From: Minisyncoccota bacterium
GTDB lineage: Bacteria; Patescibacteriota; Minisyncoccia; Phycocordibacterales; CAIZLB01
Direction: 5' to 3'
DNA length: 60,567 nt
Assembly: GCA_031973395.1 (NCBI GenBank)
Contig: DALYDD010000004.1
Span: forward strand, 447 to 61,013
Below the pieces are notes generated by a model. It saw only the letters and a program-made list of their open reading frames with translations. It made no database searches and had not been told where the DNA came from. A program made the translations under genes and the position numbers. Below are positions 1 to 60,567 of this stretch, in pieces (the first letter of the stretch is position 1; each line of letters opens with the position of its first letter).

Positions 1-255
1 ATGGGAAATGGAAAACGTATTCCAATGCTTAAGGGTAAAACGTCATCGGTATTCATTACTTGCGACGGCTCTATTATTCTGTACCTCATGATGGCACTTC
101 CATTTTGGTCAATTTGGAGATTTGCCACTCTGTACTATTGCGGTATTCGATTGCGCAAATTCAGAGTCTTAGATAAGAGCACGTGGTCAAGTCATGAACG
201 AAAAGATCGGTTTCTCGCCAAGGCAGAAGCTATTGGCAGGAGTCTAATGAAATAA
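1..255 (+). CDS. hypothetical protein, window-edge ORF (may be the 3' part of a longer gene)
   Basis: Open frame from the window edge to a stop at 253-255, 19 nt upstream of the next same-strand gene. Contains a hydrophobic stretch. No motif recognised. Confidence 0.2.
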   Translation: MGNGKRIPMLKGKTSSVFITCDGSIILYLMMALPFWSIWRFATLYYCGIRLRKFRVLDKSTWSSHERKDRFLAKAEAIGRSLMK

Positions 256-273
256 AGTTGGCCGCATCAATAT

Positions 274-861
274 ATGGACGATCCATTGCAACAAAGCATC
301 GCTGTAGAACAAAAAAATGCTAAGTATAAATATATAAGCCTGCTTTTTGTCATTGTTTTCGTGGGCGTCCTTTTCACCATTGCGTCATCGATGTATGCGG
401 AAAGAAAAAAGCAGAATGTAGTTGCTGAATTAGATGTTCAGAATAAAAGCTCTGACGAAAAGGCGCAGGTTCTGGAGGGTACATATGATACTGATGACCT
501 GGTAATCAGGAGTGCTGATTCGCGGGTAGCTCGTGCAATCTTCAAAATTGAGATCGCTGATACGCCCGCCCTACAGCAATTGGGTTTAAGTGGCCGCGCT
601 GATCTGGCTGCTGGTGATGCTCTTTTGTTTCCATTTCCAAAAGATGCATATTATCCGTTTTGGATGAAGGATATGAATTTTCCAATCGATATTATTTGGA
701 TTAATAAGGATAAAAAAATTGTGCACATCGTGGAGCATGCGTCACCTGCATCATATCCGCAAACATTTCAATCACCTGTGCTGGCGCGATACGTACTTGA
801 GGTGCGAGATGGAATAGTAAAAGAGAAGGGGATTAAGGTTGGGGATAAAGCGGAGTTTTAA
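274..861 (+). CDS. DUF192-family protein with N-terminal membrane anchor
   Basis: N-terminal TM segment. The C-terminal region (LLFPFP..YPFWMKDMNFPIDIIWINKDKKIV...ARYVLEV..G) resembles the DUF192/COG1430 pattern. Confidence 0.7.
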   Translation: MDDPLQQSIAVEQKNAKYKYISLLFVIVFVGVLFTIASSMYAERKKQNVVAELDVQNKSSDEKAQVLEGTYDTDDLVIRSADSRVARAIFKIEIADTPALQQLGLSGRADLAAGDALLFPFPKDAYYPFWMKDMNFPIDIIWINKDKKIVHIVEHASPASYPQTFQSPVLARYVLEVRDGIVKEKGIKVGDKAEF

Positions 862-885
862 GTTGGAAAATTAGATTGTCAAAAT

Positions 886-921
886 GTAAAAAAGGGAACG
901 CCGCCCCGGTTAGGGGCGGCG
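886..921 (-). terminator. intrinsic terminator (minus strand)
   Basis: Perfect 9-bp GC stem CGCCGCCCC/GGGGCGGCG (899-921) with a 5-nt loop. It is followed on the minus strand by TTCCCTTTTTTAC. Confidence 0.65.
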
Positions 922-1209
922 GTTCTGTGCTGCGAAGGCGGCGACGGCACGCTGTCGGACTGGGCATGACGTCTCCGGGCAGAGGTGGCAGGGCAGTCGG
1001 GCAGGTGCAGGTCCAGCGCTCATTATGCGGGGCTGCATGAGTCCGAGGCCAAGCATGTGGCCGAGGGTGTTTTCTGCGGGCCGAGCCCATTTTCTGAATC
1101 GGCGACGGTCTTGCGGCTGTAGGATGGTCATGGTGTGGTGGGGTCTTGGTTGGGAGAGACTGTGTGAAAATCAAGGTTCAAATGCAGGCGCCAATGCGAA
1201 TGCGAACCT
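899..1209 (-). other. GC-rich orphan transcription unit (promoter to terminator, ~310 nt); contains a doubtful 73-aa ORF at 910-1131
   Basis: Bounded by a sigma70-like promoter (1216-1244) and the 899-921 terminator. Strongly C-rich on the minus strand. The ORF has no SD and no recognisable motif, and its stop lies in the terminator loop. Confidence 0.3.
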
Positions 1210-1215
1210 TCTATG

Positions 1216-1244
1216 ATTATGCAATTATATTTAATATAAGTCAA
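1216..1244 (-). promoter_or_regulatory. sigma70-like promoter (TTGACT - 17 nt - CATAAT) reading toward 899
   Basis: On the minus strand, TTGACT lies at 1244-1239 and CATAAT at 1221-1216, with an exact 17-nt spacer. Confidence 0.45.
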
Positions 1245-1271
1245 TAAAATGAACAGAATTTCTTTTCTTCA

Positions 1272-1327
1272 TTTTATTTTTATATAAAACAAAACCACCC
1301 ACAATCTTGCGATCATGAGTGGTTTTG
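1272..1327 (-). terminator. terminator of RNase P RNA
   Basis: Long stem CAAAACCAC..CATGATC-GCAA-GATTGTG..GTGGTTTTG with a GNRA loop, followed on the minus strand by TTTTGTTTTATATAAAAAT. Confidence 0.6.
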
Positions 1328-1776
1328 GTATCGATAAGCCGAATTCTGTACTCTGTGATTCTGGCGAATTACGAAGCGACAATCATTCATCTTGATTGCA
1401 TATTGCTATGCAATTCTTTGCGTCACTCAATCTCGAATATACACGTGTGCGTATTCGAGAAGCACGGACTTGCATGGGGGTAAGGATTTTGCCGTTTCAC
1501 TTCGCGGATCACTCCGCAAATTCATCCGCATTATTTGCTTGCGCAGATTATGTGGATGCCCGAGGCTTTCGCTTTGGGCGTCACTGCTCGCACCTCTATC
1601 TGATTGCGACGTTGCCGGCGGAATCAGACCGGCGGGGATTACCCGCTACCTTTCTCCTTTGTTCATATCAACTGCATGTTGCAACACTTGCTGATATTCA
1701 ATACAAAGGCCATATTCGGACTTTCCTCTCTCCAAAAGTTTTTGCAATCCTTTGGTCGAGCGATTGTCTGATACGG
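1328..1776 (-). ncRNA. rnpB: RNase P RNA (bacterial type)
   Basis: The minus strand carries GAGAGGAAAGUCCGAA (CR-I, complement of 1725-1738) and ACAGAAUUCGGCUUAUC (CR-V, complement of ~1336-1352). A GUGAAACGG element is also present. GUAUC/GAUAC pairing closes the ends. The 5' and 3' ends are approximate. Confidence 0.85.
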
Positions 1777-1780
1777 ATAT

Positions 1781-1789
1781 ATTATAGCA
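1781..1789 (-). promoter_or_regulatory. extended -10 (TGcTATAAT) for rnpB
   Basis: The minus strand reads TGCTATAAT about 6-8 nt upstream of the proposed RNA 5' end (CCGUAUC). Confidence 0.5.
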
Positions 1790-1832
1790 TAAAATAGGGG
1801 ATTTGTCTCGCTTCTTGTTTTTTTGTCTATCT

Positions 1833-1871
1833 ATAAAAAGGTTCACCCCGCCGGCGCATTTGCCGGCGGGG
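1833..1871 (-). terminator. intrinsic terminator of the GC-rich dehydrogenase-like gene
   Basis: Perfect 10-bp stem CCCCGCCGGC/GCCGGCGGGG (1846-1871), followed on the minus strand by TGAACCTTTTTATAG. Confidence 0.7.
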
Positions 1872-1903
1872 CTTGGTTAAAGGACTGTTGGTCTGGGGTT
1901 TGA

Positions 1904-3025
1904 TCAGGCCGGCAGCACGAGCAGGCCCTGTGTCTGTTCCGTGACGTAACTCATCAAGGCTTCGGTGTCGCGATCTTCGCGCGGGGTCGTGGTGCAGTAC
2001 TTCAGGGTTTCCGCACGGACCGCATCGAAGAATGCCTTTTGGTCTGGATTGACCTTTTGGAACGCGGCGGCCATGGCAAAGATGATTGACGTAGGGTCCA
2101 GGAATTGTGCTCCTTTGAGCGGGCCCGTTGTCTTTCCATCCGCGGTGCCGCCGGGTAACTCTTCGTACGTGTATTGCGATCCGTCTTCGTTTTCGCACCA
2201 GACCTGAGAGCCCATAATGCGTCCATCCACCTGGAACTCCATGAGATCGCTCCCGGAGTCGCCGTTGGGGTTGTCGAAGCATCCGAGCACGGGCGCATGG
2301 CCCCAGGAGACACCAGAGGTCGCATTGATCGGAAGACTGGCCAGAGCCACATCCGTAAGTTCGAAGTGGTAATCGCCAGTCCAAATGGCACCTGTTTCCC
2401 GGTTTTTGGTCTCGCCAGGTTTGAGTCCACGGGCAGCCCAGATGCGTTCGACCTCGAGGCGGAAGAACTCTTCAGACCTCGCGATCGTGGATTTAGAGGC
2501 CAGAATGAGATGCAGGCCGCTTTCTTTGGCAACGTCCGCAGCCAAATTGGCATAAGGTGTGATCGCATCGACATCCATTTCCTGGACGATGCGTGCGATA
2601 CGCCTTCCGCCAAACTTTTCCTGAACGACACTGAACTCACGTTCGTCGTAGAAGCCGCCGTGCGCATAACGGATGATACCGGAGGTGGGACCATATTTGC
2701 TCGCGGCTTGGAGCATCCGAAGCAGCGCAAACGCGCCAGCTTTCGGCCGCATGACGATGTTGGCACTTTTCTTGCCAGCCTTTTTGATGCGTTTGTCATT
2801 GCTCGCGGTGCTGTTTTTGAAGCCGGCACCACACTTGCGGAAGGCTGCGAGTGCTGTGTCGATGCACAAGTCATTGGTCTCGAGGCGGGCTTCGACTGTG
2901 ACGGGAACATCTTCGGTTGGGAAGCGCAGGAAGATACTGTGTCGTGCGAGTGCTGCGCCGCGGCCCGTGCCGCCGTCGCCGTTTGCAAAGCCAATGGGCT
3001 TAAGGGAACTATGTGGATTGCTCAT
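1904..3025 (-). CDS. isocitrate/isopropylmalate dehydrogenase-superfamily protein, divergent, GC-rich (foreign composition)
   Basis: 373 aa. ANGDGGTG matches the (L/I)PGDGIGPE position, NPNGDSGSDL matches N(L/I)FGDILSD, and EELPGGTADGK...DPTSIIFAMAAAF matches EPvHGSAPDIAGkgiANPtAailSaAMML. The sequence is visibly GC-rich relative to its flanks. Confidence 0.5.
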   Translation of the reverse strand: MSNPHSSLKPIGFANGDGGTGRGAALARHSIFLRFPTEDVPVTVEARLETNDLCIDTALAAFRKCGAGFKNSTASNDKRIKKAGKKSANIVMRPKAGAFALLRMLQAASKYGPTSGIIRYAHGGFYDEREFSVVQEKFGGRRIARIVQEMDVDAITPYANLAADVAKESGLHLILASKSTIARSEEFFRLEVERIWAARGLKPGETKNRETGAIWTGDYHFELTDVALASLPINATSGVSWGHAPVLGCFDNPNGDSGSDLMEFQVDGRIMGSQVWCENEDGSQYTYEELPGGTADGKTTGPLKGAQFLDPTSIIFAMAAAFQKVNPDQKAFFDAVRAETLKYCTTTPREDRDTEALMSYVTEQTQGLLVLPA

Positions 3026-3240
3026 TTTTGGATTCTTACGTAGTGAAAAGACATTGATCAGAGATGATCTAGGAGTCTTTGGGCCTAGCAGGGTTTGGAC
3101 CTGCAGTTTTCGTCACAAATATGACAATGAACTAAGCGGGATATTTCTACCACATGAGTTGCATTTCAGCAAGATTTTCATTGAAAAACCTATATCTACA
3201 GCCATGTATTATGCTATGATACACACAACCCACCTCGAAG

Positions 3241-5019
3241 ATGGTCTCTAAAATACTCAAACTTTTTAATAGTGAAACGAGCAGTGTGCATCAGGCTGCT
3301 TTTTTGCTCGGTTTCTTTACACTGCTTGCACAGATTTTGGGATTGGTGCGTGATCGTGCATTAGCACATTTCTTTGGCGCAGGACTACAACTTGATATTT
3401 ATTATGCGGCGTTTCGCGTGCCTGATTTAATTTTTGCCACTGCCGCATCGCTTGTGTCGATCTCTGTAATTATTCCTTTTATAAATAAAGCAGAAGAAAG
3501 AGCAGAACAGGCGGGCAAAAGTAGCAATAAAGAAGTGCGTAATATTATGGACTCCTTGTTTAGTTCTTTTAGTATTTTGATGATTGTCATTTCAATCATT
3601 GCATACATTGCGATGCCGTATATCACACGAGCGATTTTCAACGGCATTGGTGATGCGGCGGCAGTCGAGCAAATCATTTTCTTGTCTCGATTGCTTTTGC
3701 TCCAGCCAATCTGTCTCGGTATTTCAAATATTCTCGGGTCGCTCACACAGTTGCGCAAGCGTTTCGTGCTGTATGCGCTTTCACCGATTTTCTACAATGG
3801 AGCGATAATTGCAGGTATATTTTTACTTCGACCATTCATGGGAATTTCCGGTGTGGTTTGGGGTGTGATCATTGGAGGGCTTCTGCATTTTCTTATTCAG
3901 ATTCCATTTATTAAAAAAGAGAATCTCATGCCGCGCTGGCAATCTCCGCACAAGATTGATTGGAAGTTGGTGAGCCAGGTTTTCAAATTATCAATTCCAC
4001 GAACGCTCACACTATCTGCCTCAATGATCGAAATGGTGGTGCTTACAGCGCTTGCTGCGACACTAACCGTTGGCTCGATCTCAATTCTTAGTTTATCTTT
4101 CAATATCCAGTCGGTACCGCTTGGTATTATCGGTGTGAGTTATGCGCTCGCAGCTTTTCCGACTCTATCTGCGCATTTTGCTCGTGGTGAGAGGGATAAA
4201 TTTTTGGCACAAATTACTGGAGCTATTCGGCATATTATTTTTTGGTCCATTCCGATCGCGGCATTCTTTGTTGTTTTGCGTGCGCAAATTGTGCGAACCG
4301 TGCTCGGTTCTGGAAATTTCAATTGGGATAATACACGGTTGACGGCGGCTTGCTTGGCGCTTTTCGTCGTATCGCTTGTAGCGCAAGGACTCGAACTCAT
4401 TTTTATTCGTTCATATTATGCTGCAGGACAAACACGCAAGCCACTTGTTATCAATTTAATTTCTTCGCTCATTACTATTGTAAGTCCCATACTATTTATC
4501 TGGCTCTATCATGTCAGCCCTGCATTCGGTAATTTTTTCGCCAGACTATTCCGTGTAGAAGGAATTCCAGGAATCGAAATCCTGATGCTGCCACTTGGCT
4601 ATACATTGGGAACTATTATCAATGCCATCGCATTTTGGGTTAAATTTGAGAAGGAATTCAGTAGAGGTGCGCTCATCAAAGCTACTTGGCATTCATGGAT
4701 CGGCTCACTTGGAGCCGGTGTGATTGGTGGATTCTTTGCGTATATAGGGCTCAATATGTTTGATCAGGTTTTTGATCTAACAACGGTGCGCGGAGTTTTC
4801 CTACATGGATTTGTCGCGGGTATCCTGGGTCTAGTCGTTTCGATTCTCATTTTGAAATTACTAAAGAGTGAAGAAATGCACGAAGTCTCGGTGACTTTGC
4901 AAAAACGCATCCCTGCCATCAATATTTTTGGTGGCTGGTTTGGAAAAAAACCTGCTCCTGCTGATTTGTCGAAGACGGGAGATGTTTTGGTCTTGGAGCC
5001 GGATAAACTAGAACACTAA
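3241..5019 (+). CDS. murJ: lipid II flippase MurJ/MviN
   Basis: 592 aa, polytopic. The N-terminus AAFLLGFFTLLAQILGLVRDRALAHFFGAG..DIYYAAFRVPD is typical of MurJ. Confidence 0.85.
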   Translation: MVSKILKLFNSETSSVHQAAFLLGFFTLLAQILGLVRDRALAHFFGAGLQLDIYYAAFRVPDLIFATAASLVSISVIIPFINKAEERAEQAGKSSNKEVRNIMDSLFSSFSILMIVISIIAYIAMPYITRAIFNGIGDAAAVEQIIFLSRLLLLQPICLGISNILGSLTQLRKRFVLYALSPIFYNGAIIAGIFLLRPFMGISGVVWGVIIGGLLHFLIQIPFIKKENLMPRWQSPHKIDWKLVSQVFKLSIPRTLTLSASMIEMVVLTALAATLTVGSISILSLSFNIQSVPLGIIGVSYALAAFPTLSAHFARGERDKFLAQITGAIRHIIFWSIPIAAFFVVLRAQIVRTVLGSGNFNWDNTRLTAACLALFVVSLVAQGLELIFIRSYYAAGQTRKPLVINLISSLITIVSPILFIWLYHVSPAFGNFFARLFRVEGIPGIEILMLPLGYTLGTIINAIAFWVKFEKEFSRGALIKATWHSWIGSLGAGVIGGFFAYIGLNMFDQVFDLTTVRGVFLHGFVAGILGLVVSILILKLLKSEEMHEVSVTLQKRIPAINIFGGWFGKKPAPADLSKTGDVLVLEPDKLEH

Positions 5020-5104
5020 AATACAAAATAGCTTGCTGTCCTCGGTTTCGATAATGGTCACACGATCGTCCTGCGGAGGCAAGCTATTTTGTATTTTAGT
5101 GTTC
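5011..5104 (+). repeat. palindromic element copy 1: 26-bp perfect inverted arms around a conserved 42-nt core; likely bidirectional terminator between murJ and mscL
   Basis: Arms 5011-5036 and 5079-5104 are exact reverse complements. The core TGTCCTCGGTTTCG...TCGTCCTGCGGAG is shared with 11350-11392 and 56663-56705. The murJ stop (5017-5019) lies inside the left arm. Confidence 0.8.
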
Positions 5105-5129
5105 TCTAAGAATGATGAGCCTTGTTCGA

Positions 5130-5477
5130 TTATTGGTTCGGTGTCGCTGTATCAATGCTTTCTCTTTTCCTAATAATTCTACTCAGTAATCTAACTGTGA
5201 TAAAGACAGAGAAACCCACGATAATCAGATTAACAATCGAGTTGATGAACGAACCCCATTTGATCGCGCCGTATGCGAATGAGCTGAAATCTGGCTTGTG
5301 GAAGAAGTTGGCAATGGCACCCATGATGATGTCTTTCACTAATGAATCCACCACGGTATTGAATGCGGTACCGATTACAACACCAACAGCGAGATCGATG
5401 GCATTACCTTTTGCAATGAATTCTTTGAATTCTTGACCGAACTTTTTTGCTTTAACTAATTTGTCTTGGATGGGCAT
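5130..5477 (-). CDS. mscL: large-conductance mechanosensitive channel
   Basis: 115 aa. FKEFIAKGNAIDLAVGVVIGTAFNTVVDSLVKDIIMG is the MscL signature region. Confidence 0.9.
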   Translation of the reverse strand: MPIQDKLVKAKKFGQEFKEFIAKGNAIDLAVGVVIGTAFNTVVDSLVKDIIMGAIANFFHKPDFSSFAYGAIKWGSFINSIVNLIIVGFSVFITVRLLSRIIRKRESIDTATPNQ

Positions 5478-5514
5478 TGTGATTTTGTGAGAAAGAAAAA
5501 CGTGGCCAAAAGAT

Positions 5515-6213
5515 TTAGTTTGCTGGCGCAGGTGCGGTTGTACTTGCTGCTAATTCAGCCGCGATCATTTCCTTCAGGGTTTGTGCGGTCTGAACACCTA
5601 CAATTGCGCTTTTGGCATTGAATACCAGTGTAGGGGTTGAAGAGATACCCATTCTCATGGCATCTGCATTGTCATTGTTCATGATATCTGTAACGAGATT
5701 TTTGAAACTTGCATCATCTAAGCGTGCGGTAAATTTGGTTACATCGAGCTTAATTTCCTTTGCGTAACCAATAAAGATTTCTTTTTGTTTTGCTTCACCT
5801 TGGCTGGCCCAGTCACTTTGCTTTGCAAATAAAAGATGTGCCATCTCGAAGAATTTGGCAGGATCTTGTTCACGTGCTGCAAATGCAGCCATGGCAGAGT
5901 TGATGGAGTCTGCACCGTGAATCGGGAGGAGGCGGAGGGCAAATGAAACTTGGTCAGCAGAAGATGAGGCGAGTGCTGCTTCGACATTCGGTGCAAGCAT
6001 TGAACATGCAGGACATGCGAAATCTCCAAATTCTACGATAGAGACTTTTGCGTTTGATGAACCCTGAATAGGGGTTGTAGAAGAAACAAGGGTTGCTGGG
6101 TCGATTTTTACACTTGGCGCCTTCGGGCCACCCTTGGTCATAGCTAAGCCACCAAAGATAACAAGAATGGTAATAAGAACGATGATAGATATTACTTTTG
6201 TTTCAGAGCTCAT
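5515..6213 (-). CDS. DsbA-family thiol:disulfide oxidoreductase, membrane-anchored
   Basis: N-terminal TM segment. Thioredoxin-fold CxxC motif in FGDFACPAC. Confidence 0.75.
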   Translation of the reverse strand: MSSETKVISIIVLITILVIFGGLAMTKGGPKAPSVKIDPATLVSSTTPIQGSSNAKVSIVEFGDFACPACSMLAPNVEAALASSSADQVSFALRLLPIHGADSINSAMAAFAAREQDPAKFFEMAHLLFAKQSDWASQGEAKQKEIFIGYAKEIKLDVTKFTARLDDASFKNLVTDIMNNDNADAMRMGISSTPTLVFNAKSAIVGVQTAQTLKEMIAAELAASTTAPAPAN

Positions 6214-6280
6214 ATAATTGATTGATTAAGATAATTTGGATTAAGGATTAAAGGCGAATAAATCGGCAGTAGCCTCATTA

Positions 6281-6769
6281 TTACGCGGGGTTTACGGTAT
6301 TTGTTTCATTCATCCTAACATATCGGCGTTGTACGTACATCATGGTGATGATCACGGTAAAGGCAATAAATGCGAGCAGAGGGATGGTTACGAAACCAAA
6401 ATATTCTATAAATTTTGTAGTGCACGATACGCCTGTACTACACGGTGAGATGGTGTCCGGAATGATTTTGTAATATAGAAGATTGTGATAAAGAGAGATA
6501 ATCCAACCAATCCAAGCGAGCGGTAGTACGTATAAATATACTCTGGCGTCTTTTCTGAGGATTCCCACCATCAGAATGAGGACAAGGGGGAACATGAGGA
6601 TTCTCTGATACCAACAGAGTACACAAGGAGGGAAGTGGGCGATATTGCTGTAATACATACTCCACAGGAATGCCACAATTGATTGGACAAAAGCTATATA
6701 TAGGGCATAAGAACCAAGGCGATTCCAAAAGCTTTGTACCGGCATGCCGGCGGGTGTTGGGTTTTGCAT
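6281..6769 (-). CDS. disulfide bond formation protein B (DsbB/BdbC family)
   Basis: Four-TM protein with PPCVLCWYQRILMFP and a second Cys pair (SPCSTGVSC). Adjacent to the DsbA-like gene. Confidence 0.75.
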   Translation of the reverse strand: MQNPTPAGMPVQSFWNRLGSYALYIAFVQSIVAFLWSMYYSNIAHFPPCVLCWYQRILMFPLVLILMVGILRKDARVYLYVLPLAWIGWIISLYHNLLYYKIIPDTISPCSTGVSCTTKFIEYFGFVTIPLLAFIAFTVIITMMYVQRRYVRMNETNTVNPA

Positions 6770-6813
6770 GGGTGGTATTATAGCAAAACTTTACAAAAAA
6801 CACCTTTTGCTCT

Positions 6814-6836
6814 ATTATGCAAACTACTTGCATAAT
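6814..6836. promoter_or_regulatory. palindromic operator ATTATGCAA-N5-TTGCATAAT overlapping the -10 and start of the Fur-family gene
   Basis: Perfect 9-bp inverted repeat with a 5-nt spacer. TATTAT lies at 6812-6817. The two candidate start codons (6817, 6835) sit in the half-sites. Confidence 0.55.
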
Positions 6837-7182
6837 GAGAACCAATAAATATAAAGAAAAAATCATAGCCCTCTTTGGCACAGAGCACCTTCTTGGCCTT
6901 GATGATATTCGGGCGCGTTTACGCGATGCTGATTTTTCAACTGTTTTTCGAAATGTTGAACACCTTTTGGCAGAAGGAAAAATCAAAAAAGTTGTTATAA
7001 ACAATAAGTATGTTTTGTATGAATTAGCAGATCACGCGCATGATCATTTTGTTTGTGATGATTGTGGAACGGTTGAATCCATTGAATTGTCGCATTCAGT
7101 TGGTCAACTTAAGGGTCGGCATGTCAGTGATATCACTGTGCATGGCACTTGTGATGTTTGTGTCGAAGTTCCGGTTCGCTGA
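6817..7182 (+). CDS. Fur-family metalloregulator (Zur/Fur-like); start may be 6835
   Basis: 121 aa. Winged-helix N-terminus, then HDHFVCDDCG..(29 aa)..CDVC metal-site motifs. Confidence 0.75.
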   Translation: MQTTCIMRTNKYKEKIIALFGTEHLLGLDDIRARLRDADFSTVFRNVEHLLAEGKIKKVVINNKYVLYELADHAHDHFVCDDCGTVESIELSHSVGQLKGRHVSDITVHGTCDVCVEVPVR

Positions 7183-7204
7183 TTGCTTTGCTGTTATCAA
7201 TACT

Positions 7205-7984
7205 ATGACACCAGAAAAAATCTTTAAAAAAATCATTGCTCTCGACACCTTGACTCCAAGTGACAAGGTAAATGCTCTATTCACTTCGCTCGTAAATTAT
7301 GTCACAGACTTTTCGAATCATTCTAGACAAAAGACTTTATCTAAGGCGAAAATTGCAAAGCTCCAAAATATATGCTCAAAAGCTGAGTATGAAATGGAAG
7401 TGTATTGGGCCAAGCGCATCATATCGGGTGAGTACGAGCTTAAGGATTTTCCATATTATCAAAATTATGTGGAGTTAACGCGGGTTGAATGGGCAGCATT
7501 GAAATCTTGTCACGATCACGCACATCACAATGTTTTATTTGTAGGCAGTGGCCCTTTGCCCATGACCGCGATCATTCTCGCCACTCTGCATAATACTAGT
7601 GTAACTTTGGTTGACAGTGACTTGGAGGCCGTACGGCTCTCAAAGAAAGTCATTAATACACTTGGCCTGGGACAACAAATTAAGATTATGCATGGCGATG
7701 CGGCGGGGTTCAAAAAATACCATAACTTCAATACGATTTTTATTGCGGCGCTCGTGGGTGATTCGGCAAAGGGCAAAATTGAAATTTTTGACAGTATAAA
7801 AGAAAACTTGGCAGACCATACACACATCATCACTCGATCGAGTTGGGGTAAAAGAAAACTGCTGTACCAACCTTTACCCAAAAAAGTGTACTCAATGTTT
7901 AGCCCGATTCTGGAAATCGTGCCTTACAATAAAATTGTTAATTCAGTAGTTATTTTCAAGTATGAAAAAAATGACCATGAATAA
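7205..7984 (+). CDS. nicotianamine synthase-like (NAS/CntL-type) SAM-dependent aminobutyryl transferase
   Basis: FPYYQNYVELTRVEWAAL, VLFVGSGPLPMTAIILA, IFIAALVG...K and ITRSSWGKRKLLY match the NAS family pattern. The longer ORF from 7040 overlaps the fur gene and is rejected. Confidence 0.6.
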   Translation: MTPEKIFKKIIALDTLTPSDKVNALFTSLVNYVTDFSNHSRQKTLSKAKIAKLQNICSKAEYEMEVYWAKRIISGEYELKDFPYYQNYVELTRVEWAALKSCHDHAHHNVLFVGSGPLPMTAIILATLHNTSVTLVDSDLEAVRLSKKVINTLGLGQQIKIMHGDAAGFKKYHNFNTIFIAALVGDSAKGKIEIFDSIKENLADHTHIITRSSWGKRKLLYQPLPKKVYSMFSPILEIVPYNKIVNSVVIFKYEKNDHE

Positions 7985-8495
7985 TATTTTTATCGAAAGG
8001 TTAGATCTAGATACAGAAAAAGGCAAAGAAGAGATTGCTGCTGCGAAAGCCTTCATGCTGAAAATAATAAAAGATGATTTTGGCTATGATTTTAATCCGA
8101 AATGGCATGATGACATTGTGCGTTTAGAGGAAGTGTATATGCCAGACACGCGTAGTTGCGTATATGTTGCTAAATTAGATAATGAAATTATTGGCACAAT
8201 TGCTTTGCGCCCTTATGATAAAAAATACCCAGAATTCATGGAGCGTTATGACGGTGCGGGTACAGCCTCGATCTGGCGTCATTATATAGCGCGAGAGTAT
8301 CGTGGCCAGGGTATTGGTACCGAACTTTTATGTGCAGCCGAAGAATTTGCTCAATCTATGGGCTATAAAACTATTTATCTGCATACGCAAAAGACCATTC
8401 CGGGTTCATTGGAATATTGGCAGGCAAAAGGTTATATAAAAGTTTTAGAGGCAGAGGATGACTTGCAAACAGTTCATTTGGAAAAAAGTATATAA
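7962..8495 (+). CDS. GNAT-family N-acetyltransferase
   Basis: IGTIALRP...YRGQGIGTELL acetyl-CoA-binding motif. The start overlaps the end of the upstream gene by 23 nt. Confidence 0.7.
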   Translation: MKKMTMNNIFIERLDLDTEKGKEEIAAAKAFMLKIIKDDFGYDFNPKWHDDIVRLEEVYMPDTRSCVYVAKLDNEIIGTIALRPYDKKYPEFMERYDGAGTASIWRHYIAREYRGQGIGTELLCAAEEFAQSMGYKTIYLHTQKTIPGSLEYWQAKGYIKVLEAEDDLQTVHLEKSI

Positions 8496-8500
8496 ACTCT

Positions 8501-9703
8501 ATGACCCATTTCATTCATCGTCATAAAAAAGCTTGGATTTTCTCTTTTCTCTTTACTATTATTTTCGGATTATTTGGCTTTACATTTGATGTAGGTGCAC
8601 AGGAATTGCAGGCAGATGAGGTGTCATTGGTAAAAGCACAGCTCATCAAGGTGGCATCAACTACTGAACAAAATGTCCCTGGTACTGATGTTAAACAAGT
8701 ATTCCGGACGATCGAAGTCCGCATACTTGAGGGTGATTATAAAGGCGACATTGTCTTTGTTGAAGATGATCACCTAAAGACTAAGCCCGGTGATAAGTTT
8801 TATCTACAGGTTACTAAGCATGCGGACGGGCAGACTCAATATGCATCTGCAGAAGCCTATCGAGTTAATTGGCTTGTTATCTATTTTATTATATTCATCG
8901 TATTGACGGTGGTCTTTGGTGGCATGCAGGGTATACGCGGTCTACTTAGCTTATTTGCCAGCGTCTTTGTTATCTTTTATTTGTTTTTGCCACAATTGGC
9001 TGGTGGCACATCACCGCTCATTATTTCGATGATAGTTTCAGGGATTATTATCGTGCTTGGATCTTATGTGACGCATGGTTTCAATCGAACCACGAGTTCT
9101 GCGGTAATCGGTATGATCTGTACGGTTTTGATAACTGGATTAATGGCTTTGCACGCGATGTTTGTTTTAAGGTTCACAGGTGTCTCTTCAGAAGAAGTTG
9201 TGTATCTGACATTCAATACTAATGGAGCAATTGATCTACATGGATTACTGCTCGGAGGAATCATGATTGGTTTACTGGGTATTCTATACGATGTTGCTAT
9301 TGGTCAAGCTATTATTGTGGAGGAATTATTGCGCTCGGCCCCGCATTTATCTATCAAGAAAATTTTTGAAAGAGCTATCCGGATTGGGCGCGAGCATATC
9401 GGCGCATTGGTAAATACTTTAGCTTTTGCGTATGTTGGAGCCTCTCTACCTTTATTACTTTTGTTTTACACTTCTGATGCCGCTGGACCGCTTGCCATTC
9501 TGAACAGAGAAGATATCTCAACTGAGATTATTCGAACACTGATCGGTTCTATTGGTCTTGTGCTTGCTGTACCAATCACAACAATGCTTTCAATTATTAT
9601 GCTTCGTGGTAGGGTAAAGTATCATGAATCTGATGGGGAGAAAAAAGAAGATCATGGTCACGCACATGCGCATATACATTCACATGGAAAGCATATTCAT
9701 TAA
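8501..9703 (+). CDS. YibE/F-family membrane protein with C-terminal His-rich tail
   Basis: Signal/TM segment, a soluble N-domain, then about 6 TM segments as in YibE/F. The tail reads EDHGHAHAHIHSHGKHIH. Confidence 0.6.
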   Translation: MTHFIHRHKKAWIFSFLFTIIFGLFGFTFDVGAQELQADEVSLVKAQLIKVASTTEQNVPGTDVKQVFRTIEVRILEGDYKGDIVFVEDDHLKTKPGDKFYLQVTKHADGQTQYASAEAYRVNWLVIYFIIFIVLTVVFGGMQGIRGLLSLFASVFVIFYLFLPQLAGGTSPLIISMIVSGIIIVLGSYVTHGFNRTTSSAVIGMICTVLITGLMALHAMFVLRFTGVSSEEVVYLTFNTNGAIDLHGLLLGGIMIGLLGILYDVAIGQAIIVEELLRSAPHLSIKKIFERAIRIGREHIGALVNTLAFAYVGASLPLLLLFYTSDAAGPLAILNREDISTEIIRTLIGSIGLVLAVPITTMLSIIMLRGRVKYHESDGEKKEDHGHAHAHIHSHGKHIH

Positions 9704-9713
9704 TTAATTTTTT

Positions 9714-10475
9714 ATGGAAATATCATTTATGTACGGATTCATCAGCATTGTCGTCGTTAGCCTCATTTCATTTGTTGGTGGCGCACTCTTTCTCATATCA
9801 AGAGAAAAACTCAGCCGTATTTTACCCTATCTGGTGAGCCTCTCAGTGGGTGCATTGCTCGGAGATGCAGCCCTACACCTATTACCCGAAGCTTTTGAAA
9901 GTGCTGCATCTGCGACATGGGTCGGTGTCTCGATCCTTATTGGCTTTTTTATTTTTCTATTACTTGAACATGGTTTGCACTGGCATCATTCGCATGGAGA
10001 AAATGAGGAAGAGCATGATCACGGCCATCATATCGGCCCACTCGTGACAATTGCAGACAGTGTCCATAATTTTATCGATGGTATTATCATCGCCCTAGGA
10101 TTTAGTCTGGGAATTGAGATTGGAATTGCTACAACAATTGCAGTTATCTTGCATGAAGTGCCGCAGGAGATTGGGGATATTGGCCTCCTCATGTATGCGG
10201 GCTGGTCAAAAAGAAAAGCACTCTTTTTCAACTTTATTTCTGCCTGTGCCGCTATTCTCGGATTTCTCGTCGTTTTCTTATTTGAAAAAAGCTCACATCT
10301 ATTCACGAATTATTTACCATACTTGCTGGCCGTTGCTGCCGGAGGGTTCATATATATAGCGGGGGCGGACCTGATTCCCGAACTTCGACGAAATCACAGG
10401 AAGGCTTTCGCGGGGCATATTATGGTTATTTTGGTGGGTATTATTGCCATGCTCGCTTTATTGTTGCTTGAATAG
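9714..10475 (+). CDS. ZIP-family divalent metal (zinc) transporter
   Basis: HNFIDG and HEVPQEIGD signature motifs, with a His-rich loop HWHHSHGENEEEHDHGHH. Confidence 0.85.
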   Translation: MEISFMYGFISIVVVSLISFVGGALFLISREKLSRILPYLVSLSVGALLGDAALHLLPEAFESAASATWVGVSILIGFFIFLLLEHGLHWHHSHGENEEEHDHGHHIGPLVTIADSVHNFIDGIIIALGFSLGIEIGIATTIAVILHEVPQEIGDIGLLMYAGWSKRKALFFNFISACAAILGFLVVFLFEKSSHLFTNYLPYLLAVAAGGFIYIAGADLIPELRRNHRKAFAGHIMVILVGIIAMLALLLLE

Positions 10476-10542
10476 GAAATTCAGCTTTTCTTTATTAAAA
10501 TTTGATCAAAAATTCATAACTTAATGTTATACTATTTTCACT

Positions 10543-10815
10543 ATGGTAATAATTTACAGCACGCCCACTTGCACATACTGCAAAATGGCAAAAGAATATT
10601 TTACTCAGCATAATGTAGCCTACGAGGAAATCGATGTGGCTGCAGATCCGGTTAAGCGCAAGGAAATGATCGACAAAAGCGGTCAGATGGGCGTTCCGGT
10701 TATCGAAATTAATGGTCAAATCATGGTTGGATTTGATGAGGAAACATTAGCATCGCTTCTTGCTGATTCTGGAACAGGAGCGACTCCTGCGCCTGCTGTC
10801 GAAGAGGCAAAATAA
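10543..10815 (+). CDS. glutaredoxin/NrdH-like redoxin
   Basis: 90 aa. YSTPTCTYCKMAKEYF (CxxC), then GVPVIEING..VGFD. Confidence 0.8.
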   Translation: MVIIYSTPTCTYCKMAKEYFTQHNVAYEEIDVAADPVKRKEMIDKSGQMGVPVIEINGQIMVGFDEETLASLLADSGTGATPAPAVEEAK

Positions 10816-10829
10816 AATATAAATTATAT

Positions 10830-11324
10830 ATGAAAAAAGCGATAGTCTCGATTATAGTTTTAATTGTCGTAGTTGGAGCAATCACTGTGTATGCAACACA
10901 AGATGCAAAAAGTGATAATTCAGCTCAGCAAGCAAATGTGGGAGCTGTTACCGTGAAAGATATGGCAGCAGATACAAATCAAGTTAATAATTCATCAAAT
11001 ACAAATATGGAAAACGCAAATGTGGCACAAAATGGAGATATGGTTTTCGTTCACTATACTGGAAAGCTAACCGATGGTACGAAATTTGATAGCTCGGTAG
11101 ATCGAGGTCAGCCATTTGGATTCATGCTCGGCTCAGGTATGGTTATCGCTGGTTGGGACAAGGGGGTTCTCGGAATGAAGATTGGGGAAAAGAAAACTCT
11201 CACAATTGCACCAGAGGATGGCTATGGGGCAACTGGCGTGAAGAATCCTCAGACAGGAGAAGTTGTCATTCCTGCGAATGCGACATTGGTTTTTGATGTT
11301 GAGTTGATTGATATTAAACGATAA
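10830..11324 (+). CDS. FKBP-type peptidyl-prolyl cis-trans isomerase, membrane-anchored
   Basis: VHYTGKLTDGTKFDSS..GQPFGFMLGSGMVIAGWDKGVLGMKIGEKKTLTIAPEDGYG..LVFDVELIDI. Confidence 0.9.
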   Translation: MKKAIVSIIVLIVVVGAITVYATQDAKSDNSAQQANVGAVTVKDMAADTNQVNNSSNTNMENANVAQNGDMVFVHYTGKLTDGTKFDSSVDRGQPFGFMLGSGMVIAGWDKGVLGMKIGEKKTLTIAPEDGYGATGVKNPQTGEVVIPANATLVFDVELIDIKR

Positions 11325-11325
11325 G

Positions 11326-11416
11326 AAAAATAAAAAGCTTTCTTTGTACTGTCCTCGGTTTCGATTATGGCAACATAGTCATCCTGCGGAGGCACTTAAG
11401 GAAGCTTTTTATTTTT
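11326..11416 (+). repeat. palindromic element copy 2 (15-bp perfect outer arms, conserved core 11350-11392, GCAA-capped apex)
   Basis: Arms AAAAATAAAAAGCTT (11326-11340) and AAGCTTTTTATTTTT (11402-11416). The core matches copies 1 and 3. The element starts 2 nt after the FKBP stop. Confidence 0.75.
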
Positions 11417-11478
11417 TTCTAAAAAAGCCAGCTTCTTGGTCTCCTGAGGATATTTTGGTAGTATCTATAAGAATCCTT

Positions 11479-11550
11479 GCCGCCGTCGTTCAATGGATAG
11501 GACTATTCTTTCCTAAAGAATTAATGCAGGTTCGATTCCTGCCGGTGGCA
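11479..11550 (+). tRNA. tRNA-Arg(CCU): tRNA-Arg (anticodon CCU)
   Basis: Cloverleaf: acceptor GCCGCCG/CGGTGGC, anticodon arm ATTCT-TTCCTAA-AGAAT, T arm GCAGG-TTCGATT-CCTGC. No encoded CCA. Confidence 0.9.
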
Positions 11551-11592
11551 CAAATAAAAATACGCCGTAAGGCGATTTTTTATTTGTGCCAC
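11545..11592 (+). terminator. terminator hairpin whose 5' arm includes the tRNA-Arg 3' end
   Basis: GTGGCACAAATAAAAA / TTTTTATTTGTGCCAC (16 bp perfect), enclosing CGCC-GTAA-GGCG followed by a T-run. Confidence 0.7.
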
Positions 11593-11729
11593 GGAGCAGG
11601 CCAACTGCTTGGCCTGCGCGCAGGAATCGAAAAGGTTCTCCTTTATTTTCGAGAATGGAGCGTAGCGAGATTGGAGAAAATAGGGAACCTGTACTGGTCC
11701 TGTAAGGACCGATTCCTGCCGGGGGCACA
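11586..11729 (+). ncRNA. tRNA-trailer structured RNA module, copy A (unnamed family)
   Basis: H1 is GCAGGCCAA-CTGC-TTGGCCTGC. GCAGGAATCG (11620-11629) pairs with CGATTCCTGC (11710-11719). P3 is GGTTCTC/GGGAACC plus ATTTTC/GAAAAT. The hairpin GGTCC-TGTAA-GGACC follows. The module ends with a 21-nt copy of the tRNA-Arg 3' end. Homologous copies lie at 18859-19054 and 37112-37278. Confidence 0.65.
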
Positions 11730-11759
11730 ATTTTAAACAGAGTTTGCTATACTATACCC

Positions 11760-13022
11760 ATGAATATCCTCGTAATCGGAAGTGGCGGCCGTGAGCATGC
11801 CCTGGTCTGGAAACTGAAACAAAGTCCCAAAGTTGAAAATATTTTTGTCGCACCAGGAAATGGTGGCACTGCGCAAATCGCCACAAATATTCCTTGTGTC
11901 TATACTGACGAAATTCTTCTTTGGTTAAAAGACAATCCGGTTGATCTCGTGGTCATCGCTCCTGATAATTATCTCGCAGAAGGCCTGGCCGATGAATTGC
12001 AAACACTTGGTATCCCTGCATTTGGCCCGACCCGAGCAGCTTCAGAAATTGAATGGTCTAAATCGTTTGCCAAAAAGTTTATGAAAGAAGAAGGGATTCC
12101 GACAGCAAGGTATGAAATTTTTTCAAGTCTTGATGAAGCGAACGAATATGTAAAACATCAGCAATTTCCGCTCGTTATAAAAGTAAGTGGTCTGGCGCTA
12201 GGCAAAGGTGTGGCAATTGCGAAGGACCTCGAAGATGCACATCGTATACTTCAGGAGGTGATGGGTAATAAGATTTTTGGTGATGCTGGCAATGAAGTTG
12301 TGATTGAAGAATATTTATACGGTAAAGAATTTTCAGTTCATGCTTTTTGTGATGGTGAGACTGCGGTACTCTTTCCTTCTTCTCAAGATCATAAAAGGAT
12401 TGGAGAAGGGGATCAAGGTCCGAATACTGGCGGTATGGGTACAGTTGCACCTTTGCCTTGGGTCACGGCTGAGAACATGAAAGAAATTGAAGAAAAAATC
12501 GTGAAGCCTACTCTTGCAGCTCTCAAAAAACTAGGTCGACCATTCAAGGGTTTATTGTATCCAGGAATCATGCTGACTGAACAAGGTCCAAAGGTTATTG
12601 AATTTAATGCGCGTTTCGGAGATCCAGAAGCACAGTCATATATGCGGCTTCTCGAAACAGATCTTGTGGATATTTGTATGGCGTGTATAAATGGCACTTT
12701 GGCCTCACAAGAAATTACTTGGTCTACTAAATATGCCTGCTGTGTCATCTGTGCCTCAGGTGGTTACCCGGTCTCATATGAAAAGGGGAAAGAGATTCAT
12801 GGCCTTGATGCAAAATTTAATCCCGACGTTCTCATTTTCCACTCTGGAACAAAATTTGATGAAAAAAATAAGCAGTTCATAACTGCAGGCGGACGAGTAT
12901 TGGGTATCACAGCAATTGGCGATTCTCTCTCTCAGGCATTGACCAAAGCTTATGCCGCGATCGAATTAATTTCTTTTGAAAAGATGCAGTTTAGAAAAGA
13001 TATCGGAAGAAAAAGTTTGTAA
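11760..13022 (+). CDS. purD: phosphoribosylamine--glycine ligase
   Basis: 420 aa. MNILVIGSGGREHALVWKL, an ATP-grasp core, and GDPEAQ. Confidence 0.9.
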   Translation: MNILVIGSGGREHALVWKLKQSPKVENIFVAPGNGGTAQIATNIPCVYTDEILLWLKDNPVDLVVIAPDNYLAEGLADELQTLGIPAFGPTRAASEIEWSKSFAKKFMKEEGIPTARYEIFSSLDEANEYVKHQQFPLVIKVSGLALGKGVAIAKDLEDAHRILQEVMGNKIFGDAGNEVVIEEYLYGKEFSVHAFCDGETAVLFPSSQDHKRIGEGDQGPNTGGMGTVAPLPWVTAENMKEIEEKIVKPTLAALKKLGRPFKGLLYPGIMLTEQGPKVIEFNARFGDPEAQSYMRLLETDLVDICMACINGTLASQEITWSTKYACCVICASGGYPVSYEKGKEIHGLDAKFNPDVLIFHSGTKFDEKNKQFITAGGRVLGITAIGDSLSQALTKAYAAIELISFEKMQFRKDIGRKSL

Positions 13023-13060
13023 CTCGAGTTGTATTTAGTTTGTGGTCTATTTAATTGCGT

Positions 13061-13100
13061 AAAAAAGGGGAAAGAAAACCCGAGCGCGTGAGCGCTCGGG
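13061..13100 (-). terminator. intrinsic terminator of the GC-rich secreted-protein gene
   Basis: CCCGAGCGC-GTGA-GCGCTCGGG (13079-13100), followed on the minus strand by TTTTCTTTCCCCTTTTTTAC. Confidence 0.7.
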
Positions 13101-13137
13101 CCTGCAGTTTGCCGTTTCCGGCTACTTGCTGATTCCT

Positions 13138-14097
13138 TCATGGCGATGGTCCAATCGCCTGTGGGTCGGGTGACCACTCGAGTCGTGCCAGAAGTTTAGG
13201 AGGCGCACCTATGGAGCTTGGGAGGCTCCACATGTACACATCTTCTGCTGGCAGGTAAACCGGAGTGGGCGAGTAGCTCGGATCGGGTGAGCTCGGGCGG
13301 TTAAGCCAGGTCGTCCCGTTAGCGGACAAGAGTTTGAGGGTGGCGAATCGGGCGAATCCACCCCTGAACTTAATGTTGCCGTGGGCTCCGGCTTTGGGCG
13401 GCGTCATGGAGACGAACGTTGGACGTTCGAGATCCACGACCTTGTAAACGAAGGTGACGTTGGCTTCTCCGTTGTACGTCACGTCGTTCTTCGTTCCGGT
13501 GTACCTCACGGTCCACCTAATTACGATGCCTTCATTCAGCCCAGGTGCGGGTGTTGATCCACCCCAGGTGACGCGCTGCTTGTTTATGAGCAGCGTTCCG
13601 GCATCTGTCACCGTCGTGGTGGCGATTGGCGAACCTTGGACGCTCTTTGTTATACCAGAGCATCCGGCGCCCGAGAGCATGGAGACTGCTGGTCGAGCGT
13701 TTGGATTCTGTTCGTGGGTGTAGATGACGGGAATCACCTCCCCATTGTCAACGAGTGTCTCTATGCCGGTCAGGACATTGAGTCGGGATACGCGACAGAC
13801 CGTCTCAGTTGTACGGATTGTCGACAGTGTCGTCGGAAAGTCGTTGATGATGGGTGAGATCCCGAATCCTAGTCGGAACCCGCTGAAACGGGCTGCGGCC
13901 TCGGGTGGGACGGCGATTTCTAGCGTCTTCGGGCCAACTGATCTGAGATCGTATGCCATGACGTCCGAGCCCCCGGTAGGGGTCTCGACTTTCATGTGTC
14001 CGATCACAAGGGAGAGGGCTTCCTCTGACGCTTGCGTTGTCTGTCCTGCAATGAGGACGGCGGCGAAGAACGCCGCAATTTTACTTGCGGTCTTCAT
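13138..14097 (-). CDS. secreted hypothetical protein, GC-rich (foreign composition)
   Basis: 319 aa. Signal peptide MKTASKIAAFFAAVLIAGQTTQA. No family recognised. Composition is far more GC-rich than the neighbours. Confidence 0.6.
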   Translation of the reverse strand: MKTASKIAAFFAAVLIAGQTTQASEEALSLVIGHMKVETPTGGSDVMAYDLRSVGPKTLEIAVPPEAAARFSGFRLGFGISPIINDFPTTLSTIRTTETVCRVSRLNVLTGIETLVDNGEVIPVIYTHEQNPNARPAVSMLSGAGCSGITKSVQGSPIATTTVTDAGTLLINKQRVTWGGSTPAPGLNEGIVIRWTVRYTGTKNDVTYNGEANVTFVYKVVDLERPTFVSMTPPKAGAHGNIKFRGGFARFATLKLLSANGTTWLNRPSSPDPSYSPTPVYLPAEDVYMWSLPSSIGAPPKLLARLEWSPDPQAIGPSP

Positions 14098-14359
14098 GGT
14101 TGTTGTGGGTGGTGGTGTTTGCTGAATTAAAAGGGTTGACGGGAGGTTTTCTTCTTATCCAAATCGGTTGGACAAAAAGTTCTTATTTAAAAGAACCTCT
14201 TGGAATCGTCATGTGTAGCCAATTCAAATGTACAACTTTTTATCCCTAGAGTCAACCTTGACTTGTACATACATCTACGCACTCCTGGGCCTTATAATAG
14301 GCCTTATATTGAAGGTGTAAGATGGTCCTGTGGATAACCATTTGCTGTGGTAATATCAG

Positions 14360-15304
14360 ATGATGTCAGAAATAATCATAAAACCTCAACCAGACTATGA
14401 ACTCATTGATTCGGGTGATGAAATGAAATTGGAAAGATACGGTGATGTGGTTCTGGTGAGGCCAGATCCACAAGCTTTGTGGCCAAAAAAGTTAGAAGAA
14501 AAAGTGTGGCAAAAAGCCGATGCAACTTTTGTCAAAGGTGGTCATGATAAGAAACACGACAGTGGTGATACTAAAAGTGAAAATGGGAAATGGAATATTT
14601 CCTCTCAATTTAAATCTAAATTTAAAGATGCTGATTCTTTGAATTGGCCAATAGCGCTGGGTTCTATCAAGCTATATGCGCGACTTACACCTTTTAAACA
14701 TACGGGAATTTTTCCTGAACAATTATCTAATTGGCAATGGTGCGAAGAGATCATAAAAAAGAATACTGATTCAACTGCTGGCAAGAAGCCAAAGGTTCTT
14801 AATCTATTTGGATATTCAGGTGGTGCGAGTATTGCCTGTGCAGCGGCAGGTGCCGAAGTGACGCATGTGGATGCTTCTCGTGCCGCAATCACTTGGGCAA
14901 AAGAAAACATGCTTCTTACTGGGCTCGGTGAGGATTCCATCAGATGGATTCTTGAGGACGCCGTTCAGTTTATCAAGAAAGAAATACGTCGCGGAAATAC
15001 ATATGACGCCATTCTCATGGATCCACCAGTTTTTGGACGGGGAGCCAAAGGTGAGGTGTGGAAGATCGAACGAGATTTATTGCCCCTTCTTGAAATGTGT
15101 TACCAGTTATTATCAAAAGAGCCACTATTCTTTATTCTCAACGGATATGCTTCTGGATATTCTGCAGTATCGTATGCAAATAATCTCGCTTTTCTATCGG
15201 CGAAATATGGAGGGGCTGTCGAGTACGGCGAGTTACTTATTGAAGAAAGTGGAAGTACAAATCGATATCTCCCATGTGGAATAGTGGCACGGTGGAAAAG
15301 TTGA
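14360..15304 (+). CDS. class I SAM-dependent methyltransferase (RlmI/PF10672-like, probable rRNA MTase)
   Basis: LNLFGYSGGASIACAAAGA.VTHVDAS (motif I) and ILMDPPVFGRG (motif IV). Confidence 0.7.
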   Translation: MMSEIIIKPQPDYELIDSGDEMKLERYGDVVLVRPDPQALWPKKLEEKVWQKADATFVKGGHDKKHDSGDTKSENGKWNISSQFKSKFKDADSLNWPIALGSIKLYARLTPFKHTGIFPEQLSNWQWCEEIIKKNTDSTAGKKPKVLNLFGYSGGASIACAAAGAEVTHVDASRAAITWAKENMLLTGLGEDSIRWILEDAVQFIKKEIRRGNTYDAILMDPPVFGRGAKGEVWKIERDLLPLLEMCYQLLSKEPLFFILNGYASGYSAVSYANNLAFLSAKYGGAVEYGELLIEESGSTNRYLPCGIVARWKS

Positions 15305-15385
15305 GATTTCTGTTAATAGCAATGTATACCCGTGAGGGTGTATAATTTAGAGGCTGAATCAATTTAATTATTTGCCTCTCAATAT

Positions 15386-18300
15386 ATGGCCCATCATTTA
15401 AAAAAGTCATTCGCAGCGCTTACGCTTGCTCTTTTTGTTTTAATTCCGACACAGAATATTTTTGCACAGACGACTCAAACACCACCTCTCCAAGATTCAC
15501 CGAGAACTCGATACGATTTGATGAGTTGTCCAAATGCTAGAGCCGGTACTGTTAATGTTCGTATCTCTTCGTCAGTAATCACGGCTATTACGGGTACAAA
15601 GGCTGAGTTTCAAAGTGAGATCTACAATGCAAATAATTATCCTCTTACCAAAGTTTCTGTACTGGTCAGAATAATAAAGGTTGATAATAATCCGTCTTTC
15701 AATCTTGAAGGAGCCGATATTATCGATGAATTTATTGCAGTCAAGGATGTAAATATACAAGGTAGAAGTACGGTCAAGTCAGCTTTCTCGTGGCAGGTGC
15801 CACTATTTGCGGAGTCGGGTAAATATGTAGCACTGCCTTTTATCATCTCTGAGCAGCAGGCGAATATGGTCGTTGGTCATATATTTGACCAACCAAATGG
15901 TACAGGTTTCTCTTTTCCTATCGTAGGGCAAAAAACATCGATGCGCTTTGAGCCACTCGCATCTGAGATCAATGGGACATCATACAAACCCACACCTCAG
16001 CTTAAAAAAATAAATAAATTTGAAGACGCTTCGATTACTACGACACTTTCAAATCCTACAGCAAAAGAAATGAATGTGCCGGTTGTTTGGAAGTTATATG
16101 CCTGGAATTCTTCTGGCCAGCAAAATCTAATTGAAGAAAAAACAGAAGTGGTTCACATCGATGCTAAAAGCAAGGTTAAGGTCAAATATACGGCTTCAAA
16201 TTACGAACACCCATTGTATGAAGTGGTCGCAGAGGCTAAATATAAAGATACTAAATCAATAATAAAAGTAGAGTTTGCTCGCCTAGGTATAGACGAGGTG
16301 GATATAAATTATCTCGCAGTAGATAAATTCCCACTAAAAGCTGGTCAAGAGACGAATGTTTTTTCTTGCCTCAGATATTTTGAAAATGTTAGCAATTCTC
16401 CGGATTCAAAGACCGTCATTACTGTTCAGGATCGTAAAGGAAATATTATTTTTACAAAAGAACAGGTGGGTACATTATCAAAAGATTTACTCTATGGCAA
16501 AAATTCATTCATCCCGGAAAAGGATTACGATTATTTCACAGTCAAACTAAATGTTTTTCAGGACAATAAACTGATTGCAGATCAGTCGATTGTATATGAT
16601 TGTAAAAATATATCTGAAGGATCATGTAAGCAGGGTGCCGGAGATTCATACCGGAATATAATTGCCATATCTATCCTAGGATTATGTGCGCTCATTTTGA
16701 TAGGCATCCTTCTCAGAAAGAGATTTGCAAAAGTTGCTATTTTCTTTTTCGTCTTCGCAATGTCTATGGGTACATATGCTGTCGTAGACGCCCGATCGGT
16801 GTCTGGTTATGTATCAGATAAAGTCAGGGTGGAATTACTTGTTCCTTATAATGATGGCATACCATTTCAGTATTGGCCATGTATAGGTGCACATTATACC
16901 GTCAAGGTAACAAGGGAAGATAATCCAAATGCAGAATTTGACGATATCTCAATGTTTGGAACACCGCCTGATCCTGCAATATCTGTTGGAGAAAGAATCA
17001 AAGTAGAATTCTTGCCAGATGACGGGCAGACCTGGTGGGATGAAGGAAAGCGTATCACATTAAGCATGGGTAATTCAGGGCCAAATCTCTGTCTTGATCA
17101 GTATGGCTTTCCGACAACAGGACCATACCTAGGTTCATGGGTTGCGGGTGCGGGTTATCCTCCAGGTTGGTACGACAGCATGACCGAAGTTTACCCAACG
17201 CATTATGTTGGTACCGTCATGGATCTTCCGGTTGGTCCAGGGAACCCATGGGGTTGGGATGAATATCATAATTTTTTTCTAACCATGCCGTTCACTGCTG
17301 AGCCACCTAGCTGGACACTTCATAATATAACAGGTATGACTTGTGATCCGTTGGATCCCGCAACCAAGAGTACCTACTGTACAATGACGACTCCTGGCAT
17401 TGCGACTATCTCACTTAAATTAGGGCAAACCCTCGGAAGATTTTATTTTACTTATCAAGAAGATCTGGGAGGGGGCTATAGTCCAATTTTTCCAAGTACA
17501 CCTGCGGTTTTCCAACTTGTACCTGGGGATGGAAGCATGACAGGTGGTAACGTCGTAATCCCTGAAGTATGGGCTCATTATGATATTGATGTTGGTGACA
17601 CATGTCCCGGAAATGCTGCCCCGTCTCTTCCACAAATATCAGGTCCGACTACGGGGCTAATCGAACAGTCTAATGATTTCTCTTTTGTCTCAACTGACGC
17701 CAATAACGACGGTGTTAAATATTTGATTGACTGGGACAATGACGGTTTTGCAGATGTTACTGTTCCTGCGAGTGGTTGGGAATCACAGGGTGTTTCTGTC
17801 ACTGCGTCAAAAGCTTGGGCTGGTGTAGGTCCACATACATTCAAGGTCAAGGCATCGGATGCTTGTGGATCTTCAGCCTGGGCTGAATATACAATTACAT
17901 TAAGTGAAGGTGCAACAGCGCTCTCTTGTTCAGCTTCACCTAATCCTGCATCTCTTAACTCGACCGTGAATTGGGCTGGTATCGTCTCACCAAGTGACAC
18001 AACTACATATACGAGCTGGGCTTGGACAGGGGATATAACGGGCAATAGTCAGAATGTAAGTACTACATATTCTTCACCAGGTACTAAGAATGGTCATCTG
18101 GTCGGAACTCATGCGGATGGAACGAAGACTGCGGATTGTTCAGTCAATGTTTCGACATGTACCCCAAAGTCTCCTGGTTGTCCAACTTCTTGTGGTGCTG
18201 CAGCTGGAGTTGGTACTGTTTCGGAAGGAGGTGGTCTGACTACGGGATCAGCCCTTTGTGCTGATGGTGCCACATATACTTCTGGTAGTTTGAATCCTGC

Positions 18301-18775
18301 TTGGTCTTGGACTTGTCGTGGTCCTTGGCAAAATAATACAGAGAGCTGTGTTGCATCTTGTACCCCTGGAACTTCTTATGACGCCTTGACTGGTTCATGT
18401 AGCAGTGCACCTCAAGACTGGTGTGTAAATATTCCAGGACTTCAAAGCGATCCAGCACCTTATACTATCGTTGACGGTAACTGTGTCTTTAATGCGGCTC
18501 AGATTGAATATTTCAGATTTAATCCAGATATTGCCAGCAGTCAATGTCCCGCTTACTGGGACACGACACTTGGCGAAGGTCTCACCATGTCTTGTATGAT
18601 TGGAAATACAAATGTAGCAAATGAACACTTGGCAGGAACTGGAGCAAATCAATTGTTTGCATCAGGCAAAACACATACGCTTTCATGCAATGTCTATGAC
18701 ACAGAAAGTACATTGGTTGCAGTCCTTAACTCGCGTGCAAAGTGTAATCGATTGGGCGATGTGATCGAGAGATAG
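15386..18775 (+). CDS. large surface protein (signal peptide, internal TM pair, PKD-like and Cys-rich C-terminal region)
   Basis: 1129 aa. N-terminal signal. TM segments near residues 425-470. DWDNDGFADV...HTFKVKASDACG is PKD-like. The tail is Cys-rich. Confidence 0.7.
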   Translation: MAHHLKKSFAALTLALFVLIPTQNIFAQTTQTPPLQDSPRTRYDLMSCPNARAGTVNVRISSSVITAITGTKAEFQSEIYNANNYPLTKVSVLVRIIKVDNNPSFNLEGADIIDEFIAVKDVNIQGRSTVKSAFSWQVPLFAESGKYVALPFIISEQQANMVVGHIFDQPNGTGFSFPIVGQKTSMRFEPLASEINGTSYKPTPQLKKINKFEDASITTTLSNPTAKEMNVPVVWKLYAWNSSGQQNLIEEKTEVVHIDAKSKVKVKYTASNYEHPLYEVVAEAKYKDTKSIIKVEFARLGIDEVDINYLAVDKFPLKAGQETNVFSCLRYFENVSNSPDSKTVITVQDRKGNIIFTKEQVGTLSKDLLYGKNSFIPEKDYDYFTVKLNVFQDNKLIADQSIVYDCKNISEGSCKQGAGDSYRNIIAISILGLCALILIGILLRKRFAKVAIFFFVFAMSMGTYAVVDARSVSGYVSDKVRVELLVPYNDGIPFQYWPCIGAHYTVKVTREDNPNAEFDDISMFGTPPDPAISVGERIKVEFLPDDGQTWWDEGKRITLSMGNSGPNLCLDQYGFPTTGPYLGSWVAGAGYPPGWYDSMTEVYPTHYVGTVMDLPVGPGNPWGWDEYHNFFLTMPFTAEPPSWTLHNITGMTCDPLDPATKSTYCTMTTPGIATISLKLGQTLGRFYFTYQEDLGGGYSPIFPSTPAVFQLVPGDGSMTGGNVVIPEVWAHYDIDVGDTCPGNAAPSLPQISGPTTGLIEQSNDFSFVSTDANNDGVKYLIDWDNDGFADVTVPASGWESQGVSVTASKAWAGVGPHTFKVKASDACGSSAWAEYTITLSEGATALSCSASPNPASLNSTVNWAGIVSPSDTTTYTSWAWTGDITGNSQNVSTTYSSPGTKNGHLVGTHADGTKTADCSVNVSTCTPKSPGCPTSCGAAAGVGTVSEGGGLTTGSALCADGATYTSGSLNPAWSWTCRGPWQNNTESCVASCTPGTSYDALTGSCSSAPQDWCVNIPGLQSDPAPYTIVDGNCVFNAAQIEYFRFNPDIASSQCPAYWDTTLGEGLTMSCMIGNTNVANEHLAGTGANQLFASGKTHTLSCNVYDTESTLVAVLNSRAKCNRLGDVIER

Positions 18776-18858
18776 TTTAGAGGTATACGAAAAGAAAGGT
18801 TTAAATAAGGGGCTCGGTCACGAATCACTAAGTCTTTTTCTTCGCTACACTTGAAAAA

Positions 18859-19054
18859 GCCCAAGTGTTCGCTGTCCTTACAGGACCAGTACACCTTTTG
18901 GATCTTTTATTTCACTTCGTTCATAAAAGCTCTCAAAAGGTTTTACGCTTTGAGTGAAACTCAAGGCTCACCCGGCTCGCCTGTCGCAAAGCGACATGAC
19001 TCCGCCTTTCTCGCCCGGACGCAAGCCAAGCAGTTGGCTTGCTCCACTCGGCAC
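18859..19054 (-). ncRNA. tRNA-trailer structured RNA module, copy B (expanded/divergent)
   Basis: The minus strand carries H1 GCAAGCCAA-CTGC-TTGGCTTGC, P3 CCTTTTG/CAAAAGG plus CTTTTAT/ATAAAAG (compensatory relative to copies A and C), TGTACT-GGTCC-TGTAA-GGAC, and a closing GCCGAG/CTTGG(G)C followed by TTTTT. Confidence 0.55.
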
Positions 19055-19100
19055 AAAATACAAAAGCACCCAGATGGGTGCTTTTGTATTTTGTGCCGAG
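19047..19100 (-). terminator. terminator hairpin sequestering the tRNA-Phe 3' end
   Basis: Perfect 25-bp stem CTCGGCACAAAATACAAAAGCACCC / GGGTGCTTTTGTATTTTGTGCCGAG with loop ATCT. The inner GCACCC/GGGTGC stem is followed by a T-run. Confidence 0.7.
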
Positions 19101-19166
19101 GGCCGGGCTCGAACCGGCGACCCCATCCTCTTCAGGGATATGCTCTACCAACTGAGCTACCTCGGC
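19094..19166 (-). tRNA. tRNA-Phe(GAA): tRNA-Phe (anticodon GAA)
   Basis: GCCGAGGTAGCTCAGTTGGTAGAGC...CTGAAGA...GCCGGTTCGAGCCCGGCCCTCGGCA forms a canonical 73-nt cloverleaf. Confidence 0.92.
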
Positions 19167-19305
19167 AAGCGAAGGTTTGTGAGAAAGTTTACTTTCTCAC
19201 AATACCTGAGCGCCGCCGAGGGAAGCTACTGCTTACCTTGGCAGACTCGGGTTAAGTACCTACTCGAATTTTATATTTTGTATTCGGATTTATCTTTCCT
19301 GAAAC

Positions 19306-19584
19306 CTAAAACTGTTTGAAGAGATCAGTTATACCGTTTCCTTGCGTACCAGAATTTCCACCACCCAAGAGTTTTGAGTATGAATCAACGACTGTATCGA
19401 GAAACGGCTGGATGAAGTAAAAGGCACCGATAGAGATACCGATGATAACCACCCATTTAACCACGTTCACAACCATATTAATTCGCGCTCTTCGGTAGAT
19501 ACCTTGGAGCATACGGCTGTTTTCCTGGGCTAGGGTTTTTAGCTCAGCAATCTCATTTTTCAAACCTTGGATTTCCGAATCCAT
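19306..19584 (-). CDS. small membrane protein with N-terminal coiled coil
   Basis: 92 aa. Heptad-like N-terminus, one TM segment (VVKWVVIIGISIGAFYFI), and a Gly-rich tail. Confidence 0.5.
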   Translation of the reverse strand: MDSEIQGLKNEIAELKTLAQENSRMLQGIYRRARINMVVNVVKWVVIIGISIGAFYFIQPFLDTVVDSYSKLLGGGNSGTQGNGITDLFKQF

Positions 19585-19640
19585 GGCCTAGATACTAGCA
19601 TATAAAGCCTTTTGACTCAATCCTCTAAGAAAATAAATGG

Positions 19641-19669
19641 CAAAAATAAAAGCGACCAGTTCCGATCGC
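19641..19669 (-). terminator. intrinsic terminator of the hsp20 gene
   Basis: The minus strand forms GCGAUC-GGAACU-GGUCGC followed by UUUUAUUUUUG. The G-U pair makes it strand-specific. Confidence 0.55.
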
Positions 19670-19698
19670 CTTTATGTTTACTGAGAGTCGGGGGGAGT

Positions 19699-20205
19699 CT
19701 ACAAAGACTTAATCTTGAGCTTCGTCTGTCGCCCCTTATCAATTCGAGGCAAGGTGAGGGTGAGCATGCCATCTCGCTCGATAGCTTCAGACTGCTCAAT
19801 GTCTACTTCATGTGGTAATTCGACGGTTCTTGAGAAAGAACCCCAATATAATTCACGGTGGAAATAGTTTTCATCTGCAATGCGGTGTTCTTCCATTCTT
19901 TTGCCTCGCAATGTCAAAGTGTCTCGAGATAGGGCAATATCAAGGTCCTCCTTTTTTACACCAGGGATCATGGTTCGAATAATAATAGAATCGGGAGTTT
20001 GATACATATCTATAGAAAGCTCTCCTTCATCTCCCTGTTCGTCTGCCCATGTTGAGCCAGCTGTTCCAAAGACGCCTCGGTTTTTTATCTGACCGCGTTC
20101 ATTGTCGTTCTCTTCAGTGTCTTCTTCGTATTCAACCAATTCTTCTTCATCGTATCCTCGGCCGGTGATCTTATCCAAAAATGAGCGCTTCTTTTTTAGG
20201 TTCAT
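19699..20205 (-). CDS. Hsp20/alpha-crystallin small heat-shock protein
   Basis: Alpha-crystallin domain: ELSIDMYQTPDSIIIRTMIPGVKKEDLDIALSRDTLTLRG...FSRTVELP..V......A....GMLTLTLPR. Confidence 0.85.
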   Translation of the reverse strand: MNLKKKRSFLDKITGRGYDEEELVEYEEDTEENDNERGQIKNRGVFGTAGSTWADEQGDEGELSIDMYQTPDSIIIRTMIPGVKKEDLDIALSRDTLTLRGKRMEEHRIADENYFHRELYWGSFSRTVELPHEVDIEQSEAIERDGMLTLTLPRIDKGRQTKLKIKSL

Positions 20206-20222
20206 AAATTGCAGATTAGTTT

Positions 20223-20957
20223 TTAGAATTTCTTTATAGTTTTTACGCGTTCGAGAGCCAGGATGAGAAGAACTGTAGTAATCCAGACAAATGAGAATAT
20301 CAGAAATGTGCTCCCTTCGGTTGTAATAATTATAAAGTAGTTAAAGAGGGTGTGCAATACAGTTGCGGCGAGTAATCCGAGAATCCAATAAATCCCTTTT
20401 ATCCATTTTGATTTATAATACGCATGTGCGATGAATACCGCGAGTGAACCAGAGGCCACGACATGCAATAAACTCGCGCCAAGGAATCGTAAATTGCCTG
20501 TCATAATAGATCCCATTGTGTCGCCTTGGAGTAGTGGGGCTAATAAGTAGAAGGTGTTTTCCATTGCGACGAATCCAAGTGCTGCGGTCATTAAATAAAT
20601 AAAAGCATCAATTGGTTCATTGAAATAGTTTTTGAATCTAAGGACACAGAAATACGCAACCGCGAACTTGAATGTCTCTTCTAAAAACGCCCATAATCCC
20701 AGTGTGCCAAAACTATCAGGTGTTAGGCCGAATACAGAGGGGAGAAATTTTTGGAAAGGATATACGAGGAAGACGGCGCACATTCCAACGATGAATGTGA
20801 GTGAGATGATCCCTTTCGGTTCATCATGCTGATAGTTTTCATGCATCCAGAACCACATCCAGAGCAAGGAGGGCAAGACGCCGCCAATTAAAGCGTAGAC
20901 GAACATTTCGACTACGAAGAAAGGAGATTTTGAAAGTCCTAAGAGTGATGCGGCCAT
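20223..20957 (-). CDS. PrsW-family intramembrane protease
   Basis: Polytopic. EETFK (EExxK), MENTFY, and HxxxN (HTLFN) motifs. Confidence 0.65.
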   Translation of the reverse strand: MAASLLGLSKSPFFVVEMFVYALIGGVLPSLLWMWFWMHENYQHDEPKGIISLTFIVGMCAVFLVYPFQKFLPSVFGLTPDSFGTLGLWAFLEETFKFAVAYFCVLRFKNYFNEPIDAFIYLMTAALGFVAMENTFYLLAPLLQGDTMGSIMTGNLRFLGASLLHVVASGSLAVFIAHAYYKSKWIKGIYWILGLLAATVLHTLFNYFIIITTEGSTFLIFSFVWITTVLLILALERVKTIKKF

Positions 20958-23284
20958 CTTTCAATAGCTATCATACCATGGCGGCTTTCATCTCGCATTG
21001 CTTTTGGAAGCAATGACCAGATTTCTTGAGTGATATGAGGCATGAATGGATGTGTGGTAAGCAAAATTTCGCGCAAAATATGCAAAAGAGTTTGTGCGCG
21101 AGAAATCGCAGCTTGTTTTTTGAGCAGAACATCTGCAGGATCCATTTGGTCAGCTTCAATTATTTTTTCCGCTTCAGTTTCTACGCCGTCTATCGCATTT
21201 GCAAAACCGGGTTTCAGGATTGGTTTACTTTCCTCGAGGATTTTGTCTGCTAAAGTGTGCCAGATATAGTGATAGAGCTCTTCTGATGCTAGGTGAATAC
21301 GATATTCGTCGAGATGTCCGGAAATACTTGCGAGCGTATCGTGCCATTCTTTGAGGACGGCTTGATCCTGCTCTGTTGGTCCGTCGGTTGCCACGAGATA
21401 ATCAGTAAGGAAGAAATTCCTATCAAACTGTACATCTTTTGCATCAGGATTTTCATCAATAGCAGAAAGAATAAATCGGGTAATATTCCAGATCTTATTT
21501 CCGAAATGTTTATAGCCTTTAATTTTGGGTTCAGAAAGGGCGAGGTCGCTTCCAGGAGTGTTTCCTGCAATTAATCCCATTCGCAAGGCGTCCGCGCCGT
21601 ATTTTGCAACCATGTCGACGGGGCTCACTACATTACCCTTTGATTTAGACATTTTCTGGCCCTTTGAATCATTCACCATTCCATGGAGATAAACTGTTTT
21701 GAAAGGAATTTCTTTTTTCAAATAAAGACCAAAAATTACCATACGTGGAATCCACTTGAAAATAAGATCGCGTCCACTTTCCATAACTGTTGTTGGGTGA
21801 TATGTAGCAACATCTGTATTTTCTTTATTGTGCTGATATCCCAAAGCAAGCAAGGTCCATTGTCCTGATGAGAACCAGGTATCAAATGTATCTGTCTCTT
21901 CTACTAATTCTGTATTGTCGGTTGGGCAATGAGTGAGAGAGTCGCTGTCGAGAAAGCCTGCATTGCAGAGAGGGCAAATTTTTGCTGGAATTTTAATACC
22001 CCAAACAATCTGGCGAGAAATATTCCAGTCGATGGTATTCGTCATCCAATAAGCAAAAATCTTTTCATAATTATCCGGAACAAAAGTGATTTGCTTCGAT
22101 TCGACTGCTTCGAGTGCAAGCTTTGCCAGAGGTGCCATTTTTACAAACCACTGGTCCTTTATTTGAGGCTCAATCTGTTTGCCACACTTATAACAGCAAT
22201 TTACATTGTGGACGTATTCTTCATCGGTTTTTACAAGAAGCCCTTTTTCCTTTAATTTCTCTACAATCAATGGGCGCGCCTTATTGATATGGAGACCAGC
22301 AAGGTCGCCAGCAATTGGTAGGAGTTTTCCCTTGAAATCAATAACTTGCTCCATGTCCAAGTTATGTCGCTTTGCAATTTCAAAGTCCACTGCATCGTGC
22401 CAAGGGGTGATGGTCATTACGCCTGTCCCGAATTCCATATCCACCGCTTCGTCTTTGATGATTGTTGCTTTGATAGGTCCATTGATCCACTCTAAATCGA
22501 TTTGTTCGCCATGCTTGTACTTAGCATATCGCTCATCATTAGGGTGCATTACTACGTATTTATCACCGAATTTTGTCTCAGGGCGAGAAGTTGCGATGAC
22601 AAATGGTCCATATTGGAAATAGTAAAAAGGTTCTTTCTTTTCTTTGAATTCCGTTTCTACATCCGAGAGGGAAGTCTGATGTTCTGCGCACCAGTTGATG
22701 ATTCGCTTGCCTCTGTAGACTAAATCGTCAGCGAACATTCTTCGAAATGTTTCCTGAACTTCTGTGATGACTTCAGGGTCGAGTGTGAATTTTTCTCGAG
22801 ACCAGTCACAAGAAGTTCCAAGCATTCGAACGTCGGCCTCCATGTGCTTTTTATTTTCAATGGTGAAATCATAGATGCCTTTGTACAATTCTTCACGCGA
22901 AAGATCGAATCGTGTCTTGCCCTCTTTTTCTAATTTCTTTTCATATACAATCTGTGTCTCAAAACCGGCATGGTCGGCACCAGGAACATAAAGTGCGCGC
23001 TTACCTTGCATGCGTGCATAACGAGTAAAAATATCCTCGAGAGCCATAGTCAAAGCATGGCCCACATGAAGGCGGCCATTGGCATTTGGCGGCGGCATAA
23101 TAATACAGAACGGTTCTGCGTTAGCATCGATATATCCTTTTTCAATCAAAACATCGGGATTATAAATAGAGGTCTCGGGTGTAGCGAGTTCGAGGGCTTG
23201 GATCCGGGGCTCGGTCTCAATTGGATCATAAGGCTTGAGAAGCTTTTCGGGGATATTGGGTTGCGAAGGCATAGTAGCGCTCAT
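20939..23284 (-). CDS. valS: valine--tRNA ligase
   Basis: PPPNANGRLHVGHAL (HIGH), DWNISRQIVWGIKIP, DTWFSSGQW, KMSKSKGN. Confidence 0.92.
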   Translation of the reverse strand: MSATMPSQPNIPEKLLKPYDPIETEPRIQALELATPETSIYNPDVLIEKGYIDANAEPFCIIMPPPNANGRLHVGHALTMALEDIFTRYARMQGKRALYVPGADHAGFETQIVYEKKLEKEGKTRFDLSREELYKGIYDFTIENKKHMEADVRMLGTSCDWSREKFTLDPEVITEVQETFRRMFADDLVYRGKRIINWCAEHQTSLSDVETEFKEKKEPFYYFQYGPFVIATSRPETKFGDKYVVMHPNDERYAKYKHGEQIDLEWINGPIKATIIKDEAVDMEFGTGVMTITPWHDAVDFEIAKRHNLDMEQVIDFKGKLLPIAGDLAGLHINKARPLIVEKLKEKGLLVKTDEEYVHNVNCCYKCGKQIEPQIKDQWFVKMAPLAKLALEAVESKQITFVPDNYEKIFAYWMTNTIDWNISRQIVWGIKIPAKICPLCNAGFLDSDSLTHCPTDNTELVEETDTFDTWFSSGQWTLLALGYQHNKENTDVATYHPTTVMESGRDLIFKWIPRMVIFGLYLKKEIPFKTVYLHGMVNDSKGQKMSKSKGNVVSPVDMVAKYGADALRMGLIAGNTPGSDLALSEPKIKGYKHFGNKIWNITRFILSAIDENPDAKDVQFDRNFFLTDYLVATDGPTEQDQAVLKEWHDTLASISGHLDEYRIHLASEELYHYIWHTLADKILEESKPILKPGFANAIDGVETEAEKIIEADQMDPADVLLKKQAAISRAQTLLHILREILLTTHPFMPHITQEIWSLLPKAMRDESRHGMIAIERWPHHS

Positions 23285-23369
23285 AATATCAGTTTTTTCG
23301 GCTTTTTTAAAGCTCTTCTGGAGCTCTGTTTTTTTCAGATATTTCTGTATAATTCATTGTATTAAAGAA

Positions 23370-23696
23370 ATGTCAGAGATTTCGAAAAAGCTTTCTAAAA
23401 AAACTATTCTCATAATTGTCGCTGTAATAGCAGTGGTCGCTATTATCATTTCAGCGCATTTACTATTCACAAAAAATGAAGAAGTTGCTTTCTCGATAGG
23501 AACAGAAGGTGGTGTGCAAAAAGAAAACCAGGCTGTTGTGAAAGTGGTCGAGGGAATCTCTACAATGATCAAGGGAGAATTTTCAGAAAGAGCGAAAATT
23601 ATTGCAAAAGAAAAAGATCAGGAGAAAGTTATTGACTCAGACAAATCGGTAATAGAAGAATTTAATTTTATTTTTGATGAAGAGCCAAAACAATAA
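23370..23696 (+). CDS. membrane-anchored hypothetical protein
   Basis: ATG at 23370 followed by a TM segment (ILIIVAVIAVVAIIISAHLLF). The upstream part of the ORF overlaps the valS start region. Confidence 0.5.
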   Translation: MSEISKKLSKKTILIIVAVIAVVAIIISAHLLFTKNEEVAFSIGTEGGVQKENQAVVKVVEGISTMIKGEFSERAKIIAKEKDQEKVIDSDKSVIEEFNFIFDEEPKQ

Positions 23697-23697
23697 T

Positions 23698-24453
23698 ATG
23701 AAATTCTCTCTGAAAAGAAATATTAAAAAAATAGTGGCTGGCGGTATTGTCTTTTGTACAATCACGGGGTTTTGTTTGCCTCATTTTGCGGCAGCACATC
23801 CAAGTGATGAGCTCCTCCATAGCTACTGCACCAGGCTTCTGGTATTTGAGGTGCAAAATTCCAAGAAAGTCATAGATATTGAACAGGCTTATACTACGAA
23901 GGAACAGGCTCGATTTAAAGAGTTGGAAGCCATTCGGGCTCGCCAGGTTAAGCAACTCGAAGCCTTTAATGCCGGTATAAGTAAAAAAGTTGCTGATACA
24001 TTGAAAGAGGCAAGAGGGACCTCAAATGATGCCAATGAGATCGAAAAAATAACCCTGCTGGAATCAGAGGTTTCGGCTAGTCTAAAAAAACACGATCAGC
24101 AAATTAATGAAATTTTAAATATATATCGTTCTGGAATAAATGATGCGATGGTTGCCAGAAAAGCTTCTTTTATGACGGCGAAAGTGGCCTTTAAAAGCAA
24201 GGTGGCCGAGATTCTCAAGCAAAGCCAAGTCGATTGCAAAGCTCTCACAGATGTAAAAATTATTTTTAGCAATACTACTACCAGCCTGAAGGCAGCGCAC
24301 GAAGTTTTCAAGGGCAAGATTGCACGATTGGGTACACCGACTTCTCTTTTTCAAAAACTTACATCCACTCGTGATGCAGCAATAGCTAAAGCTGATGAAG
24401 AGCTTTTTGCAGAACTAGATAAAGCCGTTGCAGATTTTAAGGCCCGAGAATAA
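23698..24453 (+). CDS. secreted coiled-coil hypothetical protein
   Basis: Signal-like N-terminus (KKIVAGGIVFCTITGFCLPHFAAA), then a long helical, charged region. Confidence 0.5.
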   Translation: MKFSLKRNIKKIVAGGIVFCTITGFCLPHFAAAHPSDELLHSYCTRLLVFEVQNSKKVIDIEQAYTTKEQARFKELEAIRARQVKQLEAFNAGISKKVADTLKEARGTSNDANEIEKITLLESEVSASLKKHDQQINEILNIYRSGINDAMVARKASFMTAKVAFKSKVAEILKQSQVDCKALTDVKIIFSNTTTSLKAAHEVFKGKIARLGTPTSLFQKLTSTRDAAIAKADEELFAELDKAVADFKARE

Positions 24454-24465
24454 AATAAAACGAAT

Positions 24466-25302
24466 ATGAATATATTCAATAAGAATGGCTTGAAAAAAGT
24501 AGTGCTTACAGCGTGTTTCGGTATCATGTTTCTGACTGGGGGAGGAACTGTATATGCTCACGAGCTTTTACCAAAAGCTTTGGTGGAATATATGGAAAAG
24601 AATCCAAATGCTACGCCGGAGGAAATCCAAGCTTATGTTCGCGATAATGCACCTGAATTTGCCGAAAAATATAAAGATAAGGAGGCGGTGGTTAAAATTC
24701 TTCGAGGTCAGAATACTAATTTTCTGGATAATGCCTGGGATTTCTTGAAACTCGGCGTGCATCATATTTTGTCGGGCCTTGATCATATTCTCTTTGTCCT
24801 CTCACTGCTTCTCGTTTTCGTTTCCGCGAGAGAAATTCTCAAATTGACACTGACATTTACCGTCGCACATAGCATTACTTTGATTTTGGCGGGCGCGAGT
24901 ATTATTACACTGAGTCCTCGGATAACAGAGCCGATTATTGCCTTATCGATTGCATATGTGGCGATTACGACCGTCTATTTAGCCCAGAAAAAAATCAGGG
25001 GCAGGAATATATTTTCTAGCGAGAAGGCCAAAATGGCTACAGTCTTTTTCTTCGGACTATTCCATGGTTTGGGTTTTGCAGGATTATTGCAAGAAGTACA
25101 TGTCCCTCAAGGAAATTTTGTTTCCTCTCTGTTTTCTTTTAATATCGGAATTGAATTAGGGCAATTAATTATTGTGGCAATTGCTTTGCCGATTATCTTT
25201 TGGGCAAGAAAAAAGACTTGGCACCCTTTGATTATCAAAATAGTCGCAGCAATCATAGGATTGCTAGGAATTATCTGGGCGATTCAAAGAATTTTGGGAT
25301 AA
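24466..25302 (+). CDS. HupE/UreJ-family membrane protein (metal-transport associated)
   Basis: GVHHILSGLDHILFVLSLLL plus FFFGLFHGLGFAG motifs, with about 6 TM segments. Confidence 0.65.
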   Translation: MNIFNKNGLKKVVLTACFGIMFLTGGGTVYAHELLPKALVEYMEKNPNATPEEIQAYVRDNAPEFAEKYKDKEAVVKILRGQNTNFLDNAWDFLKLGVHHILSGLDHILFVLSLLLVFVSAREILKLTLTFTVAHSITLILAGASIITLSPRITEPIIALSIAYVAITTVYLAQKKIRGRNIFSSEKAKMATVFFFGLFHGLGFAGLLQEVHVPQGNFVSSLFSFNIGIELGQLIIVAIALPIIFWARKKTWHPLIIKIVAAIIGLLGIIWAIQRILG

Positions 25303-25833
25303 GGATTAAAGATTTCGGGCCACTCCAGGCTCTCTCGGGCCGAGATTTGTCACTTATTTTCGATATCTTTTACTTCCCGTACCGCTGCGTCAGTTCACGT
25401 TTGATTTCGTGCTCCGCTTTTTGGCGATTTCGTCCATCGAGTATTCCAATTGCCATGACACCGTAGCCAATCTCCTTGAGGTAAAGCGGTATAACAGGGA
25501 AGAGTATTTCGCTCGCAATATCTGTAAAAAACTAATCAGTTATAAGAGCGAAATATTCATAGTCAGGAAAGCTGGTCTTTTGATTCGGAAAATTTTAAAC
25601 CTAAAAATTGGTCAAGATAATAAAGTGGCTCATAGGGCTATATTTTTCAAATGTTAAGACTTGAAAGGTTTGCTGGGTCAGAGGGTGAATGTTCAAGAAA
25701 ATCAATACGAGGGTTGCTACTCCAAATATAGGGGGGCGGGGTTTTTCATTCATCTCTATAATAAGAGGGATTAAGCCCTGGGGCAAGAGTGTGGTATTTT
25801 CCACAAAAGTATAGGGTGTAGGGTGTATCGTAA

Positions 25834-28800
25834 TTGTCAAAAAAAAGATATAATATGTATTACATGATCCCGATTCCTGGTATGCCAGCGCCTGAACATG
25901 GGCATGGCTTCTCTGCACAAAATTTCCCCAAAAAACAATTTTCGGCAAAAAAAATAGCCGGAGTTATTTTATTTGGCTTGGTTGCTATTCTTGGTATTTT
26001 GCAAATTCATAAGCAGGTATCAGCAATCGCAACTACCATTGCTGTCATGTCTGATGGTGGTGGGTCTACTGCGCAACAAATGATCGATGATTTGGATCAA
26101 ATCCTTTTGCAAAAATTGTCCGGTTGGAATATTGATGCGGTCGGATGGAACGGAGATATTGGGTATGACACACTAGGGTCAGGTACTTCATCTGTGGCTT
26201 TTGCGGTTGGAGCTTATGACTCATCGACTGCTGGTGTGGCGGGTATTCCACTCTTCCTTGCAGAAGGTAACCATGAAGCGGAGAATGCTGCCGATGTCCT
26301 CCGGCTTAGACAAATGTATACGCGATATCAAGGCTATGCGACAAGTTCGGTTCATGGCCCTCTAGGGTGGAACTTTTCTCAAATGCCGAATGCGTATTCT
26401 TCGACAACAAACTATGCATATGATATCGGTGATATCCGTGTAATTGTTGTAAACCAGTATGCTGCAACTACTAGTGATGCGGTAAATACGACAGGTAGGG
26501 TTCACGAACAGGTTTTCGAATGGATTAAGAGCGAAATTAAGAAGACAACCAAACAGCACATCGCGGTAATGGCCCATGAGCCGGCGTATCCGGTGCCTTC
26601 TCAAGTAAGCGGAAACCATATCGGCGATTCCCTTGATGCAGATCCTGCAAACCGAGATAAATTTGTAAACCTTCTTGCATCGTATGGTCAGATTAATCAT
26701 TTCGTAGGTCATACACATATTGCTGATTTGTACGAAATGAAAAACACTACTGCGGGTGTGAATGGTGATGCCCGAACAACAACGACGTCACTGGATGGAG
26801 GTATCTGGGAATTAGACTCCGGAGGATTTGGTGATAAGGCTCCGGGTGGTGGTGGACAGCATACATATCCTGGAATCGGTTATTTGCACACAAATTCAGC
26901 TAACTGGGGAGACTATACATTGATGCTTGTATATGGAGAGGGTTCGCCTCAGTGGGCCGCTCCCACCTCGGAAACCGTAGGTATCAGCAACCTGACTAGA
27001 CAAATTTTGGTAAATACATGGCAAGGTGCTGGTACAGGAACCTCATCAAATGGATTATTTGATATGAGTTATTATGTCGATTATACAGATGCTGTGGCTG
27101 CAAATCCTGACTGGTCTGCGAATAATTCCGGAAAGTGGTGGGAGCCTGCATTTAGTACTACGACTGCAGGATGGACCAGTGGCGAGTTAGGTGTTGGGTA
27201 TCGAACTGATGCTGCTGCGCCGCAGTGGATAAATAAGCCGATTGATGCTTTTGGTGGTCTTGCAACCACCACTCCGCAGGTATATAGCATCATGCAGCGA
27301 ATAGTTTTCCCTGCGACCACAACCTCTTCATACGGTAATATGACTCTACACCTTGACGATGATGATGGTGTAATGGTTTGGCTCAACGGTACGCTCATTT
27401 TGAATAGTACAAATGCTTCTGTGACCGCACCAACAACAGGAAGCGGAGCTGAATATTTTGATAAGGTGCAAACTAATACCTCAAACGGTTGGGTAGGAAC
27501 ATCGATTAGTCCGACATTTAGCACGGTCGATATATCTGCATTCAAAGGCTCATTGGTTAATGGGCAGAATACATTGGTGGTTTGGAATATAAACGGAGGA
27601 AGCAGTACGTCAACCGACCTAGGCGTCGCTGTTCGATTATCGATTTCAGGTGCAGTTGACGCTATTGCTCCAAATATTTCAAGTGTTGCTTCTACAACTC
27701 CCACCGTGAATACAGCAACGGTGTCTTGGACGACAAATGAATCATCTGATTCACAAGTTGAGTATGGTTTAACGAGCACCTATACGGCATCAACTACACT
27801 GGATACAAACATGGTTACAAGTCACTCTGTAAATATTTCAGGTCTTGCAACTTCAACTACGTATCATTTCCGCGTGATATCAAAAGATGCTTCGGCTAAT
27901 AGAACAAACTCTACGGATTATACATTTACCACACCTGCGTCAACCCCGTCAGCTGCCACAACTACTTTACGAGAAGGGCAAAATGGGTATACAGGAATGA
28001 CGGATACATATCTGAACGCAAGTTCTACATATACCAATAACGGGACAGCTACCACTATGCTCATTGACGGTGCTGCACCATTTGCAAACGGTTTAATGAA
28101 ATGGGATGTATCGTCAATTCCAAGCAATGCCACAATTCAAAGTGTGAGCATTTCTTATAATGTAACCAATAACTCTGGGGCTAATACGTATACAATATAT
28201 AAATCAACTCAGAACTGGGTAGAAAATGAGACCAACTGGGCTTCTAGTTCAGTGTCGGTACCGTGGGGGTTACCTGGCTCACTCGATAATTCAGATGACT
28301 ATGTGGACACGTCGCTCGGTACCCTTGGTACCGCGTCTATTGCTCCAGCAACATCGACATTGAATGCGGCAGGTATTGCTGTTGTTCAGGGTTGGGTTTC
28401 TGGATCTACTCCAAACCAAGGATTCTTTATTAGTAGGACTAGTACTGCAGATATTGATGGATTGCAATTTGATTCAAGTGAAGCGGCGACCGTAGGTAAT
28501 CGTCCAGGGCTTACTATCGTCTACAATCTTCCGAGTGGTCCCGATATTACGGCCCCCGTTGTATCGGCTGTTGCATCAAGTACCACTGCTTCAGCGGCAA
28601 CAATTACTTGGACAACAAATGAGGCGGCCACAAGCACAATTGATTTTGGTACAACATCGGGGTATGGTACGGCATCATCTTCTGCGACTGCGACAACCTC
28701 ACATAGGATTGTCATTTCTGGGCTCGCAAGCAGTACTTTGTATCATTATCGCATTAGTGTGTGGGACACATCTGGCAATTTGGCCACGACCTCTGACCTA

Positions 28801-31800
28801 ACATTTACAACCACCGCCCCAGATACGACGGCGCCGAGTATCGTTGGAAATGTTGCATCCTCTACGACTTCAAGCTCCGGGACTATTACTTGGACAACAG
28901 ACGAAGCTGCTTCTTCGAGAGTTGTTTATGGTACAAGCACTGGTACATACACCGCTTCTTCGACATCTGCTACAGCTACAACTAGTCACTCCCATGTTCT
29001 CTCAGGGTTGCTTGGTTCCACACCTTATTATTTCCGAGTGGTGTCCACTGATGCGTCTTTGAATACATCAACTTCATCTGAAATGATATTTACAACTAGC
29101 GGAGGGGCAACGACGGTCTCATTGCGAGAAGGTCAGAACAGTTATTCTGGAATGGTGGATACGTATCTCGATAGTGCAGCAGTAACAACGAATCAAGGTA
29201 CGAATGTGATTGTCGCGATCGATGGGTCACCTGCATTGACTGGTCTCATGAAATGGGATCTATCTTCGATACCGTCAAGCGCCACTGTCTCAGATGTAAA
29301 GCTTGTTTATAACGTCACTAATATAACTGCAAATACATACAATATATATAGATCGCTACGCGCATGGACAGAAGGCGGTGCAACATGGAATACATACGAT
29401 GGTACTAATTCGTGGGGTACTGTTGGGGGGTTAAATGCGACATCAGACTATAATTCAACGTCTCTTGGAACTGTGGGTGTAAATAGTTTGGGTCTTGCTA
29501 CTACGACACTCAATGCTTCTGGAATAACTTTGGTGCAAGGCTGGGTAGATGGATCTATTACAAATAATGGATTTACTCTACATCAATCGGCATCAACAGA
29601 CAGTGTTCAATTTGATTCGAGCGAGGGTTTAACAACCGCCTTGCGTCCGGCACTTGTCGTTACTTATAGCACAGGCGGACCCGACACCACACCTCCGGTA
29701 ATATCAAGTGTTGCTTCTTCGACAACTGAAACCACTTCAACGATTACCTGGAACACTGATGAATCGGCAACGACGGCTATGGTGTACGGAACGGTTTCTG
29801 GAACACTTGGCACAGCGAGCTCTTCTGCATCAACTGGTACGACACATAGTCTGGTTTTGACGGGATTGGCTCCTGCAACTACGTATTATTTCCGAGTGGT
29901 TTCAACAGATGGTTCAGCGAATACTGCGACATCTTCCGAATTTTCATTTAGAACCGTAACACCTGAGGCTACAAGTACGGCATGGTGGAACGCATCTTGG
30001 GGTAAGCGTATACCTGTCACATTTGATAATGTCGGACATGCAGAAAATTTAACCAACTTCCCAGTACGTGTGGTTTTGAATAGTTCGCGCATTACATACG
30101 GAGATTTCAAGGCGAATGGAGACGATATTAGATTTGTCGATGCGGATGGTGCAACAGTTTTGCAATATGAAATAGAAAACTGGGATACTGCGAGTACTTC
30201 AAATATTTGGGTAAAGGTTCCTCAAGTCAATTCGGCTTCTTCGAATGACTTTATATATATGTATTATAACAATCCTGCTGCAAGTGCCGCAGCAACGACA
30301 ACTGGGGTTTGGGATAGTAATTACAAGGGCGTATGGCACTTGGGTCAGAATCCAGCAGGTACTGCTCCGCAGATGCTCGATAGTACAATAAATGCAAAAC
30401 ATGCGACGACGGCCGGTTCAATGACTGCGGATCAGCGCGTACTAGGTCAATCTGGATTTGCGGTGAATCTCACAGGTAATGATTACCTTTCAATGGGGGC
30501 GCTGGGTGCTATGGCAGGCGGACGAACTGTAAGTATGTGGATCAATGGTAATTCTTGGACTCGAACTGATACAGGTGATAATGCCCTGTTCGCATTCAAT
30601 ACCTCTGCTGGTGGAAATACGGATATTGTTCGTATCAGTACGGCAGGTTCTATTGGTCACTATAACGGAACAACGGTTGTTCCCGCTTCCAGTTCTGTGG
30701 CCATCGCAACAGGCGGATGGCACCATATTTCGATTGTCTCTTCGAGTACGGCTAATGCCAGCTTGATTTATCAAGATGGTGTTTTGGTGGGAACAGCAGC
30801 TACTTGGGCACCGGCAGTTGGAGCAACGGATGTATTCTTTGCGGGTCAAGAAATTGATACTACGACCGCGAGCGACTTCTTTAATGGAAAGCAAGATGAA
30901 ATTCGTGTCGAGTCAGCTGCGAGAACGGCTAAATGGATACAGGCACAATTTGAAACACAGGAAGATTCATTTATCACATATGGTTCCGCAGAAAGTGGTG
31001 CGGATACGACACCACCTGTCATTTCAAGCATTGCTTCTTCTACCGCAACCTCTACGGCTTCGATAACATGGTCAACAAATGAAGTGGCAACATCTACTGT
31101 TCAATATGGATTAACCACAAGTTATGGATCACAAGCGACTTCAAGTGGTACAACAACGCATTCGGTATCCTTGTCCTCACTTACACCGAACACTCTTTAT
31201 CATTACCGAGTTACTGCCATAGACGCATCGACCAATCTCTCGACATCAACAGATATAACATTTACCACGACCGCCATAACAGATACTACACCGCCGGTTA
31301 TTTCAGATATTGCATCTTCGACGAGTACATCAACCGCCTCTATAACATGGTCAACTGACGAGGCTGCAACATCTACTGTTCAATATGGATTAACCACAAG
31401 TTATGGATCACAAGCGACTTCAAGTGGGACGAGTACACATTCAGTCTCATTGTCTAGTTTGACTCCAAATACTCTGTATCACTATCGAGTCACAGCGATT
31501 GATTCAAGTACGAATACTTCGACTTCTTCAGATCGAACATTCACGACTACGGCTTTGCCTGACACTACGGCACCTACCATAAGTGCCGTCGCTTCGACGA
31601 CAGGTGTTACGACAGCGACTATTACATATACAACCAATGAAGCTGCAAGTTCGACGATAGACTATGGCTTAACTACTGGCTATGGATCACAAGCAACTTC
31701 AAGTGGAACCACAAGCCACTCGGTCTCATTATCTGGTCTGACATCTTCGACTCTTTATCATTACCGAATCACAGCAACAGATTCGAGCGGTAATGCCTCA

Positions 31801-33657
31801 TCGACAACCGATCTCACGTTTACGACTACTGCTGCACCAGATGTCACTCCGCCTGCGGTTGAGCTCACTGCACCTGCGGCAAGTGCATTGGTGACAGGGT
31901 CTTCGGTTACATTAACCGCATCCTCTTCTGATGGTGTCGGTGTAGCGGGAGTTAAATTCTACGTCGACAATACATTGATCCAGTCAGAAGACACCTCTTT
32001 CCCTTATACGTTGAGTTGGGATAGTACATCAGTTGCGAGTGGTACAAGGATATTAATTGCTGTTGCTCGAGATTCTGCCGGCAACCAAGCAACTTCTTCA
32101 CCGGTATCTGTGACTGTAGACAATGCTGTGCCGGTGATCTCGAATATCGCAAGTTCTTCTGCGCAGACGACCGCATCAATCAGTTTCACTACAAATGAAA
32201 ACACTACGGTCCGTGTAAACTACGGTCTGACCAGTGGCTATGGATCAAGTACGGCATTTACATCTACTGCAAGTACGACACATACAGTGGCGCTAACTGG
32301 TTTGAATCAAAATACTGCATATCATTTCCAAATTGAAGTAAGAGACGCTGTTCCGTTTACTGCTACGTCTACAGATCGTATTTTGACCACTACACCCGAT
32401 GTGACAGCTCCTGTAATTAGTACAATAGGCGCTGTCGCTGCGAATACATCTGGAACTATTTCTTGGGTCACAGACGAAGCCGCTTCTTCCCAGGTCACAT
32501 ATGGATTACTTAGTAGATACGATCAAATCACTGCAAAAACTGATACTTCACCACGTGTTACTGATCATAGTGTCTCGATCACAGGATTATCTTCTTGTGC
32601 CGTTTATTCGTACAAAGTTATTTCTCAAGATACTGCTGGCAATACTTCGACTTCTTCTGCTACGGAATTTGTTACAACTGGTTGTACTGGCGGTGCAGCG
32701 GCAGGTGCGAATGAAGAACAGCAAATTGCAACTTCTACCGGAGGTAATGTAGAACTTATCCAGGGGGGTGAGGGAATAGGGCTTAATATCCCGGCTGGAT
32801 TTTCTTCAACTTCGAGCTCAACAGTATTCCAGATCTTGCAGGTAAATGCAGCGGCCGTAGCAAATGGTGGTGGTGCCCCAGCTCCGGGTATGGCTCCTGT
32901 TGATACGTATATGTTTAGACTTAATGCGTTGACTGCGATTAATACGGTAATCACATCATTTGATGCAGAGATCACCATCACTATTACATATTCAGATGCA
33001 GATGTTGCTGGATTCGATGAGAGTACGCTCAAGATGTATCGCTACGATGGATCATCGTGGCATGAACTTGATGACTGTGTATTGAATACCACTTTGAATA
33101 CGATTACCTGTACTACGACTCGATTCTCTGATTTTGGAATGTTTGGAATTCCTATACCGGGAAATAGTGGATCTGCTCCAGTAACCGTGGCTCCAGGCAG
33201 TGTGGCCTTCACAACAGGTACAAGCGGAGGATTATTGGCCATCAACCAAAATGCATTAGGCTGTCAAAATGGTGCGATATTCAATGTCTATAGTGGCCAA
33301 CGATGCCCAAGTTCTATCGGTTCAGTGCCAACGGGTACAAATTCTGGAAATAATACTTCGGGTAATTTCCCAAATATTCCAGCCAATTTCTCTTTCACAA
33401 AATTATTAACACCTGGAATGACTCATCCTGATATCTTGCACCTCCAGCGAGTGTTGAATGCAGATAAGACTACAAGGGTAGCTATAAAGGGTATAGGTTC
33501 GCAAGGTAAAGAAATCGATTATTTTGGTCCAGGGACAAAACAGGCGGTAATCAAATTCCAGATTAAATATGGTGTCATCAAGAATGCAAAAGATCCATAT
33601 GCAGGTACGACAGGTCCTGGTACGCGGGCTGCGCTCAATAGACTATTGAGGAAGTAG
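25834..33657 (+). CDS. giant surface protein: TM anchor, metallophosphoesterase-like domain, DNRLRE-type modules, many Fn3 repeats, DUF2341/LamG-like region, Ig-like domain, C-terminal peptidoglycan-binding domain
   Basis: 2607 aa. GNHE/GHTH phosphoesterase motifs. Repeated (T/S)WTT(N/D)E..S...YG...Y Fn3 units. WWNASWGKRIPVTFDN...DIRFVD resembles DUF2341. The C-terminal LQRVLN...GPGTKQAVIKFQ resembles PG_binding_1. The start codon is uncertain (TTG at 25834, with ATGs shortly downstream). Confidence 0.8.
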   Translation: MSKKRYNMYYMIPIPGMPAPEHGHGFSAQNFPKKQFSAKKIAGVILFGLVAILGILQIHKQVSAIATTIAVMSDGGGSTAQQMIDDLDQILLQKLSGWNIDAVGWNGDIGYDTLGSGTSSVAFAVGAYDSSTAGVAGIPLFLAEGNHEAENAADVLRLRQMYTRYQGYATSSVHGPLGWNFSQMPNAYSSTTNYAYDIGDIRVIVVNQYAATTSDAVNTTGRVHEQVFEWIKSEIKKTTKQHIAVMAHEPAYPVPSQVSGNHIGDSLDADPANRDKFVNLLASYGQINHFVGHTHIADLYEMKNTTAGVNGDARTTTTSLDGGIWELDSGGFGDKAPGGGGQHTYPGIGYLHTNSANWGDYTLMLVYGEGSPQWAAPTSETVGISNLTRQILVNTWQGAGTGTSSNGLFDMSYYVDYTDAVAANPDWSANNSGKWWEPAFSTTTAGWTSGELGVGYRTDAAAPQWINKPIDAFGGLATTTPQVYSIMQRIVFPATTTSSYGNMTLHLDDDDGVMVWLNGTLILNSTNASVTAPTTGSGAEYFDKVQTNTSNGWVGTSISPTFSTVDISAFKGSLVNGQNTLVVWNINGGSSTSTDLGVAVRLSISGAVDAIAPNISSVASTTPTVNTATVSWTTNESSDSQVEYGLTSTYTASTTLDTNMVTSHSVNISGLATSTTYHFRVISKDASANRTNSTDYTFTTPASTPSAATTTLREGQNGYTGMTDTYLNASSTYTNNGTATTMLIDGAAPFANGLMKWDVSSIPSNATIQSVSISYNVTNNSGANTYTIYKSTQNWVENETNWASSSVSVPWGLPGSLDNSDDYVDTSLGTLGTASIAPATSTLNAAGIAVVQGWVSGSTPNQGFFISRTSTADIDGLQFDSSEAATVGNRPGLTIVYNLPSGPDITAPVVSAVASSTTASAATITWTTNEAATSTIDFGTTSGYGTASSSATATTSHRIVISGLASSTLYHYRISVWDTSGNLATTSDLTFTTTAPDTTAPSIVGNVASSTTSSSGTITWTTDEAASSRVVYGTSTGTYTASSTSATATTSHSHVLSGLLGSTPYYFRVVSTDASLNTSTSSEMIFTTSGGATTVSLREGQNSYSGMVDTYLDSAAVTTNQGTNVIVAIDGSPALTGLMKWDLSSIPSSATVSDVKLVYNVTNITANTYNIYRSLRAWTEGGATWNTYDGTNSWGTVGGLNATSDYNSTSLGTVGVNSLGLATTTLNASGITLVQGWVDGSITNNGFTLHQSASTDSVQFDSSEGLTTALRPALVVTYSTGGPDTTPPVISSVASSTTETTSTITWNTDESATTAMVYGTVSGTLGTASSSASTGTTHSLVLTGLAPATTYYFRVVSTDGSANTATSSEFSFRTVTPEATSTAWWNASWGKRIPVTFDNVGHAENLTNFPVRVVLNSSRITYGDFKANGDDIRFVDADGATVLQYEIENWDTASTSNIWVKVPQVNSASSNDFIYMYYNNPAASAAATTTGVWDSNYKGVWHLGQNPAGTAPQMLDSTINAKHATTAGSMTADQRVLGQSGFAVNLTGNDYLSMGALGAMAGGRTVSMWINGNSWTRTDTGDNALFAFNTSAGGNTDIVRISTAGSIGHYNGTTVVPASSSVAIATGGWHHISIVSSSTANASLIYQDGVLVGTAATWAPAVGATDVFFAGQEIDTTTASDFFNGKQDEIRVESAARTAKWIQAQFETQEDSFITYGSAESGADTTPPVISSIASSTATSTASITWSTNEVATSTVQYGLTTSYGSQATSSGTTTHSVSLSSLTPNTLYHYRVTAIDASTNLSTSTDITFTTTAITDTTPPVISDIASSTSTSTASITWSTDEAATSTVQYGLTTSYGSQATSSGTSTHSVSLSSLTPNTLYHYRVTAIDSSTNTSTSSDRTFTTTALPDTTAPTISAVASTTGVTTATITYTTNEAASSTIDYGLTTGYGSQATSSGTTSHSVSLSGLTSSTLYHYRITATDSSGNASSTTDLTFTTTAAPDVTPPAVELTAPAASALVTGSSVTLTASSSDGVGVAGVKFYVDNTLIQSEDTSFPYTLSWDSTSVASGTRILIAVARDSAGNQATSSPVSVTVDNAVPVISNIASSSAQTTASISFTTNENTTVRVNYGLTSGYGSSTAFTSTASTTHTVALTGLNQNTAYHFQIEVRDAVPFTATSTDRILTTTPDVTAPVISTIGAVAANTSGTISWVTDEAASSQVTYGLLSRYDQITAKTDTSPRVTDHSVSITGLSSCAVYSYKVISQDTAGNTSTSSATEFVTTGCTGGAAAGANEEQQIATSTGGNVELIQGGEGIGLNIPAGFSSTSSSTVFQILQVNAAAVANGGGAPAPGMAPVDTYMFRLNALTAINTVITSFDAEITITITYSDADVAGFDESTLKMYRYDGSSWHELDDCVLNTTLNTITCTTTRFSDFGMFGIPIPGNSGSAPVTVAPGSVAFTTGTSGGLLAINQNALGCQNGAIFNVYSGQRCPSSIGSVPTGTNSGNNTSGNFPNIPANFSFTKLLTPGMTHPDILHLQRVLNADKTTRVAIKGIGSQGKEIDYFGPGTKQAVIKFQIKYGVIKNAKDPYAGTTGPGTRAALNRLLRK
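31012..31850 (+). repeat. three tandem ~280-nt Fn3-coding units inside the giant gene
   Basis: Units start near 31012, 31291 and 31570. Units 1 and 2 share a 62-nt perfectly identical block (31087-31148 = 31366-31427). Confidence 0.8.
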
Positions 33658-33659
33658 TT

Positions 33660-34943
33660 TTACTTACTAAAACTTAAATTACCTTGAGCTTTAATTTGAT
33701 CAAAACCAGAGCAAGGGATACCAGGTTGTCCATCTTTAACTTGTAGTAATGCAACAAGGCCAATCATCGATGCATTGTCTGTTGCCAAAACAGCTTCTGG
33801 GATTAATAGAGGGATATTGAGTTCCCTGCATAGGTTTTTGAAATTCTCTCTTATGAAATGATTGGAGATGACGCCTCCGCCGATGATGAGACTTTTTGAG
33901 CCTTGCTCCAAGATTGCCTTTTTGGTCTTTGATAAGAGGACCTCTATAACTGATTGCTCAAACTCTGCAGCGAGATCTTCTTTTTGATTTTGGCTGAGGG
34001 GTTCATCGTTTTGTGTTTTTATTCTATCTCTCACTGCATAGAGGGCTGCTGTTTTTAATCCTGAAAAGGAGAAATTTAAATCCTTTGAGTGAATCATTGG
34101 ACGCGGGAGAGTGAATTCTCTCGAAACCCCTTCTTTGTCTATGGTACTTCGAAAACTATCAGCAAGTTTTGAAATTTCTGGTCCGCCAGGATAGGGGAGT
34201 CCTAAAAGTCTTGCCACCTTGTCATATGCTTCACCGACAGCATCGTCTACGGTCTGGCCAATTAGAGTGTATGCATGCCATGAATCTATGCTTACAAGTT
34301 CCGTATGTCCACCTGAGATAAGCAGTGCGATAGCTGGAAAATCTATGCCCGCAGGCTCTAAATTGCCTGTAGAGGCCAGTACTGATGCAATATGCCCTTC
34401 CATATGATTGATGGGGAAAAGGGGTAAATCGAACGCTATGCCTAAGGCTTTTGCAGCTGAGATACCTACCCATAGTGCAGGTTCAAGGCCAGGTCCGTAT
34501 GTTACTGCGATACCAGCCAAGCTTTCTTTTATATGGGCAAAGTCAGCCGGAGAAATACTCAATAAATATGAGACGAGGTCGGGTCCGAGGTCGTGCTCTT
34601 TCTGTAGAATATATTTTATTTTTTCAATCGTTTCAGTGGAAAGGTTTGGATTTTGCTCAATGAGGTTTTCATCTTTGTTTTCAGAATCAGGATTCGGAGG
34701 AAGGGGGACATTGAATGCTTGATTCAGGCAAAGAGATAAAACCGGCACAAAGTTTTTGCCATGTTCTCGCTTTGCAAGATTTGGGAAGACGCCGCCAAAT
34801 TCTGCGTGCAATTTTGCCTGGGAATGGACTTGGTGACTCAGAATATTTAGCGCATTGGTGTTGGAATTTTGGGCCACGACGGAACAGGCTGTCTCATCAC
34901 AGCTTGTTTCAATGGCCAAAATTGATGTCTTCTGTCCGGGCAT
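33660..34943 (-). CDS. tsaD: tRNA N6-adenosine threonylcarbamoyltransferase TsaD (Kae1/Gcp family) with an internal insertion
   Basis: ILAIETSCDETACSVV, VTYGPGLEPALWVG, INHMEGH, GGVISN. The start is set at MPGQKTS. An extra ~65 aa lies between the first two conserved blocks. Confidence 0.85.
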   Translation of the reverse strand: MPGQKTSILAIETSCDETACSVVAQNSNTNALNILSHQVHSQAKLHAEFGGVFPNLAKREHGKNFVPVLSLCLNQAFNVPLPPNPDSENKDENLIEQNPNLSTETIEKIKYILQKEHDLGPDLVSYLLSISPADFAHIKESLAGIAVTYGPGLEPALWVGISAAKALGIAFDLPLFPINHMEGHIASVLASTGNLEPAGIDFPAIALLISGGHTELVSIDSWHAYTLIGQTVDDAVGEAYDKVARLLGLPYPGGPEISKLADSFRSTIDKEGVSREFTLPRPMIHSKDLNFSFSGLKTAALYAVRDRIKTQNDEPLSQNQKEDLAAEFEQSVIEVLLSKTKKAILEQGSKSLIIGGGVISNHFIRENFKNLCRELNIPLLIPEAVLATDNASMIGLVALLQVKDGQPGIPCSGFDQIKAQGNLSFSK

Positions 34944-34974
34944 TTTCAGTGAATTAAGTGATATTATATATACC

Positions 34975-36204
34975 ATGAACTCAAAGAAAGCGATACTTCT
35001 CATCGTCCTTACTATCCTCGTGCTTGGGGCAATAATATATGGATTGCACGTATATCAGATAAAGACCGATGAAGATTTCGATGTATTGATTCGAGACGCG
35101 AATACTCAGTTAATTGATCATTCATCATCAGGTTCGTCTACCTCCTCGGCTCTTGATGATGAAGATGGTGCCATTTCTCTTGGCGTTGCATCCTCAACTC
35201 CAAAAAAGTCAGATTTTAAAGATGTAAAAATTAATAGTTCGGCACTTAAGGCCAATTCGCCAAAGACATTTATTGTGGCTTTTTTCGGTGATCAAGGTGT
35301 AGCCAATCCCGCACATCGGGTTCTTGAATTAGTAAAAAAAGAAAATGCAGATGCTGCTGTTTTGTTAGGGGATTATGATTATGTAGATGATCCGAAGGCT
35401 TGGATGACTTTGATTGAGGGGGAATTGGGGAATGACTTTCCGATTATTCCTGTCATAGGCAATCATGATGAGAAAAAATGGAAAGAATACAGTGTATTGC
35501 TTACGGAACATTTGAAACGTACTCCTCAGGTCTTATGTGAAGGGGAATTGGCGGTGAAGGCACAGTGCACATTCAAGCGACTCCGGGTATTTGTAGTTGC
35601 GCCAGGGATAAATAGCATTCCGGTATCAAGCGATCTATACTCTGACTTCATCAATTCTGCTTCTTTGAAATTAAAAAATACATATGCGACACTGAGCGCA
35701 GCTGATGCTAATCCACTCGATACTTATTGGAATGTGTGTGCATGGCATAAAAATCAGAGATCGATGCAGGTTGGAGGTAAGGCAGATGAAACTGGTTGGG
35801 ATACATATAATACCTGTTTGAATCTCGGATTTCCGATCATTACCGCACATGAGCATTCATATTCGAGAAGTTTTTTGATGAAAAATCTCCAGAGGCAAGA
35901 ATTGGCAGAAAAGAAAACTGTATCACTGGCTTCGAGTTCGGCTATTTCTTCTCCTTTGAATATTGATGATCTGCGCATTATGCCCGGGCAAACTTTTGTC
36001 ACGGTCTCGGGGCTCGGAGGGCATAGTATTCGGGCACAATATCTCAATAATTCTTGGTGGTCTACTGTATATACATCGAATCAAGGCGCGAAACCAGGGG
36101 CATTATTCTGTGCATTTAATTACCAAGGTGATAATGGACAGACGCTCTGTTATTTCAAAAATATTGATGAGGAGGTGGTGGATGCGTTTATGATAAAGAA
36201 GTAG
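34975..36204 (+). CDS. calcineurin-like metallophosphoesterase, membrane-anchored
   Basis: TM segment, then FFGDQG, LLGDYDY, GNHD and AHEHSY motifs. Confidence 0.7.
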   Translation: MNSKKAILLIVLTILVLGAIIYGLHVYQIKTDEDFDVLIRDANTQLIDHSSSGSSTSSALDDEDGAISLGVASSTPKKSDFKDVKINSSALKANSPKTFIVAFFGDQGVANPAHRVLELVKKENADAAVLLGDYDYVDDPKAWMTLIEGELGNDFPIIPVIGNHDEKKWKEYSVLLTEHLKRTPQVLCEGELAVKAQCTFKRLRVFVVAPGINSIPVSSDLYSDFINSASLKLKNTYATLSAADANPLDTYWNVCAWHKNQRSMQVGGKADETGWDTYNTCLNLGFPIITAHEHSYSRSFLMKNLQRQELAEKKTVSLASSSAISSPLNIDDLRIMPGQTFVTVSGLGGHSIRAQYLNNSWWSTVYTSNQGAKPGALFCAFNYQGDNGQTLCYFKNIDEEVVDAFMIKK

Positions 36205-36232
36205 GTTGCATAAGATTGATGTATCACAAATT

Positions 36233-36916
36233 CTAACGAGTTATCTCAATAAAATCATCGGCACCTTCCTCTAGTTTTAAGTATTTTTTCTTGACGATCG
36301 GCGGGTTGCTTCCATAATCTGTGATGGTATTTATATAGTATTGTTCACCGCTCTCTGTAGGTTGATCAGTTGGAGTGTAAAAATTTTGATATTCACGCAC
36401 AGAGAGTTCCCACCCACCGTCTGTAAATGTATACAATTCTTTTAAGAAGATATCACCTAGTCCACGACCTTTTGAACCATTGGTAAGTATGCGTTTTTCG
36501 GTATCTACGGTCACATAACCCAACACTGGATATTCGGGGCCGTATGCTATGTCTGAACTGATTTCATACTGTTCAAAATCTCGTGTATCTGGATTTTGAA
36601 CATAAAACTCAGTACCTACATTATAAGCTCCAATCAATATCTGCATTTGAATATCCTCTAACCCGTCAAAATTGATATCAACTTTTGATAGTTCTGTCAC
36701 TGGCGCGATATAATTAGTTTCAATCTTTGTCACATATCCATCTGTGTATGTAACTGTAAGGCTAATTGGTTTTTCTTCAGTATCGGAATCTGCATCTTCG
36801 GTTACTGTAAATGTATGTGACACATCGTTTTTCTTAGTATTGTTCTTGGTATAAGAGATATAGAACAAGCCGGTCAGTATAAGAACAACGAGAACGGCTA
36901 AGAGTATTTTTTTCAT
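36233..36916 (-). CDS. membrane-anchored hypothetical protein
   Basis: 227 aa with an N-terminal TM segment. No motif recognised. Confidence 0.5.
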   Translation of the reverse strand: MKKILLAVLVVLILTGLFYISYTKNNTKKNDVSHTFTVTEDADSDTEEKPISLTVTYTDGYVTKIETNYIAPVTELSKVDINFDGLEDIQMQILIGAYNVGTEFYVQNPDTRDFEQYEISSDIAYGPEYPVLGYVTVDTEKRILTNGSKGRGLGDIFLKELYTFTDGGWELSVREYQNFYTPTDQPTESGEQYYINTITDYGSNPPIVKKKYLKLEEGADDFIEITR

Positions 36917-37111
36917 ATAGTCTATATTGTACAGCTTGTAGAATTGGATTCAATGGCACTAAGCCTTTATATATCTGCAGCAATCCTCAGAGTCTTCAAG
37001 ACATGCTCATACTCTGCCGGCGAAATTGAAACTCTATCAATAGTGGTAGTAGTGAAATGTGCCTGTAGATGATAGGTGCCTCCAAAGGAAGCTTCTAGTG
37101 CTAGCTCTAAA

Positions 37112-37278
37112 TGGTGACCCTGCGGAGAGTTGGTCCTTACAGGACCAGTACAGGTTTCCCATTTTCTCAAATTTGATTCTAATTTCGGCTTCGCCTATGG
37201 GAATAAAATTATCGAAAATATGGGAGAACCTTTTCGACTCTCCGCCGCGAGCCAAGCAGTTGGCTCGCTTAGGGTCAC
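37112..37278 (-). ncRNA. tRNA-trailer structured RNA module, copy C (Glu-type, ends in ACCA)
   Basis: The minus strand reads GTGACCC-TA-[GCGAGCCAA-CTGC-TTGGCTCGC]-CGGAGAGT-CGAAAA-[GGTTCTCCC...GGGAAACC]-TGTACT-[GGTCC-TGTAA-GGACC]-A-ACTCTCCG-CA-GGGTCAC-CA. Confidence 0.65.
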
Positions 37279-37328
37279 ACTCGCAAAACAAAAACCACCT
37301 TTCGGTGGGTTTTGCTCGTGTGACCCCA
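37272..37328 (-). terminator. terminator hairpin originally abutting tRNA-Glu (now separated from it by the island)
   Basis: GGGTCACACGAGCAAAAC-CCACC-GAAA-GGTGG-TTTTTGTTTTGCGAGTGTGACCC. Confidence 0.6.
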
Positions 37329-37364
37329 TTGTACCTTAATTGGAACACTTTAGAGAACGCAATC

Positions 37365-37661
37365 TTATCTTGGAAGTCGTTTAGACTTTCGCGTTCTTTT
37401 GATATAAATCAATCCTAAAATGGCAAAAATGATTGCTAATACGGATAAGAAAGTGTGATTATTGAAAAAAGCATATACTCCATTGATCACGCAATACCTG
37501 CTTGTGCAAGGTTGCGAAAGCTCAATAAAAGAGTTGTGTCCGGAAATCTGATCTCCGATCCATATCGCAGCAATTGCAAACCCATACAGTGCAACTATCA
37601 TTGAAAACAACCATGCGATTCCACCAATGAAATAGCTGATGATTTTTATGTTTTTTGTCAT
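37365..37661 (-). CDS. small polytopic membrane protein (island)
   Basis: 98 aa, 3 predicted TM segments, basic tail. Confidence 0.45.
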   Translation of the reverse strand: MTKNIKIISYFIGGIAWLFSMIVALYGFAIAAIWIGDQISGHNSFIELSQPCTSRYCVINGVYAFFNNHTFLSVLAIIFAILGLIYIKRTRKSKRLPR

Positions 37662-37758
37662 TGTGAACCCATTGCGTGGCTTTCAGAACTTACTAAACAG
37701 AGGGATTATATCGTCTCTGCCATTCAGAACCTTGGCTCGCTTATGGTTTCGTAAATCT

Positions 37759-38343
37759 CTATTCTGTTAATGTAACTTCTATAAAATCATTTTTTTGTTC
37801 GGGGTGTTTTATATAGTACCTAAAAGACTTATAGGGCGACTTACCTTTACCTTTGAAATAGGTATAAAATTGCGGTCGGTATGATGTGTCATCTCCTCTT
37901 TGGTCGATTGACTCAATCCACTCAAAAGGTATCACACCTGTCATTAAGATATTTGATGATGTGTCGTTACTATCTTGAGGTTTCTTACTGAAAGAAGTGT
38001 CGCCTATACGATATGCGGATATGACCTCACAAAAAAACTCGACGCCAGCAAAATGATAACCTTTAATTTCTGCCCCTAGATAGGTATATCCGTGTCTATT
38101 TTCTGTATTGCTTGTAGGATAGTGGCTATCGTATTTCTTTATGTTGATTAGTTCTATCTTGCTACTTATTCCATTTCGGACCTTATATACAAGCTCATCA
38201 ACAATCTTTTGAATTGCCTCACGCCTAGTAAAACGTTCCCTGAATGACTGTTGTTTGGAAAGACTATAAACGTGATAGGCAACGAAAGTACCGATGACAA
38301 TTCCTACGACACTGATAATTGTATTTATAATTTCAATACTCAT
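37759..38343 (-). CDS. membrane-anchored hypothetical protein (island, last gene of the idi operon)
   Basis: 194 aa with an N-terminal TM segment (IINTIISVVGIVIGTFVAYHVY) and a soluble domain with no recognised motif. Confidence 0.5.
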   Translation of the reverse strand: MSIEIINTIISVVGIVIGTFVAYHVYSLSKQQSFRERFTRREAIQKIVDELVYKVRNGISSKIELINIKKYDSHYPTSNTENRHGYTYLGAEIKGYHFAGVEFFCEVISAYRIGDTSFSKKPQDSNDTSSNILMTGVIPFEWIESIDQRGDDTSYRPQFYTYFKGKGKSPYKSFRYYIKHPEQKNDFIEVTLTE

Positions 38344-38351
38344 ATAGGTAG

Positions 38352-38374
38352 GTTCACAACGTTCACTTGTTCAT
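38352..38374. promoter_or_regulatory. triple direct repeat GTTCAC-N3-GTTCAC-N2-GTTCAT immediately upstream of the 194-aa gene
   Basis: The same triplet array recurs at 40342-40365 and partially at 40222-40237. Inverted units occur at 40370-40392. Confidence 0.5.
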
Positions 38375-38375
38375 C

Positions 38376-39668
38376 CTAGCTCTTGGCCCAAACTGAAGAT
38401 AACCTATCTTTTTCATTATCAAGCCAAGTTATCATTTCTTTTGTACGCTTATTTACCAAAGATTGCTGTGGACGAATTTTCGTATCAAATTTAATTGAAA
38501 GCAATTTAACATATCTATTACCTTTTACTAAACTCACAACTAAATCTTCAAGAAAGCTTTTACTTTCAGATGGTTCAAATTCTTTCAGTGCTTCAAGTGC
38601 AATATAAGCGTAGGCTGTGGCGTCTACTAGAGCAAGCTTAATGTAGTCACCCTTTACCATCATCTCTCTCATCTTCTCTTGCCATTCCTGTTCTGATTTA
38701 TGCTTATAAAAATCTTCAAGAAGTGAAATGTGCTCATTGTTCTTGTTATTAAGCAGGATTTGAATTGGCCACGTAAGTCTCTCGTTTTTTATATCAATAA
38801 ATACATCTTCAGATACCTTCTCACGTGTAGGCGAATTATTTCCAGTCAAGTCTAGTGCGAAGTCTTGAATATCGTTTACCACCATCATCAACATACCATA
38901 GCAGAAAGCATACCTCGTTAATTGCTTCAATGTGTTGTTTTCAACCTTTTCAGAAAAAAGAGATGTGAGAATAGTAGGAAATCGCTCAATCATATAAGCA
39001 TTTAAACCGTAAGTGCGTTTCCAAACAAATTCCGCAATACTTGAAGCGTCTATTTTCACACCCTCTTTTAGTTCATTTTCCACTAGTTTTAGCTCTGGCT
39101 TTAAAATTTGAGCATCTAACTTTCTATCTTCTGAAATAGTAAGTGGTAGGAGATTATTCTTATTGAAATTATTATACACATTAAAGAGTGTATCGAATGT
39201 TTGACCTAGATATATACCTCTGTATATCTCTTCAGTAAATAATATAAGTTTTTCCTTTTGTTCATTGTTTAGCAATGTTGTTTCATTGATAAAATCAGAA
39301 TGACAGTCTCTTAAAAAAGTAGCCGTTTTAAAAGCCGTTATTTTTTTATCTCCAATATATCCAGACTTTCCATCTGCCCCGACATTATAACAATATGCTT
39401 GTATCATATTTAATTCCAAAGATGCACATAGAAAGTAAAATGCTTCACCAGTCTCTATGTTTAAAATATGTGCAATAAGATATAAGAAATGAGCTCGTGA
39501 ACTTTGCTTTGATGCAATTTTATCAAGAGCAAATTCTTTCAACATTAGGGCGACATCTTTATCTTCACATAACAGAGATTTATTTGTTAGAAACGAATTA
39601 AGAAACGGAAAATAACTTGCGTGTATTTCCTTCATCTGCTGAAACCTTTTTTCTGTTCTATCTAACAT
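38376..39668 (-). CDS. polyprenyl synthase/terpene synthase-fold protein with degenerate Asp-rich motifs (island)
   Basis: 430 aa. ASLELNMIQAYCYNVGAD occupies the place of the first DDxxD. YLGQTFD. FCYGMLMMVVNDIQDFALDLTG aligns with GxxFQxxDDxLDxTG. DIKNERLTWPI aligns with D(l)xxGKxTlP. Confidence 0.55.
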   Translation of the reverse strand: MLDRTEKRFQQMKEIHASYFPFLNSFLTNKSLLCEDKDVALMLKEFALDKIASKQSSRAHFLYLIAHILNIETGEAFYFLCASLELNMIQAYCYNVGADGKSGYIGDKKITAFKTATFLRDCHSDFINETTLLNNEQKEKLILFTEEIYRGIYLGQTFDTLFNVYNNFNKNNLLPLTISEDRKLDAQILKPELKLVENELKEGVKIDASSIAEFVWKRTYGLNAYMIERFPTILTSLFSEKVENNTLKQLTRYAFCYGMLMMVVNDIQDFALDLTGNNSPTREKVSEDVFIDIKNERLTWPIQILLNNKNNEHISLLEDFYKHKSEQEWQEKMREMMVKGDYIKLALVDATAYAYIALEALKEFEPSESKSFLEDLVVSLVKGNRYVKLLSIKFDTKIRPQQSLVNKRTKEMITWLDNEKDRLSSVWAKS

Positions 39669-40176
39669 TGTTGAGAAAGGTTTGGTTATTCATAATAATT
39701 TTCAACCATTCTGTATAGAGGGTAGGATTATTCTCAATATCTTTCTTAAGCTCTGCAATTTTAATCCATTTATATTCTGATACCTCTTCAAAATTTGGAT
39801 GTGGCTCTTCATCACTGTTACCAATAAAGACGTGGTCAAACTCATTTTCAACTAGACCATTTTCTAATTCAACTTTATACATAAAAGTAAACAATTCTTC
39901 CAAATCACAATCAATCCCCATTTCTTCTTGAAGTCTTCTGTGAATTGCCACTCTCAAATTTTCGTTTTCTTTAGGATGACTACAGCACGTATTACTCCAT
40001 AAACCACCAGAATGATATTTAGCGGGATTTCTTCTTTGTAGGAGAAGTTCAGTATTTTTATTAAATATAAAAATAGAAAATGCCTCGTGGAGAACACCAG
40101 ATTTATGTGCTTCCAGTTTTTCAACTGTGCCTATCCTGTTTCCTTCTTTATCTACTAGATTTATTAAGTCACCCAT
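39658..40176 (-). CDS. idi: isopentenyl-diphosphate delta-isomerase, type 1 (Nudix fold) (island)
   Basis: 172 aa, collinear with E. coli Idi. EAH..GVLHEAFS supplies the His ligands. WSNTCCSHP supplies the catalytic Cys and a His. ENEFDHVF is the E-x-E motif. EVSEYKWI is also present. Confidence 0.85.
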   Translation of the reverse strand: MGDLINLVDKEGNRIGTVEKLEAHKSGVLHEAFSIFIFNKNTELLLQRRNPAKYHSGGLWSNTCCSHPKENENLRVAIHRRLQEEMGIDCDLEELFTFMYKVELENGLVENEFDHVFIGNSDEEPHPNFEEVSEYKWIKIAELKKDIENNPTLYTEWLKIIMNNQTFLNNVR

Positions 40177-40221
40177 AATTATTTGACCATAATATCAAAA
40201 ATTTCTCAAAACATCTAGACA

Positions 40222-40393
40222 TTCACGACGTTCACACTTGAGAAATAATTTGCACAAAAAAGTAGCTCTTTTTCGACTAATTTCGCCTAATTTATATCAA
40301 GACAACCCGAACCCTTTATAAAACTCTGTTTTTATTGTAAAGTTCACAATGTTCACCACGTTCATTTTTGTGAACGTGTGTACGATGTGAATG
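40222..40393. promoter_or_regulatory. divergent control region of the island with GTTCAC iteron-like repeats
   Basis: ATTCACGACGTTCAC lies at 40222-40236. GTTCAC occurs at 40342 and 40351, and GTTCAT at 40360, on a 9-nt period. The palindrome CACGTTCA-N5-TGAACGTG lies at 40357-40377. GTGAAT overlaps the ATG at 40391. Confidence 0.5.
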
Positions 40394-41791
40394 TATATGA
40401 AATTGAGTGGTAATGACAAAAAAATACTAGAGACACTTTTCAATATGCGAGGCGGTTATGTCTTGGATTTTTCCGATAGACGGATGACGGAGTTTTTCAA
40501 GGAAGAATTTGGGATAAATATCTATGATGAGAAATACGACTTTGATTTTCCAAGTAAATCCAAGGCTAACCGTTTGCGTGGTATCTGGCTCAAAGAGGAT
40601 GTGTTGGTTGTGGGACAGATAATCCTATCCCTCGTGGACTACTATGAGACAAGTCTTCTTGTTGAGAATAAAGAGATACCACAGAATACCAAAGACCTTA
40701 TTCAAAAAGGACGTGAAATTGGTGCAAGATTGCTTTTCAATGAAATGGCGAGAGGCAATGAACCGATAGTCAAAGCTATTACTGACAAGACAGCCCTCAT
40801 CAGAAACTTCAATTCTATTGATTACAAAGCTCTCAAAACCAATGAGAAAATATACTTATTGAAGGTCCTGTATTCATATTACGAAGCCATCATACGAACA
40901 TACTACGGCTCTGGTTTATTTTTCTTAACCTCTGGCATTGATGACCTGAATGACTACTTCAAAGTACTACGAAAAAGGATAATAGAAATTATCGCTTCAG
41001 ATGACACGTTTTTGGATATAAAGAACAGCCACGCCTACACGCAAATTATCGAACCTATCACAAGCCTGTATGTGAGTGCCGAGTTTTTGGACGCTATTTG
41101 GGATGATGCAATACTCCCTTCGATTATCAATATGCGTGAAGATATTGCTGATAAGGACCTATTTGAAAATCAGTCTGAAGTACACCAAGAGACAGGTATA
41201 GGATTACCACTTTTCCTTGAAGCGATTAAAAGAGAAATGGAAAAGATGAAAAAATATCTGGACCAGAGGACAAAAAGCTTTTATGCTACTGACTTACCGA
41301 AACATAAAGAGGTTTTTGAAAAAGCTTCTGGCGAGCCGAAAAAAGATGATGTCATAAAGCACGAACACACCCATCTTTTCAAAAATAGTATCCAAGAGAA
41401 AGAGATAGTCCTAAACCACAAGTTCGAGGATGGTAAACCAAGCACTAACTACATCACTAAAAAGGGCGATGATTTCTACTATAAAGGTCTTCATATTCTC
41501 GCCAACAAGAAAAATAATGATTACTACAAGGTATTTTCTGCTCTGTACGCAAAACTTCCCGATGGTGGTGAAATATCATACAAAGACCTTATTTCTGAAA
41601 TAAAAAGCCGTATGTCTGACCAAAAGAATAAGACAGATGATGAGATGCAGAAGTTTATTCAAAGAAACCTTACCGATAGAGGTAACGGCTTTATGAGATA
41701 CGCAAACATACCAGAGACAGAAGACAACGGAAAGCCACTTATCTCTGTCATTCGTGGCACTGGAGTAGTGTTCAATAACAAAACAGGCTAG
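40391..41791 (+). CDS. hypothetical protein (island)
   Basis: 466 aa, helical and charged. No motif recognised. Confidence 0.5.
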   Translation: MYMKLSGNDKKILETLFNMRGGYVLDFSDRRMTEFFKEEFGINIYDEKYDFDFPSKSKANRLRGIWLKEDVLVVGQIILSLVDYYETSLLVENKEIPQNTKDLIQKGREIGARLLFNEMARGNEPIVKAITDKTALIRNFNSIDYKALKTNEKIYLLKVLYSYYEAIIRTYYGSGLFFLTSGIDDLNDYFKVLRKRIIEIIASDDTFLDIKNSHAYTQIIEPITSLYVSAEFLDAIWDDAILPSIINMREDIADKDLFENQSEVHQETGIGLPLFLEAIKREMEKMKKYLDQRTKSFYATDLPKHKEVFEKASGEPKKDDVIKHEHTHLFKNSIQEKEIVLNHKFEDGKPSTNYITKKGDDFYYKGLHILANKKNNDYYKVFSALYAKLPDGGEISYKDLISEIKSRMSDQKNKTDDEMQKFIQRNLTDRGNGFMRYANIPETEDNGKPLISVIRGTGVVFNNKTG

Positions 41792-41965
41792 TTCCTGACT
41801 TTTCCTGAAAAATAATTATAGACTGTCCCGAAACACCCTTGAAATACGGGGTGTTTTTCTATTTACAGGAAATCAAATGAAATACGCAGAACATTCTCAA
41901 AAGGCAAAAATTGGTATGTAGCTTTTCTTGGCGGAAGTACACATATCAATAAAACACCAATATAA

Positions 41966-42253
41966 ATGTTTATGAAAAAACACATAGCAGAAGTTCCTCT
42001 CGACGATTATAAGAACTATTACTACTCAAACGACATTGATGTCGCATCGGTACTCGTGTGCAAGGGATACACGCTCGAAGATGTGGTCCCCATCTCAAAC
42101 AATAAGGCGACTTTTGTCTTCAAAAATCATCCTGCCATCACCGATGCAGTTGATGGATTTTGGAGTAACCGAATTGAGGTCCATCCTCTTGAATTTGCCA
42201 ACGCTCGCAAGAACCTGAAGTCTCGCATTTTTGGTATGCGAAAAGATTACTAA
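41966..42253 (+). CDS. small hypothetical protein (island)
   Basis: 95 aa. The pattern LVCKGYTLEDV...ATFVF...AI..FW......V.PLEF..A.K.LKSRI resembles small phage/plasmid-associated proteins. The assignment is tentative. Confidence 0.45.
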   Translation: MFMKKHIAEVPLDDYKNYYYSNDIDVASVLVCKGYTLEDVVPISNNKATFVFKNHPAITDAVDGFWSNRIEVHPLEFANARKNLKSRIFGMRKDY

Positions 42254-42265
42254 CCACTAATAAAA

Positions 42266-43642
42266 ATGTATATGCAAAACAATGAAGAAAAAATAATAAA
42301 GCCAATACTAAAAACTGCCATCTTCACCACAGATACTCTCTACGAAATGGTTTTTGACCGCAATGCAAACAAGACATCTTTCACCAAAATAAACCGTGAT
42401 GGAACGATTGAATATCTCCTCGAAGAAGTTGATATTGATGGTAGAAAATACAAACCACTTCCACCAACTTACAACCTCGTAGACAAAGACGTGATACTTT
42501 TCCCATCCGTTGCTACCGAGTATCAAAGTGAGGAAGAAATACTCAAAGAGATACAGACCTTCATACACAAATACCTAGACATCTCTGAAGTGTTCGAACA
42601 GATAGCCACTTATTATGTCCTCTTTACTTGGATGTTTGATAAGTTCAACGAGGTCCCATATCTCCGTGCCATAGGCGACTTTGGTAGCGGTAAATCTCGC
42701 TTTATTCAAGCTATAGGCATCCTATGCTACAAACCTGTGTTTACGGGCGGTGCGACTACTCCTAGCCCCATATTTCGCATTGTAAACGAGGTACACGGCA
42801 CACTTATCATTGATGAAGCCGACTTCAAGTTCTCTGATATGACCTCTGAAATCGTAAAGATTTTGAACACTGGATACCAGAGAGGTATGCCAGTCTTGAG
42901 GTCCGAAGGCAAAGGTACTTTTGAGGTAAAAGCGTATGACGTTTTCTGTCCGAAGATAGTCGCTACTCGTGAGACATTTTCTGATAAGGCACTTGAAAGC
43001 CGATTTCTCGTCGAAGAAATGGGTGCAGGAAAACTGCGTGCAGATATTCCAAGAACACTCGATGAGAGCTTTTACAAAGAAGCTGAACTCATCAGAAATA
43101 AGCTTTTGATGTGGCGATTGAAAAACTACTTTGAGCCTATCGAGCGAAGACACGACCTCATCGAAGGTATACATCCTCGCCTCAATCAGATAGTGATGCC
43201 ATTGCTTTCAATTATCAAAGACGAAGCGATACGTGAGCACCTCAAAACATTCATCGTGAAATACAATACAGACCTTGTAGCTGACCGAGGACTTTCTTGG
43301 GAAAGCGACATCGTGTTTGCGGTACTAAAACTTGAATACGAATTGAAGGTCCACGAAATTACCGTCAAACAGATAACTGATGAAGTAAACAAGGAAATCG
43401 ACATCACTGACGACACACTACAAGCTCGAAAAGTCGGATGGTATCTACGTTCAAAGTTACAGCTCAAACCATACAAAACACGAAAAGGTTTTGTGCTCTC
43501 CTTCAAGGAAAATAAAAAGCGACTTGATATGTGGAAAGAACGCTTCGGCATAACCGATGCGGATATTCGAGGTGAACAAGTGAATGTCGTGAACGATACC
43601 AAAACAGTAGATGCACCAACGGCTGAAGAGCTTGGATTTTAA
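42266..43642 (+). CDS. P-loop NTPase, putative replication initiator/helicase-like protein (island)
   Basis: Walker A DFGSGKSRF and Walker B LIIDEADF, with arginine-containing downstream motifs. Its size and context suggest an element replication protein. Confidence 0.55.
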   Translation: MYMQNNEEKIIKPILKTAIFTTDTLYEMVFDRNANKTSFTKINRDGTIEYLLEEVDIDGRKYKPLPPTYNLVDKDVILFPSVATEYQSEEEILKEIQTFIHKYLDISEVFEQIATYYVLFTWMFDKFNEVPYLRAIGDFGSGKSRFIQAIGILCYKPVFTGGATTPSPIFRIVNEVHGTLIIDEADFKFSDMTSEIVKILNTGYQRGMPVLRSEGKGTFEVKAYDVFCPKIVATRETFSDKALESRFLVEEMGAGKLRADIPRTLDESFYKEAELIRNKLLMWRLKNYFEPIERRHDLIEGIHPRLNQIVMPLLSIIKDEAIREHLKTFIVKYNTDLVADRGLSWESDIVFAVLKLEYELKVHEITVKQITDEVNKEIDITDDTLQARKVGWYLRSKLQLKPYKTRKGFVLSFKENKKRLDMWKERFGITDADIRGEQVNVVNDTKTVDAPTAEELGF

Positions 43643-43662
43643 TCATTAACTAAGTCAAAACA

Positions 43663-43920
43663 ATGGAAGAAAAAATCATATTCGAGACTGGCTATACAGA
43701 AGACGAGATACAAAGCTTCTCTGAAGCAAATTATGGGCGTGAGCTGACAGAAATTGAGATACACAGAATGAGAGACTATTTGTGGGATGACGATGATGTG
43801 TCTTGGGCACGAATAGAACTGATGGCAAAAGCAATCGAGGCGGTAATGGATAACGAAGGCAACCAATGGAAATCGGTAGACGAAGATTATCAATCTAATT
43901 CAAAACAAAATGAGCGATAA
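43663..43920 (+). CDS. small acidic hypothetical protein (island)
   Basis: 85 aa, very acidic. Overlaps the next gene by 11 nt. Confidence 0.4.
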   Translation: MEEKIIFETGYTEDEIQSFSEANYGRELTEIEIHRMRDYLWDDDDVSWARIELMAKAIEAVMDNEGNQWKSVDEDYQSNSKQNER

Positions 43921-44416
43921 AAGTGGTCCAAAAACAGACGAAGGAAAAGCTGTATCAAAATACAATGCCATAAAGCACGGCTTGCTTACCAAAGAAGTCC
44001 TTGTTGATGCTGACGAAGTGAATGACCTTAATCAACTCAAGGAAGCGTTATACGAAGCCCTAGACCCTGTAGGTCCAATGGAAAACCTACTCGTGGACCG
44101 CATTATCTCAAACGCTTGGAGACTGCGAAGAGCTATCCAAGTCGAGACCAAAACTATGGAGTGGTATCAGAACGATTTTGACTTTTTCCCTGTAGGACAA
44201 AGCGAAGAACAGCAAGCACGAAAAAGCGTAAAGAATATGTTGAGCAATGACAGTGTAGACACCATCCTTCGCTACGAAACTACCATCGAACGAAGCCTCT
44301 TTCGAGCACTCCACGAACTAGAACGTTTACAGGCAAAAAGGAACGGAAAAGATGTCCAAGTTCCTGCCGTGGTCGATGTAAATCTCGATAGTTCGTTTCG
44401 CAAAAATGAACTGTAA
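43910..44416 (+). CDS. hypothetical protein (island)
   Basis: 168 aa, helical. No motif recognised. Confidence 0.45.
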   Translation: MSDKSGPKTDEGKAVSKYNAIKHGLLTKEVLVDADEVNDLNQLKEALYEALDPVGPMENLLVDRIISNAWRLRRAIQVETKTMEWYQNDFDFFPVGQSEEQQARKSVKNMLSNDSVDTILRYETTIERSLFRALHELERLQAKRNGKDVQVPAVVDVNLDSSFRKNEL

Positions 44417-44459
44417 AAACGGTTAAACCCTATTGATTTCGGACACTTAACAAACCTTT

Positions 44460-45077
44460 ATGAGCAAATCAGAAGCTGACTGGTGCAAGAAAATAGAAAT
44501 ATGGTGGTTACTTCGAGACATAAAAGAAAAAGGTGGCTACAAATACACTACCATATCTTGGGGTGAAGACGGCTCTCGTGGAAGTATATCGGTCCAAGTA
44601 TCTGTATGCGATGAAGAAAAATACGCTCGCTTTATCTACACCCAAATAGACAACTCTACAGGTGAAAAGAAGGACTATGACTATAAGGTCCCGATAATCG
44701 AAACTCCCTGTCATTTTGGCGGTACTCGATACTGGTTCAAGTGCAATCTCTACAAGAATAATCAGTATTGCGGACGACGTGTCGGTGTCCTCTATAAAGA
44801 TGGAAACTGGTTCGGATGCCGACATTGCTACGAACTTACCTACGCCTCAAGAAAAGTGAATAAGCGATACAAACACTATCCGATGTTTCGGGTCCTTGAG
44901 ATTGATGCAGAAATCGAAAAGCTTGAACAAAAAGCGAAGCGTTATACCTACAAAGGCGTACCCACAAAAAGACGACAAAAACTAGTGAAACTCTATCAAG
45001 AAGCATCTCGCAATTATCGTGCATTTTCTGACACAGAAAAGGGTCTTAACGTGCACAAAAAAGGTCGAAGATTTTAG
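44460..45077 (+). CDS. Cys-rich (zinc-ribbon-like) hypothetical protein (island)
   Basis: 205 aa. CHFGG...C...C and C..C spacing. Basic C-terminus. Confidence 0.45.
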   Translation: MSKSEADWCKKIEIWWLLRDIKEKGGYKYTTISWGEDGSRGSISVQVSVCDEEKYARFIYTQIDNSTGEKKDYDYKVPIIETPCHFGGTRYWFKCNLYKNNQYCGRRVGVLYKDGNWFGCRHCYELTYASRKVNKRYKHYPMFRVLEIDAEIEKLEQKAKRYTYKGVPTKRRQKLVKLYQEASRNYRAFSDTEKGLNVHKKGRRF

Positions 45078-45091
45078 CAAAAAATGATATT

Positions 45092-45328
45092 ATGAACTCA
45101 TTACACGAAAGCCAAAATAATACCCTCACGGTTGAGAATACTGGAAAGCTTTTGTGTGATGAGAAGGCATCTGTAGTTCTCTCAAAGGACACACTCAATG
45201 CTCTTGAAGAGCTTGGCGATGTATTGAGAGGTATTCATAAAAGGATGGTATTTGAAGGATACGAAATTGTGGATGGAAACATTCGCAAACTAGTGCCTCA
45301 AAATGTAAATGTATATGAAAAAGTCTAG
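45092..45328 (+). CDS. small hypothetical protein overlapping the recombinase start (possible accessory/directionality factor)
   Basis: 78 aa. Its 3' end overlaps the recombinase gene by 20 nt. The function is inferred from position only. Confidence 0.35.
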   Translation: MNSLHESQNNTLTVENTGKLLCDEKASVVLSKDTLNALEELGDVLRGIHKRMVFEGYEIVDGNIRKLVPQNVNVYEKV

Positions 45329-47036
45329 TATCAAAACTGAAAAAGATTTGATTGCCGAAATACTCAACGGAAAATACCGTGACTGTTATTTAATATATAA
45401 CCGCAAGAGCACTGACGAAGCCGACAATCAGAAGAACTCCATTTCATATCAAAAATCAGAGAACGCTCGATACGCTTATCGAGAAAAACTTTCAATAGCT
45501 CAAATTACCATTAAAGGTTTCTCTGCCGATGGTATTATTTCCGAAAAACATTCTGGCTTTACCGAAGATGACGATATAAACATCACCGATGATGGCTTGG
45601 TCCAATATAGGATTGATAGACCAAAGTTTCAGAAGATGCTTCAGTTCGTAAGCCAAGGATATTTCAAAGGTGTTATCTGTTTGTGTTGGGACCGTATAAG
45701 CCGAAACAAAGGTGACGATACTCTTATCCGCAAACTTATGCGTAAGGGTGTTGATTTCCGTTTCGTGTATGCCAATTACGAGAAGACCAGCTCTGGTGCT
45801 TTGCATATGGACATCGACGGTATGTTCTCACAACACCACTCACGTGTTACCAGTGAAAAAGTTACCATCACCATACGAAATTCAAGAGAAAAAGGCATTT
45901 GTACCTATCGTGCACCGATTGGATATTTGAATAATGGTACGATGGAAGATAAGCCGATGGACCCATTTCGTGCACCCATCATCAAGCAGATGTATGAGTA
46001 CTATGCTACTGGCGATTGGAGTTTGTCTGACCTCGCTCGTTACGCCAATGAGCAGGGTTTTACGACTGTACCAATGCGACGTAGAAGGACAAAAGAAGAA
46101 ATGCTCGCTGAAGAGGATGAGTTTGAGGAAATTGAAAAGACATCACGCCCTGTAACTGAAAATCATATAAGCAGAATACTCACTAATCCTTTTTATACTG
46201 GAAAGGTCCTCAATTCAGAAGGCAAATACATACCAAGCAATAGCCATCAAGCTATTGTAACCGAAAAGCTATTCGAGGATGTGCAAGCTATACTCAAAAA
46301 GAAAAAAGTGAGTGTTCACTATACTGAAAAACTGGACCAACCACTTCGAGGTATCGTACGTTGTGAACAATGTGGACGTGTTTATACACCTTACACAAAG
46401 AAAGGTATTCAATACTATAACTCTCGATGTGTGAATGGTTGCTCAAACACCCTCAAGAACTTCAACTTTGATTTTATAGATAAGAAAATTGGCGGTCTCA
46501 TCACTGGTCTTCATTTTACCGATGACGAAATTGAGCAGATGGATGCTCGTGCAGGTACAGAGATTGCTTTGCTTGAAGAAAAGCGACACAAGAAACTCGA
46601 CCAAGTAGAGAGAAAGAAGAAAAAGATACGTGAGGACCTTGCGTATCTACGTTCAAATAAAATATCTCTTTTGAAATCTGGAGTTTACACACCAGAAGGT
46701 TATGTTGCTGAAGAGACAAAACTTGATAGCGAACTTTCTGTATTGAAAAACAGTGAAAACATTTCTGACATTGCTATACACGAAACTATGAAGGACGTAC
46801 AAAAACTTTCAGAACTTGTGAAAAACGTTGCACCTTATTACCAATTCGCAAAACCACACGAAAAAGAACAAATTGTTCGTGTTATCTTTTCAGAACTTTC
46901 AGTTTCCCAAAATACGTTGAATTATAAGTGCAAAAAAGGATTTGAGTGCTTTGAAAATCGCTTTCTTGCTGTTTGTGACCCTACGGAGAGTCGAACTCCG
47001 CTTCTCGCCTTGAAAAGGCGATGTCCTAACCGATAG
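45309..47036 (+). CDS. large serine recombinase (integrase) of the island
   Basis: The N-terminal resolvase domain contains YNRKSTDE (Ser nucleophile) and CWDRISRN. The recombinase domain contains YRAPIGY. A zinc ribbon (CEQCG...C..GC) and a coiled coil follow. The last 18 codons read antisense through tRNA-Glu beyond the att core. Confidence 0.85.
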   Translation: MYMKKSSIKTEKDLIAEILNGKYRDCYLIYNRKSTDEADNQKNSISYQKSENARYAYREKLSIAQITIKGFSADGIISEKHSGFTEDDDINITDDGLVQYRIDRPKFQKMLQFVSQGYFKGVICLCWDRISRNKGDDTLIRKLMRKGVDFRFVYANYEKTSSGALHMDIDGMFSQHHSRVTSEKVTITIRNSREKGICTYRAPIGYLNNGTMEDKPMDPFRAPIIKQMYEYYATGDWSLSDLARYANEQGFTTVPMRRRRTKEEMLAEEDEFEEIEKTSRPVTENHISRILTNPFYTGKVLNSEGKYIPSNSHQAIVTEKLFEDVQAILKKKKVSVHYTEKLDQPLRGIVRCEQCGRVYTPYTKKGIQYYNSRCVNGCSNTLKNFNFDFIDKKIGGLITGLHFTDDEIEQMDARAGTEIALLEEKRHKKLDQVERKKKKIREDLAYLRSNKISLLKSGVYTPEGYVAEETKLDSELSVLKNSENISDIAIHETMKDVQKLSELVKNVAPYYQFAKPHEKEQIVRVIFSELSVSQNTLNYKCKKGFECFENRFLAVCDPTESRTPLLALKRRCPNR

Positions 47037-47047
47037 ACGATAGGGCC
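46976..47047 (-). tRNA. tRNA-Glu(UUC): tRNA-Glu (anticodon UUC)
   Basis: GGCCCTATCGTCTATCGGTTAGGACATCGCCTTTTCAAGGCGAGAAGCGGAGTTCGACTCTCCGTAGGGTCA forms a canonical 72-nt cloverleaf. Confidence 0.9.
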
Positions 47048-47342
47048 ATATAGCTGAATAGAGCCTATTATATGCATTTTCTAGGGAAAATCAACCCGGA
47101 AATCTTGGTCTGTCAAACTAGTCTTGAATTGACAAAGCGGTCATCTTTGCCATGATAGAGCCAACATGCTTCTTACCAAGAAAATTCAGGTTTGGTCTAG
47201 TTTCGTCTAGTTTTTCCTTCTGTGCACCATATCTCAGGCGTAGTTTTTGTCTCATGTAGAGATATTGTGACAATAGTACTTTTCTCAAAAAAGCTTCAAA
47301 TTACATTCAAATTCAAATAGTACAAAAGAAAGGAAATAACTC

Positions 47343-47987
47343 ATGCATACAAGAGTGATTAATAATCGCATTGTCGTTGATCTCTGGGCTTTGCGACTCC
47401 CGATTGGAATGGAAGAGATAAAAGCTCTTCTTCACAGAGAAGGCGTCAACATTCTCGACGTGGATGTGGTGGAGATTGCTCGCGAACTTGTGGGCAAAGC
47501 TCGGTGGAAATTCGGAGTATTTCTCCACGAAATGCCGTGCTTCCTGGATTGCTCTGCGCTCACAAAATGGGTGTACGGGCAAAAAGGTATTTGGCTGCCG
47601 CGTCGGTCTATGCAGCAATATCAGTATTGCCAGCAATACGGCCAAATCATCGAGGGTGTGGATCTCATTCAACCTGGGGATCTGGTATTTATGAGCAGTC
47701 ATTATAAATATCAACGGCTCACCGATTCTGATGAGGGGATCGGCCATGTCTGTCTGGCGGTAGATAAAGACAATATCATTTGCGCCACCAATAGTGGCCT
47801 CGGAAATGATGTGGTCGAAATCTCTCTCGCCAAAGCTCTTGAACTCCGGAAGATACGCGCTATCGGAAGAGTCTTCCGTCCAGGCGCTCATCTGAAGACA
47901 CTCGAGCTCCCTGGAAATTGGGAAGTGGAATCCGCTGATGATATTCACTGGATTCTAGACCAAATCCTGGTGGCTGGTGCGGCATAA
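47343..47987 (+). CDS. NlpC/P60 (C40) family peptidoglycan endopeptidase-like protein
   Basis: FLDCSALTKWVYGQKGIWLPRRSMQQY (catalytic Cys block), QPGDLVFM, GHVCLAV (His block). The minus-strand ORF 47313-47948 is its mirror. Confidence 0.7.
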   Translation: MHTRVINNRIVVDLWALRLPIGMEEIKALLHREGVNILDVDVVEIARELVGKARWKFGVFLHEMPCFLDCSALTKWVYGQKGIWLPRRSMQQYQYCQQYGQIIEGVDLIQPGDLVFMSSHYKYQRLTDSDEGIGHVCLAVDKDNIICATNSGLGNDVVEISLAKALELRKIRAIGRVFRPGAHLKTLELPGNWEVESADDIHWILDQILVAGAA

Positions 47988-48098
47988 AACGAGCAGTAGT
48001 CGCATCTGCACGAATACTTGTACAAAGAAACCGAACCCGCAGGGCATTGCCTTGCGGGTTTTCTTTTTACGTATTTATAGTAAGATGATGCTCACAAA

Positions 48099-48171
48099 GG
48101 GCGATTAGCTCAGTTGGTAGAGCGCAACATTGACGTTGTTGATGCCAGAGGTTCGAGTCCTCTATCGCCCA
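48099..48171 (+). tRNA. tRNA-Val(GAC): tRNA-Val (anticodon GAC)
   Basis: GGGCGATTAGCTCAGTTGGTAGAGCGCAACATTGACGTTGTTGATGCCAGAGGTTCGAGTCCTCTATCGCCCA. Confidence 0.92.
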
Positions 48172-48176
48172 CAAAG

Positions 48177-48213
48177 AAAAGAAAAACGCGGACCAAATCC
48201 GCGTTTTTCTTTA
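48177..48213. terminator. bidirectional terminator between tRNA-Val and trxB
   Basis: AAAGAAAAACGCGGA-CCAAA-TCCGCGTTTTTCTTT. Confidence 0.75.
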
Positions 48214-48229
48214 TCTCTCTATTCGACCC

Positions 48230-49177
48230 CTACTTCTTACAGATATGCATATAGATATCCTCAAGCGCCTTGATGGCGTCACCTGCTGCAATATTGTTCT
48301 GGTGGTACAAACCATCTGTACAATCGCCAGCGGCCCAAACTCCAGTCACAGAAGCAGCTTGAGTCATAGGATTCACTTTTATCTTTCCGAATTCATCCAT
48401 AGCCACTAAATCAGCAGCAAAATCGGTATTTGGGATAAGTCCAATCTCAACAAATATTCCGGTAACGGGCAGGTGCTCAACTGTACCAGCAGCATTATTT
48501 TTATAAATAATTCCTTCGACAAACTTGTCTCCACGAACTTCCTCTACGACCGCTTCGGTAATAGCTTTGACATTTTCTTTTGCTAAAATCTTCTCGACAG
48601 TGACAGGGTCTGCACGAAAGTCCTTGCTTCGATTTAGAATAGTGACACTTTTGCAATATGCAGCGAGTTGCGCCGCACTTTCGAATGCGGCATTGCCTCC
48701 GCCAATCACTGCTACGTCTTGATCTGAGAAAATTGGCCCGTCACAAGTGGCACAATAGGTGAGGCCTTTATGTTCGAAAATATCAGCACCTTTAGCTTCG
48801 AGTCGGCGGCGCTTGCTACCGGTGGTGATCAGAATCGTTCGGCCGATATAAGACTCTTCGTCTTTATTTTGTCTTGTAACTTTGAATACATAACTCTCTG
48901 TACCTTCAATGTGGAGTTTCTCAACTTTTCCAACGCGTACACCAGTTTTGATTTCAACAATATCTGCTGCATAAGCTCGCAAATGAGCCTCAAGACTTTT
49001 GGATAAATCAGCACCAGAGATTTTGATGGTACCAATCCAGTTTTCAATACCTTCAGAAACCGAACTTTGACCGTCAAAGTTTTCGGTCAAGAATAATGTT
49101 TTTAGTTTTTTTCGGCTTGCATAGACACCAGCGGCTACGCCGGCGGGTCCACCGCCAATAATGATGAGGTCGTACAT
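48230..49177 (-). CDS. trxB: thioredoxin-disulfide reductase
   Basis: GGGPAG FAD motif, redox-active CATCDG, GGGNAA NADPH motif, GDC..G. Confidence 0.9.
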   Translation of the reverse strand: MYDLIIIGGGPAGVAAGVYASRKKLKTLFLTENFDGQSSVSEGIENWIGTIKISGADLSKSLEAHLRAYAADIVEIKTGVRVGKVEKLHIEGTESYVFKVTRQNKDEESYIGRTILITTGSKRRRLEAKGADIFEHKGLTYCATCDGPIFSDQDVAVIGGGNAAFESAAQLAAYCKSVTILNRSKDFRADPVTVEKILAKENVKAITEAVVEEVRGDKFVEGIIYKNNAAGTVEHLPVTGIFVEIGLIPNTDFAADLVAMDEFGKIKVNPMTQAASVTGVWAAGDCTDGLYHQNNIAAGDAIKALEDIYMHICKK

Positions 49178-49202
49178 AATTTAGGAACTTATTATATCAG
49201 AA

Positions 49203-50432
49203 TTACTTCAACTTCGATCGTCGCAAAAACGCAGGAACGGCAGACCAGTCATCATCATTTGATGTCTCGATTGGTTTTGGTTCGCTGTCAGGCTTCTTTT
49301 CTTCTTCTCGTTTCGGTACTGAGTTAAAGATTCGTCCTCGACTTTCTGCCGCTTCCTCGTCCGCATTTCGGAGAGTTGATTGCGGAACGGTAGATTGGAT
49401 TTGGTTCACATTGTCGCCTGGTCGTGCAAATTGAGGCGCAGAGGTGTCACCGAACAAAGATCGGCGAAATTCTGCTTGAGGGAAGTTTGCAGCAATAACT
49501 GTGATACGGATTTCGTTCTTTTTGAGATTCTCGTCGCGAACTGTACCGAAAATGATTTTTGCATTTGGGTCCACAGAGTCTGTGATAACTTTTGCAGCTT
49601 CCTGGATTTCCCACATAGTGAGATCGTCGCCGCCTGCGATCGAGAAGAGGACACCTTTTGCTCCATGAATAGAAACATCGATGAGTGGAGAGCTGATGGC
49701 TGCTTTTGCAGCTTCCTCGGCTCGTTTTTCACCACTTGCAGTACCGACACCCATGAGGGCTGAACCAGCATTTTCGAGAACGGCGCGAATATCAGCGAAG
49801 TCGATATTACCGACGACACCCGGTGTAGTGATCAAATCTGAAATTCCTTCGACGGCTTCTTTTAACACATCGTCACACATAGCGAATGCATGTTTTGCCG
49901 GGGTGTCTTTTGAAACTGCTGCTGCGAGCTTGTCGTTTGGAATGACCACAAGTGCATCTACTGCTTTACTCAATTCTTCGAGGCCTTGTTCTGCGAGTCG
50001 CATGCGCTGCTGTCCTTCGAATGCGAATGGTTTTGTAACAACTGCAACTGTGAGGGCTCCCATTTCTTTTGCAATCCTTGCAACAACTGGTGCTGCACCT
50101 GTACAAGTTCCACCACCAAGTCCGCCGGCGACAAAGACCATATCAGAATTTTTGAGAGCTTCTTGGATTTCTTCTTTTGTTTCTTCTGCCGCCTTTCGTC
50201 CAACGTCTGGATTCATGCCTGCGCCAAGTCCGCGCGTGAGATTTTTTCCAATATGAATTTTTCTTTTTGCGAGAGAATGATGAAGTTCTTGGGCATCAGT
50301 ATTAACCGCTATAAAATCAATGCCTTTAACTTTGGCATTCACCATGTGATTAATGGCATTTTTTCCTGAACCGCCGCAGCCGACTGCTTTGATTCTCGCA
50401 AATGTTTCAACTTCTGTTTTTACCTGTGGCAT
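49203..50432 (-). CDS. ftsZ: cell division protein FtsZ
   Basis: GCGGSGKNAINHM, the tubulin signature GGLGGGTCTGAAPV, and a C-terminal conserved tail. Confidence 0.95.
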   Translation of the reverse strand: MPQVKTEVETFARIKAVGCGGSGKNAINHMVNAKVKGIDFIAVNTDAQELHHSLAKRKIHIGKNLTRGLGAGMNPDVGRKAAEETKEEIQEALKNSDMVFVAGGLGGGTCTGAAPVVARIAKEMGALTVAVVTKPFAFEGQQRMRLAEQGLEELSKAVDALVVIPNDKLAAAVSKDTPAKHAFAMCDDVLKEAVEGISDLITTPGVVGNIDFADIRAVLENAGSALMGVGTASGEKRAEEAAKAAISSPLIDVSIHGAKGVLFSIAGGDDLTMWEIQEAAKVITDSVDPNAKIIFGTVRDENLKKNEIRITVIAANFPQAEFRRSLFGDTSAPQFARPGDNVNQIQSTVPQSTLRNADEEAAESRGRIFNSVPKREEEKKPDSEPKPIETSNDDDWSAVPAFLRRSKLK

Positions 50433-50709
50433 GATTTTTCTTGGATTATTTGCCTTGTTTGGGCGGATTAGGATACGAATTAAAAGCGAGGGCGCATATC
50501 GATCGGCTTAGTGATCGATATACTTACTCGCGATGGGTATGAGGCCTATTATAGCATTTATTCGATATGTGGAAATAGGGGAGAAGCGTCCTGGAACGAT
50601 TGACAATGGTTGGGTTATGATTTGGAATAAATGGCCTTAAATAAAGCTTTTTAAATAGTTTTTGAATTGTTTGACTATGTTTTTTGTATATTTATTGTAT
50701 GATTATTCT

Positions 50710-51714
50710 ATGAACAAACAAAAAGGGGAAAGCAGGGTTGTGATGACACTTTTAATTGCCATTCTTATTATTGTACTTGTTGGAGTGGCGGTATATTTGG
50801 TGCAACTTTCTAGTGAAGATTTGGCATCGAATACTGATGCACAAAATGCGACTTCTACAAATTCAAATTCGAACAATTCCACCACGAATACGAATCCTCC
50901 TGCGACAACTTCACCAAACGCGGTGCTTGCAGAAAATTGCGGCTTCAAAGTTTTTACTCCTGCTGTAAATACTGTAGTTTCTTTTCCTCTTGCGGTTAAT
51001 GGCGTGATCGATAGTTCGAATTATCGGCGACTCGGATGTAATTGGGGTCGATTTGAAGGACAGGGAGGAACTGCAGAAGTGTTTGCGTTTATAAAAGGAG
51101 AATGGGTGCCTGTTAGTACCTGGAAAGATCGCGGAACGAAAAAACCAATTATGCTTAGCGAAGATTGGACAAGTACTACAACACGCTTCTCTATAAATCT
51201 TTTCCTAGATGAAAGAATTGCTTCTTTGAAATTAGACGAAGGATACCAGGCGCTAACCTCAGGAACAAAGTTGAAAGCGGTATTTACTGAAGATAACGCA
51301 CAGGGCATACCAAATCCAGATAAGCTCGAGATACCGCTCGTATATGCTGGTCCAAAGACAGATACGATGAAGGTTACTATTTTTCTCAATGATATGAATT
51401 CACCGGTAGACTGTGGTGCAGTATATCCCGTGGTCAGAACTGTTCCAAAAACCATTGCTGTCGCCAACGCTTCGCTGCAGGCATTATTTATGGAAGAAAA
51501 TGTTGCACTGCAACCCCTTTATAATGGAATAAAATTGCAGGGGACAACTGCCATTGTCGATTTCAAGCGAGCGGCGCTCACATATCTAGACAGCCCAGCA
51601 TGTATGCAAGCGGCAATAAAATCCCCAATTGAAAAAACTCTTTTGCAATATCCTACAATAAAGAAAGTTGAATACTCAATTGAGGGCAAAATCAAAACAG
51701 ATTGGGATGCTTAG
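50710..51714 (+). CDS. membrane-anchored GerMN-domain protein
   Basis: TM segment, an Asn/Thr-rich linker, and a C-terminal GerMN-like block (VTIFLND....DCG.VYPVVRTVP......A.L.ALF...). Confidence 0.55.
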   Translation: MNKQKGESRVVMTLLIAILIIVLVGVAVYLVQLSSEDLASNTDAQNATSTNSNSNNSTTNTNPPATTSPNAVLAENCGFKVFTPAVNTVVSFPLAVNGVIDSSNYRRLGCNWGRFEGQGGTAEVFAFIKGEWVPVSTWKDRGTKKPIMLSEDWTSTTTRFSINLFLDERIASLKLDEGYQALTSGTKLKAVFTEDNAQGIPNPDKLEIPLVYAGPKTDTMKVTIFLNDMNSPVDCGAVYPVVRTVPKTIAVANASLQALFMEENVALQPLYNGIKLQGTTAIVDFKRAALTYLDSPACMQAAIKSPIEKTLLQYPTIKKVEYSIEGKIKTDWDA

Positions 51715-51744
51715 GTCTCGCAAGTAAAATGTGCTGCGATGCGA

Positions 51745-52989
51745 TTAAGGCAAAAACTTCTTGAGCCAACCCCAAATATTTTTTCCTGTCTTTTCAAAGA
51801 GGCGCTTTACACCAAGCATTTCGATATCAACAGTCGAACTGTCTTCGTTACCTAATCCTAAAATAGCGAGGCCATAGGCTACAGACCATTCGAATTCACG
51901 GTTGATGCCTTTGATATTTCCTTGAAGATTGAGATCACTTTGCTTTGAAGGTAGGTGAAGGGCTACTTTTGCCAACTCTTCGACATTTGCAAGTCCTGCA
52001 CCGCCACCCGTGATAATAATACCAGCAGGCAATAGACCACTGCGGTCGATGCGGCGCAAATGATCGTCGATCAAATCAAAAATATCAGAAAGTCGGGCGA
52101 TGACAATCTCATCCAATTTCTTCTTAGAATAAGAAATCCCTTTATCATTTCCAAGTTTAATTTCATTTGCATCTTCGAGGCTTAGTTTGAGTCCGAGTGC
52201 AATATCGTTGGTGACATCATTTGATCCAAAAGGAAAAACTTCCATTGAGATAGGAATATTATTCTCAAAGACTATGATTGAGCTGGTTTCCGAACCGATA
52301 TTTGCAAGCAGACAGCCGGCAATTTTTTGTGTTTTATTTAGGGTGACAATACTCGCCGCCATTGGTGCTGCGATGACGTCTAATGCTTCAAGGTCTGCTT
52401 CTTCGAGTGCGAGCAATAAGTCACTCAAATGATGAGCGAGGCAAGTGATATACAGAACACGTGCTTCGAGGCGGAGGCCTTTGAGGCCTTGGGGTTTGCC
52501 AAGTACCTTCTTTCCGTCGATTCGATATTCGAGAGGAATGGTATGAATAATCTTGCGGTTCTGAATATAGAGGTGAGGGAGCTCTTTTTCACTCTCTTCG
52601 ATGGCGCGGCGTACATCGAGATCTGTAATTTCAGAATCCGCTTTTGTAGTATTTACAACTCCTGATGCGATGATTGCACCCAAACCAATTCCGCCGACAG
52701 AAACAAAAGCACGCTTGATGGTAACGCCTGCGCTTTTTTGTGCTTGATCTACTGCGGCACGAATACTTTTGGCCACTTCTGGAATCTGGGTAATATATCC
52801 ATGACGCATGCCACGAGTTTCTGCAATACCAGTACCAATGATGCGAGGTGATTGCTCAGATTTTCCTTGACTGGCCACTTTTTCTCCGCGAGCATTTCGG
52901 CTTTCTCCAGAAGAATAGTCGGCGACAATAACCTTGACTTGGTTAGTGCCTATATCGATTCCGACTGAATATGAACGACCGATTGCCAT
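51745..52989 (-). CDS. ftsA: cell division protein FtsA
   Basis: Actin-fold motifs VGIDIGTNQVKV and ITGGGAGLANVEELA. Adjacent to ftsZ. Confidence 0.9.
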   Translation of the reverse strand: MAIGRSYSVGIDIGTNQVKVIVADYSSGESRNARGEKVASQGKSEQSPRIIGTGIAETRGMRHGYITQIPEVAKSIRAAVDQAQKSAGVTIKRAFVSVGGIGLGAIIASGVVNTTKADSEITDLDVRRAIEESEKELPHLYIQNRKIIHTIPLEYRIDGKKVLGKPQGLKGLRLEARVLYITCLAHHLSDLLLALEEADLEALDVIAAPMAASIVTLNKTQKIAGCLLANIGSETSSIIVFENNIPISMEVFPFGSNDVTNDIALGLKLSLEDANEIKLGNDKGISYSKKKLDEIVIARLSDIFDLIDDHLRRIDRSGLLPAGIIITGGGAGLANVEELAKVALHLPSKQSDLNLQGNIKGINREFEWSVAYGLAILGLGNEDSSTVDIEMLGVKRLFEKTGKNIWGWLKKFLP

Positions 52990-53107
52990 GTGGATAATTA
53001 ATAGAAAATAGCGCTTTATATATCACTATTTCATCAAATTATACCACTTGAGGCCAGGAGTATCAATGAATAGGGATGGTGGATAAATTGATATACAATT
53101 TCAATCA

Positions 53108-53533
53108 CTAAACCTTAAACTTTTTCCTCGTCTTCATTTCAGCAACCTCCATCTTTTTTGCAGCAGAATCATTTTCATGATCCATGCCCTTCAAATGATA
53201 CAATCCGTGTATAAAAAGAAATTTCAAATAGTTTTCAGGCGCTCTGTCAAATTCTTTTGCTTTCGATCGCGCCTTATCAGGATTGATGAAAATCTCGCCG
53301 CAACAGCAGTCAATTTCAAAACTCAAAATATCCGTAGTATAATCTTTTTTTCTATGTTCGCGATTGAGGGTGCGCATTCTATCTTTGCCGACAAAAACCA
53401 GGCTTAGATCGTACTGTTTGCCAAGGACATGATTTTTTGCAGACTGAAAAAACACACCATCAATGCGAGGTGTGTTTTTTCGAGAAAGCGTGCTTCCAAT
53501 GGTCAGGCTCGATGATTCAAAAATGACCTTCAT
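53108..53533 (-). CDS. ybeY: rRNA maturation RNase YbeY
   Basis: HGLYHLKGMDHE zinc motif. 141 aa. Confidence 0.9.
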   Translation of the reverse strand: MKVIFESSSLTIGSTLSRKNTPRIDGVFFQSAKNHVLGKQYDLSLVFVGKDRMRTLNREHRKKDYTTDILSFEIDCCCGEIFINPDKARSKAKEFDRAPENYLKFLFIHGLYHLKGMDHENDSAAKKMEVAEMKTRKKFKV

Positions 53534-53555
53534 GGGGTGCGTAGAATTGGCGAGA

Positions 53556-53798
53556 TTATCGCTTCTTCTTTTTGTCGTTTACGAGTTTGCCGAGCTTAGC
53601 CAATTTTTCACGAGCTTCTCGTCGTTTCATAACTTCGAGGGCAGCCTTCTTTTTCTTGTAGTGAGAAAGAGTTCGTTCTGCTTCTTTGAGGCCTCGTACA
53701 CGGTTAAGAATCCCAGAGTCCTGAGTTCTTTTTGTGAAGCGGCGGATCAATGAAGAGGCGCTTTCGTTTTGGTTTCGTTCTACTGATACATTTGCCAT
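53556..53798 (-). CDS. rpsU: 30S ribosomal protein S21
   Basis: 80 aa, basic. NESASSLIRRFTKRTQDSGIL...KKKK pattern. Confidence 0.8.
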   Translation of the reverse strand: MANVSVERNQNESASSLIRRFTKRTQDSGILNRVRGLKEAERTLSHYKKKKAALEVMKRREAREKLAKLGKLVNDKKKKR

Positions 53799-53812
53799 AG
53801 GGAGCTACTTTA

Positions 53813-55258
53813 TCACAGTTTTTTTAGATATTCAATAAGGTTGTCGATATGGATTGTCTCCTGGATTCGGGTCTCTACGTGGCGCACGGTGACGCTATTT
53901 TCAAGGGCTTCTTTTTGACCTACGAGTAAGATATACGGCACCCCTAGTTTTTCGGCTGCTTGGAGCTGGGCAGTGATCTTGTCTTTGGCCAAAGCCTGGT
54001 GAACATGGATATTTGAGCGTCGAAGAATTTCGAGAATGGCAAGACTTCGGAGCTTTGCTTCATATCCGAGATGGATAAAGTAGAATTTGATCTCTTCTTC
54101 CACGATAGTTGCGGGTGCTTTCTTTGCATCTTTGTCGTCTACAAGAATATGCGCACCCATGGCAGGGATTTCCTTTTTGCCGAGGGCTTTGCGGGCAACA
54201 CTATTGTATCTTTCGCCGATTGCGAGAACAGTTCTCTTTTCACTTTTTGCTTTTTCTTCAATTCCAATAATTTGGAAAACAGTTCCTGTTGAACAATTGC
54301 GCGTACCAATTAAGCTATTATTGATCATGTAGGGAAGACCGAGTGATTCAAGATATTCCAAAACTTCTCGGAAATGCTGCCGGCTTTCTTCTGAAAGAAA
54401 ATCAATCGGTTTGGGTGCTTCATCCTGGAATGGTTCCAGGGCTTCGTGATCCGTAGAGTTTAATGAAAGCGGGTCCTTTCTGAACATATTTCGGATATCT
54501 GCAGGAAGATCTGCGAGTCGCTTTTTGTAAAATTGAGTGAATTCTCGAGTGAATCGGGCGAACGAGTCTTTGTCTCCGACAGAGTTTACTTCAACAATCA
54601 ACTCCTCGATGTCGTGGTGTTCTTTGAGAATGACGAAGGCTGTTTCAATAACTACTGCATCTGCAATACTCTTGCTATTTCCAATGCTGTCGATATTGAA
54701 AACATGTTCACGGGTTTTGTCAGCAAATGAATTTCCCTTGAGTGGCCCGCTGAAACAAATGGTTGGCGGCTGATGCAAATCCTGCATCTTTTTTTCTACA
54801 TAATTTCTAACGATGGCAACTTTTTCCTCAAGGAAATTGTCAAAATTCAAAGCACCCTGGTCTGGTCGACTCAGCTTATCTTTCAAAACCTTGGCCTTGC
54901 TGGTGTCACCTTTCTCGACTTCAAATTCAAAAGGAATGAAGCCGTAGTGCCGCGCAGTTTTGATGCAATCTACATGACCCTTATAAATATTTGAAGGAAG
55001 GGTGAATTGTGTTTTTACTGTTTTTTGCTTAGTGATTTTAGCGCTGAAGTCACTCATCTTACTAATGCCTCCCAATGGGGTTGATCGGACGTGTAGGTCT
55101 CCAGCTCTGTATTTTGGCTTTTTCAAAGCTTGAGCTGTCACCTGGCTTTTTTCATCCTTCTTGGATGGCGAGGTGTGTGCGGGTTTTGAATGCTTAGGAT
55201 GAGCTTTTAGGGCCTTAGAAGCAGTCTTTTTGGCTGTTTTTGGTTGTTTTTTACCCAT
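53813..55258 (-). CDS. histidyl-tRNA synthetase-like class II aaRS (HisS/HisZ family) with Lys-rich N-extension and degenerate motif 2
   Basis: TGTVFQ and GERYN blocks, and a C-terminal anticodon-binding domain (VPYILLVGQKE...VTVR). The motif-2 position reads CFSGPLKGNSF...REHVFNIDSIG instead of fRYErPQ.GR.ReF.Q. Confidence 0.55.
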   Translation of the reverse strand: MGKKQPKTAKKTASKALKAHPKHSKPAHTSPSKKDEKSQVTAQALKKPKYRAGDLHVRSTPLGGISKMSDFSAKITKQKTVKTQFTLPSNIYKGHVDCIKTARHYGFIPFEFEVEKGDTSKAKVLKDKLSRPDQGALNFDNFLEEKVAIVRNYVEKKMQDLHQPPTICFSGPLKGNSFADKTREHVFNIDSIGNSKSIADAVVIETAFVILKEHHDIEELIVEVNSVGDKDSFARFTREFTQFYKKRLADLPADIRNMFRKDPLSLNSTDHEALEPFQDEAPKPIDFLSEESRQHFREVLEYLESLGLPYMINNSLIGTRNCSTGTVFQIIGIEEKAKSEKRTVLAIGERYNSVARKALGKKEIPAMGAHILVDDKDAKKAPATIVEEEIKFYFIHLGYEAKLRSLAILEILRRSNIHVHQALAKDKITAQLQAAEKLGVPYILLVGQKEALENSVTVRHVETRIQETIHIDNLIEYLKKL

Positions 55259-55333
55259 ATTTTCCGTAATTTAGACCATAGATTATCACAGAGGGGGTTA
55301 ATCTCCAAGAATCCGGGCGATTTTTAAAAGATT

Positions 55334-56005
55334 TTAGGGTTTTGGGTATCTCACGTCCTTGAACTTTGATACAGAACCAGGAAGAACCGAAAGGTCGCTA
55401 ATGGGGAGTAATCGTATCAAGGCTCGACCGGTGATGGCGTCTTTTTTCAACGGTCCCCAAATTCGAGAATCTGAACTGACCTCACGATTGTCGCCCATAA
55501 CAAAATATTCATCAGCTTTCAGTGTTCGTTCAACCTTGCGCTGACTTTCAAATGTGACATACGGTTCGTTGAGAAGAAATCCATCTGGATTTTCTGTATT
55601 AAAAATTTGAACAAGAGGGCCCTCGACAACAACACGTTCGCCAGGGAGGCCGATAACACGCTTGATAAAATATCTGCCGTCTTCGGTGGGGGCATCAAAT
55701 ACAATGACGTCTCCGCGCTCAGGTTCAGAAAATGCATATGTCAATTTATCGACGATGACATAATTGGCTTCATCAAAAGTTGGCTCCATTGAGCTGCCGT
55801 GGACGAGGAAGGGGTCAATAATAAATATTCGTAGAACCGCGACAACTACGATAAAGATAAAAATCGTCCTCCAGAAATGATCTTTTTGAGGTTTAGCCAT
55901 CTCGATTGTTGGTGTAGGATTTGGAACTGCTTGTTGAGTATTCTCCATTTGGAATATCATAACATACTGTTGCCTGTAAATCTGCACTTTTTCAGCCAAA
56001 GACAT
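55334..56005 (-). CDS. lepB: signal peptidase I
   Basis: GSSMEPTF (Ser box), a KRVIGLPGE-like block, GDNREVSSDSR. The start is uncertain, with in-frame ATGs at 56005, 55948 and further in. Confidence 0.85.
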   Translation of the reverse strand: MSLAEKVQIYRQQYVMIFQMENTQQAVPNPTPTIEMAKPQKDHFWRTIFIFIVVVAVLRIFIIDPFLVHGSSMEPTFDEANYVIVDKLTYAFSEPERGDVIVFDAPTEDGRYFIKRVIGLPGERVVVEGPLVQIFNTENPDGFLLNEPYVTFESQRKVERTLKADEYFVMGDNREVSSDSRIWGPLKKDAITGRALIRLLPISDLSVLPGSVSKFKDVRYPKP

Positions 56006-56034
56006 TGTTGGGCTGCCTATGTTACAATCTAAAA

Positions 56035-56646
56035 ATGTTTTATATCGTCGGTTTAGGAAATCCAGGAGAAGAATACGAACTCACGCGCCATAATATTGGG
56101 CGGATGGCAGTTGAATTATTGGCTGATAAATTAGATTTAGGAGAATGGAAAACAGACAAGGTTCTCGACGCAGAAAAAATGAAAGGTGAGGTTGGTGGAG
56201 AGTCAGTCACGCTCGTTATGCCCAATACGTTTATGAATAAAAGCGGAAAGTCTATCGTGCCGCTATTGAATACTTCCGGCTTAACAAAACAGCAAATAGA
56301 AAAAAAGGCCGCAAAACTGGTCGTTATTCATGATGATCTTGATTTGCCATTAGGAAAGGTCAAGATCGTCTTCAATCGAGGTTCGGGTGGACATAATGGT
56401 GTTGAATCAATCAGGAAGGCTATCAAGACAGAAGCATTTGTCCGAATCAAAATAGGTATTGTACCAACGACTCCGACAGGGAAGCTCAAAAAACCAAAAG
56501 GTGAGAAGAAGGTTGTCGATTGTATCTTAGGTAAATTCCAATCTGCCGAATTGCAGGTGATTAAGAAGTCCCTAAAGGATATTCCTGAGATTATTTCATT
56601 GATTGTGACAGAAGGGCCAACGGCAGCGATGAATATGTTCAACTAA
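56035..56646 (+). CDS. pth: peptidyl-tRNA hydrolase
   Basis: MFYIVGLGNPGEEYELTRHNIG and VIHDDLDLPLGKVK. TACAAT lies 6 nt upstream of the ATG, so the transcript may be leaderless. Confidence 0.9.
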   Translation: MFYIVGLGNPGEEYELTRHNIGRMAVELLADKLDLGEWKTDKVLDAEKMKGEVGGESVTLVMPNTFMNKSGKSIVPLLNTSGLTKQQIEKKAAKLVVIHDDLDLPLGKVKIVFNRGSGGHNGVESIRKAIKTEAFVRIKIGIVPTTPTGKLKKPKGEKKVVDCILGKFQSAELQVIKKSLKDIPEIISLIVTEGPTAAMNMFN

Positions 56647-56722
56647 AATAACTCTCGAAGTACCTCCGCAGGACGATTGTGTAACTACGACCGAAACCGA
56701 GGACAGCGCAAGGGGATTATTA
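56645..56722 (-). repeat. palindromic element copy 3 (core inverted relative to copies 1 and 2)
   Basis: The core 56663-56705 is the reverse complement of TGTCCTCGGTTTCG..TCGTCCTGCGGAGG. The AT-rich arms are imperfect. The element begins at the pth stop codon. Confidence 0.7.
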
Positions 56723-56762
56723 AATTAATCTTATCTTAATGTATTAAAGCTACACTCAGGGC

Positions 56763-57389
56763 ATGATAAAAAGTGCCATGTTTGCTGAACCACAGGTGGT
56801 AACGAGATCTGCTCTGCATGGTGACAAAAAAGCCATGAGCTCAATATATGAATACGGGTACAAGCCGCTCTATAATTTCATTTACCTTCGTCTGGGGAAT
56901 ATTCGTGCCCGTCGAGATGTTGCATTGGATCTGACAGAAGACTCTTTTTATAAATTCCTTAAATTTATAGGTAAAAATGAGGCCGCTTCAGCGCAGGTTG
57001 AAGTTAAGCCCATGCCCCTTCTCTATACTATCGCCAGAAATACCATCATCGACTATGCGAGGAAGAAAAAAGAGGTATTGATCGAGACCGAAGAATTCAC
57101 TTTCGATGACATTAAGGATGATAGCCAATCAAGCTCTGCACCTTATGAATCTTGCGAATTGCATTTGTTAGGAAAAAAATTAATGAAGCTTTTGGATAGA
57201 TTAACTTCAGGACAAAGAGAGATCATTTCACTCACTTTTTATGAAGAGTTAGAGACTAGTGAAGTGGCGTATATATTAGAAGTGTCCGAGGAGGCTGTGA
57301 GGCAACAGAAGTCACGTGCCATAAGAGCTTTACGTTATCTTATGCGAACGAATGAAACAGAAATTATCAACTCCTATCGAAGAGCATGA
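56763..57389 (+). CDS. ECF-type sigma-70 family RNA polymerase sigma factor
   Basis: The region-2-like segment reads YKPLYNFIYLRLG. Region 4 HTH reads ISLTFYEELETSEVAYILEVSEEAVRQQKSRAIRALR. Confidence 0.8.
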   Translation: MIKSAMFAEPQVVTRSALHGDKKAMSSIYEYGYKPLYNFIYLRLGNIRARRDVALDLTEDSFYKFLKFIGKNEAASAQVEVKPMPLLYTIARNTIIDYARKKKEVLIETEEFTFDDIKDDSQSSSAPYESCELHLLGKKLMKLLDRLTSGQREIISLTFYEELETSEVAYILEVSEEAVRQQKSRAIRALRYLMRTNETEIINSYRRA

Positions 57390-57765
57390 CTTACAGGCTA
57401 GTTTTAATCGTGTCTTGAAAAAAATTCATATTGAAGTTTTGCCTGTATTAAATACACGTAAGGCAATGCTACAAAAATTGATCCTCCCTATAGGGGTTCT
57501 GGTCACTGCGATTGGATTTACTGGATATTATGCACGCGCGGTGCCTCCACAGCCTGCATCTATTACTGATCAAAGTCGATCGACACCTATTTATCCTGTG
57601 GAAGTAATAAGGCAAGAGCTTTTGAATGTTCCGGGTACAACTGAAACTGGAACACCTAAAGACATTGAGGTTCAGAAACCGGCGCGCAAACCCGTATCTA
57701 AGGCAAAGATATTACATACTAATGAAACCGTTTTTCCTGAGACCATGACTTTGGAATACGAATAA
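57352..57765 (+). CDS. single-pass membrane protein, putative anti-sigma factor
   Basis: Overlaps the sigma gene by 38 nt. One TM segment (LILPIGVLVTAIGFTGYY). The function is inferred from position only. Confidence 0.4.
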   Translation: MKQKLSTPIEEHDLQASFNRVLKKIHIEVLPVLNTRKAMLQKLILPIGVLVTAIGFTGYYARAVPPQPASITDQSRSTPIYPVEVIRQELLNVPGTTETGTPKDIEVQKPARKPVSKAKILHTNETVFPETMTLEYE

Positions 57766-58030
57766 AAGAATAAGCAAAAACAGCTTCTGCGAATTGATTA
57801 AGTAATCAGTATCGAAACCGTGGGTGGCACGAAGGGGTTGTTTTTTATTGACAAACTTGCAAACGAACATACTATCTTACTCGGACAAGCGTGCATTCTG
57901 CACGTCTCCACAACATTCTCCAATCAAAGTCTGCGGACCGAGAAAGGAGACATTCCTGCGGGAATGGTTAGTACCTAAACAAGTGAATACACCGAAAAAC
58001 GCACTTGCTGCGAAAGCGGCAGAACTGAAA

Positions 58031-59197
58031 ATGCACACGCTCCTCATGGTTTTGGAGCCTCTCAATCCCGCTCAGGCTTTGGAGTCTATGCGGGCACTCA
58101 TCATGAAGACAATCGTCAGCAATGACGGTTGGCAGGAATTGCTGAGGCAGACCTTGGCGGTTCCGGACCAAACGCTCACGTACAATTATCTGCACCATAG
58201 TGGTCTGCTCGAATTTTGGATACTGGGCAATGATAATATTCCGGACACTACTCAAGCTGAAAAGTTTGATCGTGTTTGCCAACTCTTTGACAGCCTTTAT
58301 GCGCTAAGGGCCCCTCGGGATCCGGCAAAGCGCAACGAGGTGATGCAGAAAGTTATGGAGTACATGTTCAGGCTGATTTACGAACACGTAGTTGAATGTG
58401 ACTCGAAACCAGGTGAAGCCGAAAGGGCGCAGCTCCGGGAACAGTGGCGAGTATTTCTCACCGCTGGCTCGAAGTTGCCTGACGTCTGCAAGAAGTGTCT
58501 CGAAGCATGCGGCGATAGAGTCGGTCGCGGAAGTGCCTTCTGGTTGATGGAAAATATGTGCGATCCTGACAAAGAACACTACGGTACCAATGAATGGACG
58601 GGCATATTGTCCATCGCTTCTGCATTTTTATGGCGAATGGTTGCCCATTCTCGTGACGATGGAACGGCAGAACGTCGTAATCACACAGCACTGCTTCAAC
58701 CCCTCACGCGATTGCATTGGCCTCACTTCAATCGTCATCACCGTACTGTGCTGGAATCCCTCCCTTCACACTCGCACGTGGCTAGAGTTTGTGCGTCGGT
58801 GGTAGACAAAATCTGCACCTTTGCACAAATGATGATTGACCTCACCGAGGCGCTGGATTTAAAGGCGCACTTGCACGGGACATGGAATTTCAGTCGTATT
58901 GGTAATCAACAGTTTGGAAGTGATCCATGGAGATTCTTCGGTTTCCACAGTCTTATGTACGATGTAAACAGCACAACTCTGAACCGGATTGTTTTGTGGT
59001 TTGCTGCCGAGCATGTGCAGTTACCGAGATCACTTGCAGAGAGGGGTCCGCAGATCGCTGAAGCTTCGCAGGGCATTTCAGCGCTCGTCGAAGCGATCCT
59101 TGCTGAAGTTGGATTTAACGATCCCGTCGAACTCCTCATCGTTACCAATCATCGCGAAATTCACGATCTCGCATTCCAGCTCAATACCAAAGGCTAG
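58031..59197 (+). CDS. hypothetical protein, compositionally foreign (higher GC); ORF is open from 57824 but the first in-frame ATG is 58031
   Basis: About 388-457 aa, His/Cys-containing, with no motif recognised. A TTGACA-16 nt-TACTAT promoter-like site lies at 57850-57877. It has its own GC hairpin terminator. Confidence 0.5.
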   Translation: MHTLLMVLEPLNPAQALESMRALIMKTIVSNDGWQELLRQTLAVPDQTLTYNYLHHSGLLEFWILGNDNIPDTTQAEKFDRVCQLFDSLYALRAPRDPAKRNEVMQKVMEYMFRLIYEHVVECDSKPGEAERAQLREQWRVFLTAGSKLPDVCKKCLEACGDRVGRGSAFWLMENMCDPDKEHYGTNEWTGILSIASAFLWRMVAHSRDDGTAERRNHTALLQPLTRLHWPHFNRHHRTVLESLPSHSHVARVCASVVDKICTFAQMMIDLTEALDLKAHLHGTWNFSRIGNQQFGSDPWRFFGFHSLMYDVNSTTLNRIVLWFAAEHVQLPRSLAERGPQIAEASQGISALVEAILAEVGFNDPVELLIVTNHREIHDLAFQLNTKG

Positions 59198-59235
59198 GTA
59201 TTGGTCTGCAATTCACTCATTAAGAAGCCCTCAAA

Positions 59236-59272
59236 CCCGCGCGGTGTCACAACCGCGCGGGCCTTCTTTTTT
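59236..59272 (+). terminator. intrinsic terminator of the 58031-59197 gene
   Basis: CCCGCGCGG-TGTCACAA-CCGCGCGGG followed by CCTTCTTTTTT. Confidence 0.7.
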
Positions 59273-59340
59273 AAATATTTATTTTTCAAAACAAAAAATC
59301 GCCCCTTCGAGCGACTTTTTGTTTTTCTTTTGCTCAGAAA

Positions 59341-60498
59341 TTACTTCTTCGCTTTGTCGATAAACGAGAGTGCCATCTTCTGTTCCTTTGGATCGAACAA
59401 TGTGATCTTGAACTGATATGTTTTACCAAGTTCTAGTTTTTCACGAAGCTTGATTTCACTTCCGAATTCAGAGATGTGAACAAGTCCAGCAACGCCTTCT
59501 TCGATAGAGGCGAGAGCGCCGTGCTTATTGAATTTGATGATGATACCAGTGACAACATCGTCTTTCTTATATTTCTTCTCAGCTTCTTTCCAAGGATTTG
59601 GTTTCAAAGCTTTGATTGAAAGAGAGATTTTGCCATCTTTGATCTCAATGACTTTCACTTTGACCTTTTCGCCAACTTTGAACATTGCGCGAGGGTCTTC
59701 TACAAGTGACCAGTCAATTTCAGAGATATGAACGAGGCCTTCGAGATTTTCTTCAAGCTTAACGAAGATTCCGAAATCTACAGCACCAGTTACAGTACCT
59801 TCGATATCTTCACCAACATTATATTTGCTGACAATCTTTTCTTTGTCTCGACTTTCAGGGCTCTTTTCAGAGAAAATCAATTTACCTTCTTTTGGAGAAG
59901 CTGAAATGATGCAAACAGAAAGTTTTTCGCCGACTAATTTTTTCAATTCTTCGAGTACTTTATCTTTGTCGCCATTTTCTACGCGAGGGTAGTGGTCAGC
60001 CTTGAGCTGTGAAGCAGGGAGGAAGCCCTGAATTCCTTGCCAAGACATGAGGAGTCCACCTTTGTTTGCTTCGAGGACAGGAATATCGTAAATGGTTTTT
60101 GATTTGATTGCGCTTTCTGCTTCGCTCCAGATGAGGGCTTGCTTCGCTTCTTTCAAAGATAATTCGATGTATCCATCTGGGTTTTCAATATCAACAACCT
60201 TGGCAGCAATGCTATCTCCGATATTTACCTTTCGGATAATATCTCGAGCGGCGATATATTCACGGCCATAGATGATACCTGTTCCATAAGGCTTAAGATC
60301 GACGAATACACCCTTTTTATCAATTGCGATAACAGGGCCTTCGACAATATCTCCAAGACTTGGAGGGTTTGCAGAATCAGCGATTAGTTGCGCCATGAAA
60401 TGGTTAGACTTTGCAATTTCATTCGCAGCCTCCATTTCTGTCGCAGAAAGTTCAACTTCAGCATCTGTTGATGCGTCGGCAATAGTTTTTTTTGTCAT
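59341..60498 (-). CDS. rpsA: 30S ribosomal protein S1
   Basis: Four or more S1 OB-fold repeats (G.IVEG.V...K.G.FVDL, GFLP.S...). The start is set at MTKKTIAD. Confidence 0.85.
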   Translation of the reverse strand: MTKKTIADASTDAEVELSATEMEAANEIAKSNHFMAQLIADSANPPSLGDIVEGPVIAIDKKGVFVDLKPYGTGIIYGREYIAARDIIRKVNIGDSIAAKVVDIENPDGYIELSLKEAKQALIWSEAESAIKSKTIYDIPVLEANKGGLLMSWQGIQGFLPASQLKADHYPRVENGDKDKVLEELKKLVGEKLSVCIISASPKEGKLIFSEKSPESRDKEKIVSKYNVGEDIEGTVTGAVDFGIFVKLEENLEGLVHISEIDWSLVEDPRAMFKVGEKVKVKVIEIKDGKISLSIKALKPNPWKEAEKKYKKDDVVTGIIIKFNKHGALASIEEGVAGLVHISEFGSEIKLREKLELGKTYQFKITLFDPKEQKMALSFIDKAKK

Positions 60499-60567
60499 AT
60501 TTTTTGCAAAAGAGCTTCTGCTTGGATTTCCGAAGCCTTGCGGCGGCACAGCAGGGATTACACTTTC

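Follow-up and report, generated by a model that had tools for sequence, protein, structure and literature searches.

An integrative element at a tRNA-Glu gene of a CPR bacterium carries a predicted type-1 isopentenyl-diphosphate isomerase gene beside a gene for a prenyl-synthase-fold protein with altered Asp-rich motifs

Textbooks identify trans-prenyl synthases by their two Asp-rich motifs. The locus described here raises the question of what a protein with the fold of these enzymes, but with neither motif in canonical form, does on an integrative element beside an isopentenyl-diphosphate isomerase (Idi). The window analyzed is a stretch of 60,567 nucleotides, and the features of the locus are collected in Table 1. 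The three ORFs of interest (194, 430 and 172 aa), the NVGAD and NDIQDFALD motifs, and the GTTCAC repeats were all recovered as the initial annotation had described them. The best named matches to the FtsZ of the window came from Parcubacteria/Paceibacterota, bearing out the proposed CPR host, a member of Paceibacteria.

Table 1. Features of the locus and of the element that carries it (positions within the window).
Feature	Position	Strand	Remark
Left boundary repeat TGACCCTGCGGAGAGT	37115..37130	.	Direct copy of the tRNA-Glu 3' end, 1 mismatch
98-aa multi-pass membrane ORF	37365..37661	-	Inside island
194-aa membrane-anchored protein	37759..38343	-	ORF confirmed
TGAACAAGTGAACGTTGTGAAC repeat ('GTTCAC array', GTTCAC-N3-GTTCAC-N2-GTTCAT)	38352..38373	-	32-nt spacer, directly upstream of 194-aa gene
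430-aa trans-isoprenyl-diphosphate-synthase-fold protein, 'NxxxDK / NDxxD' clade	38376..39668	-	
172-aa type-1 isopentenyl-diphosphate isomerase (Idi), predicted	39658..40176	-	
Divergent intergenic control region	40177..40390	.	Three to four GTGAAY-N3-GTGAAY sites
466-aa protein, divergent from idi	40391..41791	+	L005 copy 89% identical
95-aa DUF5659 protein	41966..42253	+	Island backbone
458-aa P-loop protein (GDFGSGKS ... LIIDEAD)	42266..43642	+	Island backbone
Large serine recombinase/integrase of island	45309..47036	+	
tRNA-Glu(UUC), integration target	46975..47047	-	3' end 46976-46991 = right boundary repeat

The genes are carried by a low-GC integrative element of about 9.9 kb (approximately 37115-46991), which encodes a serine recombinase and is inserted at a tRNA-Glu gene. 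The recombinase lies beside the tRNA gene, a repeat of the tRNA 3' end is found at the far border, and the composition is deviant (GC of 0.33-0.36 in the cassette compared to 0.43 in the flanks), all features of a tRNA-targeting integrative element. The 16-nt boundary repeat has two matches in the window compared to 0.02 expected, the other copy being at 46976-46991. These data bear out the island location originally proposed. The loci of relatives adjoin a tmRNA, a tRNA-Gln or a tRNA-Glu-end palindrome. A tmRNA or intron-bearing tRNA was considered for 36967-37340, which is structured (z = -6.2) and has tRNA-like arms; it was ruled out, ARAGORN and Rfam (both modes) returning nothing there and the region being unlike the tmRNA of locus L001, and we retain it merely as an att-like region. 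A phage or plasmid origin was also rejected: no relatives of the 430-aa protein were found in IMG/VR, GenBank phages or PLSDB plasmids, and the matches in BFVD were weak giant-virus prenyltransferases only. Elsewhere on the island, the 466-aa neighbor gave no match in Pfam, NCBIfam, PHROGs, PADLOC or PDB searches, and the 98-aa membrane ORF has no assigned family and is missing from the related locus L005. The 458-aa P-loop protein has a single weak viral relative.

The 172-aa protein is predicted to be a bona fide type-1 Idi. It scored 167.9 against NF002995 (cut-off 127) and 122.1 against TIGR02150 (cut-off 105.8), passing both equivalog cut-offs, as well as 74.2 against the NUDIX profile PF00293 (threshold 21.1). 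For E. coli Idi (1hzt/1nfs) we take the metal ligands to be His25, His32, His69, Glu114 and Glu116, and the catalytic residues to be Cys67/Glu116, Tyr104 and Glu87. All of these are matched column for column in the 172-aa protein, where H24, H30, C65-x-H67, E85, Y100 and E110-x-E112 stand opposite them in the alignment with 1i9a, and the claim of an intact isomerase is thus upheld. The protein is like E. coli Idi (PDB 1i9a/1hzt) in length, NUDIX fold, equivalog HMMs and residues, and differs only in its island location and in its translational coupling to the downstream gene.

The 430-aa protein was analyzed by structure prediction and by alignment. The AF2 model (pLDDT 84, pTM 0.88) is all-alpha, adopts the isoprenoid-synthase fold and runs collinear with synthases of known structure; trans-prenyl synthases make up all 50 of the Foldseek PDB matches listed (TM 0.62-0.78, normalized to target). 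The match to PF00348 reached 23.7 bits, below the gathering threshold of 27, and covered only positions 153-241 of the 251 in the profile. Relative to long-chain synthases there are about 100 extra residues, in an insert at about 160-215 and in a conserved C-terminal extension. The maximum 19-residue hydropathy is 1.32, indicating that the protein has no transmembrane segment and is soluble.

No DD dipeptide is present anywhere in this sequence. The FARM position reads N95-V-G-A-D99-G-K101-S-G-Y-I-G instead of DDxx(xx)D...RRG, and the SARM position reads N265-D-I-Q-D269-F-A-L-D273 instead of DDxxD. Profile-to-PDB alignment equates E85 with E, N95/V96/D99 with DDxxD, R218-T with K-T, N265-D-x-x-D269 with the second DDxxD, K284 with GK, and D292 with D. 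The helices of the model agree with this register, helix 75-99 ending at N95..D99 and helix 244-272 ending at N265..D273, after which a low-confidence loop follows. The register of the N-terminal half was set by low-scoring HMM segments (3.9-4.9 bits) together with the helix ends of the model, because an hhalign comparison of the family with an E. coli IspA sequence aligned the C-terminal half alone. By this weak register, the putative IPP site keeps R58 of region I, has M at position -7 before the first motif, and has Y-I-G for RRG; throughout the family the -7 position is M, L, V or I rather than Q/H and the RRG position is Y-(I/V)-G. The proposal that the protein has the fold of a prenyl synthase and that neither Asp-rich motif is intact is supported.

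A potential concern is that the N-for-D substitutions represent sequencing noise. They do not, because they are invariant in both motifs of the close homologues (nine of nine, the nine having been found among 5.8 billion clusters) and near-universal in the wider clade. This clade, which comprises at least about 150 clusters at 50% identity, is found in CPR, DPANN and Bacteroidota, and nearly all of its motif-covering members read E..Y..NxxxDK and NDxxD. The first motif is NxxxD in every motif-covering representative and is followed by K in all except P0089; the second begins with N in all of the approximately 150 representatives that cover the motifs except P0075, which has D. R58, E85, Y92, R218, K284 and D292 are near-invariant. 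A metagenome scan with the A2 patterns yielded 29 loci, the earlier A1 patterns having been too narrow, with none confirmed. The DPANN relatives either have an additional N-terminal domain of about 300 aa fused to this one or, in ten loci, encode it divergently beside a tandem AsnC-type wHTH protein. A wHTH within the N-terminal domain of the fusions was rejected, as hints of it reached only E = 0.17-0.2, and that domain has no similarity to the neighboring AsnC-type protein. The Bacteroidota operon partners gave no Pfam or PDB match. We found no curated family model that covers the clade and, in the literature on the clade, on NDxxD prenyl enzymes in CPR/DPANN and on CPR terpene clusters, no description of it. 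The clade is coherent and uncurated, without a characterized member.

The end of idi and the start of the 430-aa gene share 11 nt (39658-39668). This ATG...TAG overlap is kept in all five of the idi-bearing loci, and the two genes form a translationally coupled unit. The Idi–synthase pair recurs in five of the nine close loci. Idi is not, however, intrinsic to the function of the family, because idi is absent beside the gene in the other four and the gene partners of wider clade members are quite different.

A pair of this kind could be an ordinary supply module, in which Idi and a divergent regular synthase make FPP/GGPP or longer products for the undecaprenyl carrier cycle and a precursor-scavenging CPR cell gains a more complete pathway. 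An idi gene beside a trans-IPPS gene is a classical pairing, and the closest relatives in sequence and fold, among the Foldseek matches listed, are hexa- to decaprenyl synthases. When compared with long-chain trans-IPPS (PF00348; HexPS large subunit 3aqb_B, DPPS 3mzv, OPPS 3wjk, HepPS 9kp1_B), the 430-aa protein shares the all-alpha fold, collinearity over about 390 columns, the E before motif 1, the region-I Arg (R58), GQxxD, the basic-Thr pair ((K/R)-T), the motif-2 helix, and the K...D after motif 2 (K284 and D292), but it has NxxxD-x-K for DDxx(xx)D...RRG and NDxxD for DDxxD. MurJ, which flips lipid II, is encoded within the window, demonstrating a lipid II pathway and hence the use of polyprenyl carriers by the host. 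Paceibacteria are reported to keep a C10-C20 module and to be without C5 synthesis (PMC9166423). The statement that CPR genomes lack isoprenoid autonomy accordingly needs qualifying. The reported absence of C5 synthesis favors a supply module; the presence of a typical C10-C20 module already in Paceibacteria counts against it (PMC9166423), as do the sub-threshold Pfam score, the loss of the leading Asp from both motifs with one FARM Asp left, the replacement of the RRG and Q/H positions, the rarity and patchiness of the gene, and the placement of the islands by tRNA/tmRNA genes rather than in core positions. We consider a supply module unlikely. A plain FPP/GGPP supply module would likewise appear as an idi and prenyl-synthase pair.

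Changes like those at the putative IPP site mark non-elongating IDS-derived enzymes according to the IPP-binding-motif rule (PMC10108439). We compared the 430-aa protein with chrysanthemyl-type irregular synthases, Coccoidea FPPS-like proteins, and insect and fungal IDS-like terpene synthases, with which it shares the fold, an Asn first in the SARM (NDxxD in Coccoidea FPPS-like proteins), altered IPP-contacting positions, and an aromatic residue for the RRG Arg (PMC10960109, PMC7484799, PMC10108439). The fungal IDS-like terpene synthases have an Asn-first second motif (PMC7484799), and a role in irregular coupling has been suggested for D-to-N in the SARM (PMC10960109). However, the Coccoidea proteins keep a canonical FARM (PMC10960109), which is altered in the 430-aa clade, and the IDS-derived enzymes are all eukaryotic, whereas the clade comprises bacteria and archaea, the homology seen being at the general level of the IPPS superfamily. 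Because the residues that would normally hold IPP appear changed, ordinary head-to-tail elongation has probably been lost, and the Asn in place of the leading Asp in both motifs probably points to prenyl chemistry other than ordinary chain building.

Two other enzyme classes resemble the protein at its motifs. UbiA enzymes use NDxxDxxxD and DxxxD motifs for the Mg-dependent ionization of prenyl diphosphate (PMC7839719); NDIQDFALD fits the former, and NVGAD resembles the latter with Asn for the first Asp. UbiA is, however, a polytopic membrane protein with the opposite motif order, and the 430-aa protein has no hydrophobic segment. Membership was rejected, given the lack of a UbiA Pfam hit, the lack of a transmembrane segment and the reversed motif order, and the likeness is one of analogy only. 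For class I terpene cyclases, the initial annotation had judged the second motif closer to their NSE/DTE triad. What survives is the 1-5-9 spacing, which N-D-[I]-x-D-x-x-x-D shares on an equivalent helix; position 5 is D rather than S/T/G, position 9 is D rather than E, and the wider clade does not conserve D273. No terpene-synthase Pfam hit was obtained and no cyclase is among the 50 Foldseek matches listed, the sequence and fold being closest to long-chain trans-IPPS. A class I cyclase was thus rejected, there being no helix-D DDxxD and the triad being N/D/D, not N/S/E.

We also considered whether catalysis has been lost altogether. In a characterized insect IDS, D-to-N at the first FARM position strongly cut activity and a SARM D-to-N mutant lost irregular coupling (PMC10960109), so the 430-aa protein could have weak activity or be a pseudoenzyme that binds a ligand. 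A catalytically dead prenyl-diphosphate binder would use the old active site to hold a ligand, as a sensor, regulator or scaffold. The loss of three canonical Asp would agree with this, IDS D-to-N mutants losing most activity (PMC10960109), and the DPANN fusions and the AsnC-type wHTH neighbors would fit regulation. Yet bacterial and archaeal members alike keep the polar constellation (N, D, D, K, R, D) strictly unchanged, as expected of a working metal/diphosphate site; Asn commonly serves as a Mg ligand in the NSE motif of terpene cyclases and the NDxxD motif of UbiA (PMC7484799, PMC7839719); and the translational coupling to Idi points to metabolic flux. None of the loci, moreover, has a canonical synthase partner beside the gene, and we give a dead binder little credence. 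A non-catalytic small or partner subunit (as HepS, HexA, GPPS-SSU or PDSS2) was rejected because the polar constellation is strictly conserved and the nine close loci all lack a neighboring canonical synthase gene.

A single hydrophobic helix (residues 1-28) lies at the N terminus of the 194-aa protein, and its model (pLDDT 86) consists of a transmembrane helix (about residues 3-30), a basic juxtamembrane helix and then a beta-rich domain. For this fold there was no Foldseek/PDB hit below E 0.8, and the profile/PDB search was empty; a Pfam VTT_dom hit was dismissed, as its 20 bits fall short of 33.9 and the match spans the transmembrane helix alone. The trio of idi, the 430-aa gene and the 194-aa gene occurs in three loci, including L005 and L027, and so does recur elsewhere as a grouping. 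It is not an obligate unit, since the 194-aa gene is far commoner alone, for example in L006-L009, after uvrB or beside a Y1 transposase, and four of the nine synthase-like loci are without Idi. Judged by its distribution, the 194-aa gene appears to be a separable accessory gene.

Repeats connect this gene with the idi operon. GTGAAY-N3-GTGAAY occurs eight times in the window compared to 1.33 expected, indicating that the GTTCAC array is more than chance, and seven of the eight lie within the island. The TGAACAAGTGAACGTTGTGAAC repeat, which may be operator-like, is at the same position in L005 and L027 and has a second copy at 43573-43594(+). Sites in the control region lie at 40221-40235, 40342-40365 and 40378-40392, and the region is highly conserved in L005 and L027. 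Because the 194-aa gene and the idi operon share these sites, their co-regulation is probable. Such common operator-like repeats would also suit a three-gene conflict system, in which the enzyme makes or depletes an isoprenoid metabolite and the 194-aa protein is the effector; the cassette is on a mobile element, L005 has PemK, AbiEii, DNA methylase and SNF2 helicase neighbors, and lone 194-aa genes lie near HicA and Fic genes. In PADLOC-DB 2.0, however, the one match was a generic NUDIX hit for Idi (PDC-S07, E 1e-6), the other nine island proteins had no match, the PHROGs, IMG/VR, phage and plasmid searches were empty, the synthase-like and 194-aa genes are mostly apart, and no sensor or nuclease-type component was found. 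The suggested role in defense or exclusion is thus unsupported, and we regard a conflict system as very improbable.

With moderate confidence, we favor the view that the locus is mobile cargo, a cassette whose Idi supplies DMAPP/IPP to a prenyl-diphosphate enzyme that depends on Mg and probably does not elongate chains. Idi would interconvert IPP and DMAPP, and the 430-aa enzyme would act downstream. Its diphosphate/metal site appears remodeled, with N95xxxD99-K101 for DDxxD...RRG, N265DxxD269 for DDxxD, and R218-T for K-T, and may still bind an allylic diphosphate through Asn/Asp-bound Mg2+ and then ionize it. The enzyme would act on DMAPP or on a short prenyl diphosphate made from scavenged precursors, and rather than elongate it would more likely catalyze a reaction of the terpene-synthase type, couple prenyl units irregularly, or transfer a prenyl group to an acceptor that is not an isoprenoid. 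The 194-aa protein is probably co-regulated with the idi operon in the present element lineage. A more specific form of this reading is tentative: the clade may be an unrecognized bacterial-archaeal family that has given up regular elongation with IPP and instead uses DMAPP or a short prenyl diphosphate for irregular coupling, hemi-/monoterpene formation or prenylation of a non-isoprenoid acceptor. In Paceibacteria, its cassette with Idi, mobilized on small integrative elements, would turn IPP scavenged from the host organism into a specialized product, and the co-regulated 194-aa protein might handle this product at the membrane.

Because the clade has no characterized member and no curated model, annotation pipelines miss it or call it a generic polyprenyl synthetase. 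Its members are found mainly among the ultra-small symbionts of CPR and DPANN and in Bacteroidota, and they are a target for enzymology. Genes for Idi and a prenyl-diphosphate enzyme travel on integrative elements between CPR genomes presumed to obtain their C5 units by scavenging. Should a specialized terpenoid or a prenylated molecule be the product, the cassette would represent rare secondary or interaction chemistry in CPR; if the protein is merely an odd FPP/GGPP synthase, the motif rules for recognizing such enzymes would need widening.

The initial annotation of the trio was correct in all its details, as judged from the open reading frames, the protein reads and the spacer: the three genes, the 11-nt overlap of idi and the synthase-like gene, the motifs and the repeat array are all in place. 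The 172-aa protein had been taken for an intact type-1 Idi and proved to be one, exceeding the cut-offs of both NCBIfam equivalogs, NF002995 (167.9 against 127) and TIGR02150 (122.1 against 105.8), and aligning end to end with the E. coli Idi structures. Residues H24, H30, C65, H67, E85, Y100, E110 and E112 occupy the columns of E. coli His25, His32, Cys67, His69, Glu87, Tyr104, Glu114 and Glu116, all eight being retained; from the structural literature on Idi, we take these E. coli residues to have metal-binding or catalytic roles. Judged by its sequence, the island-borne Idi is a plain family member, and its location alone is out of the ordinary.

Coordinates, strand and GC content of features in the window
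Feature	Position	Strand	GC	Remark
idi, 172 aa	39658-40176	-	0.326	ORF
synthase-like gene, 430 aa	38376-39668	-	0.329	ORF
membrane protein gene, 194 aa	37759-38343	-	0.359	ORF
large serine recombinase	45309-47036			abuts tRNA-Glu
tRNA-Glu	46975-47047	-		adjoins recombinase
island backbone genes			0.39-0.44	
flanks			0.43	
MurJ	3241-5019			lipid II flippase homologue
nicotianamine-synthase-family protein	7040-7984			
YibE/F membrane protein	8501-9703			
ZIP transporter	9714-10475			
HupE/UreJ protein	24466-25302			
2607-aa ORF	25834-33657			
metallophosphoesterase ORF	34855-36204			second, after the 2607-aa ORF

The location of the trio on an island was likewise borne out, by the recombinase at tRNA-Glu, the terminal repeat, the low GC and the sites occupied by relatives. 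The last 16 nt of tRNA-Glu (46976-46991) are repeated with one mismatch at 37115-37130 (0.02 expected by chance), and the two copies bracket approximately 9.9 kb. The trio cassette is the most AT-rich section of this element, in whose backbone a DUF5659 protein and a P-loop protein are also encoded. A relative of the synthase-like gene at locus L001 adjoins a tmRNA gene (9326-9704) with smpB beyond, tRNA-Gln genes lie beside relatives at L002 (7261-7332) and L004 (5598-5669), and at L027 the tRNA-Glu 3'-end sequence occurs as a perfect palindrome near the relative. Such tmRNA and tRNA neighbourhoods are typical island positions and suggest repeated mobilisation.

Several other sequence elements were found in and around the island. 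Extending just to either side of the left border is a GC-richer, non-coding and strongly folding stretch (36967-37340; GC 0.45, MFE z = -6.2), in which the tRNA-Glu 3'-end sequence occurs in each orientation: as TGACCCTGCGGAGAGT at 37115-37130 and as TTCGACTCTCCG...TAGGGTCACA at 37233-37281, the latter split by a hairpin (GCGAGCCAA/TTGGCTCGC). This stretch matched no tRNA or tmRNA and no Rfam family; it may be a recombinase attachment site with dyad symmetry. The L027 palindrome (approximately 985-1027) spans 19 bp (GTGACCCTACCGGGAGTCG-CCC-CGACTCCCGGTAGGGTCAC) and lies directly upstream of the idi promoter region. A motif of about 15-21 nt, AATGTAAATGTATATGAAAAA, runs across the start codons of plus-strand island genes (40385-40402, 41959-41979, 42259-42279 and 45302-45322; also 36806-36820), and four proteins therefore begin M-Y/F-M-K/Q; the motif may be a shared translation-initiation or promoter context of the element. 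The closest relative locus, L005 (4354-13487), has the same trio and the 466-aa gene that diverges from idi, and beyond these are genes for a PemK toxin, a methyltransferase, AbiEii, PRiA4_ORF3, an N6/N4 DNA methylase and a SNF2-type helicase. This accessory region is rich in defence and addiction functions, unlike the window's island backbone.

We compared the idi neighbourhood across nine distinct loci with a close homologue of the synthase-like gene. An idi gene lies directly upstream in the window, L005 (85% identity), L027 (79%), L028 (77%) and L002/L010 (54%). Because the same 11-nt ATG...TAG overlap between the Idi stop and the synthase-like start is present in all five of these loci, there is strong sequence evidence that the two genes are translationally coupled. 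An adjacent idi was absent at L001, L004, L029 and L030/31, the last with only 80-177 nt of upstream sequence, and in the wider clade idi adjoins the synthase-like gene only once, at L049. In L005 and L027, as in the window, the pair is followed by the 194-aa gene, such that the trio does recur elsewhere. This gene also has 24 homologue clusters and is present on far more contigs than the synthase-like gene; solitary copies lie after uvrB in a Pacebacteria MAG and, at other loci, beside a Y1 transposase and a Fic gene. The initial view of the trio as a unit thus holds for the pair with its shared overlap, but not for the 194-aa gene as an obligate member, since it often occurs alone. From this distribution we conclude that idi and the synthase-like gene are a real functional pair and the 194-aa gene a separable accessory.

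The 194-aa gene is preceded by a 32-nt spacer reading GTTCAC-N3-GTTCAC-N2-GTTCAT. Each of the three trio loci has GTGAAY-N3-GTGAAY ahead of idi and again immediately before the 194-aa gene, and the repeat is absent upstream of the stand-alone 194-aa copies; the window contains eight occurrences (1.33 expected), all but one within the island. Regulation of the 194-aa gene thus appears to be common with that of the idi pair in this element lineage. The 3' end of the 458-aa P-loop gene contains a second copy of the 22-nt TGAACAAGTGAAYGTYGTGAAC sequence (43573-43594). This copy reads in the same sense as the plus-strand genes, precedes the ORFs that come next, and may serve the element as an internal control site. 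The 194-aa protein was modelled confidently (pLDDT 86) as a TM helix, a basic helix and a beta-rich domain, for which neither fold nor profile searches found a match in the PDB. The Arg/Lys cluster directly after the TM helix suggests, by the positive-inside rule, that the globular domain faces the cytoplasm.

The 430-aa protein matched PF00348 over its C-terminal half only, scoring 23.7 bits where the gathering score is 27, and weakly matched hexa- and heptaprenyl synthase models. Its AlphaFold2 model, built from nine close homologues, was confident (pLDDT 84, pTM 0.88), and all 50 Foldseek matches listed from the PDB were trans-prenyl diphosphate synthases, with alignments of about 390 columns and TM scores of 0.62-0.78 relative to the target. 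No hydrophobic segment was found, indicating that the protein is soluble. There was no Pfam match to terpene-synthase or UbiA families, and no DD dipeptide occurs anywhere in the protein; the motifs NVGAD and NDIQDFALD lie at residues 95-99 and 265-273. The protein descends from the trans-IPPS and is predicted to work like them.

The residue register was obtained from profile-to-PDB alignments. These place E85 at the conserved Glu ten residues ahead of the first Asp-rich motif (FARM), N95, V96 and D99 at D1, D2 and D5 of DDxxD, R58 at the region-I Arg (GKRxR), R218-T219 at K-T, N265-D266-x-x-D269 at the second Asp-rich motif (SARM), and K284 and D292 at GK...D past the SARM. An invariant Lys, K101, lies two residues past D99. 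The position seven residues before the FARM, Q/H in synthases, is Met here and hydrophobic across the clade, and the RRG loop position reads Y-(I/V)-G in the family. In the model, helix 75-99 terminates in the first motif and helix 244-272 in the second; a loop of low confidence comes after the latter, as is seen in real synthases. This predicted secondary structure agrees with the register. The N-terminal register derives from weak HMM segments and model helix ends, and hhalign of the family against an approximate IspA sequence aligned the C-terminal half alone; the changes at the IPP site are for this reason only moderately supported.

A word-indexed search of 5.8 billion clusters gave nine close relatives (52-100% identity), and an exhaustive profile search, run over 1.84 billion representatives, gave 158 proteins at E <= 0.001. 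When the 149 retrievable hits and the close family were aligned against the family profile, E..Y..NxxxD was present in each sequence that spans the first motif, K came after it in all except P0089, and the second motif was NDxxD in all but P0075. R58, R218 (rarely K), K284 and D292 were near-invariant, and D273, which completes NDxxDxxxD, was invariant in the closer tier only. Because this pattern is near-uniform, the profile retrieves a distinct clade (NxxxDK/NDxxD, or N/N) and not ordinary synthases. None of ten representatives run against Pfam or ten against NCBIfam reached a family-specific model, giving only marginal PF00348 matches and sub-cut-off long-chain synthase matches, respectively. 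In genome and metagenome scans the clade was represented in Patescibacteria, in DPANN archaea (Nano-, Woese- and Pacearchaeota), in Bacteroidota/Saprospiraceae and in a small number of further MAGs.

Clade members differ in their gene surroundings. At distant-tier loci (L016, L020-L024, L053 and L055-L058; Bacteroidota/Saprospiraceae and metagenome), the synthase-like gene encodes 418-527 aa and is followed in the same direction by an ORF of about 1030-1100 aa and, wherever the contig is long enough, a third of about 300-337 aa (start MxxKRVMIIVWKW..DL), a three-gene operon that is conserved at no fewer than 11 loci; neither partner matched Pfam, nor did the large one match a PDB sequence. Ten DPANN-type loci (L017, L018, L036, L044 and L046-L051) have, mostly divergent upstream, a protein of about 320 aa in which two wHTH domains of AsnC type were recognised, along with faint matches to the Lrp/AsnC ligand domain (siroheme-decarboxylase NirDL-like in one case). 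In Nanoarchaeota (L011 and L014) the synthase-like domain is fused to an unrelated N-terminal domain of about 300 aa, giving proteins of about 735 aa.

Published work bears on substitutions of this kind. In IDS the first FARM Asp binds Mg A and C and the first SARM Asp binds Mg B (PMC7484799). Change of the latter to Asn has been suggested to matter in the evolution of irregular, non-head-to-tail coupling, and scale-insect FPPS-like proteins have NDxxD SARMs; in one characterised insect enzyme, however, irregular activity was lost in a SARM D-to-N mutant, and regular activity was much reduced in a FARM mutant, D166N (PMC10960109). The GGDPS double mutant D250N/N254S, designed by comparison with fungal IDS-like terpene synthases, shifts the SARM toward NDxxSxxxE, the triad found in class I terpene synthases (PMC7484799). 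Substitutions in the IPP-binding motifs, Arg-to-aromatic at the RRG position among them, serve to identify insect terpene synthases of IDS origin (PMC10108439), and UbiA prenyltransferases bind Mg-diphosphate via NDxxDxxxD and DxxxD (PMC7839719). These cases indicate that Asn is an accepted Mg ligand in prenyl-diphosphate-ionising enzymes. Our search of open-access text found no report of a characterised protein with the combination seen here: two altered motifs with a single Asp remaining in the first, altered RRG and Q/H positions, and retained allylic-site residues.

That combination points away from regular chain elongation. An ordinary supply role as a chain-elongating synthase, which the fold matches would favour, is in our estimation rather unlikely, the protein departing from PF00348 in gathering score, FARM and SARM alike. 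By the membership tests applied it also falls outside class I terpene cyclases, UbiA enzymes, non-catalytic small subunits and known defence systems. The prenyl-synthase fold and altered motifs first noted were upheld, but the proposed likeness of the second motif to the terpene-cyclase triad was not, given those tests and the lack of a terpene-synthase Pfam match. A non-catalytic binder could account for the altered motifs; with the allylic-site residues kept and no place among the small subunits, we consider it improbable. The defence-type system that the initial annotation had put forward for this mobile cassette is more improbable still, as the tests for known defence systems gave no assignment. 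The 430-aa protein is best called a member of an uncharacterised, motif-defined clade in the isoprenoid-synthase fold, here mobile and Idi-coupled.

We propose that scavenged IPP would be equilibrated with DMAPP by Idi, and that the coupled 430-aa enzyme would bind and ionise an allylic diphosphate: N95/D99 and N265/D269 (and D273) would coordinate the Mg2+, and K101, R218 and K284 would contact the diphosphate. Since the IPP-holding residues are altered, IPP would most likely fail to capture the carbocation in the usual manner, and the candidates are then irregular DMAPP-DMAPP coupling, terpene-synthase-type quenching or cyclisation, and transfer to another nucleophile. We advance such non-elongating catalysis tentatively, as a reading that falls a little short of probable. 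On balance, the broader statement is probable: the cassette is mobile cargo, its Idi is genuine, and the coupled protein is a Mg-dependent prenyl-diphosphate enzyme from an atypical clade.

The assignment of the host to the CPR was supported by FtsZ, the best named relatives of which (up to 81% identity) are from Parcubacteria, Pacebacteria, Paceibacterota or Patescibacteria MAGs. The window also carries an apparent metal-homeostasis set for a CPR genome, consisting of the nicotianamine-synthase-family, YibE/F, ZIP and HupE/UreJ proteins. The 2607-aa ORF combines a calcineurin-like phosphoesterase domain with DUF2341, fn3 domains and eight purple-acid-phosphatase N-terminal (Fn3-like) repeats, and resembles the giant surface proteins common in CPR. 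MurJ, which flips lipid II, is represented by a homologue scoring 219 bits, and the host cell therefore uses polyprenyl-phosphate carriers in its cell-wall pathway, a need that bears on any argument about host isoprenoid demand. Paceibacteria reportedly lack synthesis of C5 units but retain a C10-C20 module (PMC9166423), which makes the imported Idi plausibly useful to the host, and the atypical second prenyl enzyme plausibly an add-on, not a replacement. The clade, with its remodelled site, would be relevant to terpene enzymology, and the mobile cassette to CPR biology.
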